Shown here: in pieces, positions 1 through 64,000 of the stretch
How positions within the stretch are numbered: position 1 is the first letter of the stretch
How the letters are laid out: each line of letters starts with the position of its first letter
IMG/VR virus record: IMGVR_UViG_3300028045_000008
Coordinates: 50,372 to 114,371 of that record
From: a virus
Direction: 5' to 3' (one strand)
Length of the DNA stretch: 64,000 bases
Notes under the pieces: generated by a model
What the model was told of the DNA's origin: nothing
The model's database searches: none
The model's input: only the letters and a program-made list of their open reading frames with translations
Program-made: the position numbers and the translations under genes

Positions 1-2
1 GC

Positions 3-176
3 AGGAGAGGAGACATTAGTTCTTTTGCGCGCACCCTTGGCAACGAGAAGAAGTACTTAGAGGCGTTCAAGAAAAATGGCCTAGACCATCCAGAAACTTA
101 TAGATCAAAGAGCGTATTAGATAAATCCATAAAGAATTTCGAGAAGAGCACGGGCTTAAAGTGGCCCTATAAATAA
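3..176 (+). CDS. 3' end of hypothetical protein upstream of tape measure gene (5'-truncated)
   Basis: Frame 3 open from window start to TAA 174-176 (...FEKSTGLKWPYK). Confidence 0.7.
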   Translation, partial: RRGDISSFARTLGNEKKYLEAFKKNGLDHPETYRSKSVLDKSIKNFEKSTGLKWPYK

Positions 177-192
177 GGGGGTGTTTAGATAA

Positions 193-2424
193 GTGAGTAG
201 TGAATCCGACATACCCGATGCCGCCACGACGATGACCCTGCTGGAGTACATCGCCGCCCAAGAGCAGATAATACAAAACTCTAACGATATACGGAAGCGC
301 CAAGAAGCCTTTTATGCAGCCGAGGAGGCCCGCCTGAAGTTACAGGGCAAGTCAATTTCTATGGAGGCTGACGCGCTCAAGAACCGGCAGGCCGCGGCCG
401 ATGCCTGGGATCAGACCTTCGAGAACATGCTGGGTGTCAGCGATAAGTGGAAATCTTCCATGATAGGGAAGCTCATGCAACCCGGTGGTCTAAATGGTTT
501 CGTCGATAGTCTTCAACGGACATTCACCGCCAGCAATCTTGCCGTATCTTCTTTGACAAAAGCCGTTGAGATAACAGCCGCACTGGTCGGAGCGAGCTTC
601 GCTCTAGCAAAAATGCAAGACGATACTCTGGTGGCTTTCAATAAATCCACTGGCGCCGCCAGGCTTTATGGAGACGAGCTACTTAATCTAGAATCTAGTA
701 TGAATCACCATGGTGTGAGCCTAGAGATTGCTAGCGAATCTTATGGGTCCATGGTCAAGAATGTGAAAGGCCTCAAAAATATGTCAGCCGCTTCGCGAAC
801 AGACCTCGCAGAAACAACTGCTGTTCTAGATAAGTTTGGCGTGTCTGCCGACACTACAACCCAGAACTTTGAATTTCTAACCGCAGCCATGGGCTTTTCT
901 GCTTCAGAAGCAAATGACTTCTCAAGAGAAATGTTTTTACTTGCTCAAGAGATAGGTATGCCCCCCGCAGAAATGGCCCAGGGCCTTCAAGAGGCCGCAC
1001 CAGCCATGGCCAAATTTGGATCCCAGAGTGATGAAATGTACAAGAAGCTCGCAGTGAATGCACGCGCAGCAAACATGGAAGTTAGTCAGTTATTGGGTAT
1101 CGTTGAGAAATTCGATACTTTTGAGGGCGCAGCCCAATCAGTCGGGCAACTCAACGCAATACTTGGTGGTCCATTTTTGAACTCTATGGAGATGGTCCAG
1201 ACTACGGATCCGGTAGAGAGAATGAAGCTTCTTAGTGACGCCGCAAACCAGGCAGGCGCAAGTTTTGACGACATGGGATACTATGAGAGAATCGCACTCA
1301 CTGAGGCGATGGGCCTAAAAGATGTATCAGAACTGGCTTTAGTTATGGCAGGGGGATTTGACGAGACGGTTCCTGCCATAAAGCAATCACAAGCAGAATT
1401 GGCAGCAATCGCAAAGCAATCAGCCGACTTCAACACTTTGTCGGAAGAGATGACTCAACTGATGAGAATGTTTGCCACAAGCTTATTGACGTGGGTTATC
1501 CCGTCTATTAAGTGGCTAGCCCAGAAACTCCAGGATCTCAATCAATTTTTCGGTGGATATTTAATGCCAGCCCTAGGTCTCCTCGCCGCCGCATTTTTCC
1601 TCGTCGCCAGCGCCGTTTTCGCACTTATCGCTCTCGCCGGCCTCGCCTTACCCATCCTCGGCGGAATCGCCGCAACAACGGGCGCCACGGCACCTGCCGC
1701 CGGCGCCGCTGCCGCCGGCATAACAACATTCGCCACGGCACTTGCTGCAGCCACGCCGGTAATCGCGACCGCCGGCGCCGCCCTCGGGAGCTTTGTTCCG
1801 GTCATCTTGGCCATTGGGGCAAGTATTTTTATGGTGGGAGCCGGTATCATGGCCGTTGGAGCCGGCATCATGTTGGCCCTCGGCGGAGTCGCCGAGGTGA
1901 TAGGGGCAGTCCTTGGCGGAGTCGTCACGCTCCTAAGAAATTTGGATCCCACTACAATATTTCAAAAAGTCTCCGCGCTGAATAGCCTATCTGCCTCATT
2001 CTCTACTTTAGTGCTCTCTGCCGCCGCCACTCCGTCCGCTTTGTGGCCACTGATCAACGCCCTAAACGCTATCGAGGGTGATAACTTAATCCCGGTGGCA
2101 GATATGTTTAGTAGCATTAACTCAATTCTCGATAAAGACCTAGAAGGTCTGATGAAAGTGGAACAAGCAATCGCCAATATAGCCACTTCCATAAATTCAA
2201 TCGATAGCACGGAAAAAGTATTCGCAGTAAAACAACTGATTGATTCTGTCAACGCAGCTACATCCAGAGACACCACTCCAGGCCCCGCGTCAACATCACA
2301 GGATCTCCCACCCCACACGGCAGCAGCCCTCAATAGGCCGATTCAGATCTCTCTAAACGTTGCCGGCAGAGAGTGGATAAGCCTGCAGACAGAAACTTTA
2401 GATAAGCTGCTAAACCAATATTAA
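193..2424 (+). CDS. Tail tape measure protein
   Basis: 743 aa Ala-rich helical protein with long hydrophobic Ala/Gly segment, directly upstream of baseplate-type genes. Confidence 0.8.
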   Translation: MSSESDIPDAATTMTLLEYIAAQEQIIQNSNDIRKRQEAFYAAEEARLKLQGKSISMEADALKNRQAAADAWDQTFENMLGVSDKWKSSMIGKLMQPGGLNGFVDSLQRTFTASNLAVSSLTKAVEITAALVGASFALAKMQDDTLVAFNKSTGAARLYGDELLNLESSMNHHGVSLEIASESYGSMVKNVKGLKNMSAASRTDLAETTAVLDKFGVSADTTTQNFEFLTAAMGFSASEANDFSREMFLLAQEIGMPPAEMAQGLQEAAPAMAKFGSQSDEMYKKLAVNARAANMEVSQLLGIVEKFDTFEGAAQSVGQLNAILGGPFLNSMEMVQTTDPVERMKLLSDAANQAGASFDDMGYYERIALTEAMGLKDVSELALVMAGGFDETVPAIKQSQAELAAIAKQSADFNTLSEEMTQLMRMFATSLLTWVIPSIKWLAQKLQDLNQFFGGYLMPALGLLAAAFFLVASAVFALIALAGLALPILGGIAATTGATAPAAGAAAAGITTFATALAAATPVIATAGAALGSFVPVILAIGASIFMVGAGIMAVGAGIMLALGGVAEVIGAVLGGVVTLLRNLDPTTIFQKVSALNSLSASFSTLVLSAAATPSALWPLINALNAIEGDNLIPVADMFSSINSILDKDLEGLMKVEQAIANIATSINSIDSTEKVFAVKQLIDSVNAATSRDTTPGPASTSQDLPPHTAAALNRPIQISLNVAGREWISLQTETLDKLLNQY

Positions 2425-2458
2425 GATATTTAATGGCTGCATCTTTTTAGTTGACACT

Positions 2459-2465
2459 CTATTTA
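2459..2465 (+). promoter_or_regulatory. CTANTTA candidate late-promoter motif
   Basis: CTATTTA 25 nt before structural gene; motif recurs before several other genes. Confidence 0.45.
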
Positions 2466-2490
2466 ATAAACAGAAGGAATACATTTTGTA

Positions 2491-3438
2491 ATGGCTAATT
2501 TTGGAAAAAATAGAAAAGATTTAACTTTTCAAGATCCGAGTGATTTATACGCAAATCAAAAAGAACTATTTATTGAGTTTGAATATATCTTTGGAAACCC
2601 AGAAACCAACAAGGTCGCCTTCAAAGCGTTTATAACAAACTATTCGGATGACTTTGTGTCCGAGTGGAATCCTGAAGCCGTATATGGGCGCCCCGACCCA
2701 ATTCAGACCTTCTCGCATACCACGAGAAAGATCCAGATCGATTGGAAAGTCCCATCTGCAGATCTTGTAGAGGCCAGAGAGAATATGGCCAAGGCATCTC
2801 AAATGATGAGATTTCTTTATCCCACATACACTGACGCCGGAAACGCCTCCACTATCCACAAGCCGCCTTTGTTGCGCTTTAAATTTGTCAATTTGGCAAA
2901 AAAGAATAATTCACAAGGGCTCTTGGGAAGGCCAGGTGGGTTCTCCTTTAAGCCGGATATGGAAGAGGGCTGGTGGGACGCAGATTTCAATTTGGGATCA
3001 TCTGGCATGACTAACCTGTTATATCCCAAGTTACTGACCTTTAGTTGCACCTTTGAAGTGCTTCACGAGCATCACCTAGGTTGGCACGATGGAAACTGGG
3101 AGGTTATCCCGGCCATACCATTCGTGTTGGATACGGAGAGGGATTCTTTTCCGTTTTTATCAACAGCTACCAGCGCAAACACCATCCTCGGCCTGAATAC
3201 AGCAGAGGAAAAATTGAAAGAGTTTACAGACAATTACGAAGATGCAGATGTTCTCGGCCTCCCTCCAGAAGATTCGACTGTTCGAGCCCAAGAAGAAGAC
3301 TCATCATCGATTTCTGATGAGGCAAAAGCGGCAAAAAGCGCAGGACCAGAGACTTTGCCGACCAACTTAACTCCTGAAATAACTGAAGAACAGATGGCCC
3401 TTGAAAACGAATTCTTTGACCCCCAATCTATCTCGTAG
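2491..3438 (+). CDS. Tail tube initiator / baseplate tube-like protein
   Basis: FKAFITNYSD..W....YGRPDPIQTF..TTR pattern of tube-fold initiators; sits between tape measure and LysM genes. Confidence 0.6.
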   Translation: MANFGKNRKDLTFQDPSDLYANQKELFIEFEYIFGNPETNKVAFKAFITNYSDDFVSEWNPEAVYGRPDPIQTFSHTTRKIQIDWKVPSADLVEARENMAKASQMMRFLYPTYTDAGNASTIHKPPLLRFKFVNLAKKNNSQGLLGRPGGFSFKPDMEEGWWDADFNLGSSGMTNLLYPKLLTFSCTFEVLHEHHLGWHDGNWEVIPAIPFVLDTERDSFPFLSTATSANTILGLNTAEEKLKEFTDNYEDADVLGLPPEDSTVRAQEEDSSSISDEAKAAKSAGPETLPTNLTPEITEEQMALENEFFDPQSIS

Positions 3439-3449
3439 GAAAATATAGT

Positions 3450-3800
3450 ATGTCTAATAGAAATAACAACAGAGTAATCAGAACCAATGGCGCCCAGATT
3501 TATAAAGAGAAACTGAAAAAGAAGGGCTTAAAAAAAGTCCAACAATATACAACTCCAATTTTTAATGAACTGACAGCAAAGAAAAGAGGTTCTCTAGAAA
3601 GAGTGAGGCATATATGGACTCGCGGAGATCGCTTGTATAAGCTGGCTTCGAAACACTACGGAGATCCAGAATTGTGGTGGCTCATCGCCTGGTATAATCA
3701 AAAGCCAACTGAAAGTCATTTTAAGCTTGGTCAAACTGTCCTGATACCACTTCCCCTCGAAGATATTTTGGGATATTATTATCAAAGCGAAGTGAGATAG
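3450..3800 (+). CDS. LysM-domain baseplate wedge protein (gp53/tail X-like)
   Basis: HIWTRGDRLYKLASKHYGDPELWWLIAWYN...GQTVLIP. Confidence 0.8.
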   Translation: MSNRNNNRVIRTNGAQIYKEKLKKKGLKKVQQYTTPIFNELTAKKRGSLERVRHIWTRGDRLYKLASKHYGDPELWWLIAWYNQKPTESHFKLGQTVLIPLPLEDILGYYYQSEVR

Positions 3801-3803
3801 GGA

Positions 3804-6800
3804 ATGGGACACTATCTTAATTTGCTGGATGAGCTACCTGCAGAATCGCCCAGCGGGTGGGCCGCTGGAGCAGTAGGTAAAGCTGCAATTAGATCTTTGA
3901 TAGAAGGCGATCTTTGGTATACATATGCCAAAGCCTCCCTAGGCTCTGTCGGTGGCATACAAACAGGTGGAGGCACGCACGGGGGGAGCACGAAAGAGAA
4001 CCAGGGCTTCTTAATAGACGTTGCGAAAGCTATAGCGAAAGATTTGATAATAACAAAGACCTCAGATCTTCAAGCAGAATGGGATATGTTTATGGCCGGC
4101 ACCCAAACTTTCAAGGAGTTCTATAGAAATACAAACATATCACTCGACGCCCTCACCGATGCCTCCAGCTTGGATGACTCTGATAAAATTCGGAGAAATA
4201 ATCCGGATACTTTGGCAGTAGATTTTTTAGCATACAATCTCATTAATAGCTCTACTTTCGCTAGCATAATATCCGCAGCAAAACTGGCTCGGAAACTCGG
4301 ATACTTCAGCGGCGCCGGCATCGACGAAGTCTTCTACGATGCCAAGGCCCGCGCCTCCGCCCTCCTTGAAATGATCGGCGTAAAAGATGAGCAAGACTTA
4401 CAAGCTTTAGAGGAAAGATTCAAGCAATCACAACAATCAGCATCAGAAGCTAAAGCAGCATCAAAAGAAGATATAGAGAAGACAGAACAAGATATCAAAA
4501 TTCACATGCAAGCCCTATTGGCTTCTTCTTTGGTAGAACTCTCAAAATTTAATAAAAATAATCGATCGTTAATGATGCCTCGATATTCAAAAACATATCT
4601 GCTCGACGGCCCTCCCTCTGAACTGGTGAACAAATTAACATATGTACCAGGCTCAGAGAGCTTTATTAACTTGACAGTACCGGAAGCCTCCTCTTTGGTT
4701 CCGATGATAAAGCTTTGGAAAGTTCGATATAACTCAAAAGGCGCTCTTGATCCTGATTTACCAGCAATCCCGTTAATCTTTAAAACTTTTACTGATACTG
4801 ATTCCGATTTTATATCCGGTCATGGCGCCGGAAGGTCCGGTGTTGGAATAAAGTCTTTTGATTGGCAATATAACGGGACAAACCCAGCAACCGTAAAAAA
4901 CGATATAACAGCCAAACTCGTATTATATTTTCAGAATTTCAATGATCTCTTGAAGGAACAAGAAGGCGGTTTTAAGTATGTTGATTTGCTGATTAGAAGC
5001 AGCCCAACAAGTGTAGAGGACAAAGAAAAGCCAATAGAGGACCAGAATGAAACAGACTGCCCAGAGAACGAGTCAACCACTGAAGGCGATTCTAAACATT
5101 ACGAAATAAAGGCTACAGTCGGCTGGGCCCCAAACGTGCAATACGTTGAAGAGCATGGCAATCCTGACCTGGCAACTAGCATAAGAAATCAACAAGTGAG
5201 CTTGTTCCTGACACTAGTCGAGCACGAGTTTAAGATTACTCAACAGGGCACTTTTGAACTCACAATTGATTATCGAGGAAGAATAGACGGTATTATGATG
5301 GATAAACGAGCAGATGTCATTTTGGACGGAGAAGTTCGAAAGCAAATGTCTAAGCTGACCAAAGATCTCAAAGAGGCAGAATCAAATTGTTTCAAAGACG
5401 AAATAGGAGAAATAAAGGAGAGGATAGAGGATGTGAAAACAAGGGCGAAATTTGAATCACATACTAAAATATTCCAAGACCTGTTAGTCACCGGCCGCCT
5501 TTATTATGCTAAAATTAGCACAGACGATTGGGACGCTGCAGGCCAAAAAATAATAAATCTTAAGAAAGTCGACATTGGAATTCCAGCCGACGGCTCGACT
5601 GATCTGAAAGTACTGTATAAGGCATCTGATGATATTCTGAACAAAGAGATGCAAATTGCTTTTGGCGACCGCCCAGATGTCATCGAGGGTGGTTGCGGTA
5701 CCTCATACCAGAGTACTGCCGCCCTTGCAGCCTGGTACCTTGGAAACGTTGCTACCGCAGCCCATGCTGACAACGCCCTTACTTGGTGGAACCCGGTCGC
5801 CCATCTCGCTTCCGAGGGATTCCAATTCGCCGGCATAATCAACGAGGAGCCTGCCGCCTGGGAGCTATCCCAAGAAGATTCCGATTGGTGGAAATGCTTC
5901 AAGTTACAATATAATACCACAACTGGTCAGGAGCAACCCGAAGAAAAACCACTAGCCATCAAGCCCGTAGAATTTAAGCTTGGTCAACTTGGCGAGACAT
6001 ATGGTCTCCGCGAAGAAGACGGCTCTAAGATTATCCCCTATTTCTTTCTTGGGGATTTGATAGACATTGCAGCCAGAAAGGCCCTCGGAGGCGAAAACTC
6101 GACAACAGATGAGAGTGAGGATGCCGCAGATTTTCACCCAAATCGAGTTCAGAATCTGCAGATAATATTGGGATGTTTGGAGATAGCCCCTTATAGCGAC
6201 CAAGATAGCTGGGAATATATTAATATTGGAGACATTCCAGTATGCCTCCCCTACTTCAGAGATTGGTGGGCGCGCCATACTACAAAGTCTTCAAAAAACA
6301 GTTACCCCCTAATTCAATTCATTCGAGATTGTCTCAAAGATTTCGCGATGGAAGCTTTGGGCGATGATCTTTTCGATGGCCAGCGCTCTCAAAAGCTCAT
6401 GATAAGGGACGCATCTATTAGTGTCCCGGCAAAACCAGGCGGAGGCAATCCGATAGAGGATCGGATCAACAAGGGGCTCGATAATGCAAACGAAAGGCGC
6501 CTGCTCAAAGCATCTAGGTTGGATCTAAACAAGATAGATAACACTAGTCCGATGCAGGCTGTTAACCCGACCAACTTAACTCCAAATGACATGTATTTCT
6601 ATAAGGTATTTTATTTGGTGAATGATTCCCCAGATTATCTAAATGGAAATAAACAAGAGGATTCAAAAAAGGGTATACAGCACATAGTCATGGGTTCTAG
6701 ATCTGGGCTTCTAAAGGAAGCTAGTTTTTCAAGGTCGACCTCTCCCGGCCTCCGAGAACAGAGAGTGATAGAAGAGTCAGAATTTAATCCGCTGTCTCAC

Positions 6801-7166
6801 CTGGCAGACGTTTATAATATAAGTGCCAGGATGATAGGAAATACTATGTTCTTTCCAGGCCAATATATTTACTTAAACCCAATCGGCTTCGGCACCAAAC
6901 TTGGCAACCCTGCGGACCCCGGCTCTCCATCTCGTGCGATGGGCCTGGGAGGTTATCACTTGGTAACGCAAGTTTCTAGCTTCATAGATGAGGGAAAATT
7001 CGAAACAACCGTCGAAGCTCTATGGGAGACAAGTGGTGGCCCTTGCGCCCGCAGAAACGACAGAGGGCAAAAGACAGAAAAAGGGAATTGTTCCAGCGAT
7101 GCTTCAAATACGGCTCTCTCTAGTCCGACACCCTCCCCCGAAAGCAATATAGAACTTCCAGAATAA
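3804..7166 (+). CDS. Large baseplate hub-like structural protein
   Basis: 1120 aa; C-terminal MIGNTMFFPGQYIYL...GGYHLVTQVSS...FETTV resembles gp27/gpD hub C-terminus; synteny. Confidence 0.55.
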   Translation: MGHYLNLLDELPAESPSGWAAGAVGKAAIRSLIEGDLWYTYAKASLGSVGGIQTGGGTHGGSTKENQGFLIDVAKAIAKDLIITKTSDLQAEWDMFMAGTQTFKEFYRNTNISLDALTDASSLDDSDKIRRNNPDTLAVDFLAYNLINSSTFASIISAAKLARKLGYFSGAGIDEVFYDAKARASALLEMIGVKDEQDLQALEERFKQSQQSASEAKAASKEDIEKTEQDIKIHMQALLASSLVELSKFNKNNRSLMMPRYSKTYLLDGPPSELVNKLTYVPGSESFINLTVPEASSLVPMIKLWKVRYNSKGALDPDLPAIPLIFKTFTDTDSDFISGHGAGRSGVGIKSFDWQYNGTNPATVKNDITAKLVLYFQNFNDLLKEQEGGFKYVDLLIRSSPTSVEDKEKPIEDQNETDCPENESTTEGDSKHYEIKATVGWAPNVQYVEEHGNPDLATSIRNQQVSLFLTLVEHEFKITQQGTFELTIDYRGRIDGIMMDKRADVILDGEVRKQMSKLTKDLKEAESNCFKDEIGEIKERIEDVKTRAKFESHTKIFQDLLVTGRLYYAKISTDDWDAAGQKIINLKKVDIGIPADGSTDLKVLYKASDDILNKEMQIAFGDRPDVIEGGCGTSYQSTAALAAWYLGNVATAAHADNALTWWNPVAHLASEGFQFAGIINEEPAAWELSQEDSDWWKCFKLQYNTTTGQEQPEEKPLAIKPVEFKLGQLGETYGLREEDGSKIIPYFFLGDLIDIAARKALGGENSTTDESEDAADFHPNRVQNLQIILGCLEIAPYSDQDSWEYINIGDIPVCLPYFRDWWARHTTKSSKNSYPLIQFIRDCLKDFAMEALGDDLFDGQRSQKLMIRDASISVPAKPGGGNPIEDRINKGLDNANERRLLKASRLDLNKIDNTSPMQAVNPTNLTPNDMYFYKVFYLVNDSPDYLNGNKQEDSKKGIQHIVMGSRSGLLKEASFSRSTSPGLREQRVIEESEFNPLSHLADVYNISARMIGNTMFFPGQYIYLNPIGFGTKLGNPADPGSPSRAMGLGGYHLVTQVSSFIDEGKFETTVEALWETSGGPCARRNDRGQKTEKGNCSSDASNTALSSPTPSPESNIELPE

Positions 7167-7181
7167 AGGGCAATAATAGAA

Positions 7182-8468
7182 ATGGCTAACAATTTTTTAA
7201 TCAATAATGATATTTTTTTCGGAAAGAATGATTTAGATTCACAAGATCACTTTTATTCTAGAATGGCTTATTCTGTTTATGCTTTCCGGGATCACGAAGA
7301 GATGAAGAAGAAGGGGGTGATTAGAGATTTCTGGTTTGCAGAGAATATGCTATATGGAAAGATAAACGCATCGTTTTTCGCTATTGAGCCTCGCCATGAG
7401 AGATTGGTACCCATTCCGGGAACTGATGATCAATTTACTTTCCCTTTTATTATCTCTGCGTATGGGGAGTTCGAAAAAGAGATCAGGAATGCCATTTTAT
7501 CTGGAAAAATCGGAAGCATGCCGTTTTTGAGAAAACTTAAAGTTCACAAATCAACAGAATCAATAAATCGACTATACTCTAACTTAGCTACCATCATAAC
7601 ATCCAGAATGGTCAGGTTCTTAACTCAAACTAGAAGGTCAGATAAAATATTTAGCTTTGAGGACTTTATGCTACATTTCGAAGACTTTGTTCTGGAATTC
7701 AGCCTAAATAATATCGTAACAAAATCTTCTTTTGTGATGTCTAATGACGTCGGCCTCCCACATACTGGCCTGTCACTTGAACTCGCCGACGCGGATTATG
7801 CATCTGATTTCGAAAAAATCGAGAACTTCATAGATGATCCAGAATATGCATATTACCTCAAGGTAGCCGAAAAATATGGATTTTATGTGGATAAGAACGT
7901 GCCCTGGCGCCTTGTTGCTAATCTATCATCACGACCCATGCAACTCTTCATAGAAGAGACTGGCGCGCCTAGCGACCTACAGTCGCTGCTTACCGCTAAC
8001 TTTAGAAAAGCCTATATGAATGACCTAGGACTTCTGAAATTCTCGGCATATAACGCTTATAGTACCATAGTTTCATCGCGCCCGAATGTCTCGAAGTCTT
8101 TTCAAGAAGGCGGAAAGCTCTTCACTTCATTTAAAAAAAGAATGCCTGTGACTCCTGATGAAGTCGACATTCTATATCCAGATGAGAAGTGGCTTCAACT
8201 ATACATCAAGGTCAAGAACAATGAAAAGAAATTAAATTTTAATGAGCCTGAGATCAAGAGAATAACAAAAAATTCAATTAGTTTAAAGAATTTGCTTGAC
8301 ACGAGGGAAGCAATGGGCTATATTAATAGAGTATTTCGAGATATTCCGTCACTAGAAGGATCCTTTAATGATTTGCAAAATAAGAATTTCTTTAAGGGAA
8401 TCAAGGACCGCCCATTCTCGGATTATAGAAATTTCCTAACTAAGACAGCTAAAATAAAAAAGAGGTAG
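7182..8468 (+). CDS. Hypothetical protein
   Basis: 428 aa ORF in tight gene spacing. Confidence 0.75.
   Translation: MANNFLINNDIFFGKNDLDSQDHFYSRMAYSVYAFRDHEEMKKKGVIRDFWFAENMLYGKINASFFAIEPRHERLVPIPGTDDQFTFPFIISAYGEFEKEIRNAILSGKIGSMPFLRKLKVHKSTESINRLYSNLATIITSRMVRFLTQTRRSDKIFSFEDFMLHFEDFVLEFSLNNIVTKSSFVMSNDVGLPHTGLSLELADADYASDFEKIENFIDDPEYAYYLKVAEKYGFYVDKNVPWRLVANLSSRPMQLFIEETGAPSDLQSLLTANFRKAYMNDLGLLKFSAYNAYSTIVSSRPNVSKSFQEGGKLFTSFKKRMPVTPDEVDILYPDEKWLQLYIKVKNNEKKLNFNEPEIKRITKNSISLKNLLDTREAMGYINRVFRDIPSLEGSFNDLQNKNFFKGIKDRPFSDYRNFLTKTAKIKKR
8296..8324 (+). promoter_or_regulatory. sigma70-type promoter inside 3' end of upstream CDS
   Basis: TTGACA-17-TATATT. Confidence 0.55.
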
Positions 8469-8470
8469 TA

Positions 8471-9661
8471 TTGCTTTTCCAGACGCTTGACGATAAAAGA
8501 GAGTGCGTTGGTATATATTGTGATGGCGCTCTTTCGTTTGATATTTCTATCTTGGCCGGCCTGACTCACACCTGGTCATACTCTAGTTTCCTCTCTGGCC
8601 ATGAAGTGGAATATGCCAAGATATACTGTGGGGGATTATCATTGCGAGAAGCGTGTCCAACCCACCTAACAGAGCGCTGGGAGCGTGTTGAGGAAAAGCT
8701 CAAAGCTTTGCTCAAATCTTTTCATACGGCCCGTGTATCGCTCAATGAGAACTGTTTTTTTGACTTAGTGCCTAAAAGGTTTCTTTTAGAAATGTGCTAT
8801 GTGAAGGATATGATCTGTAAGCATGTTTTTGAAAACTATGAGAAGCCAGCGAACTATGAGCATACACTCTCTCTGATCAAAAATATTGAAGACATTAAGT
8901 ACAGGAAATTGAATATAAATCCCAAAAACCTGTCATTCTATAAGTCAAAGCACAGGAAGTTCTCACGAAAACTGAGAGAGATAGGGCCTTATTGCAAATT
9001 CAATATTAATGGCACTAAGACAGGCCGCCTGACAACTACTGCAGCTAGCTTCCCAATCTTGACTCTGGATAAGGAGTTTCGCTGCGTAATCGAGCCCTCG
9101 AATGATTACTTTGTCGAACTTGACTTCAATGCAGCAGAGTTGAGAACACTCTTGGCGCTCCAGGGAAAACCCCAGCCAGTTGAAGATATCCACGAATGGA
9201 ATATTAGAAATGTCTTCCGCGGCGCCGGCACCAGGAATGAGGCCAAGAAGAGGATTTTTGCTTGGCTATATAATCCTAAGAGTCATGATCGTATGTGCGA
9301 GAAGATATACGATCGAAACACTGTGGTACAAAAGTACTTCACCCAGGGCCAAGTGAGAACCTTTTTTAACAAAGTAATTCCTTCGGAAGAGAGAACAGCC
9401 CTGAACTACATCATTCAGAGCACATGTGCCGAGAATGTTTTGAGACAAATGGCGAAAGTATCTAATTATTTAGTAGGGATGGACTCACACCTGGCTTTTC
9501 CAGTACACGATTCAGTGGTTTTAGACATGACAAAGGAAGATTTAAGAAGACTTCCTGAGATTATAGAGATATTTTCGAACACAGAGTTGGGAAAGTTTAA
9601 AGTTAATGTGAGTCATGGCCCAAATTTTGGCAAACTAGTAAACATGGAGGTTCAGCTTTGA
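8471..9661 (+). CDS. Short family-A DNA polymerase-like protein
   Basis: TKTGRLTT, motif A DFNAAELR, motif B RNEAKKRIFAWLY, ALNYIIQST, motif C VHDS; only 396 aa. Confidence 0.75.
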   Translation: MLFQTLDDKRECVGIYCDGALSFDISILAGLTHTWSYSSFLSGHEVEYAKIYCGGLSLREACPTHLTERWERVEEKLKALLKSFHTARVSLNENCFFDLVPKRFLLEMCYVKDMICKHVFENYEKPANYEHTLSLIKNIEDIKYRKLNINPKNLSFYKSKHRKFSRKLREIGPYCKFNINGTKTGRLTTTAASFPILTLDKEFRCVIEPSNDYFVELDFNAAELRTLLALQGKPQPVEDIHEWNIRNVFRGAGTRNEAKKRIFAWLYNPKSHDRMCEKIYDRNTVVQKYFTQGQVRTFFNKVIPSEERTALNYIIQSTCAENVLRQMAKVSNYLVGMDSHLAFPVHDSVVLDMTKEDLRRLPEIIEIFSNTELGKFKVNVSHGPNFGKLVNMEVQL

Positions 9662-10497
9662 ATATTATAGGCCTGGGTTCCGCAGGAGTTAAGATTGCGG
9701 ATTGTTTTGGAAAATATCCTCAATATGATATCTATAAGATCGATGTGGGCCTGGAGGGAGAGCGCTGTTATGCACTTCCTGAGTGCGATTCAGCCGAAGA
9801 GTATGAAACCGTCAAACTCCCGAGGATAAAGACCTTCTTCAAGGGACTCAAGGGCGAGGCGCTTGTCATCATTGGCGGGTCTGGAAAGGTATCGTGTGCC
9901 TCACTTCGAATTCTTGAAAATATCAGGAGCCTGTCAATCTCGATTATGTATATAAAGCCAGACATGTCCCTGTTGGGTGGTACTCCGCTGCTCCGCGAGA
10001 AGGTTGTATTCGGGGTACTCCAGGAATACGCGAGATCCGGAGTTTTTGAGAAGATGTATCTTATATCAAACGAAGCACTGGATGAAATTATCGACGGCGC
10101 GCCAATTATCGGATATCACGATAAGCTGAACGAGGTATTGGTACCAGCATTCCATATGATAAAGGTCTTTGATAATACAGACCCCGTGATTGGAAAGATT
10201 GAGAAGTCAAAGATAACACATCGAATTACTACCATCGGCATATACGATGCAGCCAAGAATAAGGAAAAAAAGTTTTTTTCGCTTGACAATGTGAGAGAAA
10301 AATGCTATATTTATGGTATCAATGAAGAAAAACTTAAGAATGATGGTAAATTGTTTAAAAAAATAATGAGTCAAATAAAGTCAAAATCGGAAGAAAATGT
10401 TAAGGTATCTTATGCCATTTATTCTACTGATTATGATTACGATATCGCATATGTCATCGAAAGGACTCCATGCATTCAAAATAAAAATAACGAATAA
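9658..10497 (+). CDS. Tubulin/FtsZ-like GTPase-domain protein (divergent)
   Basis: N-terminal IIGLGSAGVKIAD; degenerate GGSGKVS signature loop; LISNEAL and N-containing helix as in FtsZ/TubZ/PhuZ. Confidence 0.55.
   Translation: MNIIGLGSAGVKIADCFGKYPQYDIYKIDVGLEGERCYALPECDSAEEYETVKLPRIKTFFKGLKGEALVIIGGSGKVSCASLRILENIRSLSISIMYIKPDMSLLGGTPLLREKVVFGVLQEYARSGVFEKMYLISNEALDEIIDGAPIIGYHDKLNEVLVPAFHMIKVFDNTDPVIGKIEKSKITHRITTIGIYDAAKNKEKKFFSLDNVREKCYIYGINEEKLKNDGKLFKKIMSQIKSKSEENVKVSYAIYSTDYDYDIAYVIERTPCIQNKNNE
10283..10311 (+). promoter_or_regulatory. sigma70-type promoter inside tubulin-like CDS
   Basis: TTGACA-17-TG-N-TATATT. Confidence 0.55.
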
Positions 10498-10512
10498 AGT
10501 TTCAGAAAGTCC

Positions 10513-10541
10513 TTGACAATCTGGGGAGGTTATGTTATATT
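10513..10541 (+). promoter_or_regulatory. sigma70-type promoter for SSB operon
   Basis: TTGACA-17-TG-N-TATATT in intergenic DNA. Confidence 0.7.
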
Positions 10542-10651
10542 AGTATTACAATGATGGCAGTATTGCTGTCATTATCTTAAACAAAATTAGCAGAATAAGA
10601 GATTTGTTATTCTGACTTTAGCCAATCGGCAAACTACTAGGAGAAAAATAA

Positions 10652-11443
10652 ATGGGATTAGATTTAACAAAAATTCAAGCACGGCTTGATAACGTAAAGA
10701 GCAACGGCAAAGCCGGAGGTTCCTTCTGGCGCCCACAGGATGGTCAGCAGGTTATCCGTATCGTTCCGACTTCGGACGGTGACCCTTTCAAGGATTATTG
10801 GTTTCACTATAACCTCGGCCCAGAGCAACGCGGTGGATTGATATGTCCGAAGAAAAATCATGGAGATGATTGCCCTATCTGTGACTTCAAGGATCAGCTT
10901 TGGAAGGAATATAATAGCACGCAAGACACAGACACTCTTAAGTTGGCCAAGGATATGACACCTCGACAACGCTTCTTCTCTCCAGTAATGGTCCGAGGGG
11001 AAGAGTCTGGTGGAATTCGAATCTGGGGATATGGCAAAGAAGCTTACACCTCGTTGTTGAATCTGGTTCTAAATCCCGAATACGGAGATATCACTGACGT
11101 CGACGCAGGGACAGATCTGACTTTGACGTATGGCAAGCCTCCTGGCGCTAACTTCCCAAAGACAACTTTGACACCTCGGCGCCGCACTTCTCCGCTTTGT
11201 GATGAAGCTGTTGGCGGCGATGAAGAGTGCTCACGCCTGCTGGAGAATATTCCAAACTTCGACAATCTCTTTCCGACCAAGTCCTTAGAGGAGGTTCAAG
11301 AGGCCCTCGATTCCTTCATGGCTTCGCTTGGAGACTCCGCCGACCCTGTCGCCGGAATTGATCTAACAGACTCGGAAGCTTATAAACCAGCCTCTAGTTC
11401 AACTGAAGTTTTGTCAGCTTTCAACGAGCTAACAGGAAATTAA
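10652..11443 (+). CDS. Single-stranded DNA-binding protein, T4 gp32-like
   Basis: FWRP..G.QVIRIVP, H..CPK..CPIC zinc site, WGYGK, DITD...GTD, acidic tail. Confidence 0.8.
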   Translation: MGLDLTKIQARLDNVKSNGKAGGSFWRPQDGQQVIRIVPTSDGDPFKDYWFHYNLGPEQRGGLICPKKNHGDDCPICDFKDQLWKEYNSTQDTDTLKLAKDMTPRQRFFSPVMVRGEESGGIRIWGYGKEAYTSLLNLVLNPEYGDITDVDAGTDLTLTYGKPPGANFPKTTLTPRRRTSPLCDEAVGGDEECSRLLENIPNFDNLFPTKSLEEVQEALDSFMASLGDSADPVAGIDLTDSEAYKPASSSTEVLSAFNELTGN

Positions 11444-11505
11444 AAACATGCCGCAGGGAGGCACGGGTTTACAGGTGCCTCAAACTTAAAAAATAAAGGA
11501 TTATT

Positions 11506-11949
11506 ATGTCGACAGTAAAAAATGGTGATCACGTTTTGGTTAATTACCGCGGGACACTTGAAGATGGAGCAGAATTTGATAACTCATATACTCGCGGAGA
11601 GCCCTTGGCAGTCAAAGTGGGAGATGAAAGGTTGATCGCCGGCTTTAGCAACGCTATTGTAGGTATGTCAATCGGAGAGAAGAAAGAGGCGCTGCTAGCC
11701 CCAGAAGATGCCTATGGCCCACCCAACCCCGCCGCAGTGACACACATCGATCGTTCTGCGTTCCCGGAAGATTTGGAACTACAAGTTGGTATGCCAATCC
11801 CACTATCGAATGCAGAAGGCTCAACGGCAGTCGGACATGTAACTCAAATTAATGAGCAAGCTATTACGGTCGACTTGAACCACCCCCTTGCAGGAAAGAG
11901 CCTATTGTTTGAAATTGAACTGGTCGAGATCACAGAAGAAGGAACATAG
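11506..11949 (+). CDS. FKBP-type peptidyl-prolyl isomerase (SlyD/FkpB-like)
   Basis: VNYRGTLEDGAEFDNS, PEDAYG, VDLNHPLAGKSLLFEIELV. Confidence 0.9.
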   Translation: MSTVKNGDHVLVNYRGTLEDGAEFDNSYTRGEPLAVKVGDERLIAGFSNAIVGMSIGEKKEALLAPEDAYGPPNPAAVTHIDRSAFPEDLELQVGMPIPLSNAEGSTAVGHVTQINEQAITVDLNHPLAGKSLLFEIELVEITEEGT

Positions 11950-13068
11950 ATGGCTAAAAAAACAACATCACCTGGTAAGCTATCTCTGGGAGATATGCAG
12001 AAGATTATCAATAAAAAGGCGGGAATGAACGTTGCCCATAACCTGAAGGAAAAGAATCCGACAGAAGTTACGCAATGGATTCCGACGGGATCTCGTTGGC
12101 TTGATTCTATTATTTGTCGAGGAAAGCTTTCCGGAATTCCGGTGGGCAAGGTTACGGAAATCGCCGGCCTTGAAGCGACTGGGAAGTCATATATGGCCGC
12201 TCAGATCGCAGCAAACGCCCAAAAGATGGGAGTGGATGTTGTTTATTTTGATTCGGAATCGGCCATTGACCCAACCTTCCTTGAGAACACCGGATGCGAT
12301 CTCGACAAGTTACTTTATGTTCAAGCAACCTCTGTCGAGTTCGTTCTGGAAACCATGGAGGAGCTTCTTGGTTCAGACAACCAGATCCTCTTTATCTGGG
12401 ATTCTCTGGCATTGACTCCCGCAATTTCCGACGTCGAGGGGGATTTCAACCCTCAGTCATCTATGGCGATGAAAGCTCGTATTTTAGCGAAAGGTATGTC
12501 GAAGTTGACACTAGCAATCGCAAACACTAAATCGACTTTCCTAGTCCTAAATCAGCTAAAGACAAATATTACCCGCTCTCCCAGCGAGGCTATGACTACC
12601 CCGTATGTTACTCCCGGCGGAAAAGCCATGATTTATGCGTATTCTTTACGCATCTGGCTCACCGGTCGCAAGGCAAAAGCTAGTTTCGTCTTGGATGATA
12701 ATGGATTCCGCATTGGGTCAGAAGTCAAAGTAAAGCTTGAGAAGTCAAGGTTCGGAACACAGGGTCGACGCTGCAACTTTCGAATTTTATGGGGAGGAGA
12801 TCAGGTCAGCATCCAAGATGATGAGTCCCTTTTTGAGGCCGTCAAGGGCTCTGACAACATCAAGCAATCCGGCGCCTGGTTTACAATGGTTTTCGACGAC
12901 GGATCGACTGAAAAGTTCCAAGCCTCAAAGTGGGCCGACAAGATGCAGGACGATAAATTTCGACAAAGAGTATATCAGATCATCGATGAAGAGATCATTT
13001 ATAAATTTGATAATCGGCAAGGAAAAGCAGAAGATTTTTACGAAAATGAAGAGACTATAGAGATTTAA
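11950..13068 (+). CDS. recA: RecA/UvsX recombinase
   Basis: IPTGS, EIAGLEATGKS (Walker A), YFDSE, WDSLA, TPGGKA, GAWF. Confidence 0.9.
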   Translation: MAKKTTSPGKLSLGDMQKIINKKAGMNVAHNLKEKNPTEVTQWIPTGSRWLDSIICRGKLSGIPVGKVTEIAGLEATGKSYMAAQIAANAQKMGVDVVYFDSESAIDPTFLENTGCDLDKLLYVQATSVEFVLETMEELLGSDNQILFIWDSLALTPAISDVEGDFNPQSSMAMKARILAKGMSKLTLAIANTKSTFLVLNQLKTNITRSPSEAMTTPYVTPGGKAMIYAYSLRIWLTGRKAKASFVLDDNGFRIGSEVKVKLEKSRFGTQGRRCNFRILWGGDQVSIQDDESLFEAVKGSDNIKQSGAWFTMVFDDGSTEKFQASKWADKMQDDKFRQRVYQIIDEEIIYKFDNRQGKAEDFYENEETIEI

Positions 13069-13093
13069 CATAACCTAAAAGTAGGAGAGAGAG

Positions 13094-13399
13094 ATGAAAC
13101 AATTATTTAAAATCGCCTTACTGGCAATGGCAATCGTTTTGCCACTCGATGAAGCAGCCGCCTGTGATAGGTGCGAATCGACTAAGGTGTGGGTAGACGC
13201 CTACCGAGATAGTCATGGTCACTATCATGAAGCTCACTGGAAGATCGTCGAACTATGCCGACCACCAGCACCGCCCGTTCGCCCCCGTGTAATCGTCCGA
13301 GTACCAGTGGTAACATTCCACACTAGCCGCTCTCATCATCGCCATGTCCAGACACGGTCGCACCACGCACCAACTCGCCATCATCACCACCGACGCTAG
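13094..13399 (+). CDS. Small secreted His-rich protein
   Basis: Signal peptide MKQLFKIALLAMAIVL..AAA; WVDAYRD..GHY..AHW; His-rich tail; RBS AGGAG. Confidence 0.65.
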   Translation: MKQLFKIALLAMAIVLPLDEAAACDRCESTKVWVDAYRDSHGHYHEAHWKIVELCRPPAPPVRPRVIVRVPVVTFHTSRSHHRHVQTRSHHAPTRHHHHRR

Positions 13400-13452
13400 C
13401 TAAACTTGCTCACCAATTTGTCCTTTGACTTGCCAGTTGACTATATTATAGT

Positions 13453-14112
13453 ATGGCAAGTCACAAGAACAAGTTAAAGCATCACAAGCTACTATTCGAA
13501 TTGAAGTTTCTTTATGCAGATTTGGAATACCATACTGCTGCCTTACAAGATGCGGGGAATAACTTCCAGAAGGAAGTGATGAGTAGGATGACAAATCCTT
13601 CACCAACCCCACCAGCTTCAAGTGCCCCAGCACAGCAAGAGTTCTCTCCTGAACAGGACGACGCACATGGGGCAGATGCCGAAAAGAGTGACATATTCCA
13701 AATAGATAAGAAGAACATCAATAAGGATGTTAAAGACTTATATAAGAGAATTGTTACAGTGACCCATCCGGATAAATTGACTTCTCTTTCGGAAGAGGAG
13801 AGAAAGCACAAAAGGGCGATCTTTCTAAAGGCCACATCTGCCGCCGAGGAAAATAGACTATTCGCCCTTCAGCAAATAGCCCTCGATCTTGGTATCGACA
13901 TCGGATTATTGAGCGATGAACAGGTTAAGATCCTTGAGCTAGAATCTGAAAAGATAAAGAAAGAAATAAAGCAAATGACGAATTCTTACGCCTGGGTATG
14001 GTACAACGAAGATTCGGAAGAAAGCAAAGAAGAGTTAATGTCAAGTTACTTTGATATATTAAAGACCTTGGCAGAGAAAGATAAAGAGAAAAATCCGGAG
14101 AGTGAAGAGTGA
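13453..14112 (+). CDS. J-domain-like protein
   Basis: LYKRIVTVTHPDK (HPD motif) followed by helical segment. Confidence 0.6.
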   Translation: MASHKNKLKHHKLLFELKFLYADLEYHTAALQDAGNNFQKEVMSRMTNPSPTPPASSAPAQQEFSPEQDDAHGADAEKSDIFQIDKKNINKDVKDLYKRIVTVTHPDKLTSLSEEERKHKRAIFLKATSAAEENRLFALQQIALDLGIDIGLLSDEQVKILELESEKIKKEIKQMTNSYAWVWYNEDSEESKEELMSSYFDILKTLAEKDKEKNPESEE

Positions 14113-15065
14113 AAAGACTGTTGGTTATAGATGCCCTTAACGCATATTTTAGAGCTTATATCGTAGACCCGAGCTTGTCTACCAATGGGCAACCCATCGG
14201 AGGATACAAGGGGTTCGTTAAGATCCTCCAGAAGTTATGTCGAGAAATGAAGCCTGATGAAATTATCATAGCTTGGGATGGCGCAGGTGGATCGCAGAGA
14301 AGGAAGGCGGTCAACAAGAACTATAAAGAAGGGCGTAAGCCAATTCGTTTGAATCGAGACATAAAGAATCTGACTGAAGACGAGGAGATGAAAAATAAGG
14401 TATGGCAGCAACATAGGCTAATGGAATTACTAAACGATATGCCGGTCATCCAACTGATGAACGATGGCGTCGAGGCAGATGATATTATCTCTTATGTGGT
14501 CCAGCTTCCACACTACAAAGGGTGGCAAAAGGTAATCGTTTCGAGCGATAAAGATTTTTTTCAACTCTGCGATAATGAGACGGTTATTTATCGCCCGATT
14601 CAGAAAAAGTTTGTAAACAAGCCGAGGATTCTGGAGGAGTTTTCGATCCACCCTGGCAACTTTGCCTTGGCACGCGCAATCGCAGGAGATAAATCAGACA
14701 ACCTTCCAGGCGCCAAGGGCGTCGGGTTAGCTACGATTTCAAAAAGGTTTCCGTTCTTTGCTGAAGAGTCCGACATCGCCTTCGATAAACTGTTTGATTT
14801 CTGTGAAAACGATAACACCAATCTGAGAGTCTTTTCTTCCATACTTGAGAGCAGAGAGACGATTGTAGAGAATTATAAGATTATGCAACTGTATTCTCCA
14901 TCTATCTCAATCGACGGTAAGAGGAGAATTAAACAAACTGTTGAAAATTACGAACCCCAGTTTAATAAGACTGGTGTGATAAAGAGGATGTCAAATGACG
15001 GATTTGGAGAGTGGAACACTACGGCTCTGTTCGCCACCTTCAAAAGAATCACAAGTAATGTTTGA
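14109..15065 (+). CDS. 5'-3' exonuclease / RNase H (PolI N-terminal-like)
   Basis: LVIDALN, AWDG, YKEGRK, VEADDII, SSDKDFFQL, GDKSDNLPG..GVG. Confidence 0.9.
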   Translation: MKRLLVIDALNAYFRAYIVDPSLSTNGQPIGGYKGFVKILQKLCREMKPDEIIIAWDGAGGSQRRKAVNKNYKEGRKPIRLNRDIKNLTEDEEMKNKVWQQHRLMELLNDMPVIQLMNDGVEADDIISYVVQLPHYKGWQKVIVSSDKDFFQLCDNETVIYRPIQKKFVNKPRILEEFSIHPGNFALARAIAGDKSDNLPGAKGVGLATISKRFPFFAEESDIAFDKLFDFCENDNTNLRVFSSILESRETIVENYKIMQLYSPSISIDGKRRIKQTVENYEPQFNKTGVIKRMSNDGFGEWNTTALFATFKRITSNV

Positions 15066-15090
15066 CAAATACAATATTTAATGTTATATT
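15062..15090 (+). promoter_or_regulatory. sigma70-type promoter
   Basis: TTGACA-17-TG-N-TATATT overlapping upstream stop codon. Confidence 0.7.
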
Positions 15091-15110
15091 AACATTAGAT
15101 AGGGGGGCGA

Positions 15111-16466
15111 ATGTCCAAAGAAGATTTTAGTCAATATGGCAAAGACTTTCAAGAAATGCTGTGCCATTTGATACTGATCGATAGACCGTTTGCTGACCAG
15201 ATGTTCGAAGTCCTCGACGTTAATTTCCTAGAACTAAAATACCTTCAGGAATTTGTAAATTTAATTTCGAAATACCGCGAAAAGTTTGAAGTCCATCCCA
15301 CTGAAAAGATAATGACTTCAGTCTTGAGAACGGAAATAGAAAATCTAAATGAATCGGTTCAACAGCAAATTAGAAATTTCTTTGCTAGAATATCTAAATC
15401 CGATATAGAAGAATCGACATATATCAAGGAGACTAGTTTAGACTTCTGTCGAAAGCAAAAGCTCAAAGGAGCAATGTTAAGGTCTGTGAAGTTGCTTCAG
15501 AAGTCCTCGTTCGACGAAATTGCCGAAGTCATTAATGAGGCTTTGCGCCTGGGTTCTGATTCTGATTTTGGCCATGATTATTTAAAAGACTTCGAACAAA
15601 GATTCATCTTGAAGGCTAGAAATCCAGTTCCCACTGGCTGGTCTGAGATAGATAGTATAACTCACCAAGGCTTGGGCGCCGGAGAGTTGGGTGTCGTCAT
15701 CGCCCCTACTGGTGCAGGAAAGTCCATGGCTCTCGTCCACATCGGCGCCCAAGCCATAGCGGCCGGAAAGAATGTGGTCTATTATACTCTAGAGCTTTCG
15801 GACACCGTGGTTGGGTCACGGTTCGATTCTTGCCTGACCAAAGTCCCACTTGGCTCCCTCCACTCTTTTAAGGAAGAGATATACGAGAAAATTCAAGATC
15901 TCGAAGGAAACTTGATTGTCAAGGAATATCCAACAAAATCTTCGAGTGTCAATACACTAAAGCATCATTTGGAAAAAATGAAGAACCGGGACTTTACTCC
16001 GGATGTGATAATCGTCGATTATGCGGACCTTTTGAGGCCATCTTCAAATTTAAGAGAGAAAAGGCACGAATTGGAGACTATTTATGAGCAGTTGAGAGCC
16101 TTGGCGCAAGTACACAAATGCTGTGTATGGACTGCTTCCCAGACAAATCGTTCTGGGCTAAATGCCGAAGTTATCACTATGGAATCAATATCAGAGGCCT
16201 TTAACAAATGTTTTGTCGCAGACTTTATTTTTTCAATATCCAGGACCGCCGAGGACAAATTGAATAACGAGGGTCGTATCTTTATAGCCAAAAACAGAAA
16301 TGGAGTTGATGGAGTGGTGTTCCCAATCTATATGAACACATCTAACATCACCATTAAAGTCCATCCAAGTACCGGGGAGACTATCGGGGAAGTCAAGCTG
16401 GAGGCCAAGAAGCGCCAAGAAATAAAAATGAAAGAAAAGTATGCAAGATGGAAGGAGAAAAAATAG
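15111..16466 (+). CDS. Replicative DNA helicase, DnaB/gp41-like
   Basis: PTGW, APTGAGKS, YTLEL, VDYADLL, WTASQTNR, AKNRNG. Confidence 0.9.
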   Translation: MSKEDFSQYGKDFQEMLCHLILIDRPFADQMFEVLDVNFLELKYLQEFVNLISKYREKFEVHPTEKIMTSVLRTEIENLNESVQQQIRNFFARISKSDIEESTYIKETSLDFCRKQKLKGAMLRSVKLLQKSSFDEIAEVINEALRLGSDSDFGHDYLKDFEQRFILKARNPVPTGWSEIDSITHQGLGAGELGVVIAPTGAGKSMALVHIGAQAIAAGKNVVYYTLELSDTVVGSRFDSCLTKVPLGSLHSFKEEIYEKIQDLEGNLIVKEYPTKSSSVNTLKHHLEKMKNRDFTPDVIIVDYADLLRPSSNLREKRHELETIYEQLRALAQVHKCCVWTASQTNRSGLNAEVITMESISEAFNKCFVADFIFSISRTAEDKLNNEGRIFIAKNRNGVDGVVFPIYMNTSNITIKVHPSTGETIGEVKLEAKKRQEIKMKEKYARWKEKK

Positions 16467-18704
16467 ATGTCAATAAATACACTTCAAGAATATACAAGAA
16501 TAGCAAAGTACGCCAAATACCTGCCAGATGAGAACCGTAGAGAAACCTGGAAGGAGCAAATTGGCCGCGTTTTTGATATGCACCGGGAGGTTTTCTGTGA
16601 TTTCCCCGAAGTCCTTCCTTATATTGACGAGGCCGAATCGGCCGTACTTCGAAAGGAGATTCTGGGTTCGCAGAGAATCCTTCAATTTGGTGGCACTCCG
16701 ATCATCAAGCACAACGCTAGGGTATATAATTGTGCATTCGGGCATATAAGCAGAGTGAAGGCGTTTTCAGAGTTAATGTACCTTCTGCTGTGTGGTTGCG
16801 GCGTGGGATTCTCAGTGCAGCGCCACCACGTCGCTCAACTGCCACCGATCGCCAGGCCAAGCCGCCGCCGCAAAAAAACATTTGTAATTCCTGATTCAAT
16901 TGAGGGCTGGGCAGATGCTATTGGAGTCCTGATGAGCAGTTATTTCGGCTCGGATAAGAGGTTTGATGAATATATCGGCACAACTGTAGAATTCGACTAT
17001 AGTCAGATCCGGCCAGAAGGATCTGAACTAAGCTCCGGCGCAAAAGCCCCAGGCCCCGCGGGCCTAAAGCGCTCTATAAATAAAATACGAGAGGTCTTCG
17101 AGGATAGGTTGGGCCCTGCTGATCGAGAAACCGCTCGCCCAATCGACGTATATGATATTATAATGCACTCTGCAGACGCAGTGATCTCTGGTGGTGTACG
17201 CCGATCGGCAACAATAGCTCTATTCTCCGCAGATGACGAGGAAATGGCAAAAGCGAAAACTGGCAACTGGTTCATGGAAAACCCGCAGCGCGGCCGCTCT
17301 AATAACAGTGCCCTTTTGCTGCGCAACGAAACATCGAAAGAGGATTTTGCTAATCTGATTAATTGGGTGAAAGAATTTGGAGAGCCTGGATTTGTGTGGG
17401 CAGACAATAAGGAGATGGGCTTCAATCCGTGTGTGGAGATAGGACTCTACCCAATTGACGAAACTACGGGTGAAGCCGGCTGGCAATTTTGCAACTTGGC
17501 CGAGATAAACGGCAAAAAAGCTTCTACTCCCGAAAAATTTTATAATGCTTGCCGATCTGCGGCGATTATCGGTACTTTGCAGGCAGCATATACTCATTTT
17601 CCATACTTGAGCGAAGCTACCGGTAGAATCACCCGCAGAGAGGCCCTCCTCGGAGTCTCTATAACCGGAATGATGGACAATCCAGAAGTTCTTTTTGATT
17701 CACAAGTTCAGAGAAAGGGCGCAAAGATTGTAAAAGAAACTAACAAGATTATCGCTGATATAATAGGGATCAATCAAGCTGCTAGAACCACATGTGTGAA
17801 GCCTGCTGGATCAACTTCTTGCATTCTGGGTACCGCCTCCGGCATTCACCCCCATCACGCCAAGAGATATTTCCGAAGAGTCCAGGCAAATGTGCAAGAA
17901 AATCCCGTGAGGCACTTCAAGAAATTCAACCCTAGAGCAGTAGAGCAGTCAGTGTGGGATCCGAATAAGGTTACAGAAGTTATTACATTTTTGTGCGAGG
18001 TACCACCAGGGGCAAAAACAAAAAATCAAATAGGCGCAAGCGATCTGTTGGAAAACGTAAAACTCACTCAGCAAAACTGGGTTAGATATGGCGCAAATAA
18101 GGATTTGTGTGTAAAACCATGGCTATCACACAACGTCTCCAATACGATCCACGTCAGGGACGAAGAATGGGAGGATATTACTGACTATATTTTTAAAAAT
18201 AGGAAATATTTTGCTGGAATCTCCTTGATTCCAAATTCAGGCGACAAGGATTACCCTCAAGCTCCTTTCTGTGCCGTTCCTTATCCAAACGATATCCTGA
18301 GAACCTACGGCGCCGGCTCCTTTTTTGCCTCCGGTATTATCGAGGGAGCCATCTATTCGTTCGACGGCGACCTGTGGGCAGCATGCGACTGTTTGCTGGG
18401 GGTCGGAGTTCCACTTCACGAGGTAGACCTCGTCAAACGAGATTGGGCCCAGTCTGCCATTAAATTTTCAGACAGTCATTTTTCTGGAGATGTAAGAAAG
18501 ATGACATATTGTCTAAAAGACATCTATAATCTTAAACTTTGGGAAAAGTTATCCCAGGAATACTGCGATGTAGACTGGACCCTTATGATAGAGAAAGATG
18601 ATAACGTAGATTTTCAGCAAGATTCTGCTTGTGCAGGCGGAGCTTGCGAAATGCCAGAAGAATATTTAGAGGCGATAAGAAGCCATACAAACACAGGAGA
18701 ATAA
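16467..18704 (+). CDS. nrdJ: Class II (B12-dependent) ribonucleotide reductase, RTPR-type
   Basis: YNC, GCGVGFSV, GGVRRSA, FNPCVEI, FCNL, CVKPAGS, C-terminal CAGGAC; no small-subunit gene adjacent. Confidence 0.85.
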   Translation: MSINTLQEYTRIAKYAKYLPDENRRETWKEQIGRVFDMHREVFCDFPEVLPYIDEAESAVLRKEILGSQRILQFGGTPIIKHNARVYNCAFGHISRVKAFSELMYLLLCGCGVGFSVQRHHVAQLPPIARPSRRRKKTFVIPDSIEGWADAIGVLMSSYFGSDKRFDEYIGTTVEFDYSQIRPEGSELSSGAKAPGPAGLKRSINKIREVFEDRLGPADRETARPIDVYDIIMHSADAVISGGVRRSATIALFSADDEEMAKAKTGNWFMENPQRGRSNNSALLLRNETSKEDFANLINWVKEFGEPGFVWADNKEMGFNPCVEIGLYPIDETTGEAGWQFCNLAEINGKKASTPEKFYNACRSAAIIGTLQAAYTHFPYLSEATGRITRREALLGVSITGMMDNPEVLFDSQVQRKGAKIVKETNKIIADIIGINQAARTTCVKPAGSTSCILGTASGIHPHHAKRYFRRVQANVQENPVRHFKKFNPRAVEQSVWDPNKVTEVITFLCEVPPGAKTKNQIGASDLLENVKLTQQNWVRYGANKDLCVKPWLSHNVSNTIHVRDEEWEDITDYIFKNRKYFAGISLIPNSGDKDYPQAPFCAVPYPNDILRTYGAGSFFASGIIEGAIYSFDGDLWAACDCLLGVGVPLHEVDLVKRDWAQSAIKFSDSHFSGDVRKMTYCLKDIYNLKLWEKLSQEYCDVDWTLMIEKDDNVDFQQDSACAGGACEMPEEYLEAIRSHTNTGE

Positions 18705-18707
18705 TAA

Positions 18708-18977
18708 ATGTTTAAGCCATGTAACCGTTATTTGATGATCGAGAGAACCCCCCAGCAGGAAAGCGAAAACCTAATAGCCCTCCCAGAGGGAGTTTTTAAG
18801 CCTGAGTCAGTTCACGAAAAAGTGAGAATTAAAGCCATTTCCTCTGACGTCCGACCGCCTTTGGCTGCTGATCAAGAAGCAGTAGTTTTGAGCAAAATGA
18901 TAGAAGAGGTGGAATTTGACAATAAAACTATCTATTTAGTATTAGAGAATTATGTATTAGGCATAATAGGAGGATAA
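18708..18977 (+). CDS. GroES-like co-chaperonin
   Basis: KPCNRYLMIER...IALPE...VLENYVLGII, 89 aa. Confidence 0.65.
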   Translation: MFKPCNRYLMIERTPQQESENLIALPEGVFKPESVHEKVRIKAISSDVRPPLAADQEAVVLSKMIEEVEFDNKTIYLVLENYVLGIIGG

Positions 18978-18982
18978 TACAG

Positions 18983-19144
18983 ATGACTACGAGTAATAAA
19001 GCTTTCCTTATTTTGATAAAAGATCTTATCAAAGAGGAAATGGAAAAGAAGCAGACTTTGCTTGAGGCTCCCTACTCAGGAAAGATGGACGAAATCTTGG
19101 TTGAGAAGCTGAATATTATTTTTAATAACAAGAAAAGCAAGTAA
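18983..19144 (+). CDS. Small hypothetical protein with LIKEE motif (not in ORF track)
   Basis: RBS AGGAGG; MTTSNKAFLILIKDLIKEEMEKK..., 53 aa. Confidence 0.6.
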   Translation: MTTSNKAFLILIKDLIKEEMEKKQTLLEAPYSGKMDEILVEKLNIIFNNKKSK

Positions 19145-19162
19145 TCAAGGAGCGGGACCTCT

Positions 19163-20062
19163 GTGGTCACCTCATCAACATCCTCGAAAATAGACAAACA
19201 TGTCCACTATCATGAAAAGGTGGTAATCGGTTCAGGATTGAATTCTTTGCTGTATGCTTTTCTGGGTGGGCATTCCTGTATTTATGTTGGTGGAACCCCT
19301 CCATTTCGATTTGATTACGATGCGGAGTTCGGTAGAATGGGGCTCCTTGGCGTAAAGTCTGGAAATTTGCGTCAAATCTGGGAAAGGTTAATCTTGGCCC
19401 TATCTCTCGGCGGCCAACTCCCCATGGCAAATAAAACCTATTCGATAAATATACAAGATAACGTGATAAAAGCTTTCACCAACAATTCCAGACTAGGTAG
19501 GTTTCATTTTGATAAGCTTGTTATATTTGATGACAAGCTGCTCCGCGGCCTTCCCCCGATTACACGACGAGTGTCTGGAAAATCAAAGGTGATAGATTGG
19601 TACGACGTTCGTTCGGGCATGGAGCACGAGCATGACTTTTTCGAGACAGCAGAAGATTTTGTAAAAGAAATATACTTCTATCCATCCGATAGGTTTGGAA
19701 ATCAGAAATCCGATAGAGTCAGAAAAGACCTGGTAGCAGTATCTTATTTAGAAGAGGATCAAATAAAGAATTTCGAATTCTCAGACACAATGGCTAAATT
19801 TAAGATTCTGAAAATCATGAAAGAACTCGGAATAAAGGGCGCCCGAAACGGAAGGGACACATATAACCCAAATATATATCGATATTACTCTCCGAAAATC
19901 GAATCCGTCGAGAGACAAGTCATACCAAACGTAAGAAACTACTACCAGCAAGATGATAGATTTGAGTTTCGCTACGATACACCGAAAGAAATTTTAGAGA
20001 ACTTTGAAAACAATCCAAACACATATTCTTTTAAAATAAGTGAGTTTTTTGTTGACAAATAG
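19163..20062 (+). CDS. Hypothetical protein with Rossmann-like N-terminus
   Basis: KVVIGSGLNSLLYA dinucleotide-binding-like motif. Confidence 0.6.
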   Translation: MVTSSTSSKIDKHVHYHEKVVIGSGLNSLLYAFLGGHSCIYVGGTPPFRFDYDAEFGRMGLLGVKSGNLRQIWERLILALSLGGQLPMANKTYSINIQDNVIKAFTNNSRLGRFHFDKLVIFDDKLLRGLPPITRRVSGKSKVIDWYDVRSGMEHEHDFFETAEDFVKEIYFYPSDRFGNQKSDRVRKDLVAVSYLEEDQIKNFEFSDTMAKFKILKIMKELGIKGARNGRDTYNPNIYRYYSPKIESVERQVIPNVRNYYQQDDRFEFRYDTPKEILENFENNPNTYSFKISEFFVDK

Positions 20063-20080
20063 ACGAGGCTGTGATATACT
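20052..20080 (+). promoter_or_regulatory. sigma70-type promoter
   Basis: TTGACA-17-TG-N-TATACT. Confidence 0.7.
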
Positions 20081-20102
20081 TTATTTGTAAGAGGAGGTAA
20101 AG

Positions 20103-20597
20103 TTGAGAAAATTTGCTAGATTTGTGGTTGACTTATTGGCCCTTCGGCCTATTCGAAAAATAGATATTCTACTTTCGATATTTCTCGCCATAATAGTGGG
20201 AACAGGCGCAACAAAGCTAGTAAATTTTATGATACGAAGAATGCCGGAGCATATTCCGGAGGGCTTAGAGAGGGCGAATGACATACTTAGAACTGCTGAT
20301 GGTCCTTTGCTATTATCGTTCTTATTCGGGGTCTGTGTTTTTGCCCCGATTCTGGAAGAAGTAATTTTTAGAGGAATTTTGTGGTGGCCCATTGAGAAAC
20401 TAGTTTCGAGCAATGTGGCACTCGTTGTTACTTCGGTGTTGTTTTCTTTAGCACACGTAGACCTTATTCATGTACTGGCTGTTTTCCCCCTGGGGGTCCT
20501 TTTTGGAATCTTAAGGAAGCGCTCAAAGAGTATTTGGCCAGCAATCATCGCTCACGCCGCAAATAATACGATGGCTTCTTTAAGTTTGATCTTTTGA
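20103..20597 (+). CDS. CPBP (CAAX/Abi) intramembrane metalloprotease
   Basis: EEVIFRG, FSLAH, H..NN motifs; TM segments. Confidence 0.85.
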   Translation: MRKFARFVVDLLALRPIRKIDILLSIFLAIIVGTGATKLVNFMIRRMPEHIPEGLERANDILRTADGPLLLSFLFGVCVFAPILEEVIFRGILWWPIEKLVSSNVALVVTSVLFSLAHVDLIHVLAVFPLGVLFGILRKRSKSIWPAIIAHAANNTMASLSLIF

Positions 20598-20620
20598 GGC
20601 ACGGGTCACTACTTAGTGAC

Positions 20621-20821
20621 ATGGGACACTTGGAAGACATAGGTGAGACATACTTTGAACACTTGCGCCACGCATTTGAAATTGGTTCCGTTCTGCTTCT
20701 ATCTTCTTTCGCCCAGCTTTTTCACTCTTTTGTTCCTGACTTTCATCCTCCTTATGGATCGGATGTTGACTCACTAATCAAGTTTCTGGAGTCGAAAAAG
20801 GCAGGAAACCGCCATGATTAA
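20621..20821 (+). CDS. Small membrane protein (DUF6356-like)
   Basis: HLEDIGETYFEHLRHAF then hydrophobic helix and H..VP. Confidence 0.55.
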   Translation: MGHLEDIGETYFEHLRHAFEIGSVLLLSSFAQLFHSFVPDFHPPYGSDVDSLIKFLESKKAGNRHD

Positions 20822-21161
20822 AAAGCCAATTATAGTAAGAAATAGCAGAATCCCAGCTTTGTTGAGTTGGGTGATCAAAATATATGCAATCACATTGTTT
20901 CCATTTGTTTTTATTCGAGACCACGGAGATGAGGTTACGATTACTCACGAAACAATCCACCATCATCAATACTTGGAAACTCTCGTTATAGGCTTCCCAA
21001 TTATCTATCTTGCTGATTGGCTCGTGGGCCTCATAAAATACCGTGATTCAGAGAAAGCATATTATCAGATTCGATTTGAACAAGAAGCCTACAACAATGA
21101 TCTTTACGAAGATTACTTAGAAAAAAGAAAGTTGTTTTCTTGGTTGAAATATAAAATTTAA
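20814..21161 (+). CDS. Small HExxH metalloprotease-like membrane protein
   Basis: AITLFPFVF, HETIH..Q, FEQEAY. Confidence 0.65.
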   Translation: MIKKPIIVRNSRIPALLSWVIKIYAITLFPFVFIRDHGDEVTITHETIHHHQYLETLVIGFPIIYLADWLVGLIKYRDSEKAYYQIRFEQEAYNNDLYEDYLEKRKLFSWLKYKI

Positions 21162-21180
21162 TTTATACAAGAGGTGAGAA

Positions 21181-22065
21181 ATATCTGCTTATCATCTATC
21201 GGGAATAGTTCCAGTTTCAGGTCAGCCACTTGATTTCAGGATGGATTGGCACGATTCGATGATGCCGATCGCCCCAGACTATCTGGCGGTCGAACGTGCT
21301 GTGTACGAGTGCGCCTGGGCTGGCTGCGAGACTATTTGGATTGTTTGTAACGATGATATGGCGCCGCTGATCCGCCACCGGCTGGGGGAGTGGATTCATG
21401 ATCCTGTTTGGATTGGGAGAAGGCTCGATCCATATCCCTCCCAGACAAGAAAGCAAATTCCAATATTTTACGTGCCAGTCCGTGCAAAAGATATTGGAAA
21501 GAGGGATTGCTTGGCTTGGAGTGTTTTGCACGGCGCTGTCACTGCTTTCGAAATCTCTGCTCGCTTGAGCAAATGGGTGATACCAACAAGAAACTATGTT
21601 GCTTTCCCTTACGGAGTTTATAATCCGGAGATCCTCCGAGAACACAGAAAAAATATCTCCAGTGCCAGACCGTTCATGCTAGCCCGCAATGGCAAGACCG
21701 TTCAGGATGGAGAATATCTCGGTTTTACCTTTGATAAAGACGATTTTGTGGCATCGCGCCGAAAGATTCGCGAGGGCACAGGGAAATATAATTCCAAAGT
21801 TCTAGAAGACGGCTTATATCCCAGGGAGAAGCTGCCAAAAGAAGAAAGATACTCTGCGCGCTATTTTTCCCTTGACAAAATCTTCAAATCTGTTATAATA
21901 GATATAGAAAACAAAGTAGAAGTCCCATGGTATCACAACATAGATTCTTGGGATGGTTATTGCAATTACTTGGGATCAGAAGAGCGAAAGCTGGTTGAAA
22001 GACCTCACCCAATCTTTATGAAATACCACGAATGGAATGAAATAGGAGTTGATGATGAAAGCTGA
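21181..22065 (+). CDS. Sugar-nucleotidyltransferase-fold protein (possible ATA start at 21181; first ATG 21241)
   Basis: In-frame upstream extension GIVPVSG resembles the GIILAAG loop; ERAVYECAWAGCETIWIV. Confidence 0.55.
   Translation: MSAYHLSGIVPVSGQPLDFRMDWHDSMMPIAPDYLAVERAVYECAWAGCETIWIVCNDDMAPLIRHRLGEWIHDPVWIGRRLDPYPSQTRKQIPIFYVPVRAKDIGKRDCLAWSVLHGAVTAFEISARLSKWVIPTRNYVAFPYGVYNPEILREHRKNISSARPFMLARNGKTVQDGEYLGFTFDKDDFVASRRKIREGTGKYNSKVLEDGLYPREKLPKEERYSARYFSLDKIFKSVIIDIENKVEVPWYHNIDSWDGYCNYLGSEERKLVERPHPIFMKYHEWNEIGVDDES
21872..21899 (+). promoter_or_regulatory. sigma70-type promoter inside CDS
   Basis: TTGACA-16-TG-N-TATAAT. Confidence 0.55.
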
Positions 22066-22619
22066 GAATTTGAGGGAAGCCAGGCAGATAGAGCAATATG
22101 GGCTCACTGGAGATCCAAAAGAGGGCCGCGGCGCCTGTTGGCTCCCAGACGCCGCATTCTTGGGTGGCGAACCCATAGAGCTTAAGACGGGCCAAAGAAG
22201 GCGCCGCAAGGATGGCTCATGGGGGTCAGGCCAATTCTCTACAACCAGAAATTATACCTTGAGGTGCCTCAATTCGAATGCATATGCCAAAAATGTACAT
22301 TGGGTGCTGACATATTATGATAAAAATAATGACAGCCAGTTCTATGAGCATTGGTATTGCGCACCAGGCTGGCTTGAGGGATGGCAAAAACAACAACAGT
22401 TCAAATTAATGTACGGTAAAGAGACTCGTCTGAAAGAACTGCTGCATGCTGCAGGCCCAACTGACCTACGCGACATTCTTATTAGGAAAATTCACCTGAA
22501 TGATCCAAAGATTTCCTCGACATACATCGAGAATAATCCCCTGTGCGTTCAATTCGATGGCACACCAGAGGGATTATTGGAAGCGAAAGAAAAACTAGAA
22601 ATAGGAGTAGATGATGAAA
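22039..22619 (+). repeat. 22-bp direct repeat flanking a nuclease gene
   Basis: GAAATAGGAGTTGATGATGAAA (22039-22060) and GAAATAGGAGTAGATGATGAAA (22598-22619). Confidence 0.85.
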
Positions 22620-22630
22620 CTAATGAGTAA
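22052..22630 (+). CDS. PD-(D/E)xK nuclease-like protein
   Basis: E..Q..YGL, PDA...IELKT catalytic-like motif. Confidence 0.55.
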   Translation: MMKAENLREARQIEQYGLTGDPKEGRGACWLPDAAFLGGEPIELKTGQRRRRKDGSWGSGQFSTTRNYTLRCLNSNAYAKNVHWVLTYYDKNNDSQFYEHWYCAPGWLEGWQKQQQFKLMYGKETRLKELLHAAGPTDLRDILIRKIHLNDPKISSTYIENNPLCVQFDGTPEGLLEAKEKLEIGVDDETNE

Positions 22631-22799
22631 CACAAAAAAGCAGTTGGTGATTTTGCTAGAGGGGCATCAGCACAAGCTGTCGACTATTCAGATGTCCGCA
22701 GGGCGCTTGCGAAAAGAGATTTTTGATTTGAATCTTGACGCGGAAACACGACAAAAAGTCATTGCCAAGATTGATAAACATATTGACAATTTAGCTTAG
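22611..22799 (+). CDS. Hypothetical protein
   Basis: 62 aa with RBS AGGAG. Confidence 0.55.
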   Translation: MMKLMSNTKKQLVILLEGHQHKLSTIQMSAGRLRKEIFDLNLDAETRQKVIAKIDKHIDNLA

Positions 22800-22808
22800 G
22801 GAATATCA

Positions 22809-25800
22809 ATGAAAAAAAAGAACACCACTATTCCGTTTGTGGGTCTTCATGCGCATTCCGTAGCTGGATCCATTTTCGATGCCCTGGGATATCCCCAAGA
22901 ACATATGGACTTTGCCTATGAAAATGGTATGGATGCCTTGGCCCTCACGGATCATGGAAATTTAAATGGCCTTCCCCACCAAGTGCTTCACGCCAAAAAG
23001 ATGAAGGACGCTGGAAAAGAATTCAAGCCTATTTTCGGAGTAGAGGCGTATTTCCTTCCTTCCCTGGATGAGTGGAGGGAGGATTACGAGAAGGCCAAAG
23101 AGGATAAGAAGAAGAGGAAGACACTGAGTAAAGATGTCACTGCTACGACAGTGGAAGACGAGGAAGCCTCAAAGAAGAGTGTAAGAAACATTCTTAATCG
23201 CCGCCGCCATCTCATTCTGTTGGCACAAGACCAGGAGGGCTTGAATAACCTTTTCGCAATGATCTCAGAATCCTTTGGTCCGGATAATTATTATCGCTAC
23301 CCTCGTGTCGATTACAAGACTCTAAAAAAGTATTCTAAGGGCGTCATAGGCGCATCTGCTTGTCTGGGTGGTGTGTATGCTGGTAACTACTGGGAAAACC
23401 GCGAGGAAGGCGAGTTAGCGGTCCTTAGCGCCATGCGTGAGACTACAAAACAAATGATTGATGTCTTCGGTGACCGCTGGTATGGCGAACTTCAATGGAA
23501 CAATATTCCAGAGCAGCACGAACTTAATAAATACATTATCAAAATGCATGAAGAGTTTGGGATTGAATTAGTCTCGACCTCCGACTCCCACTACCCAAAC
23601 CCAAATGCTTGGAGAGACCGGGAGCTTTATAAAAAACTTGGCTGGCTTGGCAAGCCCCGCCCAGGTTATGAGAGTTCTGAGCTTCCGTCAGGAGTCGAGG
23701 AGATTGGTTATGAGCTTTATCCCCGCAATGGCAATCAGATGTGGGAGGCATACAAGAAATATTCAGAATCCTGCGGCGTTGAATACGATGACGATTTGGT
23801 GATGAATTCAATTACCAATACATATCGTATCGCCCATGAAAGAATCGAAGACTTCCTCCCAGATAATACAGTTCGACTTCCAGACTTTGTTATTCCCGCG
23901 GGAGAGACAGCAGACTCAGCCCTCGAAAAATTCTGTATCGAGGGCCTCCGAGGCCTAGGACTACACATTAAAGAGGAATATACTGACCGCTTGCGCATGG
24001 AGCTTGAGGTCATCTCTGATAGGGGTTTCTCCAAATATTTCTTGACGATGAATCAGGTTAGCCAGAAGGCAAATGAAGTGATGCTCGCTGGCCCAGGCAG
24101 AGGTTCTGCTGCAGGCTCCCTTGTTGCGTATGCTCTGAATATTACGCAGGTCGACCCACTCAAATACGGCCTACAGTTCTCTCGATTCATGCGGTCAGAC
24201 GCGACCGACTATCCCGATATCGATTACGATGTGGCAGATAGTATGGGATTGAAGGAGATACTGATTAGAGAGTGGGGAGAGGATAAAGTTGCTCCAATCT
24301 CAAACTGGAACACTCTCCAGCTTAAGAGTCTTATCAAGGATATCTCCAAATTTTATGGGATATCTTTTAGCGAAGTAAATGATGTGACATCTGTCATGAT
24401 GACTGAGGCCATCGGCCCAGCTAAAATGAAACACGGCATCAAGACTGGGATTTACAATCCAACCTTCGAAGAGGTGATGGAATTCAGTAGCACGCTCAAG
24501 GGCTTCTTGAGCCGATATCCACACGTAAAGACCCACGTTGAGGTTCTTTATGGTCAGGTCCGATCCTGTTCCCGTCATGCAGGCGGCATCGTGATCGGGG
24601 AAGATCTGAATAGCAGGATGCCACTCATTAACTCTGGGGGTGTCCGACAAACCCCATGGTCTGAGGGGCAAAACGTTCGCCACTTGGAGCCCATGGGCTT
24701 CATCAAATTTGATGTTCTTGGGCTTTCTACTCTTAAGATGATTGACGGAGCGATCTATCATATTCTCCGACGCCATCATGGCATTGAGAATCCAACATTC
24801 GAGGACATTAAAAGCTTCTATGATAAGAACTTGCATCCGGACGTGATGGATTTCAGCGATCAGAAGGTGTATAAGAACATATTCCATGCTGGGAAGTGGG
24901 CAGGAGTCTTCCAGTTCACTGAAGCTGGAGCCCAGAGATTCTGCCAACAAGCGAAACCGACAAACTTGATTGACCTCGCAGCTATTACTTCCATCTACCG
25001 CCCCGGCCCACTAGGCGCCAATGTTCACAACGATTACGTTGAGGCTAGAAATAATCCACATCGAATAAATTTCTTCAATGACGAGCATCGCTCCGTGACG
25101 GAGGAGACATTCGGATTCCTAATCTTTCAAGAGCAGATTGCAGAATTGGCACATCGGCTTGGAAAAGATTTATCTCTCGATGAGGGGAATGCACTGCGCA
25201 AGGTCTTGACGAAGAAAGGGACAGGAAAGGAGGCTCAAGTTAAGAAGGTCTTGCGATCAAAATTCCTGGATGGGTGTGAAGAGCGAGGTTTACAGAGCGG
25301 GACTGGTGAGGGACTTTGGAAAACATTCGAATACTTTTCTGGCTATGGTTTCAATAAATCTCACGCCGTATCATATTGCATCATTTCATTCCAGTGTGCA
25401 TGGTTACTTAACTATTATCAGGTGGAGTGGCTCGCAGCTTTTCTGGATAAAGAGCCAGAGACTCGAAAAGAGAGGGCTATCAATGTGGCCAAGTCTTTCG
25501 GCCTTGAAATCAAGAGCCTCAATGTTAACTCATCCGGCCGGGTGTGGGAAATTTCCGATGATGGGAAAACCCTGATCCAGCCACTGTCCTCAATCAAGGG
25601 CCTGGGAGATGCTGCTATTGATCAGATAACCCTCAATCGCCCGTTTAATACCGTGGAAGAGTTCCTGTTCAATGAGAGCATTACTTATTCTAAATTGAAC
25701 AAAAAGAGTCTTGACGTGCTCTGTCGTAGTGGGGCCTTGGACTGCCTCGTCGACAAGAGGTTTACTGGCGCCAAACACTTTTGGACGGCAATCTGCATTG

Positions 25801-26246
25801 ATCGCCCACGAAAGGAAAAGAATCTGATAGAGAACATTGAGAATCCAGTCTATTCTGAAGAAGGTGATTTTTCTGACGAGGAGAAGATAGGATACTTGGT
25901 ACAGTTGACTGGGGTATTTCCTTTCAACAAAGTCATGAAACCAGAAATATACAAACAATTAAATGAAGCTTTTATTCCGCCCATCGCGAATTACGATCCA
26001 GAGCTTTGCGAAGTGGTGTGGTTTATTCCCCGAACAGTGACAACGAAGAGGACAAAAAATGGAAAGCCGTATTGGATCCTTGAAGTTGTCGATGACACGA
26101 ACACCCTAACTCGCATTCGATGTTGGGGAGTACAGCAGTATGATAGGATTCATATCAATAAGCCATACATGGCAAAATTAGAGTATAACGAGAAGTGGGG
26201 TTTCTCGACTCGAAGCCTTCGAAGAAATTTTAGAGTTTTAGCTTGA
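22809..26246 (+). CDS. dnaE: DNA polymerase III alpha subunit
   Basis: PHP motifs HAHS, LTDHG, GVEAY, DSHY; GPGRGSAAGSL, PDIDYD, HAGGIV, KFDVLGL, YGFNKSH; OB fold at C-terminus. Confidence 0.95.
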   Translation: MKKKNTTIPFVGLHAHSVAGSIFDALGYPQEHMDFAYENGMDALALTDHGNLNGLPHQVLHAKKMKDAGKEFKPIFGVEAYFLPSLDEWREDYEKAKEDKKKRKTLSKDVTATTVEDEEASKKSVRNILNRRRHLILLAQDQEGLNNLFAMISESFGPDNYYRYPRVDYKTLKKYSKGVIGASACLGGVYAGNYWENREEGELAVLSAMRETTKQMIDVFGDRWYGELQWNNIPEQHELNKYIIKMHEEFGIELVSTSDSHYPNPNAWRDRELYKKLGWLGKPRPGYESSELPSGVEEIGYELYPRNGNQMWEAYKKYSESCGVEYDDDLVMNSITNTYRIAHERIEDFLPDNTVRLPDFVIPAGETADSALEKFCIEGLRGLGLHIKEEYTDRLRMELEVISDRGFSKYFLTMNQVSQKANEVMLAGPGRGSAAGSLVAYALNITQVDPLKYGLQFSRFMRSDATDYPDIDYDVADSMGLKEILIREWGEDKVAPISNWNTLQLKSLIKDISKFYGISFSEVNDVTSVMMTEAIGPAKMKHGIKTGIYNPTFEEVMEFSSTLKGFLSRYPHVKTHVEVLYGQVRSCSRHAGGIVIGEDLNSRMPLINSGGVRQTPWSEGQNVRHLEPMGFIKFDVLGLSTLKMIDGAIYHILRRHHGIENPTFEDIKSFYDKNLHPDVMDFSDQKVYKNIFHAGKWAGVFQFTEAGAQRFCQQAKPTNLIDLAAITSIYRPGPLGANVHNDYVEARNNPHRINFFNDEHRSVTEETFGFLIFQEQIAELAHRLGKDLSLDEGNALRKVLTKKGTGKEAQVKKVLRSKFLDGCEERGLQSGTGEGLWKTFEYFSGYGFNKSHAVSYCIISFQCAWLLNYYQVEWLAAFLDKEPETRKERAINVAKSFGLEIKSLNVNSSGRVWEISDDGKTLIQPLSSIKGLGDAAIDQITLNRPFNTVEEFLFNESITYSKLNKKSLDVLCRSGALDCLVDKRFTGAKHFWTAICIDRPRKEKNLIENIENPVYSEEGDFSDEEKIGYLVQLTGVFPFNKVMKPEIYKQLNEAFIPPIANYDPELCEVVWFIPRTVTTKRTKNGKPYWILEVVDDTNTLTRIRCWGVQQYDRIHINKPYMAKLEYNEKWGFSTRSLRRNFRVLA

Positions 26247-26271
26247 CACGATAAGGGATGTGTGATATATT
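26243..26271 (+). promoter_or_regulatory. sigma70-type promoter
   Basis: TTGACA-17-TG-N-TATATT overlapping dnaE stop. Confidence 0.7.
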
Positions 26272-26296
26272 AATAGAGTATACAGAGGAGAGTGTA

Positions 26297-26482
26297 ATGA
26301 AATTTACGAACGTAATTACTAAGATTGAGTTTAGTCAAGAAGACATCCGAACCGCGCTAGCCGATTATGTGGATTTGAACCATCATCGCCCTGGTTTGGC
26401 AGATAGTATTCGCAAGAATAAATTTAAAGTCACAGAGTCTCCAAACGGAAACTTTAGTATCAAAGTACTCTCTGTAAAATAA
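26297..26482 (+). CDS. Hypothetical protein
   Basis: RBS GAGGAG before ATG 26297. Confidence 0.6.
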   Translation: MKFTNVITKIEFSQEDIRTALADYVDLNHHRPGLADSIRKNKFKVTESPNGNFSIKVLSVK

Positions 26483-26502
26483 GTTTTTAATTTGGAGTTT
26501 AG

Positions 26503-27504
26503 ATGTTACAAATCGACATTATTTTGGGAGTGCAGCATGGTGACGAAGGAAAAGGAAAGGTCACCCATCACTTATTGAACGGGGGAGATTATACTCACTG
26601 TATTCGCTACAATGGAGGCTGCAACGCTGGTCACACAATCTATCATAACGGGAAAAAGTTCGTCACACACCATATTCCGGCCGGCGTCTTCTTTGGAGTA
26701 AAAAGTATAATTGGCCCAGGATGTATCGTTGATATTGATAAATTCTTTGAAGAGATCCAGATGCTGAGGGATGGCGGAATCGACGTCGATAGCAAAATAT
26801 TTATTGCTAAAAATGCACACGTCATACAGGGGAAGCACACCGACGCTGACGCGAATGAGATTCGCCTAGGCACCACCAGGACGGGCAATGGTCCGTGCTA
26901 TAGCGATAAGTATGCCAGGGTTGGTTCGCGCGCAGAATCGTTTGCTCGCCTTGTGCCTTACCTCGTCGATATGTACGAGGAATTTTATATTGCGAACAGT
27001 AACGCTACAGTTTTGTGCGAAGGGGCCCAGGGCTTCGCTCTCGACGTCGATTGGGGAGACTATCCGTATGTCACCAGCAGCCATTGTACTACAGCCGGAG
27101 CCCTCCTGAACGGTTTCCCTCCCAAGTCAATACGGAGTGTTTATGGTGTTGCAAAAGTATACGAAACTTATGTCGGTTCAAAGAATTTCCAGCCAAGCAG
27201 AGAGGTATTCGAAAAGATTCAGGCTGTCGGTAAAGAATATGGAGCCACTACTGGCCGAAGACGCCAATGTAACTGGATGAATTTGAGCACCCTAAACCGA
27301 GCCTTGAAGATAAACGGAGTGGATCACCTAATAATCAACAAACTTGATGTGTTAGAGGAGGTCGGAGAATGGGCCGTAGAAATCGGATATCCGGAAAACA
27401 GTTCTATGTTATCTTTCTGTAACAAAGATCAGTTCTGTGATTACATTACTCGATATTTTGACGGAGTGGATATTACTTTTTCCTCAAGTCCGGAGAGAAT
27501 CTGA
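26503..27504 (+). CDS. purA: Adenylosuccinate synthetase (short form)
   Basis: GDEGKGK, GGCNAGHT, GTTRTGNGP, EGAQG, YPYVTSS, GATTGRRR, KLDVL. Confidence 0.95.
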   Translation: MLQIDIILGVQHGDEGKGKVTHHLLNGGDYTHCIRYNGGCNAGHTIYHNGKKFVTHHIPAGVFFGVKSIIGPGCIVDIDKFFEEIQMLRDGGIDVDSKIFIAKNAHVIQGKHTDADANEIRLGTTRTGNGPCYSDKYARVGSRAESFARLVPYLVDMYEEFYIANSNATVLCEGAQGFALDVDWGDYPYVTSSHCTTAGALLNGFPPKSIRSVYGVAKVYETYVGSKNFQPSREVFEKIQAVGKEYGATTGRRRQCNWMNLSTLNRALKINGVDHLIINKLDVLEEVGEWAVEIGYPENSSMLSFCNKDQFCDYITRYFDGVDITFSSSPERI

Positions 27505-27744
27505 GTGAGGGTAAAATATCCGACACTCGATCTCCATGGCGAAGAACACGACCGTGCGGACTTCTTGATTGAAAAGTTTATCACAGACAATATCGATGAA
27601 CTTCCGCTGAAAGTCATCACTGGATATTCTGAGTTTTTTATCGATAAGACAAAAGAAATTGTCAAGAAGCTAAATCTTTTCTGCTACAAAGAGAATTATA
27701 CAAATGATGGTTGTTGGATTATTCTTCGTAGTCCATGGTTTTGA
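27505..27744 (+). CDS. Smr-domain protein
   Basis: TLDLHG...KVITG...N.G. Confidence 0.7.
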   Translation: MRVKYPTLDLHGEEHDRADFLIEKFITDNIDELPLKVITGYSEFFIDKTKEIVKKLNLFCYKENYTNDGCWIILRSPWF

Positions 27745-27781
27745 GAGAGTGAGAAAATAATGATTATTGTTAATTTAAATC

Positions 27782-27810
27782 TTGACACATCATGCAGGGT
27801 ATGTTATATT
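27782..27810 (+). promoter_or_regulatory. sigma70-type promoter
   Basis: TTGACA-17-TG-N-TATATT. Confidence 0.7.
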
Positions 27811-27943
27811 ATAAGAACAAATGAGAGAGGTGACCAGAAACAGAGAAAACAAATGGGTAACAGTGTGATCCCAGGGTGAGTCCGATATCGGCTCCGAAAC
27901 AACACTAAAACAATATTAGTTATTTAAATAGGAGAAAGACAAT

Positions 27944-28882
27944 ATGTCTATTAAACTAAGTGGCCAGTTCGGCCAGCACCGCAAATCCAACTTGACATCG
28001 CAAATCTCTGGAGAACCTCCTGAGTATGGGATAGTATCTGTAGAAATTCAGGGGGATATCAATCGCGACACAAAAGCCAGCCTCATCAAGAAATATCTGA
28101 AGAATGGCTGGGACTGGAACAAGTTTGTCCCGATCAGTGTAGCTGTTTTCCCCGAAGAGCTAGATCTACCTGATCGCCTGCTTGACGGTGACCACCGAAG
28201 ACACATGTTTAAGCTATGTTTTCAGAATGCTATTGAAATTCCAGCCCTATTCTACAAGCTCGGAAGCTTGGAAGAATACCATAAGTTATTTACTGAAATC
28301 AATCACCACAATCGAAAATCAGCCACAAAGGAGGAGGTTTTCGTGCATGAGTGGTACGCTGGAGATCAAAAGGCTAAAGAAGTCGTCAAACACCTAATTG
28401 CGTGTGGCGTGTGCGTGTATGGATCTATGGACCCTGGTGGCGTCATTGGCCTGGCGGGCTCCCCGGTAGTGAAAGTCGGCGGATTCAAGCGAGCATTAAA
28501 GCGTGGCCCCAAAAACGTCAAAATGGCAGCGGCGCTCATCAAGAGAACTTGGTCCCAAGACCTGGATTACATTCCAGCCGAACTACTGGAGGGCTTGGCC
28601 CTCCTCTTTGAGTTATACCCGTCCCTCAGTAGTTCTCGATCGGTAATTTCGGCGGACTTTGAAAGGTGGTTTACATCGTCTCAGGCGTATTGCGACCATA
28701 AGACCTGCGCCACCGACATGAAGACTCTAGGTGGTAATGTGGTCAATAAGGCCTCCGCATCAATCGCTTTGGGAATCGCTAAAAGGTACCGAAATTCTTC
28801 TTCTCGTCACCCGCAGGCTGCCTCGGCCGTCAACAAGAAACGTGCCATGAAGCTGTGTCTTATTCAAGAACTCTTGGACTAA
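27944..28882 (+). CDS. ParB/Srx-like N-terminal domain protein
   Basis: PISVA...LLDGDHRR, F..IN..R..T..E. Confidence 0.6.
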   Translation: MSIKLSGQFGQHRKSNLTSQISGEPPEYGIVSVEIQGDINRDTKASLIKKYLKNGWDWNKFVPISVAVFPEELDLPDRLLDGDHRRHMFKLCFQNAIEIPALFYKLGSLEEYHKLFTEINHHNRKSATKEEVFVHEWYAGDQKAKEVVKHLIACGVCVYGSMDPGGVIGLAGSPVVKVGGFKRALKRGPKNVKMAAALIKRTWSQDLDYIPAELLEGLALLFELYPSLSSSRSVISADFERWFTSSQAYCDHKTCATDMKTLGGNVVNKASASIALGIAKRYRNSSSRHPQAASAVNKKRAMKLCLIQELLD

Positions 28883-28908
28883 GGAGTGGCGCCTTTTTTG
28901 ACGCCTCC

Positions 28909-28942
28909 GACAGCGGGCTTTTAAGGCCCGCTGTCATTTTTT
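28909..28942 (+). terminator. Intrinsic terminator
   Basis: GACAGCGGGCT/GGCCCGCTGTC stem followed by ATTTTTT. Confidence 0.85.
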
Positions 28943-28944
28943 GC

Positions 28945-28973
28945 TTGACAAATGTTAGCAATCATGCTATATT
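28945..28973 (+). promoter_or_regulatory. sigma70-type promoter for nuclease-MTase pair
   Basis: TTGACA-17-TG-N-TATATT. Confidence 0.7.
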
Positions 28974-28996
28974 AGTATTATAACTTAGGAGAAAGT

Positions 28997-29479
28997 ATGG
29001 CTTCACGACACTTATCTAACCGAGAAAATTGGCAAGCGCGCGCTAATGTGGTAGGCAGCACCGGCGAGACAGCCTTTGCGAATGCTTTGGCAGCATACTT
29101 GCCATCAAAATATTCTGTAGAACTCAAACCCCCGAAATTAAAGGTGTATCCGCAAGGAAAAGGCGTCATCCTGGACTGTCGAGTAGTCAATCGAGAGACT
29201 GGAAAGTGTCTATATGTCGAGAAGAAAACCGGAAACAAGGGCGGAAACGCCCATGAGCGTGTTTATAAATTTCTCTCTCCAGCCTTGAAGCGCCTGGTGC
29301 GATCTAAATATAATACTGTATCCAATCCATTTTATCTGGTTTTTTCTGGAGACACCTTTCAGGGAGAAAAATATCAAAATGAATTCAAGTTGCTCCTCGA
29401 AGGAGAAAACTACGCCGTCATGGATCGTGATTTTGGGAATATCGAGAAAGTAGCAAAAGACATTATGGAGATTGTCTAA
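28997..29479 (+). CDS. MunI-like type II restriction endonuclease
   Basis: LSNRENWQ, D...VEKK, GNAHER.YK..P, PFYLVFSGD match remembered MunI motifs. Confidence 0.65.
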   Translation: MASRHLSNRENWQARANVVGSTGETAFANALAAYLPSKYSVELKPPKLKVYPQGKGVILDCRVVNRETGKCLYVEKKTGNKGGNAHERVYKFLSPALKRLVRSKYNTVSNPFYLVFSGDTFQGEKYQNEFKLLLEGENYAVMDRDFGNIEKVAKDIMEIV

Positions 29480-30468
29480 TGAAGCCACTGTTTATGTGGG
29501 CTGGAGGCAAGAAAAAGCTTCTCAAGAAATACGAACCACACTTGCCTGACAATTTCGAATCCTATCACGAACCTTTCTTTGGTGGTGGCGCGATGTTTGT
29601 TTGGGCTTATGACAAGAATCCTAATGCAAACTTCTATATCAACGATATCAACGAGCACATTATCAGTATTTACAGGGCAGTACGAGACGATGTGGAAATA
29701 TTCTGTGCGCATTTAGACGAGCTTCAAGGGGAGTATCTTGAACTGCCTGGCCCAAAAGAGCAGGGCGGAGAGACGAACAAGGCCCTGCAGAAAAAGTACG
29801 CTCGCCCAGATAAGGGGCGAGGCCGTAGAGACTGGGAGTCAATTTACAAAGAGCAAAAGTCTCGAAGGCATTATTATTTCAAAGTTCGAGACGAGTATGC
29901 TTGGGATCACAAGAAATTAACTCCAGTCAACGAAGCTGCCATGCTGTATTTTCTAATGAAGACTGGGTTTAACGGCGTCTGGCAACTGAACAAGAACACT
30001 AACGGCAGATTCGGCACACCTTGCGGCCTAATGAAACATACTGATAAGGTATACGACAAAGAGAATGTTATGGAGTGGCATGAGGCCCTTCAGAAATGTG
30101 AAATAACTTCTGGCGACTACAAGCAAACCTTGAAAGATGTTGGTCCTGGCTCCTATATCTTCTTGGATCCTCCGTATCGCGGAGGGTTTGCGGACTATGG
30201 AACAGAGAAAGATGACAACTTCCAACAAGAAGTGGTGAATTATCTCAATGCTGCAGCGGCCCGCGGGGCATACTGCATGTTATCCAATCGTGACATGGGT
30301 GATGGATTTTTCGAGGATCGAAAAGGAAACAATCAAATTGAATACTTTGATGTAACCTATACAGTTGGGCGAAGAAAGAAAGTAGGCGTGGATGAGAATG
30401 GAAAAGATATATTCGAGGCTGTAAAAGCAAAAGAAATTTTAATGATTGGACTTGACAAAGAAAGCTAA
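29479..30468 (+). CDS. Dam/D12-class N6-adenine DNA methyltransferase
   Basis: WAGGK, EPFFGGGA, INDIN, FNG, DPPY, MLSN. Confidence 0.9.
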   Translation: MKPLFMWAGGKKKLLKKYEPHLPDNFESYHEPFFGGGAMFVWAYDKNPNANFYINDINEHIISIYRAVRDDVEIFCAHLDELQGEYLELPGPKEQGGETNKALQKKYARPDKGRGRRDWESIYKEQKSRRHYYFKVRDEYAWDHKKLTPVNEAAMLYFLMKTGFNGVWQLNKNTNGRFGTPCGLMKHTDKVYDKENVMEWHEALQKCEITSGDYKQTLKDVGPGSYIFLDPPYRGGFADYGTEKDDNFQQEVVNYLNAAAARGAYCMLSNRDMGDGFFEDRKGNNQIEYFDVTYTVGRRKKVGVDENGKDIFEAVKAKEILMIGLDKES

Positions 30469-30480
30469 ACGTGTTATATT
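30452..30480 (+). promoter_or_regulatory. sigma70-type promoter
   Basis: TTGACA-17-TG-N-TATATT. Confidence 0.7.
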
Positions 30481-30508
30481 AATAATATAAACAAAACAGG
30501 AGTGTTAA

Positions 30509-30820
30509 ATGGGAACTGGATTTGAAATTTTTGAAAACGTAGTTGGTATTCATCAAGAAGTTGAGGATGTCGATATGTCAACAAAAGAAGAAAAGATGTT
30601 GGAGTATGTTCGAGAACTTCAGAAGATCGAAGATCAGATGGAGCCACTGAAGGAGATGAAGCGCCAACTAAAGACTGACTTTAAAGAAGCTGATTGGCTC
30701 ACTGGAGATGAAATTTCCATGACAGTTAAAGCGTATCGAATGCTCAAGACAAAAGACTTTGACTTTGATGAGTTTAGTAACGTCTATGAATCACTTGCGA
30801 AGATTGCCGGGAAGGTATAA
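30509..30820 (+). CDS. Small coiled-coil protein, possibly DsbA/GapR-like dsDNA binder
   Basis: YVRELQKIEDQ...KRQLK..FKE...VKAYRMLK pattern. Confidence 0.45.
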   Translation: MGTGFEIFENVVGIHQEVEDVDMSTKEEKMLEYVRELQKIEDQMEPLKEMKRQLKTDFKEADWLTGDEISMTVKAYRMLKTKDFDFDEFSNVYESLAKIAGKV

Positions 30821-31362
30821 TGATTTTAGAATATTACCGAACACGGCCGAATGCTATTCCCCCAACCCGCGCAAATCCATCAGACGCGGGATTGGATGTG
30901 TATTATAATCCAGAACAGCCCCAGGAATTGGGGTTGAATCTGCGCCCAGGCGAGAGTAAACTGTTTCCCACTGGTCTTAAATTCGGAGTGCCTCATGGCT
31001 ATATGCTGGAGGTGAAGAACCGCAGCGGCAATGCTTCAAAGCGTAGCTTGCTTGTCGGCGCCTGTGTTATCGATTCTGGGTACGATGGCGAGGTTTTCGT
31101 CAACTTGCACAATGTGGGTACTGAAACACAAATGATCGAGCGAGGGACGAAGATTGCCCAAATCGTCATGGTGCCGGTCGTACATTTCCGAGCACTGGAG
31201 ACATCAACTGATAATCTTTATGAGTGGTACCCGATCACGATGAGCAATCGCGGGGATGGCGCTCTGGGGTCTACTGATAATACGCCATCGCAAGATTTGA
31301 CAACAAAGGATGTCGACCCATTTACTATCCCAAAAAGCTGGGAGCTAGGAGATCCCACATGA
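30820..31362 (+). CDS. dut: dUTPase
   Basis: AGLD, RSG, VIDSGYDGE, KIAQ, RGDGALGST. Confidence 0.92.
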   Translation: MILEYYRTRPNAIPPTRANPSDAGLDVYYNPEQPQELGLNLRPGESKLFPTGLKFGVPHGYMLEVKNRSGNASKRSLLVGACVIDSGYDGEVFVNLHNVGTETQMIERGTKIAQIVMVPVVHFRALETSTDNLYEWYPITMSNRGDGALGSTDNTPSQDLTTKDVDPFTIPKSWELGDPT

Positions 31363-32399
31363 GAATCAAAGAGTGTCTATCATATGACGATGTGCTGCTC
31401 GTACCGAAGTATTCTGATATCGTATCTCGATCTGAAGTTGATACTTCTGCGTGTCTATCTCCTGACCTGATTTTTAAATTGCCGATCATCTCTTCTCCGA
31501 TGGACACTGTCACGGAGGAGGAGATGGCAACAGCTATGGGTTCTGTTGGCGGTCTGGGGATCATTCACAGATATAATTCCATCGATGATCAGTGTGGTAT
31601 GGTAATACGCGCCAAGTTCCACGACAACGCCGCTCCTGTGGCAGCAGCCATCGGCATCAGCGGTGACTACCAGGAGCGCGCCCACGAACTAGTACGCGCC
31701 GGCGCTTCGATTTTATGTCTGGATGTTGCCCATGGGCATCATATTCTCATGAAGGACGCTCTTACTAGTATTAAATCAATGTTCAATGACAGCGTCCATA
31801 TTATGGCTGGAAATGTCGCAACCAAATCCGGATTCGAAGATCTGGCTCATTGGGGCGCCGATTCTGTCAGGTGCAATATCGGAGGGGGTTCCATATGTTC
31901 CACTAGAATTCAAACAGGCCACGGAGTTCCCGGCTTACAAACACTGCTTGACTGCTTCGATTCTGCCACTGACCGCGATGTTAAGATTATTGCTGACGGA
32001 GGTATCAGAAACAGCGGAGATATAGTGAAGGCCCTAGCAGCAGGAGCAGATTTCGTCATGGTAGGCTCACTCTTATCTGGAACAGAAGAGACGCCAGGCC
32101 CGGTCATTCGAGGAAAAGACGGAAGAAACTTTAAGACATATCGGGGGATGGCCTCGCCAGAGGCACAGGTTAAGTGGCGAGGAAAGGCTAGTTCGCTTGA
32201 GGGAATCTCGACAATGGTTCCTCACCGCGGCTCAGTCATCCCAATCGTTGAGGAACTTGCTGTCGGTATTCGCAGCGGTCTATCCTACTCCGGATCTAGG
32301 AGTATTCTGGAATTGCAATCGAAAGCCGAGTTTATAAAGCAAACGTCATCTGGAATTGTCGAAAGCAATACCCATATTGATAGAAAGTTTAATGGCTGA
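31359..32399 (+). CDS. IMP dehydrogenase / GMP reductase family protein (no CBS domains)
   Basis: [49 protein letters not shown]. Confidence 0.9.
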
Positions 32400-32721
32400 T
32401 TACGGAAAAAGAGAGAAGCGGATAAGCTTCATGGATACTGATAAGCGAAATGCAGATCTGAGAATCAGGCTCAAGAACGATGGCCTGACAAAGACAAAAT
32501 TCTTCAGAGCTATCTTATCGGGGTATTTGGAGAGAGATCACTTGATTATATCCTTCGTTGACAAAATAAAAGATACCCAGTCGATTCAGAGTTCGTCAAA
32601 AGCTTCGGTAGTCAAGACTCTGGAGGAGAAGGGGAAAGAAAATAAGAGAAAATTTGGACTAGGAGATGAAGAGATTCAGAGCATCTTCGATATCCTGGAA
32701 AAAGAACATCCGGAATTATAA
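32392..32721 (+). CDS. Hypothetical protein
   Basis: ATG 32392 overlapping upstream stop. Confidence 0.65.
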   Translation: MADYGKREKRISFMDTDKRNADLRIRLKNDGLTKTKFFRAILSGYLERDHLIISFVDKIKDTQSIQSSSKASVVKTLEEKGKENKRKFGLGDEEIQSIFDILEKEHPEL

Positions 32722-32749
32722 ACTTTTGGGTTTTTTAAAAAACAAAATA

Positions 32750-32756
32750 CTATTTA
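32750..32756 (+). promoter_or_regulatory. CTANTTA candidate late-promoter motif
   Basis: ACTATTTA in intergenic DNA lacking a sigma70 promoter. Confidence 0.45.
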
Positions 32757-32801
32757 TTAGTGATTATATACTGCTCTTGGTATATCTAAGGAGATCTTAA
32801 A

Positions 32802-33461
32802 ATGAGCAAAAAACTTTTGAACGAGTCAACTATTCGTCGTTTTGGACAGTTGGCCAATGTGGACTCTTCCCTTGTTTCCAATTTCATTCATGAAATGGTA
32901 GGAGAGGTTGAAGTTGAAGAAGAACTACCCGGCGAAGAAGAACTACCCGGCGAAGAAGAACTACCCATGGACCTCGGCGATGACCTCGGCGATGACCTCG
33001 GCGATGACCTCGGCGGTGACCTCGGCGGCGACCTCGGCGGTGAGCCAGCAGACCTCGCTTCCAAAGTGATTCAAGCTGTGGCAGATGCCCTGGATATTCA
33101 AGTCGACATCGTTGGCGGCGCTGAAGGCGATGACCTTGAAGTGGCCGATGACGAACTAGGTGACCTTGAAGTGGCCGATGACGAACTAGGTGACCTTGAA
33201 GTGGCCGATGACGAACTAGGTGACCTTGAAGCAGGAGACGACCTCGAAGAGAACGCTGCTTCGCAGCAGTCTTTCGACGCTCTCGTGTCGGCCGTCTTGC
33301 AGGAAATCGAAGCAGCCAAGACCGCTGATAGTGCCGAGATCACAGAGGCCGCCGACACCGACGACACCGACGACACCGCCGATGCAAATGAGGCAGTAGT
33401 CCAAGAGGTTCTGCGCCGAGTCAAGTCGAGAATTTCGAGTCTTCGTAACAAAAAAGCTTAA
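32802..33461 (+). CDS. Highly acidic low-complexity protein, candidate head core/internal protein
   Basis: MSKKLLNESTIRRF..LA start, D/E-rich repeats, basic C-terminal helix. Confidence 0.7.
   Translation: MSKKLLNESTIRRFGQLANVDSSLVSNFIHEMVGEVEVEEELPGEEELPGEEELPMDLGDDLGDDLGDDLGGDLGGDLGGEPADLASKVIQAVADALDIQVDIVGGAEGDDLEVADDELGDLEVADDELGDLEVADDELGDLEAGDDLEENAASQQSFDALVSAVLQEIEAAKTADSAEITEAADTDDTDDTADANEAVVQEVLRRVKSRISSLRNKKA
32916..33231 (+). repeat. In-frame tandem repeats of 18 bp (x~3), 12 bp (x6) and 30 bp (x~3.3)
   Basis: GAAGAAGAACTACCCGGC; GACCTCGGCG(A/G)Y; TGACCTTGAAGTGGCCGATGACGAACTAGG. Confidence 0.9.
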
Positions 33462-33483
33462 AAACACCTTGTGTTTTAAAATG

Positions 33484-33530
33484 GTGCCACGATCTTAAAT
33501 TTCCTCACAGGTGATAATCGTGGCATTTTT
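33484..33530 (+). terminator. Putative terminator
   Basis: GTGCCACGAT/ATCGTGGCAT stem with large loop, then T-run. Confidence 0.55.
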
Positions 33531-33548
33531 GTATCTTGGGGGTGGTGA

Positions 33549-33941
33549 GTGGAAAATATTCTGATCTTTGCTTTTGGCCTAGTAGCAGGCGTAATCTTTT
33601 ACAGGGCTGCAGTAATCCTCGGCGCCGCATGGATGGGCGCCCTGATGTTTCGAATGGTGGAGTTGCAGTGCCTACAATTGTTGGCCCTGTCTCTTGAGGA
33701 CGCTGCCTTTATGAAACAGGCGCGCCGCCAAATGATGGAGAAGACACGAATCTACGACAATAACCAAATAAGAATAATAAAGAATGAGGACCACTACAAT
33801 CTTCAAAGCTGGAAGAGCAATTCTATTCGACGACTCATCGATAGGTACCCAGAGGCTTACCAGCGTTCTTTGAAGTATAGTAACTGGGATACTGCAATGA
33901 AATATTTGGATTCCCATATGGAAAAAGTACTTGACAGATAA
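33549..33941 (+). CDS. Hypothetical membrane-anchored protein
   Basis: N-terminal hydrophobic helix. Confidence 0.65.
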   Translation: MENILIFAFGLVAGVIFYRAAVILGAAWMGALMFRMVELQCLQLLALSLEDAAFMKQARRQMMEKTRIYDNNQIRIIKNEDHYNLQSWKSNSIRRLIDRYPEAYQRSLKYSNWDTAMKYLDSHMEKVLDR

Positions 33942-33959
33942 AATAAATTATGATATACT
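33931..33959 (+). promoter_or_regulatory. sigma70-type promoter
   Basis: TTGACA-17-TG-N-TATACT. Confidence 0.7.
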
Positions 33960-33986
33960 TATTTATAGATAACAAAGGAGAGGAAC

Positions 33987-34313
33987 ATGGAAGCGGTCGC
34001 GTGGAAACACTTCAGAAGTGGTAAAGATTATTTTTATGTTATTCAACTAAACGGTATAAAAGGTACCCGACAAAAGAAGGAGATCGAAAAGTTTTTAAAA
34101 GATTGGAACCTACATGGCGAAGGATTTAATCCAAAGGATAAAAGGATGACGCTCCTCTTCCAGAAGAGTTTTGACAGCGACGAAAGTTGGAAAAGTTGGG
34201 CACAGCTATTTCCCTATACTCTCGTGGAACTCGGAAAGAGTGGGAAAAAGAAACCATATAAATTAGGTCTGGATTACATCAATTCACCCAGGAGAAGAAA
34301 AAATGTCCGTTGA
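33987..34313 (+). CDS. Hypothetical protein
   Basis: RBS, 108 aa. Confidence 0.7.
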   Translation: MEAVAWKHFRSGKDYFYVIQLNGIKGTRQKKEIEKFLKDWNLHGEGFNPKDKRMTLLFQKSFDSDESWKSWAQLFPYTLVELGKSGKKKPYKLGLDYINSPRRRKNVR

Positions 34314-34887
34314 AGAAGAAGAAGAAGAGCTTAGCCCAGAGGTTTCCGAAGAAGAAGAGCCTGTACCGCAACCACCGTCCGAACTTCGAGTTCTTGGCTT
34401 ATTCGGTGATATTTCTGAGAAAAAAGCAGAAGAAGTTATTTACGCTTTGATGTTATTACTCCACGAGGAAAGCGAGGGTATTGATATGCTCATCTCCTCA
34501 GCCGGCGGCTCAGCAACCGATATGTTTGCTATTTATGACGTCATGCGAGGAATTCGTGACGTCGTAGACGTTAGCACTATCGGTCTGGGAAAGATAATGT
34601 CTGCAGCAGTCTTATTGTTGGCAGCAGGCACCAAAGGGAAGAGGAAGATAGGCAAATACTGTCGAGTCATGCTTCATTCAGTAATCTCTGGGACTTCCGG
34701 CAGCTTGCATGACTTGGATAACGAGATGAAAGAAGTGAGATATACTCAGGATCAATACATTGAAGTTCTGTGCAAGGAAACCAAGCTCTCCGAAGAACAG
34801 ATTAGGGAGATGTTTTCTAGAAACGTCAACGTGTACCTGACAGCAGAAGAGGCAGTCGAATATGGAATTGCCGATGAGATAGTGTAA
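34303..34887 (+). CDS. clpP: ClpP-like protease
   Basis: ISSAGGS, GLGKIMSAA (Ser), AAGTKGKR, MLH, YLTAEEAVEYGIADEI. Confidence 0.85.
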   Translation: MSVEEEEEELSPEVSEEEEPVPQPPSELRVLGLFGDISEKKAEEVIYALMLLLHEESEGIDMLISSAGGSATDMFAIYDVMRGIRDVVDVSTIGLGKIMSAAVLLLAAGTKGKRKIGKYCRVMLHSVISGTSGSLHDLDNEMKEVRYTQDQYIEVLCKETKLSEEQIREMFSRNVNVYLTAEEAVEYGIADEIV

Positions 34888-34900
34888 GGAGACAAAAACT

Positions 34901-35542
34901 ATGGCGGTAATTAAAGGACTACATGCAAGACTGATAGCCGAAAGATTAAGCGTAATCATGAAAAAGAAAGGATATGTTTTTTTTGACAAGGGATCTTTTA
35001 ACGTGAACATCGTTGGCGTGAGGTCAGGAGAGAGCAAGGCTAACAAATTCGATGACATGATCTTGCTGGTGTACCGAAACAAGAAGGGCACCTGGGAGGT
35101 AGTTTCATCGACCGCCACTACGGACCCTGGGAAACATTACCTAGTAGACAGCCCAGTCAACGACCGAGGGACTGCCATTTTGGTGCCGAACCAATACAGG
35201 GGAGTGTATCGCGTGGATATTCATGCGAAAAGCAATAAGAATTTCGCCCACGAGGCTTTGTGTCAGAGGGGCGGAGTACTTTCTGTATGGCGCGACAATA
35301 ACCGGGATGATATTCTTGACCACAATCCAGAATCAATCGAGGAAGGCTGGTTTGGTGTGAATATTCATCGCAGCAAGTCTTCTGGCGCGGCTAACTATGT
35401 GGGAGCTTACTCAGCCGGATGCCAGGTTTTTAAAAATAGTACAGACTTTGACACCTTCATGGATGTCGTTAACAAGTCTAAAGATAAATATGGCAACAGT
35501 TTTACTTACACTCTTTTGGAAGAAGAGGATTTTGAGGACTAA
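34901..35542 (+). CDS. Putative cell-wall enzyme with L,D-transpeptidase-like H..S.GC motif
   Basis: TTDPG, GVNIHRS...YSAGCQVF. Confidence 0.5.
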   Translation: MAVIKGLHARLIAERLSVIMKKKGYVFFDKGSFNVNIVGVRSGESKANKFDDMILLVYRNKKGTWEVVSSTATTDPGKHYLVDSPVNDRGTAILVPNQYRGVYRVDIHAKSNKNFAHEALCQRGGVLSVWRDNNRDDILDHNPESIEEGWFGVNIHRSKSSGAANYVGAYSAGCQVFKNSTDFDTFMDVVNKSKDKYGNSFTYTLLEEEDFED

Positions 35543-35550
35543 TTAGTAGT

Positions 35551-36870
35551 ATGGACGAACTAGATATATTAATTGAAAACCAACGCAACAAGAAAAATTC
35601 TATGGAGTCTGAAGAGTTCATCAGGTTTGTCGAAGAGACACTTGATAAATTCTATGACGATTTGCCCCGCACTAAAACATTGACGGAGGGCGCCCTCCAT
35701 GAGGACTTCGAGAAGGGAAAAGAATTTCTATTGACTCTCCCGAAATTCGCACCCAATGAAAACTGGGGAAAGCCAGGGTCTGCCGACCGAGAAGCGGTCA
35801 ATAGAATCTTTAATGCTATCGGCGGTGGAGCTACTCTCGAAGAGAAGTTGAATTTTTTAGCAGCTATTGGAAAAGAAGAATCTGGAATAACATCTCCACG
35901 TCGAATAATATCGAGCCTGATAATCCTAGAATCTCTATCATCTATATTGACAAGTTTCCAGCCATCACCAGCGGGTTTTGTATTTGAGGCTTTCCTTGCA
36001 GCACTTCTGAGGGGAGCACAAATCCCCGCAGCCTCCGCCGACACGATCGCCGACTTGGAGGCGTTCACCCATATCCCCTCTTCAGGCAATGCCCCGGCGA
36101 AAGAGCGAAAAGGATTATCGATAAGCCTTAAGTTACTTGCTCCTGGGACGGCAATCGAGGGAAGTTACACCGACCTCATAGATTCCCTGAATAAGTCGGG
36201 CTCAATGACATATGTGATCGCGAGGAAGATAGGGGGAGTTCTTAAAATTGAATCTTTCGTATTCACTAGGGATAATTTCCTTAAAGCCATCAGCACGATG
36301 CAGAAGGGCGAGAGACTTAAAACAACTGCTAAACTCTTTACTCTTCCTGGGAAAACCGGCGAAGAATCTCTCAAATATCTCAACAGTCTTGAAAACTGGG
36401 GTGAGAAATACGCAGAGCTTCAAAAAACACCAGGCTATCGTGGCAAGGTTGCTCCAGCAAAGGAGGAGCCAGATAGGGATCTCGCGCTCGAACCAACAGG
36501 CAAACCCGACACCCAGTCTGTCACTACAGAATCGCAAGAGCTTTTAGCCGAGTCATTGACCCAGTGGAACGTTACCGGTGATCAGCTTAAGACGCTCGGT
36601 GACGCCGTGGTCCGCACCGAACTGGCCGAACTACCATATGCACCAGAAAAGATTTATAAAATTGCTGAAATGAGAATGAAGGCTCTCGATGCTACGTTAC
36701 TAGATCTCTTTGCCGCAACAAAAAGTTTGTCCGATAACGTAAATTTATATTTCTCTGAAGAGCAGCGCAATAATGCAATCAACGCTGGACAATCCGCCAT
36801 ATCGGACACTACCAGAATTGCTGAGAATTTGAAATCTGGAATTGCAAAAGATAAAAAAGAAGTAAATTAG
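35551..36870 (+). CDS. Hypothetical protein with PD-(D/E)xK-like core
   Basis: GFVFEAFLAALL...IAD...ISLKLL; preceded by ACTAATTA. Confidence 0.55.
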   Translation: MDELDILIENQRNKKNSMESEEFIRFVEETLDKFYDDLPRTKTLTEGALHEDFEKGKEFLLTLPKFAPNENWGKPGSADREAVNRIFNAIGGGATLEEKLNFLAAIGKEESGITSPRRIISSLIILESLSSILTSFQPSPAGFVFEAFLAALLRGAQIPAASADTIADLEAFTHIPSSGNAPAKERKGLSISLKLLAPGTAIEGSYTDLIDSLNKSGSMTYVIARKIGGVLKIESFVFTRDNFLKAISTMQKGERLKTTAKLFTLPGKTGEESLKYLNSLENWGEKYAELQKTPGYRGKVAPAKEEPDRDLALEPTGKPDTQSVTTESQELLAESLTQWNVTGDQLKTLGDAVVRTELAELPYAPEKIYKIAEMRMKALDATLLDLFAATKSLSDNVNLYFSEEQRNNAINAGQSAISDTTRIAENLKSGIAKDKKEVN

Positions 36871-36873
36871 TTC

Positions 36874-36902
36874 TTGACATTTAGTTCAAATGTGTTTATA
36901 AT
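36874..36902 (+). promoter_or_regulatory. sigma70-type promoter
   Basis: TTGACA-17-TATAAT perfect consensus. Confidence 0.75.
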
Positions 36903-36932
36903 ATAATATACAAAACTTTTACGAGGTGTGAT

Positions 36933-38501
36933 TTGACAAAACATTATGATTCTGGTTCGGCCATGGCCCAGAGAATCCTTGCTGGCGTTAACAAGCTAGC
37001 AGACAACGTAGCTTCCACGTTGGGCCCGCGAGGAAGGAATGTTATCCTGCAAGAGAAGAACAAAAGACCCATCATTACCAAAGACGGCGTTACTGTCGCC
37101 AACTTTGTGGATCTAGACGACCCCGTCGAGAACGCCGCCGCTCAAATAATTAAGCAGGCTGCAGAGCAAACTAACTCTGATGCTGGCGACGGTACCACTA
37201 CTGCGACAGTCCTCTCCAGGGCGATTTTGAGCGCGGCACAGAAGTATATTTCATCTGGAGTACCACCGATCGAACTCCAGCGTGGAATTGAGCGAGCCGT
37301 CACAGAACTGGCCGTCGTCCTCGACGCTGCCAGCCGCCCAATTATGTCAGAGGAGGACATCGCTCATGTGGCTTCGATTTCTGCCAACAACGACAAACAG
37401 ATTGGCCGACTTATAGCCCAGGCTGTATCTGCAGCGGGAAAGGATGGGGCAATAACTGTCGAAGAAGCTAGATCATTCCAGACCAGCCTGGATCTGGTTG
37501 AAGGGTTCAGGATGGATGCTGGCTACGCAGCAAGTGCTTTCATCACTGATGAGCGCCGCCGCGCCGTCTTATATGAAGATCCTATGATCCTGGTTACAGA
37601 CGAGAAGCTAGATAATGTCCACGATATTCTGCCAATTTTAGAACTCGCCGCGCGCGAGGCGCGCCCACTAATCTTTGTCGCCAGCGATGTCGAAGGTCAG
37701 GCCCTCGCCGCGATGATCGTCAATGCCTTAAAGGGTGTCCTTAAGGTCGCAGCAATCAAAGCGCCAAGGTACGGCGAAGAGCGCAAAAATATCTTAAAGG
37801 ATCTCGCTCTTTCGACGGGCGCAACTTTGATCACTCGTTCAAGTGGTAAGAGATTAAAAGACGTCAAACTCATAGATTTTGGAAGCGCCTCTAGGGTAGA
37901 CATCACAAGGGCCCAGACCACCATCGTCGGCGGCAATGGTAATCCAGATGCAGTATCAGCAAGAATTGATAGTCTAAGGGAAGAGTTAGTCAAGGAGGAT
38001 AACCTGCACGAGTGCGAAAAGCTTCAGGATAGGGTATCTCGGCTGGCGAGCGGTATCGCTATAATAAGAGTCGGCGCCTCTACAGAGATTGAGATGATAG
38101 AGAAGAAGCATCGGATCGAAGACGCACTAGAAGCAGTTCGCTCCGCCCAAATGGAGGGAATTGTCGAGGGTGGTGGAATCGCGCTCTTACGCGCCTCCTC
38201 TACTTTGGTGGTGGAAGTTGACAACGCAGATCAGTTGTTAGGGGTAGAAATAATTAAACAAGCCTCACAGGCTCCCCTGCGACAAATGGCGATTAATGCG
38301 GGTATTTCTCCGGATATTGTCTGCAAGCTTGTTCTGGAGTCCGAAACGGGCCACGGTTACGACTTTATGACCGATTCTATCGTGAATATGATGGACTCTG
38401 GTATTATCGATCCGGTGAGGGTGACCAAGACGGCGCTCCAGAATGCTGCTTCTGTGTCTGGCACGTTAATAACTACAAATTGTGCTGTGATTGAGAGTTA
38501 G
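36933..38501 (+). CDS. groL: Chaperonin GroEL (no GGM tail)
   Basis: [43 protein letters not shown]. Confidence 0.95.
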
Positions 38502-38538
38502 CTCGCTACTTAGTATAACTAAAAAGCGGAGAAATATT

Positions 38539-38811
38539 ATGTCAGAAGAAGAAATTAAAATAGATATTGTCGAGTTGGGTGGCAAGATAGACAGGATGAT
38601 AGACAACCTACATGCCGTCCGCGAAAGATGTGATGAGATAGCGGTGTGCGTCAACAAGGTAAAGAAGGCAGTGTATGAGCCAGACCAGGGCTTGTATGCT
38701 AGATTAAGAGAACTGGAGCAGTGGAAAGAGCAAGCATCCAGGTTTCTCTGGGTCATAACGACTTCCGTAGTTGGACTAATCACTGCGACACTTTATAAAG
38801 CGCTTTTTTAA
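38539..38811 (+). CDS. Coiled-coil protein with C-terminal TM helix (holin/XhlA-like architecture)
   Basis: GLYARLRELEQW then FLWVITTSVVGLITATL. Confidence 0.6.
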   Translation: MSEEEIKIDIVELGGKIDRMIDNLHAVRERCDEIAVCVNKVKKAVYEPDQGLYARLRELEQWKEQASRFLWVITTSVVGLITATLYKALF

Positions 38812-38830
38812 AATATAACGAGAGGTTAGA

Positions 38831-39136
38831 ATGAGGGTTAATATAACTTATTCGGTAGATTTAAATGATATTCCACTTGAGATAGACAAGCTGCTTCGAG
38901 AGAATAAGGAATTGTTGGATAAAATAATGCAAGATTTGGAGTCGGTTTCGAAGAAGAACCCACTTGAGATTATAGAAGTAATAAACTCTTCAAGAGAATC
39001 TCTGGCAGTTTTTGATATGAGGCTGACAGAATGTAATAACATTCTTTCTGGCTTCATCGATATTCGGGCCAAGGGCTCCACTCACCAGTTTATCGAAGTC
39101 GACGAGACGGGAGGCCCCGATGACGAGGGTGTTTAA
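38831..39136 (+). CDS. Hypothetical protein
   Basis: RBS GAGG, 101 aa. Confidence 0.7.
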   Translation: MRVNITYSVDLNDIPLEIDKLLRENKELLDKIMQDLESVSKKNPLEIIEVINSSRESLAVFDMRLTECNNILSGFIDIRAKGSTHQFIEVDETGGPDDEGV

Positions 39137-39365
39137 AGAAGGTGAGTATGTACATATCCCTGCTGGATCTGTTGCCTACAGACTCAGCGATACAGGCGCT
39201 GTGACATCTTTTTTCAAAGCTCGCGAGCCACTTGCCTTGATGTATTTAGGCCATCGCCGCGTCCCAGGATTCGCTGACTCAAATATCTGCGATGTCTTTT
39301 ACGAGGGGAAAGTTTATTCAGTCATTGAGGAGAATGTTTATGAAATGGGAGGCAGAGATGAGTAG
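39120..39365 (+). CDS. Small SH3-like hypothetical protein
   Basis: FKEGEYVHI start. Confidence 0.6.
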   Translation: MTRVFKEGEYVHIPAGSVAYRLSDTGAVTSFFKAREPLALMYLGHRRVPGFADSNICDVFYEGKVYSVIEENVYEMGGRDE

Positions 39366-39657
39366 TACAATTGAGTTTGTTGAACTTTATAATCGATCGA
39401 GCGGCGGCACTATCAGGGACTATGGACTAAGAACCATATATATCAACCCAGACCATGTGGTATCACTAGTGGAGGATATGAGGTCGTCACAACTTCTACA
39501 AGAAGGGTCACTGCCAGAGAATCTTGATTCAAGGCAGCAATTTACAAGTATATCTCTCGACGTTGGCGCCGCCGGAAACTCTATTGTGGTAGTCGGCCCA
39601 GTCCGAGAGATTCACAGCAAACTTTATGAAAATAGAAAGAAACTTCTGAGAGGGTAG
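39358..39657 (+). CDS. Hypothetical protein (FlbD-like motif)
   Basis: IYINPDHVVSLVE. Confidence 0.6.
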   Translation: MSSTIEFVELYNRSSGGTIRDYGLRTIYINPDHVVSLVEDMRSSQLLQEGSLPENLDSRQQFTSISLDVGAAGNSIVVVGPVREIHSKLYENRKKLLRG

Positions 39658-39659
39658 AG

Positions 39660-40085
39660 ATGGAAATTCCATGTAGTTTTGAAGCTGTCACACAATGGTA
39701 CGGCATTTTCGAAGAGGGGGAGACTAAGTTGGGCCGTTACGACGGAACAAATATGAACATTAAGGGCCTTGGGTATGACAAGTGGGCGCTCGTAGCAAAT
39801 ATTCTGTTGAATGACCCGGTCCAAAAATACCTAGAAGAAGGTTTGACCGAGGAACAGATCTTAGCTGGATGCTTGGAATTTTTGAATAAGCCTCCAACGA
39901 AGCGATCCCGAAAACCAAAGTATGGACATCTTGAGCATCGCTATTTCAAGCTGCTCGATGGCGAGAAAATTACCGTATCTTTGACTACTACTGATAGAAA
40001 TAACAAGCACTTTTGGGGGCGAGGCTCGAAAGCTCGCGAGGTAAGAAAAATTTCTAAGCGCGGTCGACCACGGAAAAGAAAATGA
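39660..40085 (+). CDS. Hypothetical basic protein
   Basis: 141 aa, C-terminal KRGRPRKRK (AT-hook-like). Confidence 0.65.
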   Translation: MEIPCSFEAVTQWYGIFEEGETKLGRYDGTNMNIKGLGYDKWALVANILLNDPVQKYLEEGLTEEQILAGCLEFLNKPPTKRSRKPKYGHLEHRYFKLLDGEKITVSLTTTDRNNKHFWGRGSKAREVRKISKRGRPRKRK

Positions 40086-40531
40086 CCCCTACCCGATGGC
40101 CAGATATTCGGCATCTTGAGTGGCATCTGATCGACGAATATGGCGTCTATGTCTCTTTTGATGATAATGGTACTGACGAATACTGGTTTGACCCAGATAA
40201 TTTTGAGGAAGATCCCGGCGTCATTTCAATCAATTCATCGAATGACGCCGAACACCAGCTACTCGTTTTGTTGCACGAAGCCGGCCATGTCATTCTTCGA
40301 TCAGATTCGGCGATGTTTGAGAGGAGGTTTCCAGGCTCTCACAGAGGTACTCTTCATGGCCGCATAGAGATATTGAGAGAGGAGGTATTGGCCTGGGAAG
40401 AAGCCCACCAGGTCGCCGATAGGCTTGGAATCAAGATAGAAGAGGAAAGATGGAAAGAGAATTATCGAGACGCACTAGAGAAATATGTGAGATGGACGCT
40501 GATTGGAGACGAGAATGAACAGACTAACTAA
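40082..40531 (+). CDS. HExxH metallopeptidase (ImmA/IrrE-like)
   Basis: LLHEAGH...EEVLAW. Confidence 0.7.
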   Translation: MTPTRWPDIRHLEWHLIDEYGVYVSFDDNGTDEYWFDPDNFEEDPGVISINSSNDAEHQLLVLLHEAGHVILRSDSAMFERRFPGSHRGTLHGRIEILREEVLAWEEAHQVADRLGIKIEEERWKENYRDALEKYVRWTLIGDENEQTN

Positions 40532-43169
40532 AATGCTAATCCCGATGGCGGCCATGTTATTCACCGGCTGCATTGAATATGAGGTAGAAGCTATCAAGCC
40601 AGAAGTAACACCTGGCCCAACCTACTTTACTGATCTTCCAGATGGGAAGTGGTTACCACCACAAAAAGATATGTCAACACCAGATGGACCCGTAGACTTA
40701 GGAGATCCACTCCTCCCAGATATCGAGGTGAGTTTTATACAGTATGACTTCGGGACTCGCGAACTGACTGACCCGCCACTTGATGTAATCCTTGAGATAC
40801 GGAATGTTGGCGACTATCCTCTTCGTATTAATCAGGTAGCGCAAACCTCTGTATCGAACTCTTTCATTCTAGGTCCCCTGGTGAGCAATGAGCTATTACC
40901 AGGAGGAGTAGAAAGTCTTATAATTAGTTATAAGCCGACAATCCATGGCCCAGATGCTAGCATGATAAAGGTGGAGTCGAACGATCCCGATGAACCTTCT
41001 GTTATCATTTTTCTTGCGGCGAATGGGGCCACTCCCAAATTAGAAATCGATCCCTTAGTAATCGATTTTGGTTCAGTAGACCCCATAAACACTCCTGTTA
41101 GTATGTCAGTTGATCTGACTAACGTAGGCGATGGCTTGGTGGAAATAAGCAAAATACAAGAGATTAAATCAAACCTGGACATCAATATTAGCGTTTTTCC
41201 CTCAACAAAGTTGACTCCTGGTCAAAAGACCACGATGCAATTATCTTATCTTCCGACTGATTCTGGAAAAGATGTAGAGAAGATTGAGATCGTAAGCAAC
41301 GACCCGGCCAACTCTGTACAGAAAGTTACCGCAAAAGCAAAAACCGCTGACCCAGACCTAGAAGCCCCGCCCCTGCTGGACTTCGGCACTATAGAGGTTG
41401 GTAGTTCCTTGACCAAGACATTCGATATCGAGAATGTGGGCACCGGAAAACTACAAATAACTGGCGTATCATTTCCACAGAGCACGGGCACATTCAATAT
41501 CAAGAAGACCTTCATTGGTGACATTTCGCCAGGAAACTCAGAGACTTTGGAAGTTGAATATGCCCCTGATGACTACCTCCCAGACATGTCCAGTCTCCAG
41601 ATAACATCCAATGATCCAGCAGACCCAACGTACACTGTCTCTCTTCATGGTGTCGCCGGAATTCCAGAGATAGAAGTAGATCCCCTTGCGGTAGATTTTG
41701 GAAACGTCGATGTCCATGGCGCGCCACCAATGGAAAAGGTGAAGGTATCTAATGTTGGGACAGGTAACTTGGTTATAGCCCCAGTATCGCTCAAACACAA
41801 TACCGTCTTCTCTTGGGTTTTACCAACGAATTCGTTGCCCCCTGGAGCCTCCGCAAATATAGAAATCTCATATAGTCCGATCGCGTACGCGCTCGACTCT
41901 GATGAACTATCGATCGGCTCAAACGACCCAAACAACTCCCTTGTTCTAGTCCCTGTTATTGGCGCAGGCTCCGCTCCAAAGCTGGAGATTTCTCCAGACC
42001 CGTATGATTACGGAACAGAATATCTAGAGTGCGATCAAGAACAGACAATAGACTTAAAGAATGTCGGTGATGTCGATCTTGAGATCTCTAAAATAGAATA
42101 CTTTACGTCTTTTCCGAGCCACTTTTCGATCGATTATGATCTCGTGCTAAACGGACAATTTCCCTGGACAATACCTCCAGGTTCTCAAAACTCGGTATTC
42201 ATCGAATATATGCCCTTGTCAGCCACGACAGACTCTTCCTTTATCAAGGTCACGTCCGACGATCCGCTTTCTCCAACTAAGATGTCCTATCAATATGGCG
42301 AAGGTATTTATTATTCTTCAGTTATGGACACGCATATCCAAGATACGGTCATGATGTCTGACATCCTCTTTGTGATTGATAACTCCTGCTCTATGGGATC
42401 CTGGCAATCACATGTAGCAACAAACTTTGACTCGTTCATTACGGTGTTTCAGAACTCTGGAGTGGACTATCACATTGCAATTATAACTACGGATAATCCC
42501 TCTTTCGTTGGGAGTATTATCGACAACTCGACTATCGACCCGATCACCGAATTTACAACGCAGGCCCAAGTAGGGACGTGGGGCTCTGGCCAGGAGCGCG
42601 GCCTAGATATGGCCTACGAGGCACTAAGCCCTGGTGGTTCCGCGGCCCCTGGTTCAGCCTTCGAGCGAACTGACGCCAAGATGTCCATCATTTTTGTATC
42701 GGATGAACCTGATTACTCATACGAATTGGTGCAGCCACTTGACTATTCATCATTCTTTAAGGGAGTTAAGATCAGTTCGTCGAGGATTGTTTCTCATTCT
42801 GTAAGCGGGGATTGCCCTAGTGGTTGCACAATGCCATACATCTCAAATGGGTACACGTATAGCAAAAGCGCCTGGTGCAACTACGACTACATTGATGTGG
42901 TCACTGACATGGGCGGCTCACAGTTATCTTTGTGCGACACCGATTGGGGCCTCAAGATGGAGACTTTGGCCAAAGACTCGATTGTAAAGTCTTCCTTTGA
43001 ATTATCTGATACCCCCATTGCACCCACAATCGAGGTGCTCGTAGATGGGGCAATAACAGGAAATTGGACTTATGACCCTGCTATAAACAGCGTCGTATTC
43101 GATCCAGCCAGTATTCCACTGGCAGGAAGCATCATAGATATCAGTTATAATATTCTAGGAGGTTGCTGA
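40515..43169 (+). CDS. Lipoprotein with five Ig-like (choice-of-anchor D/ASH-type) repeats and a vWA domain
   Basis: Lipobox LFTGC; five DFG..NVG..L.I...S(N/D)DP repeats; MIDAS DILFVIDNSCSM; FVSDE. Confidence 0.8.
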   Translation: MNRLTKMLIPMAAMLFTGCIEYEVEAIKPEVTPGPTYFTDLPDGKWLPPQKDMSTPDGPVDLGDPLLPDIEVSFIQYDFGTRELTDPPLDVILEIRNVGDYPLRINQVAQTSVSNSFILGPLVSNELLPGGVESLIISYKPTIHGPDASMIKVESNDPDEPSVIIFLAANGATPKLEIDPLVIDFGSVDPINTPVSMSVDLTNVGDGLVEISKIQEIKSNLDINISVFPSTKLTPGQKTTMQLSYLPTDSGKDVEKIEIVSNDPANSVQKVTAKAKTADPDLEAPPLLDFGTIEVGSSLTKTFDIENVGTGKLQITGVSFPQSTGTFNIKKTFIGDISPGNSETLEVEYAPDDYLPDMSSLQITSNDPADPTYTVSLHGVAGIPEIEVDPLAVDFGNVDVHGAPPMEKVKVSNVGTGNLVIAPVSLKHNTVFSWVLPTNSLPPGASANIEISYSPIAYALDSDELSIGSNDPNNSLVLVPVIGAGSAPKLEISPDPYDYGTEYLECDQEQTIDLKNVGDVDLEISKIEYFTSFPSHFSIDYDLVLNGQFPWTIPPGSQNSVFIEYMPLSATTDSSFIKVTSDDPLSPTKMSYQYGEGIYYSSVMDTHIQDTVMMSDILFVIDNSCSMGSWQSHVATNFDSFITVFQNSGVDYHIAIITTDNPSFVGSIIDNSTIDPITEFTTQAQVGTWGSGQERGLDMAYEALSPGGSAAPGSAFERTDAKMSIIFVSDEPDYSYELVQPLDYSSFFKGVKISSSRIVSHSVSGDCPSGCTMPYISNGYTYSKSAWCNYDYIDVVTDMGGSQLSLCDTDWGLKMETLAKDSIVKSSFELSDTPIAPTIEVLVDGAITGNWTYDPAINSVVFDPASIPLAGSIIDISYNILGGC

Positions 43170-43504
43170 TGAATGAGAGAATAGAAAAACCATGGGGATT
43201 TGAGATTATTTGGGCCAAAACTGACGATTACGTGGGAAAACTCCTACACATCACCTCCGGTAATCGTTTGTCGAGACAGTATCATGTTAAGAAAGAGGAA
43301 ACAGTCTATGTTCTAAAGGGGATTCTCTATAACTACGATGAAGCCGGAAACGTACAGAGGATACTTCCAGGTCACTCCTTCCACGTCGAACCGGGCCAGA
43401 TTCACAGATTCGCTGCCATGGAATCGAATGTTGAATTGATCGAAGTGAGTACCAACCATCTCGATGATGTGGTCCGCTTAGCTGATGATTACAGGAGGGA
43501 TTGA
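43169..43504 (+). CDS. Cupin protein (mannose-6-phosphate isomerase C-terminal-like)
   Basis: EKPWG, LSRQYH..KEE, H..PGQIHR, EVST..DDVVRL.DDY. Confidence 0.8.
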   Translation: MNERIEKPWGFEIIWAKTDDYVGKLLHITSGNRLSRQYHVKKEETVYVLKGILYNYDEAGNVQRILPGHSFHVEPGQIHRFAAMESNVELIEVSTNHLDDVVRLADDYRRD

Positions 43505-43851
43505 TGACATCCAAATTCTTGCTCGCTTGTTTCTTAATCCTTTTAGGTCATGTGGTATCTTGGTATGCGACATACTCGCAGTTCATATGGGGTTGGTGCA
43601 AGGATAATGTAATCTTGCTGCCGCTGATATTCTCTATCCCTACTGGGTACTTATTCACTTATGGAATGAGGTTTGCAGTTCAGGAGATGGGTGAAGCTTG
43701 GGGCCCCAGGCTTGTTGGTTTCGGAATTTCTTATTTGGTTTTTCCGCTGTTGACTTATTATTATTTTAATGAAAGCATGTTCACACCCAAGACCATGGTG
43801 TGTGTCCTGTTGTCGTTTCTCATAGTCGCAATTCAAGTGTTTTGGAAATGA
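43501..43851 (+). CDS. Four-TM small membrane protein (SMR/EamA-like size)
   Basis: Four hydrophobic segments in 116 aa. Confidence 0.65.
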   Translation: MMTSKFLLACFLILLGHVVSWYATYSQFIWGWCKDNVILLPLIFSIPTGYLFTYGMRFAVQEMGEAWGPRLVGFGISYLVFPLLTYYYFNESMFTPKTMVCVLLSFLIVAIQVFWK

Positions 43852-43889
43852 TTTGGACTATTTATTTTATATGACAGGAGTTATAAAAC

Positions 43890-44246
43890 ATGTCCTCGCT
43901 AGATAAGAAGATAGAAGAAGCCCTGAATACCCTAAGAGAAGAAAAGTATAGATTAAGAACTTTCCAGGTTATCTTGAGACTGGAGATTGACTCCGACAAG
44001 GGTGTCGAAGAAAGCATGCAGGCAATTCGAGCAATCGAAGGGGTTACAGTGGTTACGGCCCTGGATTCAAACTACGATGAATCCAGGGGAGTCTATACAA
44101 GCAAAGTTAAAGTTAAATTTCACCCCAACAGGGACACCACGCCGCCAACGAAATATATAAATCAGACGCTATTACCGTCCATACGCTCTCGAAAACTATC
44201 TGGCGTAAAATATATCACGAGATCGGAGCCAGAAAGAACGTCTTGA
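43890..44246 (+). CDS. Hypothetical protein
   Basis: RBS AGGAG; IRAIEGVTVV; preceded by ACTATTTA. Confidence 0.7.
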   Translation: MSSLDKKIEEALNTLREEKYRLRTFQVILRLEIDSDKGVEESMQAIRAIEGVTVVTALDSNYDESRGVYTSKVKVKFHPNRDTTPPTKYINQTLLPSIRSRKLSGVKYITRSEPERTS

Positions 44247-44363
44247 GTGAAATACCGCCAGAAAAGTGGCACTATAATGCGTAATAACGCCAAATAAATC
44301 TTCTTTTATATTTTATCCTGATAGTTATTTACAGAGGTTATCCTCTAGGGGGGGGAAATATGT

Positions 44364-45170
44364 ATGCGCGCCACAGAGAGATTTTATAGAGTTTTGACAG
44401 GGATGATGATGTCTGCCATCTTAATTTTGGCAGGATGTCAATCGCCGGAGGGTTTGATCGATCAAGTACCAAATCCAGCGCGCAACACGAGCACTGACTT
44501 CGCCAGCTATTTATACCAGGACGTCGCTCGCTACGATTACGAGACTTATGTTCATCGGATATCGAGAACTTCGGCCGTAAGGGTACAGATAAAATATCCT
44601 TTCGGAACAATTCAGGGATCTGGCACTTATTTCAAGTGGAAAGGCCACACTATGGTTGTGACTGCAGCCCACCTATTCGCATTTGGTGGTGCTTCCGTTC
44701 TTTCATCCGAGGCACTAATATCCAGTCCAGACGAAAGGGTTCTTGGTAGGCTCGTTTATGTAGATAACTACGTCGATGTAGCAATCTTCGCAGTTCCCAC
44801 ACTGGACTCTAGACGTCCAGCTAGGTTCGATAGAGCGACGAACTACCCAATTGGCGAAAAAGTTGTGTATTCCGGATTTCCGGGCGCTAACAAACTCCTA
44901 ACATTCGAAGGCACCCTCACTGGTGATGGGTTTGATACTGACATCTCTATGCAGTCATTTGCTTGGGGAGGGTCATCTGGCTCTGGAGTCTTTGATTCTA
45001 ACGGAGACTATGTTGGGATACTGGTTTCCATCATGGTCGGGCCTGGACCACAAGGCCCGCAACTCATAGGCTCCGTGGTTTACGTCGCTCCTGCTACTCT
45101 GATCGATACGGCACTCTTGCGTCAAAGATTAGACAAGCTAGCAAGGATGAAGAACGATGGTTTTCAGTAG
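44364..45170 (+). CDS. Trypsin-like serine protease, lipoprotein
   Basis: Lipobox LILAGC; GSG, VTAAH, DVAI, GGSSGSGVF. Confidence 0.8.
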   Translation: MRATERFYRVLTGMMMSAILILAGCQSPEGLIDQVPNPARNTSTDFASYLYQDVARYDYETYVHRISRTSAVRVQIKYPFGTIQGSGTYFKWKGHTMVVTAAHLFAFGGASVLSSEALISSPDERVLGRLVYVDNYVDVAIFAVPTLDSRRPARFDRATNYPIGEKVVYSGFPGANKLLTFEGTLTGDGFDTDISMQSFAWGGSSGSGVFDSNGDYVGILVSIMVGPGPQGPQLIGSVVYVAPATLIDTALLRQRLDKLARMKNDGFQ

Positions 45171-46119
45171 ACTTTCGTTTATTGCGTTGCTCTTATTGGC
45201 GCTGGCTTCTTGCACCACCAATATAGATTATACTTTCGATATATCTGACGAACCAGGGGATCTAGAGACAGACATATGGGTGGATTCTTTTACTCAAGTT
45301 GGGTCTTACGAGAACATCGATATCCTCTGGGTTATTGACAGGTCTTGTTCTATGAACGATAATGATGCGGAATTGTTATCTGGAGTAGAATCCATGATGA
45401 ACTCTCTTTCTTCGGACATAAATTGGCGCCTCAAAATAATCACTGCAGGAGATCGCGCTGTTGTACAATCGGATTCGTTTCCATTAACCCGCGGTGCCAC
45501 CTACTCTGATGCTCTAGATATGCTAAATACTCTGCCCAATGATGGGGGAGAAACAGGCTTTGCAGCCCTTTACGACTATATTATGCATGATCCCTATGCT
45601 CAAACTTGGCTGCGCCACAATGCGGCCTTATTAGTGGTTTTTGTGTCAGACGAAGAGGAGCAGAGCAATATGCTCGTTAGCGATTTCACTTCCTGGTATA
45701 GGGACTTGAGGGCTAGTGTATATGTGTCTTCGATAGTAAACGTAGACGCAGCAGAATCCGTTTGTATCTATCCACCCTTCTCCTCGAATATCGGGTATAA
45801 ATACATTGAAGCCACAGATTACTTTAAGGGGAACGTGATAGATATCTGCTCGACCGACTGGTCATCCGGTGTAGCGGAGGCAACTTCTCGCATAGAACCT
45901 TATGAATTCTACACGCTGACTCACATACCTTACGATGATACAATTGTGATTTTCCAAGACGGCACTCCATACAACGCATGGTACTATAGTCCACTAGACA
46001 ATACTGTGTATTTCGATGAAACTCCAGCAGAAGGCCACTTGATAGAGATAGGATATTCCATTAAAGAATACTCATCATTGGACTCCGAGTCATCAACCTT
46101 ATTAACTTCCAATAAATAA
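45157..46119 (+). CDS. vWA-domain lipoprotein
   Basis: Lipobox LALASC; DILWVIDRSCSM; VFVSDEEEQS; DICSTDW; paralog of C-terminal part of 40515 protein. Confidence 0.8.
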   Translation: MVFSRLSFIALLLLALASCTTNIDYTFDISDEPGDLETDIWVDSFTQVGSYENIDILWVIDRSCSMNDNDAELLSGVESMMNSLSSDINWRLKIITAGDRAVVQSDSFPLTRGATYSDALDMLNTLPNDGGETGFAALYDYIMHDPYAQTWLRHNAALLVVFVSDEEEQSNMLVSDFTSWYRDLRASVYVSSIVNVDAAESVCIYPPFSSNIGYKYIEATDYFKGNVIDICSTDWSSGVAEATSRIEPYEFYTLTHIPYDDTIVIFQDGTPYNAWYYSPLDNTVYFDETPAEGHLIEIGYSIKEYSSLDSESSTLLTSNK

Positions 46120-46129
46120 TATAAAATGC

Positions 46130-46158
46130 TTGACATTCTTATATTAAGTTGCTATAAT
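46130..46158 (+). promoter_or_regulatory. sigma70-type promoter
   Basis: TTGACA-17-TG-N-TATAAT. Confidence 0.75.
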
Positions 46159-46196
46159 GTATAAGTAAACTAATTACTTTTGTGTGAGGGTGTGCT

Positions 46197-46484
46197 ATGA
46201 TTAAACGTTTGTTCCATCGTGTTTTGAGGTTGTTTGGCCTGTCGCCAATGTCCTTGGTTGATCCATTGGTGGAGAAGATATTGAGAATCGAACTTAGGAA
46301 TGAGGAGCTTGAAACCTTAGTGCTTGAGCTTACAGACGAAAATAAATCGCTATGGCTCATGCTGGACGAAAATAAAAATTCTTCAAAGCTAGATCGACAA
46401 ACCGTCGATGATTTCATCGAAGAGGTTAGAGAAACCCTGATGGACGAAATGCTCAAGGACTTTGATCCTGTTGGGGAAGCATAG
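46197..46484 (+). CDS. Hypothetical coiled-coil protein
   Basis: 95 aa. Confidence 0.65.
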   Translation: MIKRLFHRVLRLFGLSPMSLVDPLVEKILRIELRNEELETLVLELTDENKSLWLMLDENKNSSKLDRQTVDDFIEEVRETLMDEMLKDFDPVGEA

Positions 46485-46485
46485 G

Positions 46486-47208
46486 ATGACCAGTATCTTT
46501 CTCTTTGATGTCGATGGTACTCTTACGTTGCCACGCACGAGGATGTCTATCGAGTTTGCAGAAATGTTTGACTTGTTAGTAGATAGAGAACTAGTGTATC
46601 TGGTTTCTGGCAGTGACATAGAGAAATTGAGAGAACAAGTCCCGGCCAGTATTTTAAAAAGGTGTGCTGGAATATTTGCTAGCTCGGCTAACGAATTCTG
46701 GATTGGTGATAAACTGCAATATGAAAACACCTATGAACCTTCCACGATGATTATGAAATTCTTAAATGACTCCTTGTCGCATTCAAAATATGAAATCAGG
46801 ACCGGCAAACATATCGAACGCCGCCCCGGCATGTTGAATTTTAGTGTCGTTGGTAGGAACGCGACCAACAAACAGCGCACCGAATATAATGAATGGGATG
46901 AAGAGCACAACGAGAGAGCAACCCTCGCAGCGAATTTGATGGAAGAACATCCAGAACTAGATGTTAAAGTTGGCGGAGAAATATCGATAGATATATATCC
47001 TGTTGGCCTAGATAAGTCGCAGGCCGTTCACTATTTGAGAGAAGAATATGGGAAATGTCAAATTGTGTTTTTTGGAGATAGGACCGATGAGAGTGGGAAT
47101 GATTACAGCGTAGCGGTGGAGATGACGCAGGGGGATATCGTTCATGCTGTTGAGACTTGTGATGATACTTACGAAATTTTAAAAAACTACTTGGGTTATG
47201 AAAAATGA
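46486..47208 (+). CDS. Phosphomannomutase, eukaryotic-type HAD IIB
   Basis: FDVDGTLT.PR, VSGSD, IERRPGMLNFSVVGRNA, GGEISIDI, FFGD..GND. Confidence 0.85.
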   Translation: MTSIFLFDVDGTLTLPRTRMSIEFAEMFDLLVDRELVYLVSGSDIEKLREQVPASILKRCAGIFASSANEFWIGDKLQYENTYEPSTMIMKFLNDSLSHSKYEIRTGKHIERRPGMLNFSVVGRNATNKQRTEYNEWDEEHNERATLAANLMEEHPELDVKVGGEISIDIYPVGLDKSQAVHYLREEYGKCQIVFFGDRTDESGNDYSVAVEMTQGDIVHAVETCDDTYEILKNYLGYEK

Positions 47209-47558
47209 ATAGTGAAGAAAACGAATCAGGTGAAGAGGGCAAACTTTCAATCGAGGAGGTTGAGGCAGAGGATTTAAAGCCTAAGCCCCGACCAAAGCTG
47301 GCGCCCCGCGGGATCGAGACATTTACAGTATGTCGTCAATACGATGAAACTGGAGTTTCCGGCGAAGGAGTTATCATTGAGGGCGTTGTCCTGGGAACTG
47401 GTCAGTGTATAGTTCACTGGCTTTATCCGCCACCCCGCGGTGGTATCGCAATTTTTGACTCGATGACAGATTTTATTAAAGTTCACATTGAGCCTCACCC
47501 TGGAAATAAAACGATTATTACCTATCAAGAAGGGGAACAAGAGGTTTACGGTGACTAA
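47205..47558 (+). CDS. Hypothetical protein
   Basis: DETGVSGEGVIIEGV motif. Confidence 0.7.
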   Translation: MNSEENESGEEGKLSIEEVEAEDLKPKPRPKLAPRGIETFTVCRQYDETGVSGEGVIIEGVVLGTGQCIVHWLYPPPRGGIAIFDSMTDFIKVHIEPHPGNKTIITYQEGEQEVYGD

Positions 47559-47578
47559 TTACAATAGGAGAAGAGACT

Positions 47579-47956
47579 ATGAAAATCACAAAATCTAGGC
47601 TTATTGATTTGATCAAGGAGGAAGCCGAAAGGTTAGCTACACCAGAAGAAAAGGTTGTCGAGGAAGGTATTTTTGATTTCCTTACAGGCACCAAGTCTGG
47701 CCCCTCGCATGGTGAGAAGCTGAATAAAGCATTTGGAGTCCTGGTCGCACAAGATCAGCGCTTGAAGGCCATGATTCAGGATTCGACGAGGGAAATGAAG
47801 CGTCTGTTTACCAGTTTGGAGGCAAAGATTGATAAATTGACACCACCTGAAGAAACGCCACCCGACGACCCCAAGAGCGCGTATCTCCCTCCGACCGTAA
47901 CCGATCCCAGGCTGCGCGGCGACCCCCTGGCCGAGTCCGAGAAAGAGAGCGAGTAA
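47579..47956 (+). CDS. Hypothetical protein, candidate virion internal protein
   Basis: MKITKSRLIDLIKEE start; preceded by ACTAATTA. Confidence 0.7.
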   Translation: MKITKSRLIDLIKEEAERLATPEEKVVEEGIFDFLTGTKSGPSHGEKLNKAFGVLVAQDQRLKAMIQDSTREMKRLFTSLEAKIDKLTPPEETPPDDPKSAYLPPTVTDPRLRGDPLAESEKESE

Positions 47957-48858
47957 TGACTAAAGAATGGAACGAGTATCTTGAAATTCTATCAGAGATG
48001 AAAACCACAGACGATGTGCAGGGGGCTTATGAGAAGCAAGGCGCCGAGTTCATGAAAGTATTGTCTATGGGTGGCAATAAAAACACCGCTCCATACACTC
48101 GACCACGCCCCCCAAGAGGAAAATCGGGCCTTGGGCCACTCGAAGAGGACGTGCCACTCATTCCAGAGATTAAAGAAGATTTAAACCGAGATATCTGGGA
48201 CGAGAATGATAAACTCAAGTCAGAGATCGCTCAAAAGTTATTAAAGATTGCACGAGATTTTTATGAAGGGTTGGATTTAGCAGCCCCAATCTTGGATATC
48301 ACTATAACCGGATCTATCGCAAACTACAACTGGACTGAAAAGTCAGATATAGACTTACATATCCTCATTGATTACACCGCAGTTAACGAAGATGCTGAAC
48401 TGGTCAAGAAATACTTATCCGAGGCAAAAACTAACTGGAATAAGAACCACGAGATAATGATTAAGGATCACGAGGTCGAGGTGTATGTTCAGGATAGCAA
48501 CGAACCACACCACTCGACTGGTGTGTATTCTGTCCTGAATGATGACTGGATCATTAAACCAGAGAGGGCAGAATTTCAAGTTAGCGAAGATGACGTCAAA
48601 AAGAAGAATCAATATTTCATCGACGCAATAGAATTGATAAATAAGATTAAAGAAGATGGAAGGCACGAAGAGGCGTATGGGGATTCCGACAGACTTGCGG
48701 CCAAGTTGCGGAATTATCGCCAGTCTGGCCTGGAAACAGGGGGGGAGTATTCGGTCGAGAACCTAGTGTTTAAAGGGTTGAGGAACTCTGATTATATAGG
48801 AAAGCTATATGATATCAAGAAAGACTCTTATGACGCTATCATGTCAATAGAACAATAA
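47956..48858 (+). CDS. Pol-beta superfamily nucleotidyltransferase
   Basis: ITGSIANYNW..KSDIDLH and VEVYVQD (GS..DxD..E/D). Confidence 0.75.
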   Translation: MTKEWNEYLEILSEMKTTDDVQGAYEKQGAEFMKVLSMGGNKNTAPYTRPRPPRGKSGLGPLEEDVPLIPEIKEDLNRDIWDENDKLKSEIAQKLLKIARDFYEGLDLAAPILDITITGSIANYNWTEKSDIDLHILIDYTAVNEDAELVKKYLSEAKTNWNKNHEIMIKDHEVEVYVQDSNEPHHSTGVYSVLNDDWIIKPERAEFQVSEDDVKKKNQYFIDAIELINKIKEDGRHEEAYGDSDRLAAKLRNYRQSGLETGGEYSVENLVFKGLRNSDYIGKLYDIKKDSYDAIMSIEQ

Positions 48859-48875
48859 CAAGGAAACACCAATGA

Positions 48876-49181
48876 ATGAATCATTTTTCGTTCAAACTCG
48901 GAGATATAATAAAGTGGGGCCCAACTTTCATGGTGGAAAACGAGCCCCCGGTAATTTCCTATGGCATGGTTATAAAAGATATGGAGACTGTGAGGGGAGG
49001 TAAATACTCCTACGGACCCCTTGTTGACTCCGATGGCGAGGTCAAGATGACGTTTATTGAGCCCATGTCAGCTATAACGGTCTTTTCATTCAAGGACCAA
49101 AAAGTGATAGTCTTGTACCAGAATCCAGATGACATCCCGCTGAACATAGAAAGAGTTTGTTTTAATAATAAAAATCCTTGA
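48876..49181 (+). CDS. Small SH3-like hypothetical protein
   Basis: FKLGDIIKW...YGMVI. Confidence 0.6.
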   Translation: MNHFSFKLGDIIKWGPTFMVENEPPVISYGMVIKDMETVRGGKYSYGPLVDSDGEVKMTFIEPMSAITVFSFKDQKVIVLYQNPDDIPLNIERVCFNNKNP

Positions 49182-49206
49182 CAATCTGCTACTTTTGGTG
49201 TATAAT
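49178..49206 (+). promoter_or_regulatory. sigma70-type promoter
   Basis: TTGACA-17-TATAAT. Confidence 0.75.
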
Positions 49207-49228
49207 TTATAATATACACGGAGAAAAT

Positions 49229-49636
49229 ATGCGAGTAGATATTGAGTCTAGCGAACTAGAGGTGGAGCACTGCCTGGAGATGCTAATACCAAGGCTACAA
49301 AAAAAAGTGGACGACCGCCACAATCTTATCTGTGAAAAGAGTCCTTCCTCAACGATAGTCGGCAAGTCATTCTTGACCGAAAGTAGACCACCAGTCCTAA
49401 CAAAGAAGAAGGGAAGAGTTTATTGGAAATTGGCTCTTGAGAGCAGAAATGACTTCGGAGGACACTCCAGCACAGTATATGGATTTATCAGAAAGTCCGA
49501 TGGCGCCATATTTCGCCCTGCAACCTGGAGAAAACCGGAGACAAGAACAAGGAATGCCATTAAGGGCTTTGTAACAGAAGAATTCCCAGAAGATTACTTC
49601 ACTGCCTTCGGCGTGATATACGATATGGAGTGTTGA
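49229..49636 (+). CDS. Hypothetical phage protein
   Basis: RBS GGAG; GFIRKSDGAIFRPATWRKP. Confidence 0.7.
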   Translation: MRVDIESSELEVEHCLEMLIPRLQKKVDDRHNLICEKSPSSTIVGKSFLTESRPPVLTKKKGRVYWKLALESRNDFGGHSSTVYGFIRKSDGAIFRPATWRKPETRTRNAIKGFVTEEFPEDYFTAFGVIYDMEC

Positions 49637-49791
49637 TGCAATACAATACTTACAAATTGATCATCGAACTTTTGAATCAAGAGCTTAAAAAGTCAGATAG
49701 AATCCCAACTTTGTTTTATCACGAAGAGATTAGAGAGGCAAAGAAAGATTTTATAAGTCACATAAATCGGAAAGCAGGGGAAAAGAAATGA
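49636..49791 (+). CDS. Small hypothetical protein (not in ORF track)
   Basis: 51 aa, overlaps both neighbours at start/stop. Confidence 0.5.
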   Translation: MQYNTYKLIIELLNQELKKSDRIPTLFYHEEIREAKKDFISHINRKAGEKK

Positions 49792-49985
49792 GTTATGACA
49801 CACTCGGTGAAGGCAATATGATGTGGACAGTCATCTTTAGAACACTATGTGGAAAGCCGGATAGCTGTATCACATCGGGCCCACACTCAAAGGTGAAATG
49901 CTGGAACCTCGCAAATCAAAAATATAATCAATTGCTCGCTATCATACCGGGGAATCACCAAGTTTATACTAAAAAGGACTCTTGA
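49788..49985 (+). CDS. Small hypothetical protein
   Basis: 65 aa; stop TGA lies in the promoter repeat. Confidence 0.55.
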   Translation: MSYDTLGEGNMMWTVIFRTLCGKPDSCITSGPHSKVKCWNLANQKYNQLLAIIPGNHQVYTKKDS

Positions 49986-50036
49986 CATTCTCTTGACAAT
50001 TAAACACTAGACAAGACTAGAAATATCGTGTATAAT
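49981..50036 (+). promoter_or_regulatory. Composite promoter repeat 1 (drives tRNA)
   Basis: TTGACA 49982, TTGACA 49993, -35 TAGACA 50008, TATAAT 50031. Confidence 0.8.
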
Positions 50037-50049
50037 GTATATACATAAT

Positions 50050-50125
50050 ACGCTAGTAGCTCAGGGGTGAGAGCAGTCGTCTTATATGCGATTGGTCGGT
50101 GGTTCAAATCCACCCTAGCGTACCA
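50050..50125 (+). tRNA. tRNA-Ile (anticodon UAU) with encoded CCA
   Basis: ACGCTAG/CTAGCGT acceptor, GCTC/GAGC D-arm, GTCGT-CTTATAT-GCGAT anticodon arm, GGTGG-TTCAAAT-CCACC T-arm, ACCA. Confidence 0.93.
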
Positions 50126-50152
50126 TTTAACCCAGAACCATAAAGGTAAATC

Positions 50153-50407
50153 ATGATTAAAACTTGTAAACACTGTGAAATAGAATTCAATGTCAACTCG
50201 CGCCAGAAGCGCCTCGTCGGAGGATACATCAATGAGTGTCCAGATTGCGTCGAGGAGCGAGGTGGTGATAACTCGGAGCCCAAACACTTCGGAGTGACCG
50301 GCTCACTCGGTGACGATGTTTCGGTAGTTCGCTTTGATAGTCAAAAGAAGCGAGATCAATTCCAGAAAGAGTATGGAGAAATTAAAACCCTCAAAGACTT
50401 TTTCTAG
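50153..50407 (+). CDS. Zinc-ribbon small protein
   Basis: CKHC...CPDC. Confidence 0.7.
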   Translation: MIKTCKHCEIEFNVNSRQKRLVGGYINECPDCVEERGGDNSEPKHFGVTGSLGDDVSVVRFDSQKKRDQFQKEYGEIKTLKDFF

Positions 50408-50408
50408 T

Positions 50409-50464
50409 CTTGACATTCTCTTGACAATTTAACCATTGACTTTAACTTAAATAACGTGTATAAT
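50409..50464 (+). promoter_or_regulatory. Composite promoter repeat 2 (drives tRNA-like RNA)
   Basis: TTGACA 50410, TTGACA 50421, -35 TTGACT 50436, TATAAT 50459. Confidence 0.85.
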
Positions 50465-50468
50465 GTAT

Positions 50469-50563
50469 GTATAAATAGGGAGAGAGGCGCAGGTTCAAAT
50501 CCTGTCACGACCAAGGGACCAGTTGTGAAGTGTTGCTAGGTGGCACACTCGCCCTATTTATAT
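50469..50563 (+). ncRNA. Circularly permuted, anticodon-less tRNA-like RNA
   Basis: Terminal stem 50469-50484/50548-50563 encloses AGGC, T-arm GCAGG-TTCAAAT-CCTGT, acceptor-like hairpin CACGAC/GTTGTG, AA, D-arm GTGT-TGCTAGGTG-GCAC. Confidence 0.75.
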
Positions 50564-50587
50564 CACCAATCAATCCAGGAGCTTAAA

Positions 50588-50749
50588 ATGAACGACCCAA
50601 TACTAAATGACCTTATCCAAGTAGCTATTGAAGAATATTATAAGGAAGAACCTATTTATGGAGTAGATTATGATGAAATGCCAGAAGATTTAGAGGGCGA
50701 GTGCCCCGAGTGGATTAAGGAACAACTTGATGACGACATCCCATTTTAA
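50588..50749 (+). CDS. Acidic 53-aa peptide ending in SSB-type tail DDDIPF
   Basis: RBS AGGAG; MNDPILNDL...WIKEQLDDDIPF. Confidence 0.7.
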   Translation: MNDPILNDLIQVAIEEYYKEEPIYGVDYDEMPEDLEGECPEWIKEQLDDDIPF

Positions 50750-50975
50750 ACAAGGAACACAAACAATACTGAAGCCTAGCAAAAGGGCATCACAGCGGAC
50801 CCGAAATCGTATTCACGAAAAGGGTCCGTCTTTTATTGTCGAGCTTGAAGCGACAATGCTAACCAACACAGCCTCCTCAATTGATGGGAAAATTTGTATT
50901 TGCTTCCGAGGCGTTGACAACGACTGGTCTGGGTGGCTCCCTGTCGACGAGATCCACGTAATAACTTCACTATGA
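50730..50975 (+). CDS. Small hypothetical protein
   Basis: Ends WSGWLPVDEI, SH3-like tail. Confidence 0.55.
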   Translation: MTTSHFKQGTQTILKPSKRASQRTRNRIHEKGPSFIVELEATMLTNTASSIDGKICICFRGVDNDWSGWLPVDEIHVITSL

Positions 50976-50984
50976 GAAAGCAGC

Positions 50985-51206
50985 ATGAAAAGACAATACT
51001 TCCAGCCAGGGCAAATTGTTCAGCTAGACCGCCCAGAGTTGGGTGAGCGCGATACATGGAGATTTATTGTCCTATCTTCAACTCATCCACCTCGCCACCC
51101 TGGACGATATTCTCTTTATTGTATCCGAGCCCCATCTTATCGCAAAACAGACCTCAATACTGTCCAGTATATATCCGGTTGCAGCCTGCGAATAATGGAG
51201 GACTAA
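50985..51206 (+). CDS. Small SH3-like protein (array member)
   Basis: FQPGQIVQL...FIVL. Confidence 0.65.
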   Translation: MKRQYFQPGQIVQLDRPELGERDTWRFIVLSSTHPPRHPGRYSLYCIRAPSYRKTDLNTVQYISGCSLRIMED

Positions 51207-51209
51207 TAA

Positions 51210-51431
51210 ATGAAGTTTAAATCATCAGATTTCGATAGGGGCCAATTTTATAAGTTGAAAACTCAATCCTTTATTGTATTGGATAAGAAATCAATAAATG
51301 GGTGGTTCGACCGCATCTCTGTATATTTTGTCACTAACCGAAATAAACAGTTAAAAGGAAAGAAAAAAGATTTTACTACCGGCGGTTTTGAAATTTACTT
51401 AAACAAGCTCTCCCCCGGCGAACATAAATAA
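51210..51431 (+). CDS. Small SH3-like protein (array member)
   Basis: FDRGQFYKL..FIVL. Confidence 0.6.
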   Translation: MKFKSSDFDRGQFYKLKTQSFIVLDKKSINGWFDRISVYFVTNRNKQLKGKKKDFTTGGFEIYLNKLSPGEHK

Positions 51432-51436
51432 AACCT

Positions 51437-51492
51437 CTTGACATTCTCTTGACAATTTAGTTCTTTACTTTCTCTTGAAAAGCGTGTATAAT
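51437..51492 (+). promoter_or_regulatory. Composite promoter repeat 3
   Basis: TTGACA 51438, 51449; -35 TTTACT 51464; TATAAT 51487. Confidence 0.85.
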
Positions 51493-51518
51493 GTAGGTAT
51501 ACAAAAGAGAGTTGTGCC

Positions 51519-51791
51519 ATGCTAGATATCAATAGCTTAAAGTCAGGGCAAATGTTAAGATATTCCGTAAAATTGTATTCAACGCAGGAGCGCGTTGAAT
51601 CTTTGTGGATATTGTTGGAGGAAATGCCCGGCGCCGAATCGTGCTCGGCAAGATGGCAGGGCGCCCGAGCGTTTAAGATGTATCAAATATATGATAGCCA
51701 CAATGCACTGCGCCGCTTTCGGCAAAACCGACCGGTCGAATTCGTTTTTAATTTAAAGAGCATTCAGGATTTCGCATTGGAGGTGGTATGA
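51519..51791 (+). CDS. Small SH3-like protein (array member)
   Basis: LKSGQMLRY...WILL. Confidence 0.6.
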   Translation: MLDINSLKSGQMLRYSVKLYSTQERVESLWILLEEMPGAESCSARWQGARAFKMYQIYDSHNALRRFRQNRPVEFVFNLKSIQDFALEVV

Positions 51792-52000
51792 AAGACGAGC
51801 TTAAAGCAGGACAATTAAGAACAGTCGCTCGCGGCGGTCTTGAGGGCACAGTGGTTATTCTTTTGGATATACAGGACCACGCAAGGATGTTGACCCCTAA
51901 AAATCAGATTTGGGACTCGATTATCGTCTTTTCGCCCATCCCATACTGGGAGCCTGGCGAGAAAATTGGTCTGCGTGGCGTAGACTTAATGAATTGGTGA
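51788..52000 (+). CDS. Small SH3-like protein (array member)
   Basis: LKAGQLRTV...VILL. Confidence 0.6.
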   Translation: MKDELKAGQLRTVARGGLEGTVVILLDIQDHARMLTPKNQIWDSIIVFSPIPYWEPGEKIGLRGVDLMNW

Positions 52001-52024
52001 GCTAAGAATAGAAAGTTAATTCTT

Positions 52025-52080
52025 CTTGACATTCTCTTGACAATTTAGCCATTGACTTCAACTAAAAAAACGTGTATAAT
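52025..52080 (+). promoter_or_regulatory. Composite promoter repeat 4
   Basis: TTGACA 52026, 52037; -35 TTGACT 52052; TATAAT 52075. Confidence 0.85.
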
Positions 52081-52106
52081 ATAGATATAAAAACAGGAGC
52101 TATCAC

Positions 52107-52706
52107 ATGTCCGAACAAGCCAAAAGACTCGACGCCTTCTTGCTCGAAAACCAAATCTCTAAGAGTGAGCGCTCCTTTGGTGAATCTCTCAAACAGAGTA
52201 TTTCCAAGTGGGGAAAATTAACAGATAACCAGTGGAACGCCTTCCAGCGGATGGAAGCGCGCCACAGTCCGGAAGTAAAAGCAGCGCGGGAGGGGTGGCA
52301 TAAGAGTTGGGATGAAGAAAAAGCTAGAAAATTACGAATTGCTGTTGAATATTATTCCTATACTGAATATTATTCGAGAACGGTAAATGCTGTTCTTGCC
52401 GATTCCTCATTTGTACCTTCCGAAAAGGATTATCGAAAGATAGTCGAAAATAAATATGCCCAGAAAGTCATAGAAATTCTGGCAGAAGACCCACTTTATC
52501 CGGTTGGCAGTCTTGTTCAAGTCCGCAAAACTGCTCGCAAGCACGCCTATTCTTTGCGTGATAGGTGTGCCCTGGTTGTGGTGAATGATGGCCCAGTCAG
52601 ATCCGCCGCAAAAGGTTCTCGGACTTATACGATTCTGCCTTTCGGTGAATCTAACACCGTAACCGTCGAGGAGCGATGGCTCAAGAAGGCCAGGAAGGCG
52701 AAATGA
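52107..52706 (+). CDS. Hypothetical protein with C-terminal SH3-like domain
   Basis: F.ESL..Q..KWGKLT..Q; YPVGSLVQVR...VEERWLK. Confidence 0.75.
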   Translation: MSEQAKRLDAFLLENQISKSERSFGESLKQSISKWGKLTDNQWNAFQRMEARHSPEVKAAREGWHKSWDEEKARKLRIAVEYYSYTEYYSRTVNAVLADSSFVPSEKDYRKIVENKYAQKVIEILAEDPLYPVGSLVQVRKTARKHAYSLRDRCALVVVNDGPVRSAAKGSRTYTILPFGESNTVTVEERWLKKARKAK

Positions 52707-52957
52707 CCGCCGACATCACGCCAAAACTAGGCGATATACTCGAAGAGAACTGCTCAAGAACTGACTTCAAAGCAAGATATATTGTTTTATCTATCATATC
52801 AGGCGACAGTGAGTCAAGGCACGGAAATTCATATGAACTATACACCCTATATGTCGAATCTTCATCTGCAGCAGACCGGTCGTTACAAGGGACGATTGAC
52901 GTTGCATATAATCTGGAAATAAACAACCATCGCGACACATGGCGTATTATCTCTTGA
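52703..52957 (+). CDS. Small SH3-like protein (array member)
   Basis: PKLGDILEE...YIVL; stop lies in repeat. Confidence 0.65.
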   Translation: MTADITPKLGDILEENCSRTDFKARYIVLSIISGDSESRHGNSYELYTLYVESSSAADRSLQGTIDVAYNLEINNHRDTWRIIS

Positions 52958-53008
52958 CATTCTCTTGACAACTTTTCTCTTTACTTTCTTTTAAAAAGCG
53001 TGTATAAT
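52953..53008 (+). promoter_or_regulatory. Composite promoter repeat 5
   Basis: TTGACA 52954, 52965; -35 TTTACT 52980; TATAAT 53003. Confidence 0.85.
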
Positions 53009-53056
53009 GTATATGTAAGTTAGAGAAACAACCACAAACTTTTAGAGGCTATCACA

Positions 53057-53851
53057 ATGGCATACTCAAGAAATAAACACAAAAGAACCGTCCGCTGCTC
53101 ATACTGCCATAAATCGGGACACAATAAATCCTCTTGTTCTAGTAAGAGAGAAAGAATTGAGGAACTACGCGCCGTACATGGAGATGATTTTTACACTGTG
53201 CGCATGTACGACTTAAAAGAGGAGCGCCGAAAGGAAGGCGGGTCGTCAAGAACATGCTCCTATTGTTCCCAGGGTGGACACAACCGCGCGACCTGCACAG
53301 CCCTGAAGGGCCACATGGCTGAAACCAAAGTTAAAAACTCCGAATTCAGGAAGGCTGTTTATGAGCGTCTGTGCGCCAATGGCATTGGCATCGGAGCATT
53401 AGTTTCAAGTGACAATTTCCAGTGCAACGTCATCGCAGGCGATTATTCGTCAGGGGTCTATCGCGTTCCGCAAATCATAACAGATATAAACTGGCTCGGG
53501 ATAAATGTCTGGCATAAGGAACTATGGTATTTCGACTCGACTACCAATATCGATGGCGGTCAGCCTGCACCCATCTTTACGATTCCATTTGGGAAGATGG
53601 ACGATATTCGATGGAAGAACCCAATGGGATATCCATTTGACTCCAAACTTGTGCCGTTGTTCATAGGCGAGAAATATTTCAACGAATTGTGTGAGGGCAC
53701 TCACTGGCGCGCCGATAAAATTGGAGGTCATTTCATGACTGTTGAATCGCCAGTACCACCAACCGCCCCACCTGCTGGCTGGCTTGAGTCCGAGGACAAC
53801 AAAATTAAAGAGGTTTACAAGAACCGTAAGGACTGGCAAGGGGCTTTATAA
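53057..53851 (+). CDS. Protein with two CCHC zinc knuckles
   Basis: CSYCHKSGHNKSSC and CSYCSQGGHNRATC. Confidence 0.75.
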   Translation: MAYSRNKHKRTVRCSYCHKSGHNKSSCSSKRERIEELRAVHGDDFYTVRMYDLKEERRKEGGSSRTCSYCSQGGHNRATCTALKGHMAETKVKNSEFRKAVYERLCANGIGIGALVSSDNFQCNVIAGDYSSGVYRVPQIITDINWLGINVWHKELWYFDSTTNIDGGQPAPIFTIPFGKMDDIRWKNPMGYPFDSKLVPLFIGEKYFNELCEGTHWRADKIGGHFMTVESPVPPTAPPAGWLESEDNKIKEVYKNRKDWQGAL

Positions 53852-53864
53852 GCCCTTTATCGCC

Positions 53865-53920
53865 CTTGACATTCTCTTTACAATTAAAGTATTGATTTAT
53901 GTCTAAAAAACGTGTATAAT
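53865..53920 (+). promoter_or_regulatory. Composite promoter repeat 6
   Basis: TTGACA 53866, TTTACA 53877; -35 TTGATT 53892; TATAAT 53915. Confidence 0.85.
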
Positions 53921-53967
53921 GTATATGTAAGTTAGAGAAGCAACCAACACAACCCAGGAGACTTAAT

Positions 53968-55122
53968 ATGTCCATCGCTATCACATTCGCAAACCTCAAT
54001 TCAATGATTCCAACCCTTCTTTCAGGCGACGAAAACGACCTTTATTCGGTTCTTATTCGTGGTCGCCATGGCATCGGCAAATCTTGGATTGCCTATCAAA
54101 CCGCCCAGGGATTATCCTGGGACAAGGGCGCTAATAAGACGCGCCCAATTCAAGACGGTGAAGTTTCGCTTCCTGTAGTTGAGATTCGAGCCTCCCAGAT
54201 GACAGAGGGCGACCTTCTTGGATTACCATCTCCTCATGAAGTCAACATCAATGGCGAAAAGGCAGCTTCGCTGCGCCCTTTCACTTGGCTCGTAAAGGCT
54301 TGCACCGAGCCCGTCGTCCTCTTTCTCGATGAAGTTGACCGCGCGACAACCGAGGTTCGACAAGGCTTTTTCCAGCTTGGCGACAGTCGTCAAATCAACG
54401 GGTGGAAACTCCATCCAGGCACCGTCGTCTTCGGCGCTGTAAACGGCGGCGTTCATGCTGCACAATACCAAGTCGCCGACATGGACCCTGCAGAACTTGA
54501 CCGCTGGGTAACTTTCGACGTCGAACCATCGGTCGAAGATTGGCTTAACTGGGGCAAAACCGAGGTTCACTCCATCATCTGGGACTTCATTAATCAGAAC
54601 AAGGACCATCTGGAGCACAAGGGCGAATTTGAGCCAGGAACCGTTTATCCTTCTCGCCGCTCTTGGCACCGCTTGAGCAATACGCTTGCAAAGGTGAATA
54701 TGCTTGACAACGAAAAAGCAGATTTAGGGCTTCTCTTTAATCTATCCCACGGATTTGTAGGCTTCGAAGCAGCCGTGTCACTTCGCGACTTCGTGGAGAA
54801 TTACGAGCGTCAGGTTACTGTCGAGGATATCCTGGTCCATGGTAATGTGGATAAAACCTCTGGATTCGGTTTGGTCGACCACGTTGCCCTCATCGAAAAA
54901 ATGAATGCTGCTGAAGTATTCACTTCTTCGATTGAAGGCGATAAGATTGTGAATCTGGTAACCTATTTTGACGTGCTCCCATCCGAAGCACGCATGAAGT
55001 TGTTCACAACCCTGACCGCGGCCAACAGCCAGGTTTCCGCCGAGAATGGCGCTAATTTTCATCGCGAGCTAGCCAAGCAAGGCAAGGTCGAGGCGTTTAT
55101 TAAGCTTCTTGGTGGAAAATAA
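53968..55122 (+). CDS. MoxR-like AAA+ ATPase
   Basis: GRHGIGKS, GDLLGLP, LFLDEVDR, MDPAELDRW, PSRRSW. Confidence 0.85.
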   Translation: MSIAITFANLNSMIPTLLSGDENDLYSVLIRGRHGIGKSWIAYQTAQGLSWDKGANKTRPIQDGEVSLPVVEIRASQMTEGDLLGLPSPHEVNINGEKAASLRPFTWLVKACTEPVVLFLDEVDRATTEVRQGFFQLGDSRQINGWKLHPGTVVFGAVNGGVHAAQYQVADMDPAELDRWVTFDVEPSVEDWLNWGKTEVHSIIWDFINQNKDHLEHKGEFEPGTVYPSRRSWHRLSNTLAKVNMLDNEKADLGLLFNLSHGFVGFEAAVSLRDFVENYERQVTVEDILVHGNVDKTSGFGLVDHVALIEKMNAAEVFTSSIEGDKIVNLVTYFDVLPSEARMKLFTTLTAANSQVSAENGANFHRELAKQGKVEAFIKLLGGK

Positions 55123-55143
55123 GAGTGTGATAGCAAAGGTCGA

Positions 55144-55186
55144 AGCGCTAGCATCGGTTGGTTGTCCGATGCTAGCGCTCCCTTTC
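55144..55186 (+). terminator. Strong hairpin, probable terminator
   Basis: AGCGCTAGCATCGG/CCGATGCTAGCGCT 14-bp perfect stem, then pyrimidine run. Confidence 0.75.
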
Positions 55187-55187
55187 T

Positions 55188-55243
55188 CTTGACATTCTCT
55201 TGACATTTTAATCCTTTACTTATTCCCAAAAATCTGGTATAAT
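55188..55243 (+). promoter_or_regulatory. Composite promoter repeat 7
   Basis: TTGACA 55189, 55200; -35 TTTACT 55215; TATAAT 55238. Confidence 0.85.
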
Positions 55244-55268
55244 TCATATATAGAATGGAGTTTACCCT

Positions 55269-56633
55269 ATGACATCGACACCCTTTAATCTTGACGAACA
55301 TATTGTTGACCTGCTCCGAGATGAGCCTTTCTTCGCCGCTTTGTCGCGCCGTATGGAGAAAGTGGCCTCCAGGTCAGTTCCTACCGCTGGTGTAGCCTTC
55401 AACAAGGACCGATGCCGCTTTGAACTTTATTACAATCCCGAATTCATGGCAGATATGCTAGCCCAGGATAAGAAATATGTTAAAGGCATTCTGTTGCACG
55501 AATTTTATCACATCATGCTCCTGCACGTAACCTCGCGCATGCCAGACGGAGCCATGACTAAGAAATGGAATATCGCCACAGATTTAGCTATAAATTCCGA
55601 GCTAACCGTCTTTTCGCACGATTCTGACTCCCCCACTGGATACTCTGTGGAAAGCTCCATTCTGCCACTTGATAAGGCGTGTATCCCTACGGTCGGTCCC
55701 TTCGCAGAGTTCGCCCCGCATTTATCTGCCGAGCAATACCTATCCATCCTGCCGGATAGTCCAGAACCAGATGATAGTCAGTCTGGCCAAGGAGGCGGAC
55801 AGGAAGGCGGACAGGAAGACGGCCAAGGCGACGGACAGGAAGACGGCCAAGGCCAAGGCCAAGGCGACGGACAGGAAGACGGCCAAGGCCAAGGCCAAGG
55901 CGACGGACAGGAAGACGGCCAAGGCCAAGGCCAAGGCGACGGTAACGGCTTCGATGACCATACTGACTGGGGCTCATCGGATGGCGCAGACGAGGGAAGA
56001 AAAATTGCAGAAGAGCGCCTAAAGGAAGCAATCAAAGAGGCGTATGTCGAGGCCCAATCGCGGGGTTTTGGTTCCATCTCTTCTGGAATGAAGCGGACGA
56101 TTAAGGAGGTTATAACTCCTAAAGTCAACTGGCGTTCAATCCTACGCTCTTTCGTCAAGGCTTCGCAGAGAGCAGATAGAACCTCAACTATCAAACGCCT
56201 GAATCGCCGATACGCATACATCCACCCTGGTCGCAAGGCAAAGCGTCAAGCTAAAATCGCGGTTTCGATTGACCAATCGGGCAGTGTTTCCGATGGCATG
56301 CTCGTTGCATTTTACTCCGAACTTGAAAAGCTGGCAACCATCGCTGACTTCACGATTGTTCCCTTTGATACTGAGGTTGCAGAAGAACATATTCATGTTT
56401 GGAAGAAGGGTGAGCGACACGAGAAGACTCGATATAAGCATGGTGGAACCTGCTTTAACGCCCCAACCAAGTGGGTAAACGAGAACAAGTTTGATGGTCA
56501 CATTGTCCTGACTGATATGGAGGCTCCGAAGCCTATTCCCAGCAATTGCCAGCGTATGTGGATGACAACCAAGGCCCACGCAGAACGCCCTTACTTCCAG
56601 ACCAATGAACGAGTGATTGCAATCAATGACTAA
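55269..56633 (+). CDS. Metallopeptidase plus vWA-like protein (DUF2201-type MoxR partner)
   Basis: PTAGV, HEFYH, WNIATDLAIN, DDH..W, IDQSGSVS, GGTCF, LTD. Confidence 0.85.
   Translation: MTSTPFNLDEHIVDLLRDEPFFAALSRRMEKVASRSVPTAGVAFNKDRCRFELYYNPEFMADMLAQDKKYVKGILLHEFYHIMLLHVTSRMPDGAMTKKWNIATDLAINSELTVFSHDSDSPTGYSVESSILPLDKACIPTVGPFAEFAPHLSAEQYLSILPDSPEPDDSQSGQGGGQEGGQEDGQGDGQEDGQGQGQGDGQEDGQGQGQGDGQEDGQGQGQGDGNGFDDHTDWGSSDGADEGRKIAEERLKEAIKEAYVEAQSRGFGSISSGMKRTIKEVITPKVNWRSILRSFVKASQRADRTSTIKRLNRRYAYIHPGRKAKRQAKIAVSIDQSGSVSDGMLVAFYSELEKLATIADFTIVPFDTEVAEEHIHVWKKGERHEKTRYKHGGTCFNAPTKWVNENKFDGHIVLTDMEAPKPIPSNCQRMWMTTKAHAERPYFQTNERVIAIND
55785..55942 (+). repeat. In-frame G/Q/D tandem repeat (36-bp unit x3 plus partial copies)
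   Basis: GGACAGGAAGACGGCCAAGGCCAAGGCCAAGGCGAC. Confidence 0.9.
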
Positions 56634-56859
56634 CTCTCACCTCAAAATCGATGATGTCGAAGATTTAAAAGCTGGGGATATAATCTGTATCCCCAGCCTT
56701 CATCGTGGCGAGTGGTCGAGACTTGTTATATACGAGGTCACGAAAAGACTGTTTAAAACTTATGTATTACTTGATGAAACTCGTGCGTGGAAGCCAGGAG
56801 ATTTATATAGTTTTCAGATAATCGACCTGGACCCTACGAAATGGAGGTTGGTTGCTTGA
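56626..56859 (+). CDS. Small SH3-like protein (array member)
   Basis: LKAGDIICI; stop lies in repeat. Confidence 0.65.
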   Translation: MTNSHLKIDDVEDLKAGDIICIPSLHRGEWSRLVIYEVTKRLFKTYVLLDETRAWKPGDLYSFQIIDLDPTKWRLVA

Positions 56860-56910
56860 CATTCTCTTGACAAACTTTTCCTTTACTTTTCCTCCAAAAT
56901 TTGGTATAAT
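56855..56910 (+). promoter_or_regulatory. Composite promoter repeat 8
   Basis: TTGACA 56856, 56867; -35 TTTACT 56882; TATAAT 56905. Confidence 0.85.
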
Positions 56911-56933
56911 ATGTATATAGGATGGAGGTTAAC

Positions 56934-57185
56934 ATGAAGTTTAAGCCGGGAAATTTATTAAAGCATAAGAAAAACGGCGGGCTCTGGATTGTTATTGAAA
57001 CTCGCCAGATAAATAAAAAAGGTCCACGCAGGCGCCCGACTGTTTTCAGGATGCAATTGGATGCTGTTTGTATCCAGCCTGGACTAAGTAAGTGCAATCA
57101 TGCAGGGCTAGCCGATACCTGGTACTGTAAAGAAGAAGATGGAAGCGACCACGATGATAATTGGACGGTGATAAATGAAGTTTGA
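56934..57185 (+). CDS. Small SH3-like protein (array member)
   Basis: MKFKPGNLLKH...WIVI. Confidence 0.7.
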   Translation: MKFKPGNLLKHKKNGGLWIVIETRQINKKGPRRRPTVFRMQLDAVCIQPGLSKCNHAGLADTWYCKEEDGSDHDDNWTVINEV

Positions 57186-57408
57186 ACCAGGAGATTTAAT
57201 CGAAGAAGTCGTCGACGGTCAAGCCGATGCCCGATGCATTGTGGTAAAGCTTGAGAATCATCCGGTGGTTCCTGGGTTATCAGATTATACCCTTTATCTA
57301 GTGTGGGCGGCACCCCAGGCCTGGGGACATCCACCATGGAAAACCTTGATTTTAACGAATGCCGTGGTTGAGTCTTCTGATGACGATTATTACTGGAGGA
57401 AAGCATGA
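57175..57408 (+). CDS. Small SH3-like protein (array member)
   Basis: MKFEPGDLIEE. Confidence 0.7.
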   Translation: MKFEPGDLIEEVVDGQADARCIVVKLENHPVVPGLSDYTLYLVWAAPQAWGHPPWKTLILTNAVVESSDDDYYWRKA

Positions 57409-57638
57409 AATTTAAAGTCGGAGATTTAATAGCTCATAAGCCGATGCAGGGTTTAGGTTCGCTCGTTGAAGCGATTATCCTGGAGCACTGGCAAACTGAG
57501 AATTACTGGACAAAAGATGTCGTTGATAATGTACATTTATTCATAACTTTCGACGAGGATGACCCGACAGCAGTTAGCGATATTGACACAATGACCAGCT
57601 TCAAAGACCAGCATTGGAGCTTGAAAAGTGAGGTTTAA
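57405..57638 (+). CDS. Small SH3-like protein (array member)
   Basis: MKFKVGDLIAH; NVHLFITFD. Confidence 0.7.
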   Translation: MKFKVGDLIAHKPMQGLGSLVEAIILEHWQTENYWTKDVVDNVHLFITFDEDDPTAVSDIDTMTSFKDQHWSLKSEV

Positions 57639-57858
57639 ATCCGGAGATATTGTCGCTTACGGCATGAATAATAAGCCAGAGATACAGGGCGTTATCGTCA
57701 ATCTCAGTAAAGAGCCAAACCCGTGGAAAGCGGGAACCATTGCTAATGTGGATCTATTCATCACTTTCGACGCCTCGTGGCCTTCTAAACTACACAAAAT
57801 TGAGACGTTTTGCAACTTTAACCCCGATGTCTGGGAGTTGAAAAATGAAAAAGGGTGA
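57628..57858 (+). CDS. Small SH3-like protein (array member)
   Basis: MRFKSGDIVAY; NVDLFITFD. Confidence 0.7.
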   Translation: MRFKSGDIVAYGMNNKPEIQGVIVNLSKEPNPWKAGTIANVDLFITFDASWPSKLHKIETFCNFNPDVWELKNEKG

Positions 57859-58078
57859 TTTGATTCAGTTTGTATCTGCACATGAAAAACATCGATGCAG
57901 GGGGATTATTTTGGAGAACGTTCCAGAAGATGATAATCAATTACCTCGAATCCGCATCGCTGTATATATGTATTATGTCCCAGCATGGAATAATCTTAAA
58001 TCAGGGGAAATCTGGGATATCAAGTTGAGCAAATTGAATAAGCTTTACCGGGTTTTAAATAAAGCTAAGACTAACTAA
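57845..58078 (+). CDS. Small SH3-like protein (array member)
   Basis: MKKGDLIQF...GIIL. Confidence 0.7.
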   Translation: MKKGDLIQFVSAHEKHRCRGIILENVPEDDNQLPRIRIAVYMYYVPAWNNLKSGEIWDIKLSKLNKLYRVLNKAKTN

Positions 58079-58081
58079 GGT

Positions 58082-58339
58082 GTGAAGAAATACCACCCAG
58101 GCCAAATTGTACGATATGAAAGAACGGGAGCTATATATTTGCTAATGGAGGAGATAGAAATATCAATGCTTTCGCCTCATTTTTTCAAAGGGACAGGCCA
58201 GGGATTTAGGGCCCTCATCCTTTATGCTGGTCGCAGTTGGTCAAAGGGTGGCACCGAGATAGAGATTTTTATATTGCGAAAGTCGGCATATTACGAGGTT
58301 TTATCGGACGTCCCCAGCGCCGCCGCCGACCCCAGATAG
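58082..58339 (+). CDS. Small SH3-like protein (array member)
   Basis: YHPGQIVRY..IYLL. Confidence 0.7.
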   Translation: MKKYHPGQIVRYERTGAIYLLMEEIEISMLSPHFFKGTGQGFRALILYAGRSWSKGGTEIEIFILRKSAYYEVLSDVPSAAADPR

Positions 58340-58402
58340 TTGGTGATTAGCGCGCCTAGCGCGATTTTTTTTCGCTAAATTTTTTTTCAATAGGATTACA
58401 TT

Positions 58403-58660
58403 ATGAAGTTTAAACCAGGCAATATCTTGGAACACTGCCCCACTAAGACAAGATGGATTGTATTATCCGCAGAGAATATCGAGAAAAGAACAGGAATAAA
58501 CAGCGCTTACAAGCTAGAGGTAGAAGCATTTTGTGTTTATGTAGGGGAGCATGATAGGGCAAACAGATATTGGGATGTTAATCAGCGTGACATCTTTGTT
58601 TTGACGCAGCAAGATTTAAACCCGAGTGATATAGTGTGGGAGGTCAAGAATGAAATTTAA
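58403..58660 (+). CDS. Small SH3-like protein (array member)
   Basis: MKFKPGNILEH...WIVL. Confidence 0.7.
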   Translation: MKFKPGNILEHCPTKTRWIVLSAENIEKRTGINSAYKLEVEAFCVYVGEHDRANRYWDVNQRDIFVLTQQDLNPSDIVWEVKNEI

Positions 58661-58841
58661 ACCAGGACAATTAGTTAGGAAGAAGGCCAGAAAAGGAGAT
58701 CCCGACGCAATTTATTATGTGCTTGATGCGAGTTATCCCAAAATGCTGATTCATTGTGTGGAATCACTCTTCGATTTTATGCAGGGGAAAAGCTATGAAG
58801 TCGGGGTAGGTGAATGTGAGTTAATAACGGATTACCGATGA
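58650..58841 (+). CDS. Small SH3-like protein (array member)
   Basis: MKFKPGQLVRK. Confidence 0.7.
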   Translation: MKFKPGQLVRKKARKGDPDAIYYVLDASYPKMLIHCVESLFDFMQGKSYEVGVGECELITDYR

Positions 58842-59074
58842 GGTTGAAGTCAGTCAGAATTAAAGCAGGCGATATCGTAACGCTAGATTATGCGCGTGAA
58901 AGTCCGAAAGGAGAGGCACCACTATTCATAGCGCTAGAAAATCCGACGTCGATACATTATTCAATGAATGTCTATTGCTTCTATAGCCCAGGGGGTATAC
59001 AGCATACCGCTTGGCTTCATGCAACTTTCGACATATCCCAAAGCAGGTTAATAAAGTTCAATTATACAGGATGA
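58838..59074 (+). CDS. Small SH3-like protein (array member)
   Basis: IKAGDIVTL. Confidence 0.65.
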   Translation: MRLKSVRIKAGDIVTLDYARESPKGEAPLFIALENPTSIHYSMNVYCFYSPGGIQHTAWLHATFDISQSRLIKFNYTG

Positions 59075-59089
59075 ACCCCTACTTAGGAT

Positions 59090-59359
59090 GTGAGAGAATT
59101 CTTACCAGGTGATTTAGTAGTAGAAACCATGGATAACCGAGTGTTGGCCTATTACATAATATTAACCAGGCATTATTTAGATGGAAACAGGGACAGCTTA
59201 ATCTTGGGATATTATTCACTAATCGTTTATAGTACGGGTCACGCGTTGCCAACTCACTCGCCAGGTTCGAATTGGTTCATCAAGCATTCTGATTTACAAA
59301 AGTCAAATTTTCGCTTGTTAGTTGGCGCCAGGATAGAAGACCTAGAAACCATGGAATAA
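59090..59359 (+). CDS. Small SH3-like protein (array member)
   Basis: FLPGDLVVE..YIIL. Confidence 0.7.
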   Translation: MREFLPGDLVVETMDNRVLAYYIILTRHYLDGNRDSLILGYYSLIVYSTGHALPTHSPGSNWFIKHSDLQKSNFRLLVGARIEDLETME

Positions 59360-59361
59360 GC

Positions 59362-59715
59362 ATGAAAACTAAGAAAGAGTGTTCAAACGTGAGAGCTTTG
59401 AGAGAATCCATCTGCCCAGGTGATATCCTAGTTGAAAAGTCATTTGTCAAAGAATCCGGTGATAGAGATGTAGTAAGCATATTCCTAGTATTAAACAGGC
59501 ATATGGAGAGGGATGGCTTGGGCCTTGATAGTTTCACGAGGACAATTTATTATAAAACATTCCTATTATACGTTGAACCTAATGATTGGGCAGATGTCGA
59601 CTTTAGAGTTAACTCCACATATTATCTATCAGAGCATGAAATCACAGATCACCACATGTGGGAAAAACTGTTTGAATCTGACTTGTCATGGAAAGATAGT
59701 TATCCGAGGACATAA
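59362..59715 (+). CDS. Small SH3-like protein (array member)
   Basis: CPGDILVE; WEKLFESDLSW. Confidence 0.7.
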   Translation: MKTKKECSNVRALRESICPGDILVEKSFVKESGDRDVVSIFLVLNRHMERDGLGLDSFTRTIYYKTFLLYVEPNDWADVDFRVNSTYYLSEHEITDHHMWEKLFESDLSWKDSYPRT

Positions 59716-59723
59716 AAGATAAT

Positions 59724-60026
59724 ATGTTAGAGTTATTTCCAGGTGATTTAATAAGTGAGAAAGAGAACAATCAAGAGATCGCTCGCTATCTAGTAATAAG
59801 CAGAGTTATCCAGAATCAAAATGCACAGTATTGTACCTTCGATTATGTAGAGTATAACTGCATTATCACGTACTTCAATGGAAAGGTATATCATCGCCCC
59901 GAAAAGGTAGGAACATGGTGGATAATCGACACAATCAATTTGAACAGCAACAGGGAGGATTGGGAAGTGGTGGTAAGAAGCGGACTATCATGGAGTGACG
60001 AGTATGAAAAAGAAAATAGAGCTTAA
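59724..60026 (+). CDS. Small SH3-like protein (array member)
   Basis: FPGDLISE; WEVVVRSGLSW. Confidence 0.7.
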   Translation: MLELFPGDLISEKENNQEIARYLVISRVIQNQNAQYCTFDYVEYNCIITYFNGKVYHRPEKVGTWWIIDTINLNSNREDWEVVVRSGLSWSDEYEKENRA

Positions 60027-60360
60027 ACCTGACAAATCAGACCGCTTCTTGGAGCCAGCCCCTGGAGATATCATAAGGGAATACTACTATACCGAGACAT
60101 GGCCTAAAAAAGAGATTGAAATAGGACAATGGTTAGTATTAGGAAGAAGACATGTAATAAATGAAGAATTATTTCAATCAATAGGAAGAGCGAGATTATA
60201 CTACTGCCTCGTTATAAAGGTTAATACTGACATATCGTGGGTTAACTCAAGAGTAGGACAAACCAGAGGAATCATCTCTCAAAAGTTTAATTCTAATAAA
60301 TGGGAAGTAGTGGTAGAAAGTGGGTTATCGTGGGAAGAAGATAAGTATGACATTGAGTAG
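60004..60360 (+). CDS. Small SH3-like protein (array member)
   Basis: APGDIIRE; WEVVVESGLSW. Confidence 0.7.
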   Translation: MKKKIELKPDKSDRFLEPAPGDIIREYYYTETWPKKEIEIGQWLVLGRRHVINEELFQSIGRARLYYCLVIKVNTDISWVNSRVGQTRGIISQKFNSNKWEVVVESGLSWEEDKYDIE

Positions 60361-60605
60361 ATCTAAACACGGGAATTAAAGAATCACAATAGGTATGGAG
60401 GAAATAGGGGAATCACGGTGTCGATATAGTACGTTGTAACTAGAATGTCAAGCGCCATTGTTGTAAAGATTCTGTCAATTCTTCATATATTTACTTGACA
60501 AACATAAACACGCTTATATACCCCTTTATCGCAATCACACTGCCAATATCACGTGATTAATCATATGTCACTATCAAACACACTAATCGCGTGTCAAGTA
60601 TTTAA

Positions 60606-60673
60606 TTGTCAAAAGAATGTCAAGCAAGATATACTAGATTCCCCTTGACTTATCCCCTGCTTTATGATATATT
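60606..60673 (+). promoter_or_regulatory. Inverted tandem box plus sigma70-type promoter
   Basis: TTGTCAAAAGAATGTCAAG (reverse complement of the repeat), then TTGACT 60645-17-TATATT 60668. Confidence 0.7.
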
Positions 60674-60689
60674 AGTATTATAGGAGAGA

Positions 60690-60830
60690 ATGATGGAAGC
60701 ACTATTACGCAATATACTCCTGCTCTTTGGAGTATTGTTCATAATCGACTTTGTAACTGAGTATCCTCAGACCTTTGATAATGTCGGTGAAACCGTTGAT
60801 AACATTAAAGCCAAATTAGGCACTAAGTAA
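60690..60830 (+). CDS. 46-aa single-TM peptide (not in ORF track)
   Basis: RBS AGGAG; MMEALLRNILLLFGVLFIIDFV... Confidence 0.6.
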   Translation: MMEALLRNILLLFGVLFIIDFVTEYPQTFDNVGETVDNIKAKLGTK

Positions 60831-60840
60831 GGAGAGAATC

Positions 60841-60927
60841 ATGACAGCACGATTACCAGAGATTATTATTACGATATCGTTCGCTTATCTGACAGCATTC
60901 GCATTGTATGCTTTCATACTAGCTTAA
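60841..60927 (+). CDS. 28-aa hydrophobic peptide (not in ORF track)
   Basis: RBS AAGGAG; MTARLPEIIITISFAYLTAFALYAFILA. Confidence 0.55.
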   Translation: MTARLPEIIITISFAYLTAFALYAFILA

Positions 60928-61034
60928 TCTAAAAACACGTCATTCGCACCGATTTGACAGAAAAGTGATGGAGAGCCTATAAATAAATTATAATTATCCT
61001 CAGCCATATAGGGGGTTGCAAGTAGTATGTCGTC

Positions 61035-61090
61035 CTTGACATTTCTTTGACATTCATTATGTGTACTTCGGGCCCAATTCGCGGTATAAT
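61035..61090 (+). promoter_or_regulatory. Composite promoter repeat 9
   Basis: TTGACA 61036, 61047; -35 TGTACT 61062; TATAAT 61085. Confidence 0.75.
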
Positions 61091-61114
61091 ATGATTACAA
61101 AGAGGGGAGAACAC

Positions 61115-61306
61115 ATGAATAAAAAACGCCGTTCATATCGACCACGCAAGCCAGCGCGCCCGCCTTGGATTGTCTGTTGGATTCATAACACAACAGGATT
61201 CGCAGATGCATCAACTGTATATGCGAAAGACGAGGAACAAGCTAAGTTATTGGCGTCTAACGGTTACACTTCAAACATCACAATTACCGGCGTTTATCGC
61301 GCTTAA
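61115..61306 (+). CDS. Small basic protein
   Basis: RBS GAGGGGAG; MNKKRRSYRPRKPARP. Confidence 0.65.
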   Translation: MNKKRRSYRPRKPARPPWIVCWIHNTTGFADASTVYAKDEEQAKLLASNGYTSNITITGVYRA

Positions 61307-61328
61307 TCACCCAGCAGAGGATAATAAT

Positions 61329-61736
61329 ATGAAAGATATCAGATTAATGATTGCAGAAAAAATGGAAGACATGCTTGACGAGCTTTTGGTCGATGTCGCC
61401 GATGAGCTTGGTTTGGATGACGTCGATTTAGATTGGGACGTTCGGCAAGCTTTGGACGCCAATTGTCAAGATAAATGGGGTACTATGGCCGACAATATTG
61501 CAGAAGCAACCGAGAATCACGTCCAGGAGTGTGCTGCAGCAGAATCGAATCGCATGCTTGAAGAGTGGAAAACTTGGTGCTTGCCCATTATCAAGGAAGA
61601 ATGCGAACAAGATGGCCATATCGATGGTCCCGCTCGCCGTGAGGATTGGTGCAATTTTCTTGATGCCAAGTCGAAGAACGGCGAACTATCTCAGTTTCTC
61701 GTTGATATCATTGATGCTGACGTTGAGGCTGTATAA
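61329..61736 (+). CDS. Acidic hypothetical protein
   Basis: RBS GAGGA; D/E-rich; REDWCNFLD...GELS. Confidence 0.7.
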   Translation: MKDIRLMIAEKMEDMLDELLVDVADELGLDDVDLDWDVRQALDANCQDKWGTMADNIAEATENHVQECAAAESNRMLEEWKTWCLPIIKEECEQDGHIDGPARREDWCNFLDAKSKNGELSQFLVDIIDADVEAV

Positions 61737-61828
61737 TGAACGACTCAATATTGGACTTCCTTGGCCTATTATCAATCTTCGCAACTTGCTATTTCCTGTT
61801 AATCGCTTCACAACTCATCGGAGCTTAA
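61736..61828 (+). CDS. 30-aa hydrophobic peptide (not in ORF track)
   Basis: TAATG coupling; MNDSILDFLGLLSIFATCYFLLIASQLIGA. Confidence 0.5.
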   Translation: MNDSILDFLGLLSIFATCYFLLIASQLIGA

Positions 61829-61831
61829 AAA

Positions 61832-62101
61832 ATGTTTGACCCACACGCTATCGGACCTTTCGCCGAGTCCCAAACCAAGGCTTTGAACTTCATTACGAGC
61901 CTTATCGTTAATACTGCAGTCACTGAAACTCTCAAAGTTATGGATGATATGCAGTTGGAAGGTAAACAATTGCTTAAAGAACTCCGAAGTTCCGAGGGCA
62001 ATAAAAAAGAAGAAGTAAAAGCAGCTTTGAAACTGCATATTAAAGACTCTAAACTCTTGCTTGAAACCATTATGATGAACCCAATCGAAAAGGATGCTTA
62101 A
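61832..62101 (+). CDS. Hypothetical protein
   Basis: RBS GGAG, 89 aa. Confidence 0.65.
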   Translation: MFDPHAIGPFAESQTKALNFITSLIVNTAVTETLKVMDDMQLEGKQLLKELRSSEGNKKEEVKAALKLHIKDSKLLLETIMMNPIEKDA

Positions 62102-62104
62102 ACC

Positions 62105-62374
62105 ATGCGTATTGTAAACTATAAATCAAATCAAACTATCGTTCACACTGACACCTACACCGCTCTTTTGAGCTATGGAGTCCCTCAAGTTGTTGTTTGC
62201 AACCCAGATATGCCCACCCTTGGGAATACCGTGCTTGTGAATAGTAAGAAATACTCAAATACTACTTCAAAGCACCGCAATGCTTATGTGCGTCAGTTGT
62301 GTGATCGCTCATATACTATCATCGAAGCAACCCCTGCAGAGATTCAAGAAGTAACCGGCCTAGAAACCCGATAA
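62105..62374 (+). CDS. Hypothetical phage protein
   Basis: LLSYG..., YSNTTSKHRN motif. Confidence 0.7.
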   Translation: MRIVNYKSNQTIVHTDTYTALLSYGVPQVVVCNPDMPTLGNTVLVNSKKYSNTTSKHRNAYVRQLCDRSYTIIEATPAEIQEVTGLETR

Positions 62375-62385
62375 TGGAGAACACT

Positions 62386-62535
62386 ATGAATATTGAGTTA
62401 ACACCTGAAGAATTGGACGTTCTGCGTCACGCACTCAAAGTCGAGATATCATCCTTTAAAGCTGAACAATTGGATGATCCCGATCTAAAAGCTTTATGCT
62501 CACTCGTACGCAAACTGGAGGCAAATAATGACTAG
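62386..62535 (+). CDS. 49-aa hypothetical protein (not in ORF track)
   Basis: RBS GGAG; MNIELTPEELDVLRHAL. Confidence 0.6.
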   Translation: MNIELTPEELDVLRHALKVEISSFKAEQLDDPDLKALCSLVRKLEANND

Positions 62536-62623
62536 CACCTTTAACACTCTATTGGGCGCGGCAATCGTCGACGCTCTATGTTGGATCAGTGTATTCTATA
62601 TTGGGTGGAGGTTATTAAGCTGA
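62528..62623 (+). CDS. 31-aa hydrophobic peptide (not in ORF track)
   Basis: RBS GGAGG; MTSTFNTLLGAAIVDALCWISVFYIGWRLLS. Confidence 0.55.
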   Translation: MTSTFNTLLGAAIVDALCWISVFYIGWRLLS

Positions 62624-62656
62624 GGCCCTAACAAATAAATAAACATATATCAGATT

Positions 62657-62684
62657 AAGCCAGGTAACCCCTGGCTTTTCTTTT
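62657..62684 (+). terminator. Intrinsic terminator ending the small-gene region
   Basis: AAGCCAGG/CCTGGCTT stem, then TTCTTTT. Confidence 0.8.
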
Positions 62685-62935
62685 GTCAAGGATTATTATC
62701 AGGCTTTACATTCTCTTGACAACTAAATGCTTGACACCCTATAGAGCAGTAACAAACTTATATAATACGAATTGACACAAAGTTTACATATGTCATAGTA
62801 ATAAAAGAGTTTACAAGTATTTGACATATCACAATAACAAAGGAACAAACTGATTTGTCACAGCAAGCAAACGATTTGTCAGGATAAAGCACGCTAATGA
62901 GGGGTACCCCCCCTCCCCCCTCACTCCCCGGAAAG
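62684..62935. repeat. Cluster of TT(G/T)ACA tandem boxes followed by a C-rich tract
   Basis: 11-bp-spaced pairs at 62705/62716, 62772/62783, 62810/62821; GATTTGTCA x2; GGGGTACCCCCCCTCCCCCCTCACTCCCC. Confidence 0.75.
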
Positions 62936-63075
62936 TAGCCTCTAACCTGGGATATGGGCCGATCGCGGCCTGCTACATCCGTGAGATACACCCAGAAAAT
63001 TTCCCAGAATTAATTTGACAGATTTTTAAAAAAATAGAAACTAATTACAGGAGTAGAAAACAGGATACTGAAATC

Positions 63076-64000
63076 ATGAAAACCAAACTAACAGTAACAA
63101 TCAGAGAGAATAAGGGTAAAGAACCGCAGCGAGTCGACGAGTTGTGGGGCAACGTCCTTCATTCCTATAAATGGCTCGGACCTCTCCATGACATATTAAA
63201 TATGACGGATCCGGAAGATAAGGGGCTGTTCACAGGGCTCTTGGAGTGGTATCAAAACAACGAGACAACCCAGACGTTGGGTAACATGGTGGCCAGCTTT
63301 GAAAAACAGATGAATGACGCGTGGGATAGCGGGGCCACTGGGAAGACGATGGCCACTATTGTCCAGGGCATTCTATCCGGCGGCGATGTTGTTACTAGCC
63401 ATCTATCCACAGGAGTTGGGTATATACTCCGCAAGCAGCGGGATGAAATGGTAGAGGAGAAGCTTGCTATAGCAGAAAAGGCTGCTGCTGATATCCAAGC
63501 TGCAAAGGAAAAAGCCGAAAAAGAATCACAAGGAGCTATAGCAATCGCTAAAGTTCCGGAGCTTGAGGCGATTATCAATCAGCTAAAGGCAGATCTCAGG
63601 CAAAAGGATATTGAGAGGGCAAAACAATTGTTTGCCGCGTCCGAAGATTTAAAAGAAAAAACAAAATTACTGCCGCCGAGCCAATTGACCCGCGGCAGTC
63701 AGGAAAAGATGTATACTTCATCACTTAACGAGGACAAAAAAATGACCAAAAAATATTCAAGCTTTAAACAGCAACAAACGATAACAGAGAACTTCCGGAG
63801 ATTCATAAATGAGACATTAAGTGAAGAAGAGACGGCGCCGGGGTTAATGGATATTGCACCAGATCAACGAGCCTTTTGGATTTTTGATATGTGGATTCCG
63901 AAATCAGTCGAAGAGATGCAAAGGATCGTGGAAAGGCGCGCGCGTGGGGCAAGATTCCGTGGTACCACGGATACGCTGCCCGATGTCATACGCTCGGATT
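63076..64000 (+). CDS. Hypothetical protein, 3'-truncated by window (not in ORF track)
   Basis: Open from ATG 63076 (MKTKLTVTIRENK) to window end; preceded by ACTAATTA at 63040. Confidence 0.75.
   Translation, partial: MKTKLTVTIRENKGKEPQRVDELWGNVLHSYKWLGPLHDILNMTDPEDKGLFTGLLEWYQNNETTQTLGNMVASFEKQMNDAWDSGATGKTMATIVQGILSGGDVVTSHLSTGVGYILRKQRDEMVEEKLAIAEKAAADIQAAKEKAEKESQGAIAIAKVPELEAIINQLKADLRQKDIERAKQLFAASEDLKEKTKLLPPSQLTRGSQEKMYTSSLNEDKKMTKKYSSFKQQQTITENFRRFINETLSEEETAPGLMDIAPDQRAFWIFDMWIPKSVEEMQRIVERRARGARFRGTTDTLPDVIRSD

What the first reader, a model, noticed from the sequence alone, without database searches (positions are those of the whole stretch)
49981..61090. Nine composite promoters with an invariant TTGACA-N5-TTGACA upstream box define a cassette regulon
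Seen: CTTGACATTCTCTT(G/T)ACA (one copy with a variant spacer) recurs with first hexamer at 49982, 50410, 51438, 52026, 52954, 53866, 55189, 56856 and 61036. Geometry is identical each time: box2 is 11 bp after box1, the -35 is 15 bp after box2, and TATAAT follows a 17-bp spacer. The true -35 is always non-consensus (TAGACA, TTGACT, TTTACT, TTGATT, TGTACT), whereas unboxed promoters in the first 49 kb have perfect TTGACA. Known: 11-bp-period direct repeats of TGTCA or TTHACA are the signature of OmpR/PhoB-family sites (Pho box, Bacillus PhoP box). Inference: the whole small-gene region is activated by one tandem-binding factor, possibly the host phosphate regulator. Alternatives are a phage activator or tandem sigma region-4 docking sites.
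Basis: partly seen in the sequence, partly recalled or inferred. Interest (0 to 1): 0.8.

Follow-up and report, generated by a model that had tools for sequence, protein, structure and literature searches.

The report
Double-box early promoter cassettes, marine phage
Nine bacterial-type promoters in a large uncultured ocean phage each carry two extra, rigidly placed TTGACA boxes just upstream; a whole clade of such phages shares the design, and the boxes look like the docking site of a two-headed DNA-binding regulator that is not yet identified.

Summary
Nine + strand sites have the layout TTGACA-N5-TTKACA, 9 bp, a -35-like hexamer, 17 bp, TATAAT. There are also box units and box arrays without a good -10 at 60446-60623 and 62684-62826.

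The window is the end of a 114-kb fragment of a roughly 190-kb marine T4-related myovirus. The same 17-mer heads promoters in 89 IMG/VR stretches. Four complete relatives carry 7-11 copies each, on one strand, within about 12 kb.

Boxed and unboxed promoters are two discrete classes. In the boxes, T2, A4, C5 and A6 are 98-100% kept.

Distant relatives replace the boxes with an A/T-rich upstream region, or with a 10-bp-period GTKACA/ATTACA pair that resembles OmpR and HLR1 sites.

Best reading: an upstream site for a head-to-tail dimer, most likely a host OmpR/PhoB-type regulator, that recruits or modulates RNA polymerase. A phosphate link is untested.

The cassettes also mark indel boundaries, as PeSLs do in T4-type phages. 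This scan found the same clade design before on other genomes.

The parts
49982..50036 (+). Boxed promoter P1 (box1 49982, box2 49993, -35 TAGACA 50008, -10 TATAAT 50031); drives tRNA-Ile(TAT) at 50050-50125
50410..50464 (+). Boxed promoter P2 (-35 TTGACT); heads a run of small ORFs 50540-51431
51438..51492 (+). Boxed promoter P3 (-35 TTTACT); ORFs 51519-52000
52026..52080 (+). Boxed promoter P4 (-35 TTGACT); 199-aa protein 52107-52706, conserved through the clade (alignment A1), C-terminal SH3-like part
52954..53008 (+). Boxed promoter P5 (-35 TTTACT); 264-aa protein 53057-53851 with zinc-finger matches (Pfam zf-C2H2_10, two stretches)
53866..53920 (+). Boxed promoter P6 (box2 TTTACA, -35 TTGATT); AAA_5/MoxR-type ATPase 53968-55122
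55189..55243 (+). Boxed promoter P7 (-35 TTTACT, TGn), preceded by a 14-pair hairpin 55144-55179; DUF2201 metallopeptidase/VWA protein 55269-56633
56856..56910 (+). Boxed promoter P8 (-35 TTTACT, TGn); heads the array of about 77-120-aa SH3-like microproteins 56922-60360
61036..61090 (+). Boxed promoter P9 (spacer TTTCT, -35 TGTACT); followed by a 24-aa arginine-rich ORF at 61116 and ORF 61170-61736
60446..60623 (-). Two triple-box units on the minus strand (60623-60592 and 60478-60446) without a consensus -10 and with no minus-strand ORF downstream. They lie inverted upstream of a + strand promoter TTGACT-17-TATATT at 60645-60673
   Evidence: conserved in G001
62684..62826 (+). Array of eight hexamers (three box pairs plus singles) after a terminator hairpin 62657-62677, followed by a G/C-rich element at about 62900-62932
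   Evidence: the same layout is in G001, L021, L047, L048, L061 and L066

Best explanation
The nine sites are real sigma-70-type promoters (near-consensus -35, 17-bp spacer, TATAAT, often TGn, a short leader, then a Shine-Dalgarno site and start codon, or a tRNA). They head the gene cassettes of the phage's hyperplastic early region. The two upstream boxes span about -61 to -45, centred near -53. They form a separate cis element read by a sequence-specific protein other than sigma region 4. That protein binds as a head-to-tail dimer on one face of the DNA, next to the -35, where it can touch the alpha C-terminal domain or sigma. The most likely effect is recruitment or activation of host RNA polymerase, in the place where T4 early promoters and distant relatives of this phage have an A/T-rich UP element. 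The most likely reader is a host OmpR/PhoB-family response regulator. Longer phased arrays of the same boxes in two intergenic hubs would bind the same protein cooperatively. Shown: the architecture, its conservation, the two promoter classes and the conservation profile. Inferred: protein binding, its identity and the sign of the effect.
For: There are 12 matches against 0.03 expected, with fixed 11/15/17 geometry. P1 sits 14 nt before a tRNA gene, which must be transcribed. The exact 17-mer is in 89 IMG/VR stretches, nearly all in the same architecture. Four complete relatives of 190-205 kb have 7-11 copies, all on one strand and within about 12 kb, although proteins of G002 are only about 30-60% identical to those of G001. 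Among 373 core promoters defined without the boxes, 204 have at most 1 of 12 box mismatches and about 150 sit at background, so the boxes are a discrete element. The -10 lies 49 bp after box 1 in 74% of sites and 48 bp in 19%. In 289 boxed promoters, box positions T2, A4, C5 and A6 are 97.6-100% kept and T1 and G3 85-92%. The -35 of the same promoters runs 91/88/84/77/74/29%. A perfect -35 occurs in 13% of boxed against 50% of unboxed promoters. Distant relatives drive the same gene from an A/T-rich upstream region, or from a 10-bp-period GTKACA-N4-ATTACA pair placed 9 bp before TTGACT. That variant matches the (G/T)TTACA(T/A)(T/A) repeats of HLR1, whose upstream cluster is centred between -66 and -45 of the start site (PMC6525291). 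Phased arrays of up to 10-12 hexamers exist without a -10. No Trans_reg_C domain is encoded in five phage records, so a winged-helix regulator would have to come from the host.
Against: No binding or expression data exist. The host is unknown, so no host regulator or regulon can be matched. The exact 17-mer is at about chance level in 185,579 species genomes: 68 stretches against about 69 expected by my arithmetic. TTGACA-N5-TTGACA shows no clear excess over the reversed control in 301 Gammaproteobacteria. The core promoters are strong on paper (5 of 6 in the -35, perfect -10, TGn) and may need no activator. A lytic phage that depends on a conditionally active host regulator for early genes would be unusual. 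The half-site equals the universal -35 consensus, which may not be a coincidence.
Confidence: 0.5

Rival explanations
1. The reader is a phage protein of unrecognised fold. It is either made from the unboxed consensus promoters or delivered with the virion. It acts as an activator of a delayed-early class or as the shut-off repressor of early promoters. The arrays would then be its autoregulatory or titration sites.
For: The boxes are kept unchanged among phages whose proteins are only 30-60% identical. Two promoter classes exist, as with T4 early and middle promoters. Subclades differ in box sequence and period (TTGACA at 11 bp against GTKACA/ATTACA at 10 bp), as expected if reader and site co-evolve. 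Box arrays lie next to phage genes, including a second gp55-like gene in G001.
Against: No HTH, winged-helix or ribbon-helix-helix Pfam family appeared among the 25 families listed (of 39 matched) for 53 small proteins shared by G001, G002 and G003. There is no Trans_reg_C. The only sigma-region-4-like mini-protein is confined to G002 and G004 and is absent from G000, G001 and G003 even in a --max HMM search. PDB sequence searches of three conserved cassette proteins found nothing. Within a genome, box variants are mixed rather than lineage-specific.
Confidence: 0.25
2. RNA polymerase itself reads the boxes. They would be extra docking sites for sigma-70 region 4, or a surrogate UP element for the alpha C-terminal domains, possibly after phage modification of alpha as by T4 Alt. 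Local polymerase concentration would rise without any other factor.
For: The hexamer is exactly the -35 consensus. The boxes occupy the zone of alpha-CTD contacts. Distant relatives have an A/T-rich UP-like tract at the same place. T4 early promoters are UP/-35/TGn/-10 promoters helped by Alt (PMC2988021).
Against: The conservation profile of the boxes (ACA invariant, T1 and G3 variable) is the reverse of that of the sigma-read -35 in the same promoters. No -10 lies 17 bp after either box. A perfect -35 copy just upstream would compete with the true, weaker -35. The sequence is not A/T-rich. Arrays of 10-12 phased hexamers make no sense for one polymerase.
Confidence: 0.12
3. One reading: the reader is the host phosphate regulator (PhoB/PhoP), so that the cassette region is switched on under phosphate limitation.
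For: The core TGACA at 11-bp period is the reverse complement of the TGTCA repeats of the E. coli Pho box. TTNACA-N5-TTNACA on the coding strand upstream of the -10 is the Bacillus PhoP layout (both from my own knowledge of those systems). Phosphate limitation is common in the sea, where this phage is widespread.
Against: The orientation is inverted and the position is upstream of an intact -35, unlike E. coli Pho promoters. G at position 3 lies outside the Bacillus PhoP consensus. The 10-bp-period variant in a subclade looks more like OmpR or RpaB sites. The tool results link neither this gene set nor the motif to phosphate. The host is unknown.
Confidence: 0.1
4. The boxes have no binding function. 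They are kept alike because the whole promoter repeat serves as a homology patch for recombination that shuffles cassettes, and it spreads between co-infecting phages.
For: Indels between G000 and G001 start and end at the promoter repeat. One example is the extra cassette G001 166728-167937, which lies between two promoter copies. This is the behaviour described for PeSLs (PMC2839356, PMC4122927).
Against: Between lineages the core promoter and leader differ (TATAAT-GTATAT against TATATT-ATATGTATAGAAAGGAG), while the boxes stay the same. Mismatches are confined to two of six positions. Box pairs also occur alone in arrays and in inverted orientation. Recombination needs no 11-bp phasing.
Confidence: 0.05

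Closest known systems
PeSLs (promoter-early stem-loop cassettes) of T4-type phages RB49/phi1, T4/PST and KVP40/nt-1 (Arbiol et al. 2010, PMC2839356; Comeau et al. 2014, PMC4122927)
   Same: A repeated composite motif (upstream part, sigma-70-like -35 and -10, Shine-Dalgarno, start codon) heads small, fast-changing ORFs in a hyperplastic region of a T4-related myovirus. Indels between close relatives are bounded by the repeat.
   Different: Known PeSLs have a stem-loop and an A/T-rich tract upstream of the -35. Here only P7, the 62705 unit and by eye P6 follow a hairpin. The upstream part is instead two sequence-specific TTGACA boxes at fixed distance, which also form stand-alone arrays.
Tandem binding sites of OmpR/PhoB-family response regulators: OmpR sites next to the -35 of ompF/ompC, E. 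coli Pho box, Bacillus PhoP boxes, cyanobacterial HLR1/RpaB
   Same: Direct repeats of a TTNACA/TGACA-type hexamer at 10-11-bp period. Longer phased arrays occur. The position just upstream of the -35 matches the upstream HLR1 cluster, whose centres lie between -66 and -45 (PMC6525291). A subclade variant (GTTACATT-TC-ATTACATC) is almost an HLR1 motif.
   Different: No regulator, host or regulon is known. The main form has G at position 3 and an 11-bp period, which fits none of the published consensus sequences exactly. It is inverted relative to the E. coli Pho box. The phages carry no psbA or hli, so a cyanobacterial host (RpaB) is unlikely.
T4 early promoters (UP/-35/TGn/-10) with Alt modification of alpha, and T4 middle promoters with MotA/AsiA (PMC2988021)
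   Same: Strong host-type promoters of a T4-related phage with an extra upstream element. There is a second promoter class distinguished by an added phage-specific box.
   Different: The T4 upstream element is A/T-rich and read by alpha-CTD. The MotA box replaces the -35 at -30 and is single. Here the -35 is kept and the boxes lie at -61 to -45 as a pair.
Lambda CII sites (TTGC-N6-TTGC) and iteron arrays bound by small repeat-binding proteins such as ParR at parC of plasmid R1 (my own knowledge)
   Same: Short direct repeats one helical turn apart at promoters, and arrays of 11-bp-phased repeats bound cooperatively.
   Different: CII repeats straddle the -35. ParR arrays repress and serve segregation. 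No homologue of either protein was seen here.

Membership tests
PeSL-type mobile promoter cassette | Repeated composite of a sigma-70-like early promoter, Shine-Dalgarno site and start codon heading ORFans in a hyperplastic region of a T4-type phage | tested here: met
   Nine copies in 11 kb head small ORFs. The phage has a T4-like major head protein, sheath, portal, gp32-like and gp55-like genes.
PeSL-type mobile promoter cassette | Stem-loop (terminator) directly upstream of the promoter | tested here: inconclusive
   The scan found clear hairpins only before P7 (55144-55179) and before the 62705 unit (62657-62677). By eye there is a short one before P6. Six promoters have none.
PeSL-type mobile promoter cassette | Insertions, deletions and replacements between close relatives are bounded by the motif | tested here: met
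   In G000 against G001, alignment blocks break at or within about 20 nt of the boxes. G000 P2 aligns to two G001 promoters that flank an extra 380-aa gene.
OmpR/PhoB-family response-regulator site | Direct repeat of hexamer half-sites at 10-11-bp period, read on one DNA face | tested here: met
   The 11-bp period is invariant. A 10-bp variant occurs in a subclade. Arrays are phased.
OmpR/PhoB-family response-regulator site | Bound by a winged-helix response regulator | not testable with these tools
   No binding data. No Trans_reg_C is encoded by G000-G004. The host is unknown.
OmpR/PhoB-family response-regulator site | The same motif marks a regulon in the host chromosome | tested here: inconclusive
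   The exact 17-mer is at chance level in species genomes. There is no clear excess in 301 Gammaproteobacteria. The true host may not have been sampled, and host sites need not be perfect.
E. coli-type Pho box promoter | CTGTCAT repeats on the coding strand that replace the -35, 10 bp upstream of the -10 | tested here: not met
   The boxes read TGACA on the coding strand, lie at -61 to -45, and the -35 is present.
Sigma-70 -35 element (extra copies) | Read by region 4: TTG best conserved, ACA least, with a -10 16-18 bp downstream | tested here: not met
   In the boxes ACA is 98-100% kept and T1 and G3 are least conserved. The true -35 of the same promoters shows the opposite pattern. No -10 follows either box.
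UP element | A/T-rich tract at -40 to -60 read in the minor groove by alpha-CTD | tested here: not met
   The consensus is cTTGACATTCtCTTGACAA, with G and C invariant. A/T-rich tracts occur instead in distant relatives that lack boxes.

The most novel reading that the evidence does not exclude
An abundant clade of marine T4-related phages wires its whole early cassette region, and two intergenic box arrays, to one tandem-binding protein. That protein is either a hijacked host two-component regulator, which would make early phage expression depend on the host's physiological state, or a new kind of phage transcription factor. Either would be a takeover mechanism distinct from Alt/UP elements and from MotA/AsiA.
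Probability: 0.3. Interest if true: 0.8.

Novelty: new variant of a known kind. Interest (0 to 1): 0.6.

Why it matters
T4-type phages are the model for how a virus redirects bacterial RNA polymerase. The known solutions are very strong UP/-35/TGn/-10 early promoters, ADP-ribosylation of alpha, and sigma appropriation by MotA/AsiA. This clade is widespread in seawater metagenomes and has a different, strictly conserved upstream element in the same place.

The element gives a sharp, testable handle. It is a 17-bp probe, with two natural variants (11-bp and 10-bp period) and natural controls (unboxed promoters in the same genomes). It would also help to identify the unknown host. The motif is a precise marker for early cassettes and recombination junctions when annotating these genomes.

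Tried and rejected
1. Close or distant DNA relatives among cultured phages: none. The nearest cultured major-head proteins are 37-49% identical (Microcystis phage Mel-JY01, Flavobacterium phage immuto, RM378). Mel-JY01 has no box pair.

2. Literature search for the 17-mer: no paper.

3. Host search:
- The genome-contig scan is at chance level.
- The only bacterial record with phage-type cassettes is a scaffolded WOR-3 MAG. It holds phage-like pieces with SH3-like microproteins at five places, which looks like binned phage DNA and is not proof of a host.
- One 1.9-kb contig in a Gammaproteobacteria MAG is also a phage cassette.
- 301 Gammaproteobacteria show no clear excess of the pattern. Other classes were not sampled.
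- A cyanobacterial host is unlikely, since four complete genomes have no psbA or hli.

4. Phage-encoded reader:
- No Trans_reg_C.
- A Cys-rich mini-protein with a sigma region 4.2 helix-turn-helix occurs only in G002 and G004.
- Pfam and PHROGs on conserved small proteins gave a gp55-like late sigma and no DNA-binding regulator.
- PDB sequence searches of the 199-aa family, the zinc-finger protein and the DUF7717-like protein found nothing.
- Genes next to the box arrays are not the same family across lineages.

5. Lineage-coordinated box variants as a sign of co-evolution: not seen within the TTGACA clade.

6. Sequencing runs: no RNA holder listed. Read laying was therefore not used, and start sites could not be mapped.

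7. Structure prediction and fold search were not used, because no candidate stood out.

Full report
**What is there**

The pattern TTGACA-N5-TTKACA occurs 12 times in the window, against 0.03 expected from shuffles. Box 2 starts 11 bp after box 1. A -35-like hexamer starts 15 bp after box 2. TATAAT follows a 17-bp spacer.

Taking the -10 as -12 to -7, the boxes span -61 to -56 and -50 to -45, and the pair is centred near -53.

- Each promoter is followed after about 20-30 nt by a Shine-Dalgarno site and a start codon.
- P1 is instead followed after 14 nt by tRNA-Ile(TAT) at 50050-50125. A tRNA gene needs a promoter, so this supports real function.
- The -35 hexamers are all imperfect (TAGACA, TTGACT, TTTACT, TTGATT, TGTACT).
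- Box-free promoters with a perfect TTGACA lie at 36874, 46130 and 49178, with further ones at 21872, 26243 and 28945. They sit before GroEL, replication-region genes and others.

- Two lie on the minus strand at 60446-60623, each with a third TTGACA 15-16 bp on but no good -10.
- A + strand array of three box pairs plus singles lies at 62684-62826, after a terminator hairpin and before a G/C-rich element.

**Context**

The window is the last 64 kb of a 114-kb IMG/VR record, estimated 63% complete.

- It is a myovirus with a T4-like major head protein, sheath, portal and terminase, a gp32-like protein and a gp55-like late sigma.
- It has a DnaE-type polymerase, DnaB, ribonucleotide reductase and GroEL.
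- It has no near relative among cultured phages.
- The stretch is held by seawater and marine metagenome runs from 15 studies.
- Genes under the boxed promoters are: a tRNA; many ORFans; a 199-aa protein conserved through the clade; a 264-aa protein with zinc-finger matches; a MoxR-type AAA ATPase; a DUF2201 metallopeptidase/VWA protein; and a long run of SH3-like microproteins.

**Conservation**

The exact 17-mer TTGACATTCTCTTGACA occurs in 89 IMG/VR stretches, almost always in the same architecture.

- Four complete relatives of 190-205 kb carry 7-11 box pairs each, all on one strand and within about 12 kb.
- G001 proteins are 60-95% identical to those of the window's genome, G003 about 50-80% and G002 only about 30-60%. 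The boxes are nevertheless the same.
- The core promoter and leader differ between lineages (TATAAT-GTATAT against TATATT-ATATGTATAGAAAGGAG).
- The consensus over 252 canonical sites is c.cTTGACATTCtCTTGACAA.tta...cTTGAC.t, then tg.TATAtT and a short leader ending in ggag.
- The repeated unit is therefore about CTTGACAW plus a 3-nt pyrimidine linker.

**A discrete element with its own reader**

I defined promoters only by their -35 and -10 and then asked what lies at the box positions.

- Of 373 unique core promoters, 204 have at most 1 mismatch in the 12 box positions and about 150 sit at the random background of 6-10. Few fall in between.
- The distance from box 1 to the -10 is 49 bp in 74%, 48 bp in 19% and 50 bp in 4%.
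- In 289 boxed promoters anchored only on the -10, box positions T2, A4, C5 and A6 are kept in 97.6-100%, and T1 and G3 in 85-92%. Replacements are C at position 1 and T or A at position 3.
- The -35 of the very same promoters shows 91/88/84/77/74/29%, the usual sigma-70 pattern with TTG best kept. It has a final A in only 29%.
- A perfect TTGACA -35 is found in 13% of boxed and 50% of unboxed promoters (Fisher p = 5e-14).

So the boxes are read by something that insists on T.ACA, unlike sigma region 4. The true -35 seems to avoid being a third perfect box. Neither box has a -10 at 17 bp.

**Arrays**

Several relatives have intergenic hubs with 6-12 hexamers in 200 bp.

- Many are arranged as pairs or as runs in perfect 11-bp phase. 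L043 has ten in register.
- They often lie next to a G/C-rich GGGGTACCCC..CCCC element.
- The window has two such hubs, and both are conserved in G001.
- Cooperative binding of one protein along one DNA face explains them. A single polymerase or mere homology does not.
- The neighbouring genes are not the same family across lineages, so the arrays do not point to a reader gene.

**What replaces the boxes in distant relatives**

I fetched homologues of the 199-aa cassette protein without using the motif.

- About half of 40 loci have a boxed promoter directly upstream.
- More distant ones have a consensus promoter preceded by an A/T-rich tract like a UP element (L243, L251, L259).
- L255 and L256 instead have a pair of GTKACA/ATTACA hexamers at 10-bp period, again 9 bp before TTGACT.
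- One such pair, GTTACATT-TC-ATTACATC, almost fits the HLR1 motif of the cyanobacterial regulator RpaB: (G/T)TTACA(T/A)(T/A), two nucleotides, then a repeat.
- HLR1 sites cluster at two positions, one with centres between -66 and -45 of the start site (PMC6525291).

The box element therefore sits where an upstream activating element belongs. It comes in variants typical of OmpR/PhoB-family sites.

**Who reads it**

- Five phage records encode no Trans_reg_C domain.
- A small Cys-rich protein with a sigma region 4.2 helix-turn-helix exists in G002 and G004. It is absent from G000, G001 and G003 even in an unfiltered HMM search of all six frames. It cannot be the common reader.
- Among the 25 Pfam families listed (of 39 matched) for 53 small proteins shared by G001, G002 and G003, none is a known DNA-binding regulator.
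- PHROGs, Pfam and PDB searches of the conserved cassette proteins gave nothing.
- A host winged-helix regulator is thus the most economical reading, but the host is unknown.
- The 17-mer is at chance level in 185,579 species genomes: 68 stretches against about 69 expected if bases were equally frequent, by my arithmetic.
- The few phage-type copies in bacterial records are phage-like pieces in a scaffolded WOR-3 MAG and a 1.9-kb contig of a Gammaproteobacteria MAG.
- 301 Gammaproteobacteria show no clear excess of the pattern.
- Four complete genomes have no psbA or hli, which argues against picocyanobacteria and thus against RpaB itself.

The phosphate-regulator idea is possible, but nothing specific supports it. 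Compared with the E. coli Pho box the repeats are inverted and lie upstream of an intact -35.

**Cassette behaviour**

- Between the window's genome and G001, alignment blocks break at the promoter repeat.
- P2 aligns to two G001 promoters that flank an extra 380-aa gene.
- Other small G001-specific ORFs are inserted directly before boxed promoters.
- This is the behaviour of PeSLs in T4-type phages (PMC2839356, PMC4122927).
- Known PeSLs have a stem-loop and an A/T-rich tract upstream, not two specific boxes. Here only P7, the 62705 unit and, by eye, P6 follow a hairpin.

**Verdict**

The link to the phosphate regulator is untested, and sigma docking is disfavoured.

I take the design to be a new variant of the known T4-type early promoter cassette, with an unidentified reader. 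I found no paper that contains the 17-mer.

My analysis was made before I saw them and agrees with them. What I add is:
- the position-by-position contrast between boxes and -35;
- the bimodality test;
- the motif-free sampling through a cassette gene;
- the negative searches for a phage-encoded reader.

Noticed in passing
window 62684-62932 (also G001 180768-181000; L021, L042, L043, L048, L080): An intergenic hub holds an array of phased TTGACA/TTTACA box pairs followed by a conserved G/C-rich element (GGGGTACCCC..CCCC). It is a candidate origin, enhancer or titration site. In G001 it lies directly before a second, divergent gp55-like gene (181118-181840).
   Followed up: partly
L178 1360-1617 (G002 163332-163589) and L179 1378-1614 (G004): A 79-86-aa protein with a Cys-rich N-terminus and a clear sigma-70 region 4.2 helix-turn-helix (Pfam Sigma70_r4, E = 1e-11). 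It is a stand-alone region-4 mimic found only in this subclade. It could be a gp33-like co-activator or a -35 competitor.
   Followed up: partly
window 53968-56633: A MoxR-type AAA_5 ATPase and a DUF2201 metallopeptidase/VWA protein, each with its own boxed promoter. The pair is conserved in G001 and G003, with the VWA protein and an AAA-like ATPase also in G002. It is a typical MoxR-VWA chaperone-like pair placed among early genes.
   Followed up: partly
window 61116-61190; G001 179209-179400: The first ORF after P9 begins with an arginine-rich stretch (NKKRRSYRPRKPAR), like the RNA-binding arm of antiterminators. It is 63 aa in G001 but stops after 24 aa in the window.
   Followed up: no
L144, L170, L174, L175, L177 (CP070664.1, WOR-3 MAG 'chromosome'): Five dispersed places carry complete phage-type boxed cassettes with SH3-like microproteins and a DUF7717 protein, next to ordinary bacterial genes and runs of N. 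This is either binned and scaffolded phage DNA or a real link to a host.
   Followed up: partly
L109, L113, L120, L121, L128, L129 (Flavobacteriaceae MAGs): The exact 17-mer lies in one conserved, non-phage context (…CACAAACTC-17-mer-GTTTTAT…) in six loci from marine Flavobacteriaceae MAGs. Two Gammaproteobacteria (L218, L219) share GTTAC-rich flanks around TTGACATACTCTTGACA. These may be host sites of unknown meaning.
   Followed up: no
window 49178-49636 (G001 165471-165887): A DUF7717-like 138-152-aa protein sits behind a box-free consensus promoter, immediately before the boxed cluster. The synteny is kept in G003.
   Followed up: partly

Follow-up and report, generated by a model that had tools for sequence, protein, structure and literature searches.

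The C-terminal tip of SSB, the bacterial protein that binds single-stranded DNA, is one of the best-connected docking peptides in the maintenance of bacterial genomes and has been proposed as an antibiotic target. In E. coli, where the tip reads MDFDDDIPF (F at position −7 from the C-terminus), its partners include exonuclease I, RecQ, PriA, RecO, the chi subunit, primase and others. Tips ending in IPF and in LPF both occur in bacterial SSBs. The hexapeptide DDDIPF has been named SSB-Ct (PMC5872125), and the nine-residue tip is reported to recruit at least 17 partner proteins in E. coli (PMC10018359).

Phage T7 gp2.5 and gp4 have acidic, Phe-ended C-terminal tails and T4 gp32 has an acidic C-domain, all of them replisome docking elements; these tails belong to proteins that bind DNA or to helicases and contact phage partners, whereas the protein described here copies the bacterial tip. 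T7 Gp5.9, Ocr, phi29 p56 and T7 Gp2 are small acidic early phage inhibitors that fold as DNA mimics, and to our knowledge none of them ends in an SSB tip. They are like our protein in size, charge, early expression and presumed host target; searches of cultured phages, PHROGs and Pfam detected no homology between them. Host-type tips on phage proteins have also been described, in Bas52_0087, a phage OB-fold SSB-like trigger of DRT10 carrying FDDDIPF (bioRxiv 10.64898/2026.04.29.721553), and in prophage DUF669 proteins carrying DDDIPF (PMC13687109). Together with the mini-SSBs of phrog_18154, these are likewise phage-encoded proteins with a host tip, believed to connect with factors of the host that process ssDNA, but they possess an OB or DUF669 DNA-binding body, which our protein lacks. 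In the literature searched on SSB-Ct and bacteriophages, as far as the available parts of those sources go, host-type tips are found only on DNA-binding bodies and no OB-less tip carrier or decoy is described.

The protein is encoded in the window, the whole 64-kb stretch of viral DNA analysed here, which is the 3′ part of a 114-kb IMG/VR virus record (63% complete). Its gene and tip are as follows.

50588..50749, + strand: ORF of the acidic protein, with ATG start, 53 aa, stop included (from sequence and translation)
50577..50581, + strand: Shine-Dalgarno sequence AGGAG, 6 nt before the ATG, with GGAG at the same place in the related L004-L008
50726..50746, + strand: tip L-D-D-D-I-P-F, whose last six residues are the E. 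coli SSB-Ct hexapeptide

The preliminary description of this DNA, made from the sequence alone, had reported here a very acidic 53-residue peptide ending in LDDDIPF, and this is what the ORF encodes: 18 D/E against 2 K/R, a net charge of about −16 per 53 residues (the family median is also −16), and a stop codon directly after F53 that places the tip at the extreme C-terminus. An SSB-like tip ends only one stop-to-stop frame of at least 20 codons in the 114-kb record, namely this ORF, and the sole [DE][DE]xPF-stop of a complete 193-kb relative (G001) belongs to its homologue. Compared with the closest relative, the ORF has a dN/dS of 0.18; between more distant pairs synonymous sites are saturated and the motifs persist. 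Such purifying selection indicates that the ORF is translated, contradicting the possibility, allowed for at the outset, that it is not. The small size of the ORF and its want of annotation are all that speaks for a chance ORF or a functionless tail. Chance is excluded by the family-wide conservation of the tip together with purifying selection; with 61 homologous clusters and a ribosome-binding site, promoter and terminator conserved along with the tip, we consider the probability of this explanation negligible.

An exhaustive phmmer search over 1.8 billion representatives returned seven relatives of the acidic protein, and a profile search yielded 61 clusters of 50-91 aa, either marine-metagenomic or viral (phages of ∼190 kb with DnaE and a gp32-like SSB). 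The gene stretch itself occurs in seawater or marine metagenomes of more than 12 studies. PHROGs gave no family at E up to 0.1, and Pfam, run on all 52 aligned members, nothing consistent (best E 0.025, in one member only). No usable match was present in the protein atlas, no relative was detected by megablast and tblastn against 50,697 cultured phage records, and a peptide-pattern scan of genomes from 185,579 prokaryote species found no family member. Longer, fused homologues were sought and none was found, which is weak evidence. The acidic protein thus founds a new, previously unannotated family. Mimicry of a ribonucleotide reductase (RNR) tail was considered and rejected: the matches to acidic C-termini of Staphylococcus phage RNR beta are at chance level (E 5-10) and exclude the PF tip.

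The preliminary description had proposed checking whether homologues keep the tail, and they do so down to about 35-45% identity. A tip of the form [DE][DEA][DE]xPF ends 57 of 62 distinct family members, most commonly as DEELPF, DEEIPF or DEDIPF. Position by position, F occupies −1 in 59/62, P −2 in 58/62 and I or L −3 in 50/62; positions −4 to −6 are D or E, with D at −6 in 58/62, and L, I or M stands at −7 in 56/62. For comparison, IMG/VR was scanned for DDDIPF followed by a stop: of the 83 distinct phage ORFs of SSB size collected in this way, 45 have a hydrophobic −7, versus a background of 17.5%. The acidic protein therefore has in common with the bacterial SSB-Ct the last six residues, a hydrophobic −7, a free carboxylate and a preceding acidic flexible segment. 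Unlike in bacterial SSB, the tip does not sit on an OB-fold, tetrameric ssDNA-binding core; its carrier is a 47-residue acidic segment with motifs of its own. Lacking the OB core, the acidic protein cannot by itself place partners on ssDNA. Judged from these sequences, it is likely that the acidic protein engages SSB-Ct pockets in some role through mimicry of the tip.

Members with unusual C-termini are informative in two ways. Three of them (P0052, P0053 and P0062) carry a 5-residue insertion after EQIDE and nonetheless have DDEIPF at the very end; this terminal restoration indicates that selection acts on the terminal position and not on a mere helix stretch. Exceptional tips also exist and are real, having been seen on several contigs. 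The tip-less variant L005 (gene 10001-10177) ends in DEDILNHEV and reads like a small deletion before the stop, and an F-to-L variant, in the complete 190-kb phage G004 (L006/7), ends in DEDIPL. No other ORF with an SSB tip is present in the L005 and G004 (L006/7) genomes.

The same residues could be read as a copy of another docking peptide, either a beta-clamp-binding motif (QL[SD]LF or QLxLxL) or the FtsZ C-terminal peptide (D-I-P-x-F-L-[RK]). The almost invariant Q46 is followed by L or I, as in a clamp motif, yet the spacing Q-L-D-x-x-[IL]-P-F does not fit and the insertion variants shift the Q by five residues and still retain the tip. Known division blockers exist among small early phage proteins (T7 Gp0.4, lambda Kil), and D-I-P-F superficially recalls the DIPAF of FtsZ; in the FtsZ peptide, by contrast, one residue separates P from F and the chain runs on into L-R-K, where the acidic protein stops at F. 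Both readings were ruled out on spacing and are highly improbable.

Upstream of the tip, the protein has two further conserved segments.

50597..50641, + strand: N-terminal helix with motifs DPxLxDL...(S)EEYY, residues 4-18 (AF2 helix 4-17, pLDDT ∼81)
50699..50728, + strand: motif ECPxW[IV]xEQ[LI], residues 38-47, with short helix 41-47 (alignment and AF2)

In the first, P4 and Y18 are each conserved in 51/52 aligned members and E15 and E16 in 49/52; in the second, P40 and W42 are invariant, C39 is found in 51/52, Q46 in 49/52, and D48 is nearly invariant. The DPxLxDL, EEYY and ECPxW motifs are thus conserved as strongly as the tip, and the middle (residues 19-37) is variable in length and sequence while remaining acidic and aromatic-rich throughout. 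An AF2 model built with the 52-sequence alignment has helices at 4-17 and 41-47, coil elsewhere and no strands (pLDDT 73.6, pTM 0.28), which suggests that the protein is probably mostly disordered and folds on a partner. This two-helix model bears out the earlier remark that the peptide has no OB fold, as does the bacterial SSB OB-fold domain PF00436, for which neither the genome nor five related phage records gave a match. Conservation outside the tip indicates that the acidic protein is more than a bare tail and has at least one further predicted interaction surface. Of the proposed stand-alone mimic of the SSB tail, the SSB-like tip therefore stands, and the bare tail is too simple given N-terminal motifs that are equally conserved.

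A strongly acidic protein of this kind might instead be a host-takeover or anti-defence inhibitor of the DNA-mimic type, with a target outside the SSB interactome and the tail as a local anchor, or its tail might dock, in the manner of the T7 gp2.5 and gp4 tails, on a basic patch of a phage polymerase or helicase. The net charge, the small size with a helical N-terminus, the many aromatics among the acidic residues and the early promoter described below all fit such a protein. It would leave unexplained the exact copy of the SSB tip over seven positions and its restoration after insertions, and the monomer model (with the low pTM given above) does not display the compact charged scaffold of a DNA mimic; we regard it as unlikely.

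The gene has its own signals for transcription.

50410..50464, + strand: composite promoter, with the box TTGACATTCTCTTGACA at 50410-50426, −35 TTGACT at 50436-50441, a 17-nt spacer and −10 TATAAT at 50459-50464
50469..50563, + strand: structured 5′ leader of ∼95 nt, with a long basal stem and three hairpins, one of them T-arm-like (GCAGG-TTCAAAT-CCTGT)
50794..50836, + strand: intrinsic-terminator-like hairpin (CGGACCC...GGGTCCG) followed by UCUUUUAUU, from folding

The promoter matches 11 of 12 positions in a promoter scan. The pattern of its TTGACATTCTCTTGACA box occurs 14 times in the window, versus 0.56 expected by chance, and all copies fall within 49982-62826, a block of small ORFs (∼49.9-62.8 kb); none precedes the replication genes at 7-27 kb. 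The suggestion that the gene is early is consistent with this, as it has its own copy of the promoter of the small-gene block, which the replication module is missing. The composite promoter is kept in L004, L005 and L006/7, and L008 has a simpler TTGACA/TATAAT. The terminator hairpin (dG −21.8 kcal/mol, z −3.6; 0 of 200 shuffles fold equally well) is kept in L004, and L008 has an analogous hairpin with a T-run. With its own promoter and its own terminator, the acidic gene forms a monocistronic unit for a sigma-70-type polymerase. In a seawater metatranscriptome run, a 208-nt contig is identical to 50525-50731; it alone covers the 1.4-kb stretch in that run and is a weak hint of transcription of the acidic gene.

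The preliminary description had placed the ORF directly behind a tRNA-like RNA, and the cloverleaf-like leader (∼50469-50563) does lie immediately upstream. Its minimum free energy is −34.5 kcal/mol, with a z of only −1.3; a consensus fold with the diverged L007 includes four pairs with compensatory changes, and when the window is compared with L004/L005, the leader has diverged less than the ORF itself. Since L008 encodes the same protein without a leader, the leader is not obligatory for it. Rfam has no family for this RNA, and ARAGORN and Rfam together report near the gene a tRNA-Ile(UAU) at 50050-50125 and nothing else. A two-piece tmRNA composed of leader and ORF was rejected, given that ARAGORN calls tRNA-Ile only and that the ORF has its own ribosome-binding site and ATG. 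Two small ORFs flank the unit. Between tRNA-Ile and the promoter, an 84-aa ORF (50153-50407) contains a zinc-ribbon-like CxxC...CxxC arrangement, has a weak PHROG match to HNH (E 0.023) and is missing at that position in L004. Just past the terminator, a 39-aa ORF (50856-50975) shows 11 of its 19 differences from L004 at third codon positions and by this pattern is probably coding.

The phage has an SSB of its own, and also a replicative polymerase.

10652..11443, + strand: gp32-like SSB (PF08804, E 5.7e-15), the only PF08804 match in the genome
22809-26246: DnaE

As had been noted, the gp32-like SSB ends differently, in AFNELTGN. In an alignment from five phages (A5) it comprises a conserved core, a variable linker (∼227-250) and a conserved tip, V-[LV]-[AS]-AFNEL-[TS]-GN, encoded at ∼11408-11440. 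The layout of core, disordered linker and docking tip is the same as in bacterial SSB, in another code, and the phage replisome probably docks on the AFNELTGN-type peptide. That this tip is distinct and conserved supports the view that a separately expressed host-type tip is aimed elsewhere. A complex prediction for the gp32-like SSB (A5) with the acidic peptide (A3) scored 0.01, a value that bears neither way on whether the two act together as considered below. The window also encodes a DnaB-like helicase, a class II RNR-like protein, GroEL, a short family-A polymerase, a RecA-like protein, a 5′-3′ exonuclease, FKBP, a PurA-like protein, Dam methylase, dUTPase and a GMP-reductase/IMPDH-like protein (31359-32399). 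Five related virus records carrying the peptide encode, where enough DNA is available, a gp32-like SSB and DnaE and no bacterial-type SSB, and complete related phages measure 190-193 kb. No close cultured relative was found for the phage or its DnaE. Neither a DnaN-type clamp (PF02768) nor a clamp-loader domain (PF13177) was detected in G000, G001 and G004, two complete relatives included, and the phage polymerase presumably uses the host clamp and loader or an unrecognised substitute. The statement that the phage uses its own SSB and DnaE accordingly holds in part: both are present, but self-sufficiency is partial. The PurA-like gene (26503-27504) is short, 333 aa; a PurZ (Z-genome) reading was rejected on a PurA match at E 6e-57 versus E 1e-13 to 1e-19 for phage PurZ structures, and the comparison suggests that it is probably an auxiliary gene of purine salvage and not a Z-genome marker.

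Other phage proteins bearing the host tip were encountered as well. The all-helical phrog_1811 (73 aa, unknown function) ends in (N)DDDIPF or EDDIPF in 29 of 59 distinct sampled members, the rest ending in LQAFKL, and lies in a module after DNA polymerase, a Cas4-like exonuclease, a phosphoesterase and a kinase. Examples are:

L021, 2622-2846, − strand: phrog_1811
L041, 1279-1497, − strand: phrog_1811
L049, 2983-3201, − strand: phrog_1811
L095, 1958-2176, + strand: phrog_1811
L217-L296: further phrog_1811 examples

Like the acidic protein, phrog_1811 is a small non-OB phage protein with a host SSB tip; it differs in having an unrelated sequence and no overall acidity, in lying within a DNA-metabolism module and in being tipped optionally (29/59 versus 57/62). 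The acidic family is set apart by being acidic, disordered, early and nearly always tipped. Many beta-rich phage proteins of 75-107 aa annotated as single strand DNA binding protein (phrog_18154/7364) also end in DDDIPF and are unusually small for SSB-like proteins, for example:

L046, 1028-1279, + strand: small SSB-like protein ending in DDDIPF
L026, 5859-6149, + strand: small SSB-like protein ending in DDDIPF
L120, 3489-3809, − strand: small SSB-like protein ending in DDDIPF

Three singletons, L085 (63 aa), L094 (80 aa) and L123 (92 aa), end in DDDIPF and match no family.

If the tip does engage SSB-Ct pockets, the protein could serve the phage as an adaptor. Its N-terminal helices would hold a phage protein or DNA-protein complex (gp32-like SSB, DnaE, helicase) and the tip would recruit a tail-binding partner, such as the host chi/clamp loader, primase or RNase HI, or a phage enzyme with an SSB-Ct pocket, so that a host-type tag is provided in trans. 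The conserved motifs outside the tip would then be accounted for. A DnaE that comes without clamp or loader means that the phage must engage host parts, the gp32-like SSB has no host-type tip, and the unrelated helical phrog_1811 has the tip as an optional add-on within a DNA-metabolism module; phage Red-beta, moreover, is reported to bind the host SSB-Ct (PMC6393309). Were this correct, SSB tips would be portable modules moved by phages between carriers. The position of the gene is at odds with such a role, however, lying outside the replication module as a monocistronic member of the early small-gene regulon. For recruitment it would be enough to have the host-type tip on gp32, yet that protein retains a conserved tip of its own, and the tip-less or F-to-L variants are uncompensated elsewhere, a complete genome included. 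For these reasons we find the adaptor doubtful.

We prefer to view the acidic protein as an early decoy or inhibitor of the SSB recruitment hub of the host, a reading in which host-partner binding and inhibition are inferred and to which we give a little less than even confidence. It is favoured over the adaptor by the separate early promoter regulon and monocistronic unit, by a phage SSB tip that is orthogonal to the host one and by the lack of a DNA-binding body, and the uncompensated tip-less variants fit an accessory host-directed factor better than an essential part of the replisome. Soon after infection, host RNA polymerase would transcribe the monocistronic unit from its consensus promoter, and the acidic mini-protein would be made early and abundantly. 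The free tip, hydrophobic-D-[DE]-[DE]-[IL]-P-F-COOH, would occupy the SSB-Ct pockets of host SSB-interacting proteins and so uncouple these enzymes from SSB-coated DNA. The helical motifs and the acidic aromatic middle would probably make a second contact, which may be ssDNA-like and could raise affinity or pick targets, and might so give a bivalent inhibitor of enzymes that bind ssDNA as well as the SSB tip. A different conserved tip on its gp32-like SSB would protect the phage from its own decoy.

Several observations bear on how far the decoy reading can be taken. Because cells contain micromolar concentrations of SSB tails, a decoy would have to be strongly expressed or bind with additional affinity. 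The conserved motifs outside the tip count against a pure decoy, since a decoy needs none, and could be an adaptor handle. Having no clamp or loader, the phage probably borrows host replisome parts, which a pan-inhibitor of the SSB hub might disturb. On the other side, when the SSB hub of B. subtilis is blocked chemically, replication and recombination come to a rapid halt (PMC3594151), from which it follows that a decoy would usefully serve the phage.

In its most specific form, which we put forward tentatively, the decoy would be a bivalent mimic of ssDNA plus SSB tip that, in the first minutes of infection, switches off replication restart, recombination and ssDNA nucleases in the host while the phage replisome runs on the orthogonal AFNELTGN code. 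If true, it would be the first natural equivalent of the synthetic inhibitors of SSB protein-protein interactions and a ready-made, genetically encoded probe or inhibitor of the SSB interactome, usable in E. coli because the hexapeptide is identical. A free-standing tip would represent a host-takeover strategy not found in the literature searched and, taken with the tip of the phage SSB, a natural case of two orthogonal SSB-tip codes in one infected cell.

As to the host, the phage promoters follow the sigma-70 consensus. For the GMP-reductase-like protein, the best match among genomes, at 57% identity, comes from a metagenome-assembled genome (MAG) of Halobacteriovorax, a marine predatory member of the Bdellovibrionota. 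This MAG (loci L132 and L216) has no homologue of the acidic peptide, and one of its contigs carries distant gp32-like and UvsX-like genes; the match is for these reasons either a weak hint at Halobacteriovorax as the host or a case of phage contigs binned into the MAG. The distant gp32-like protein ends in ...AFADLEDL, and the SSBs of the MAG end in ADDIPF.
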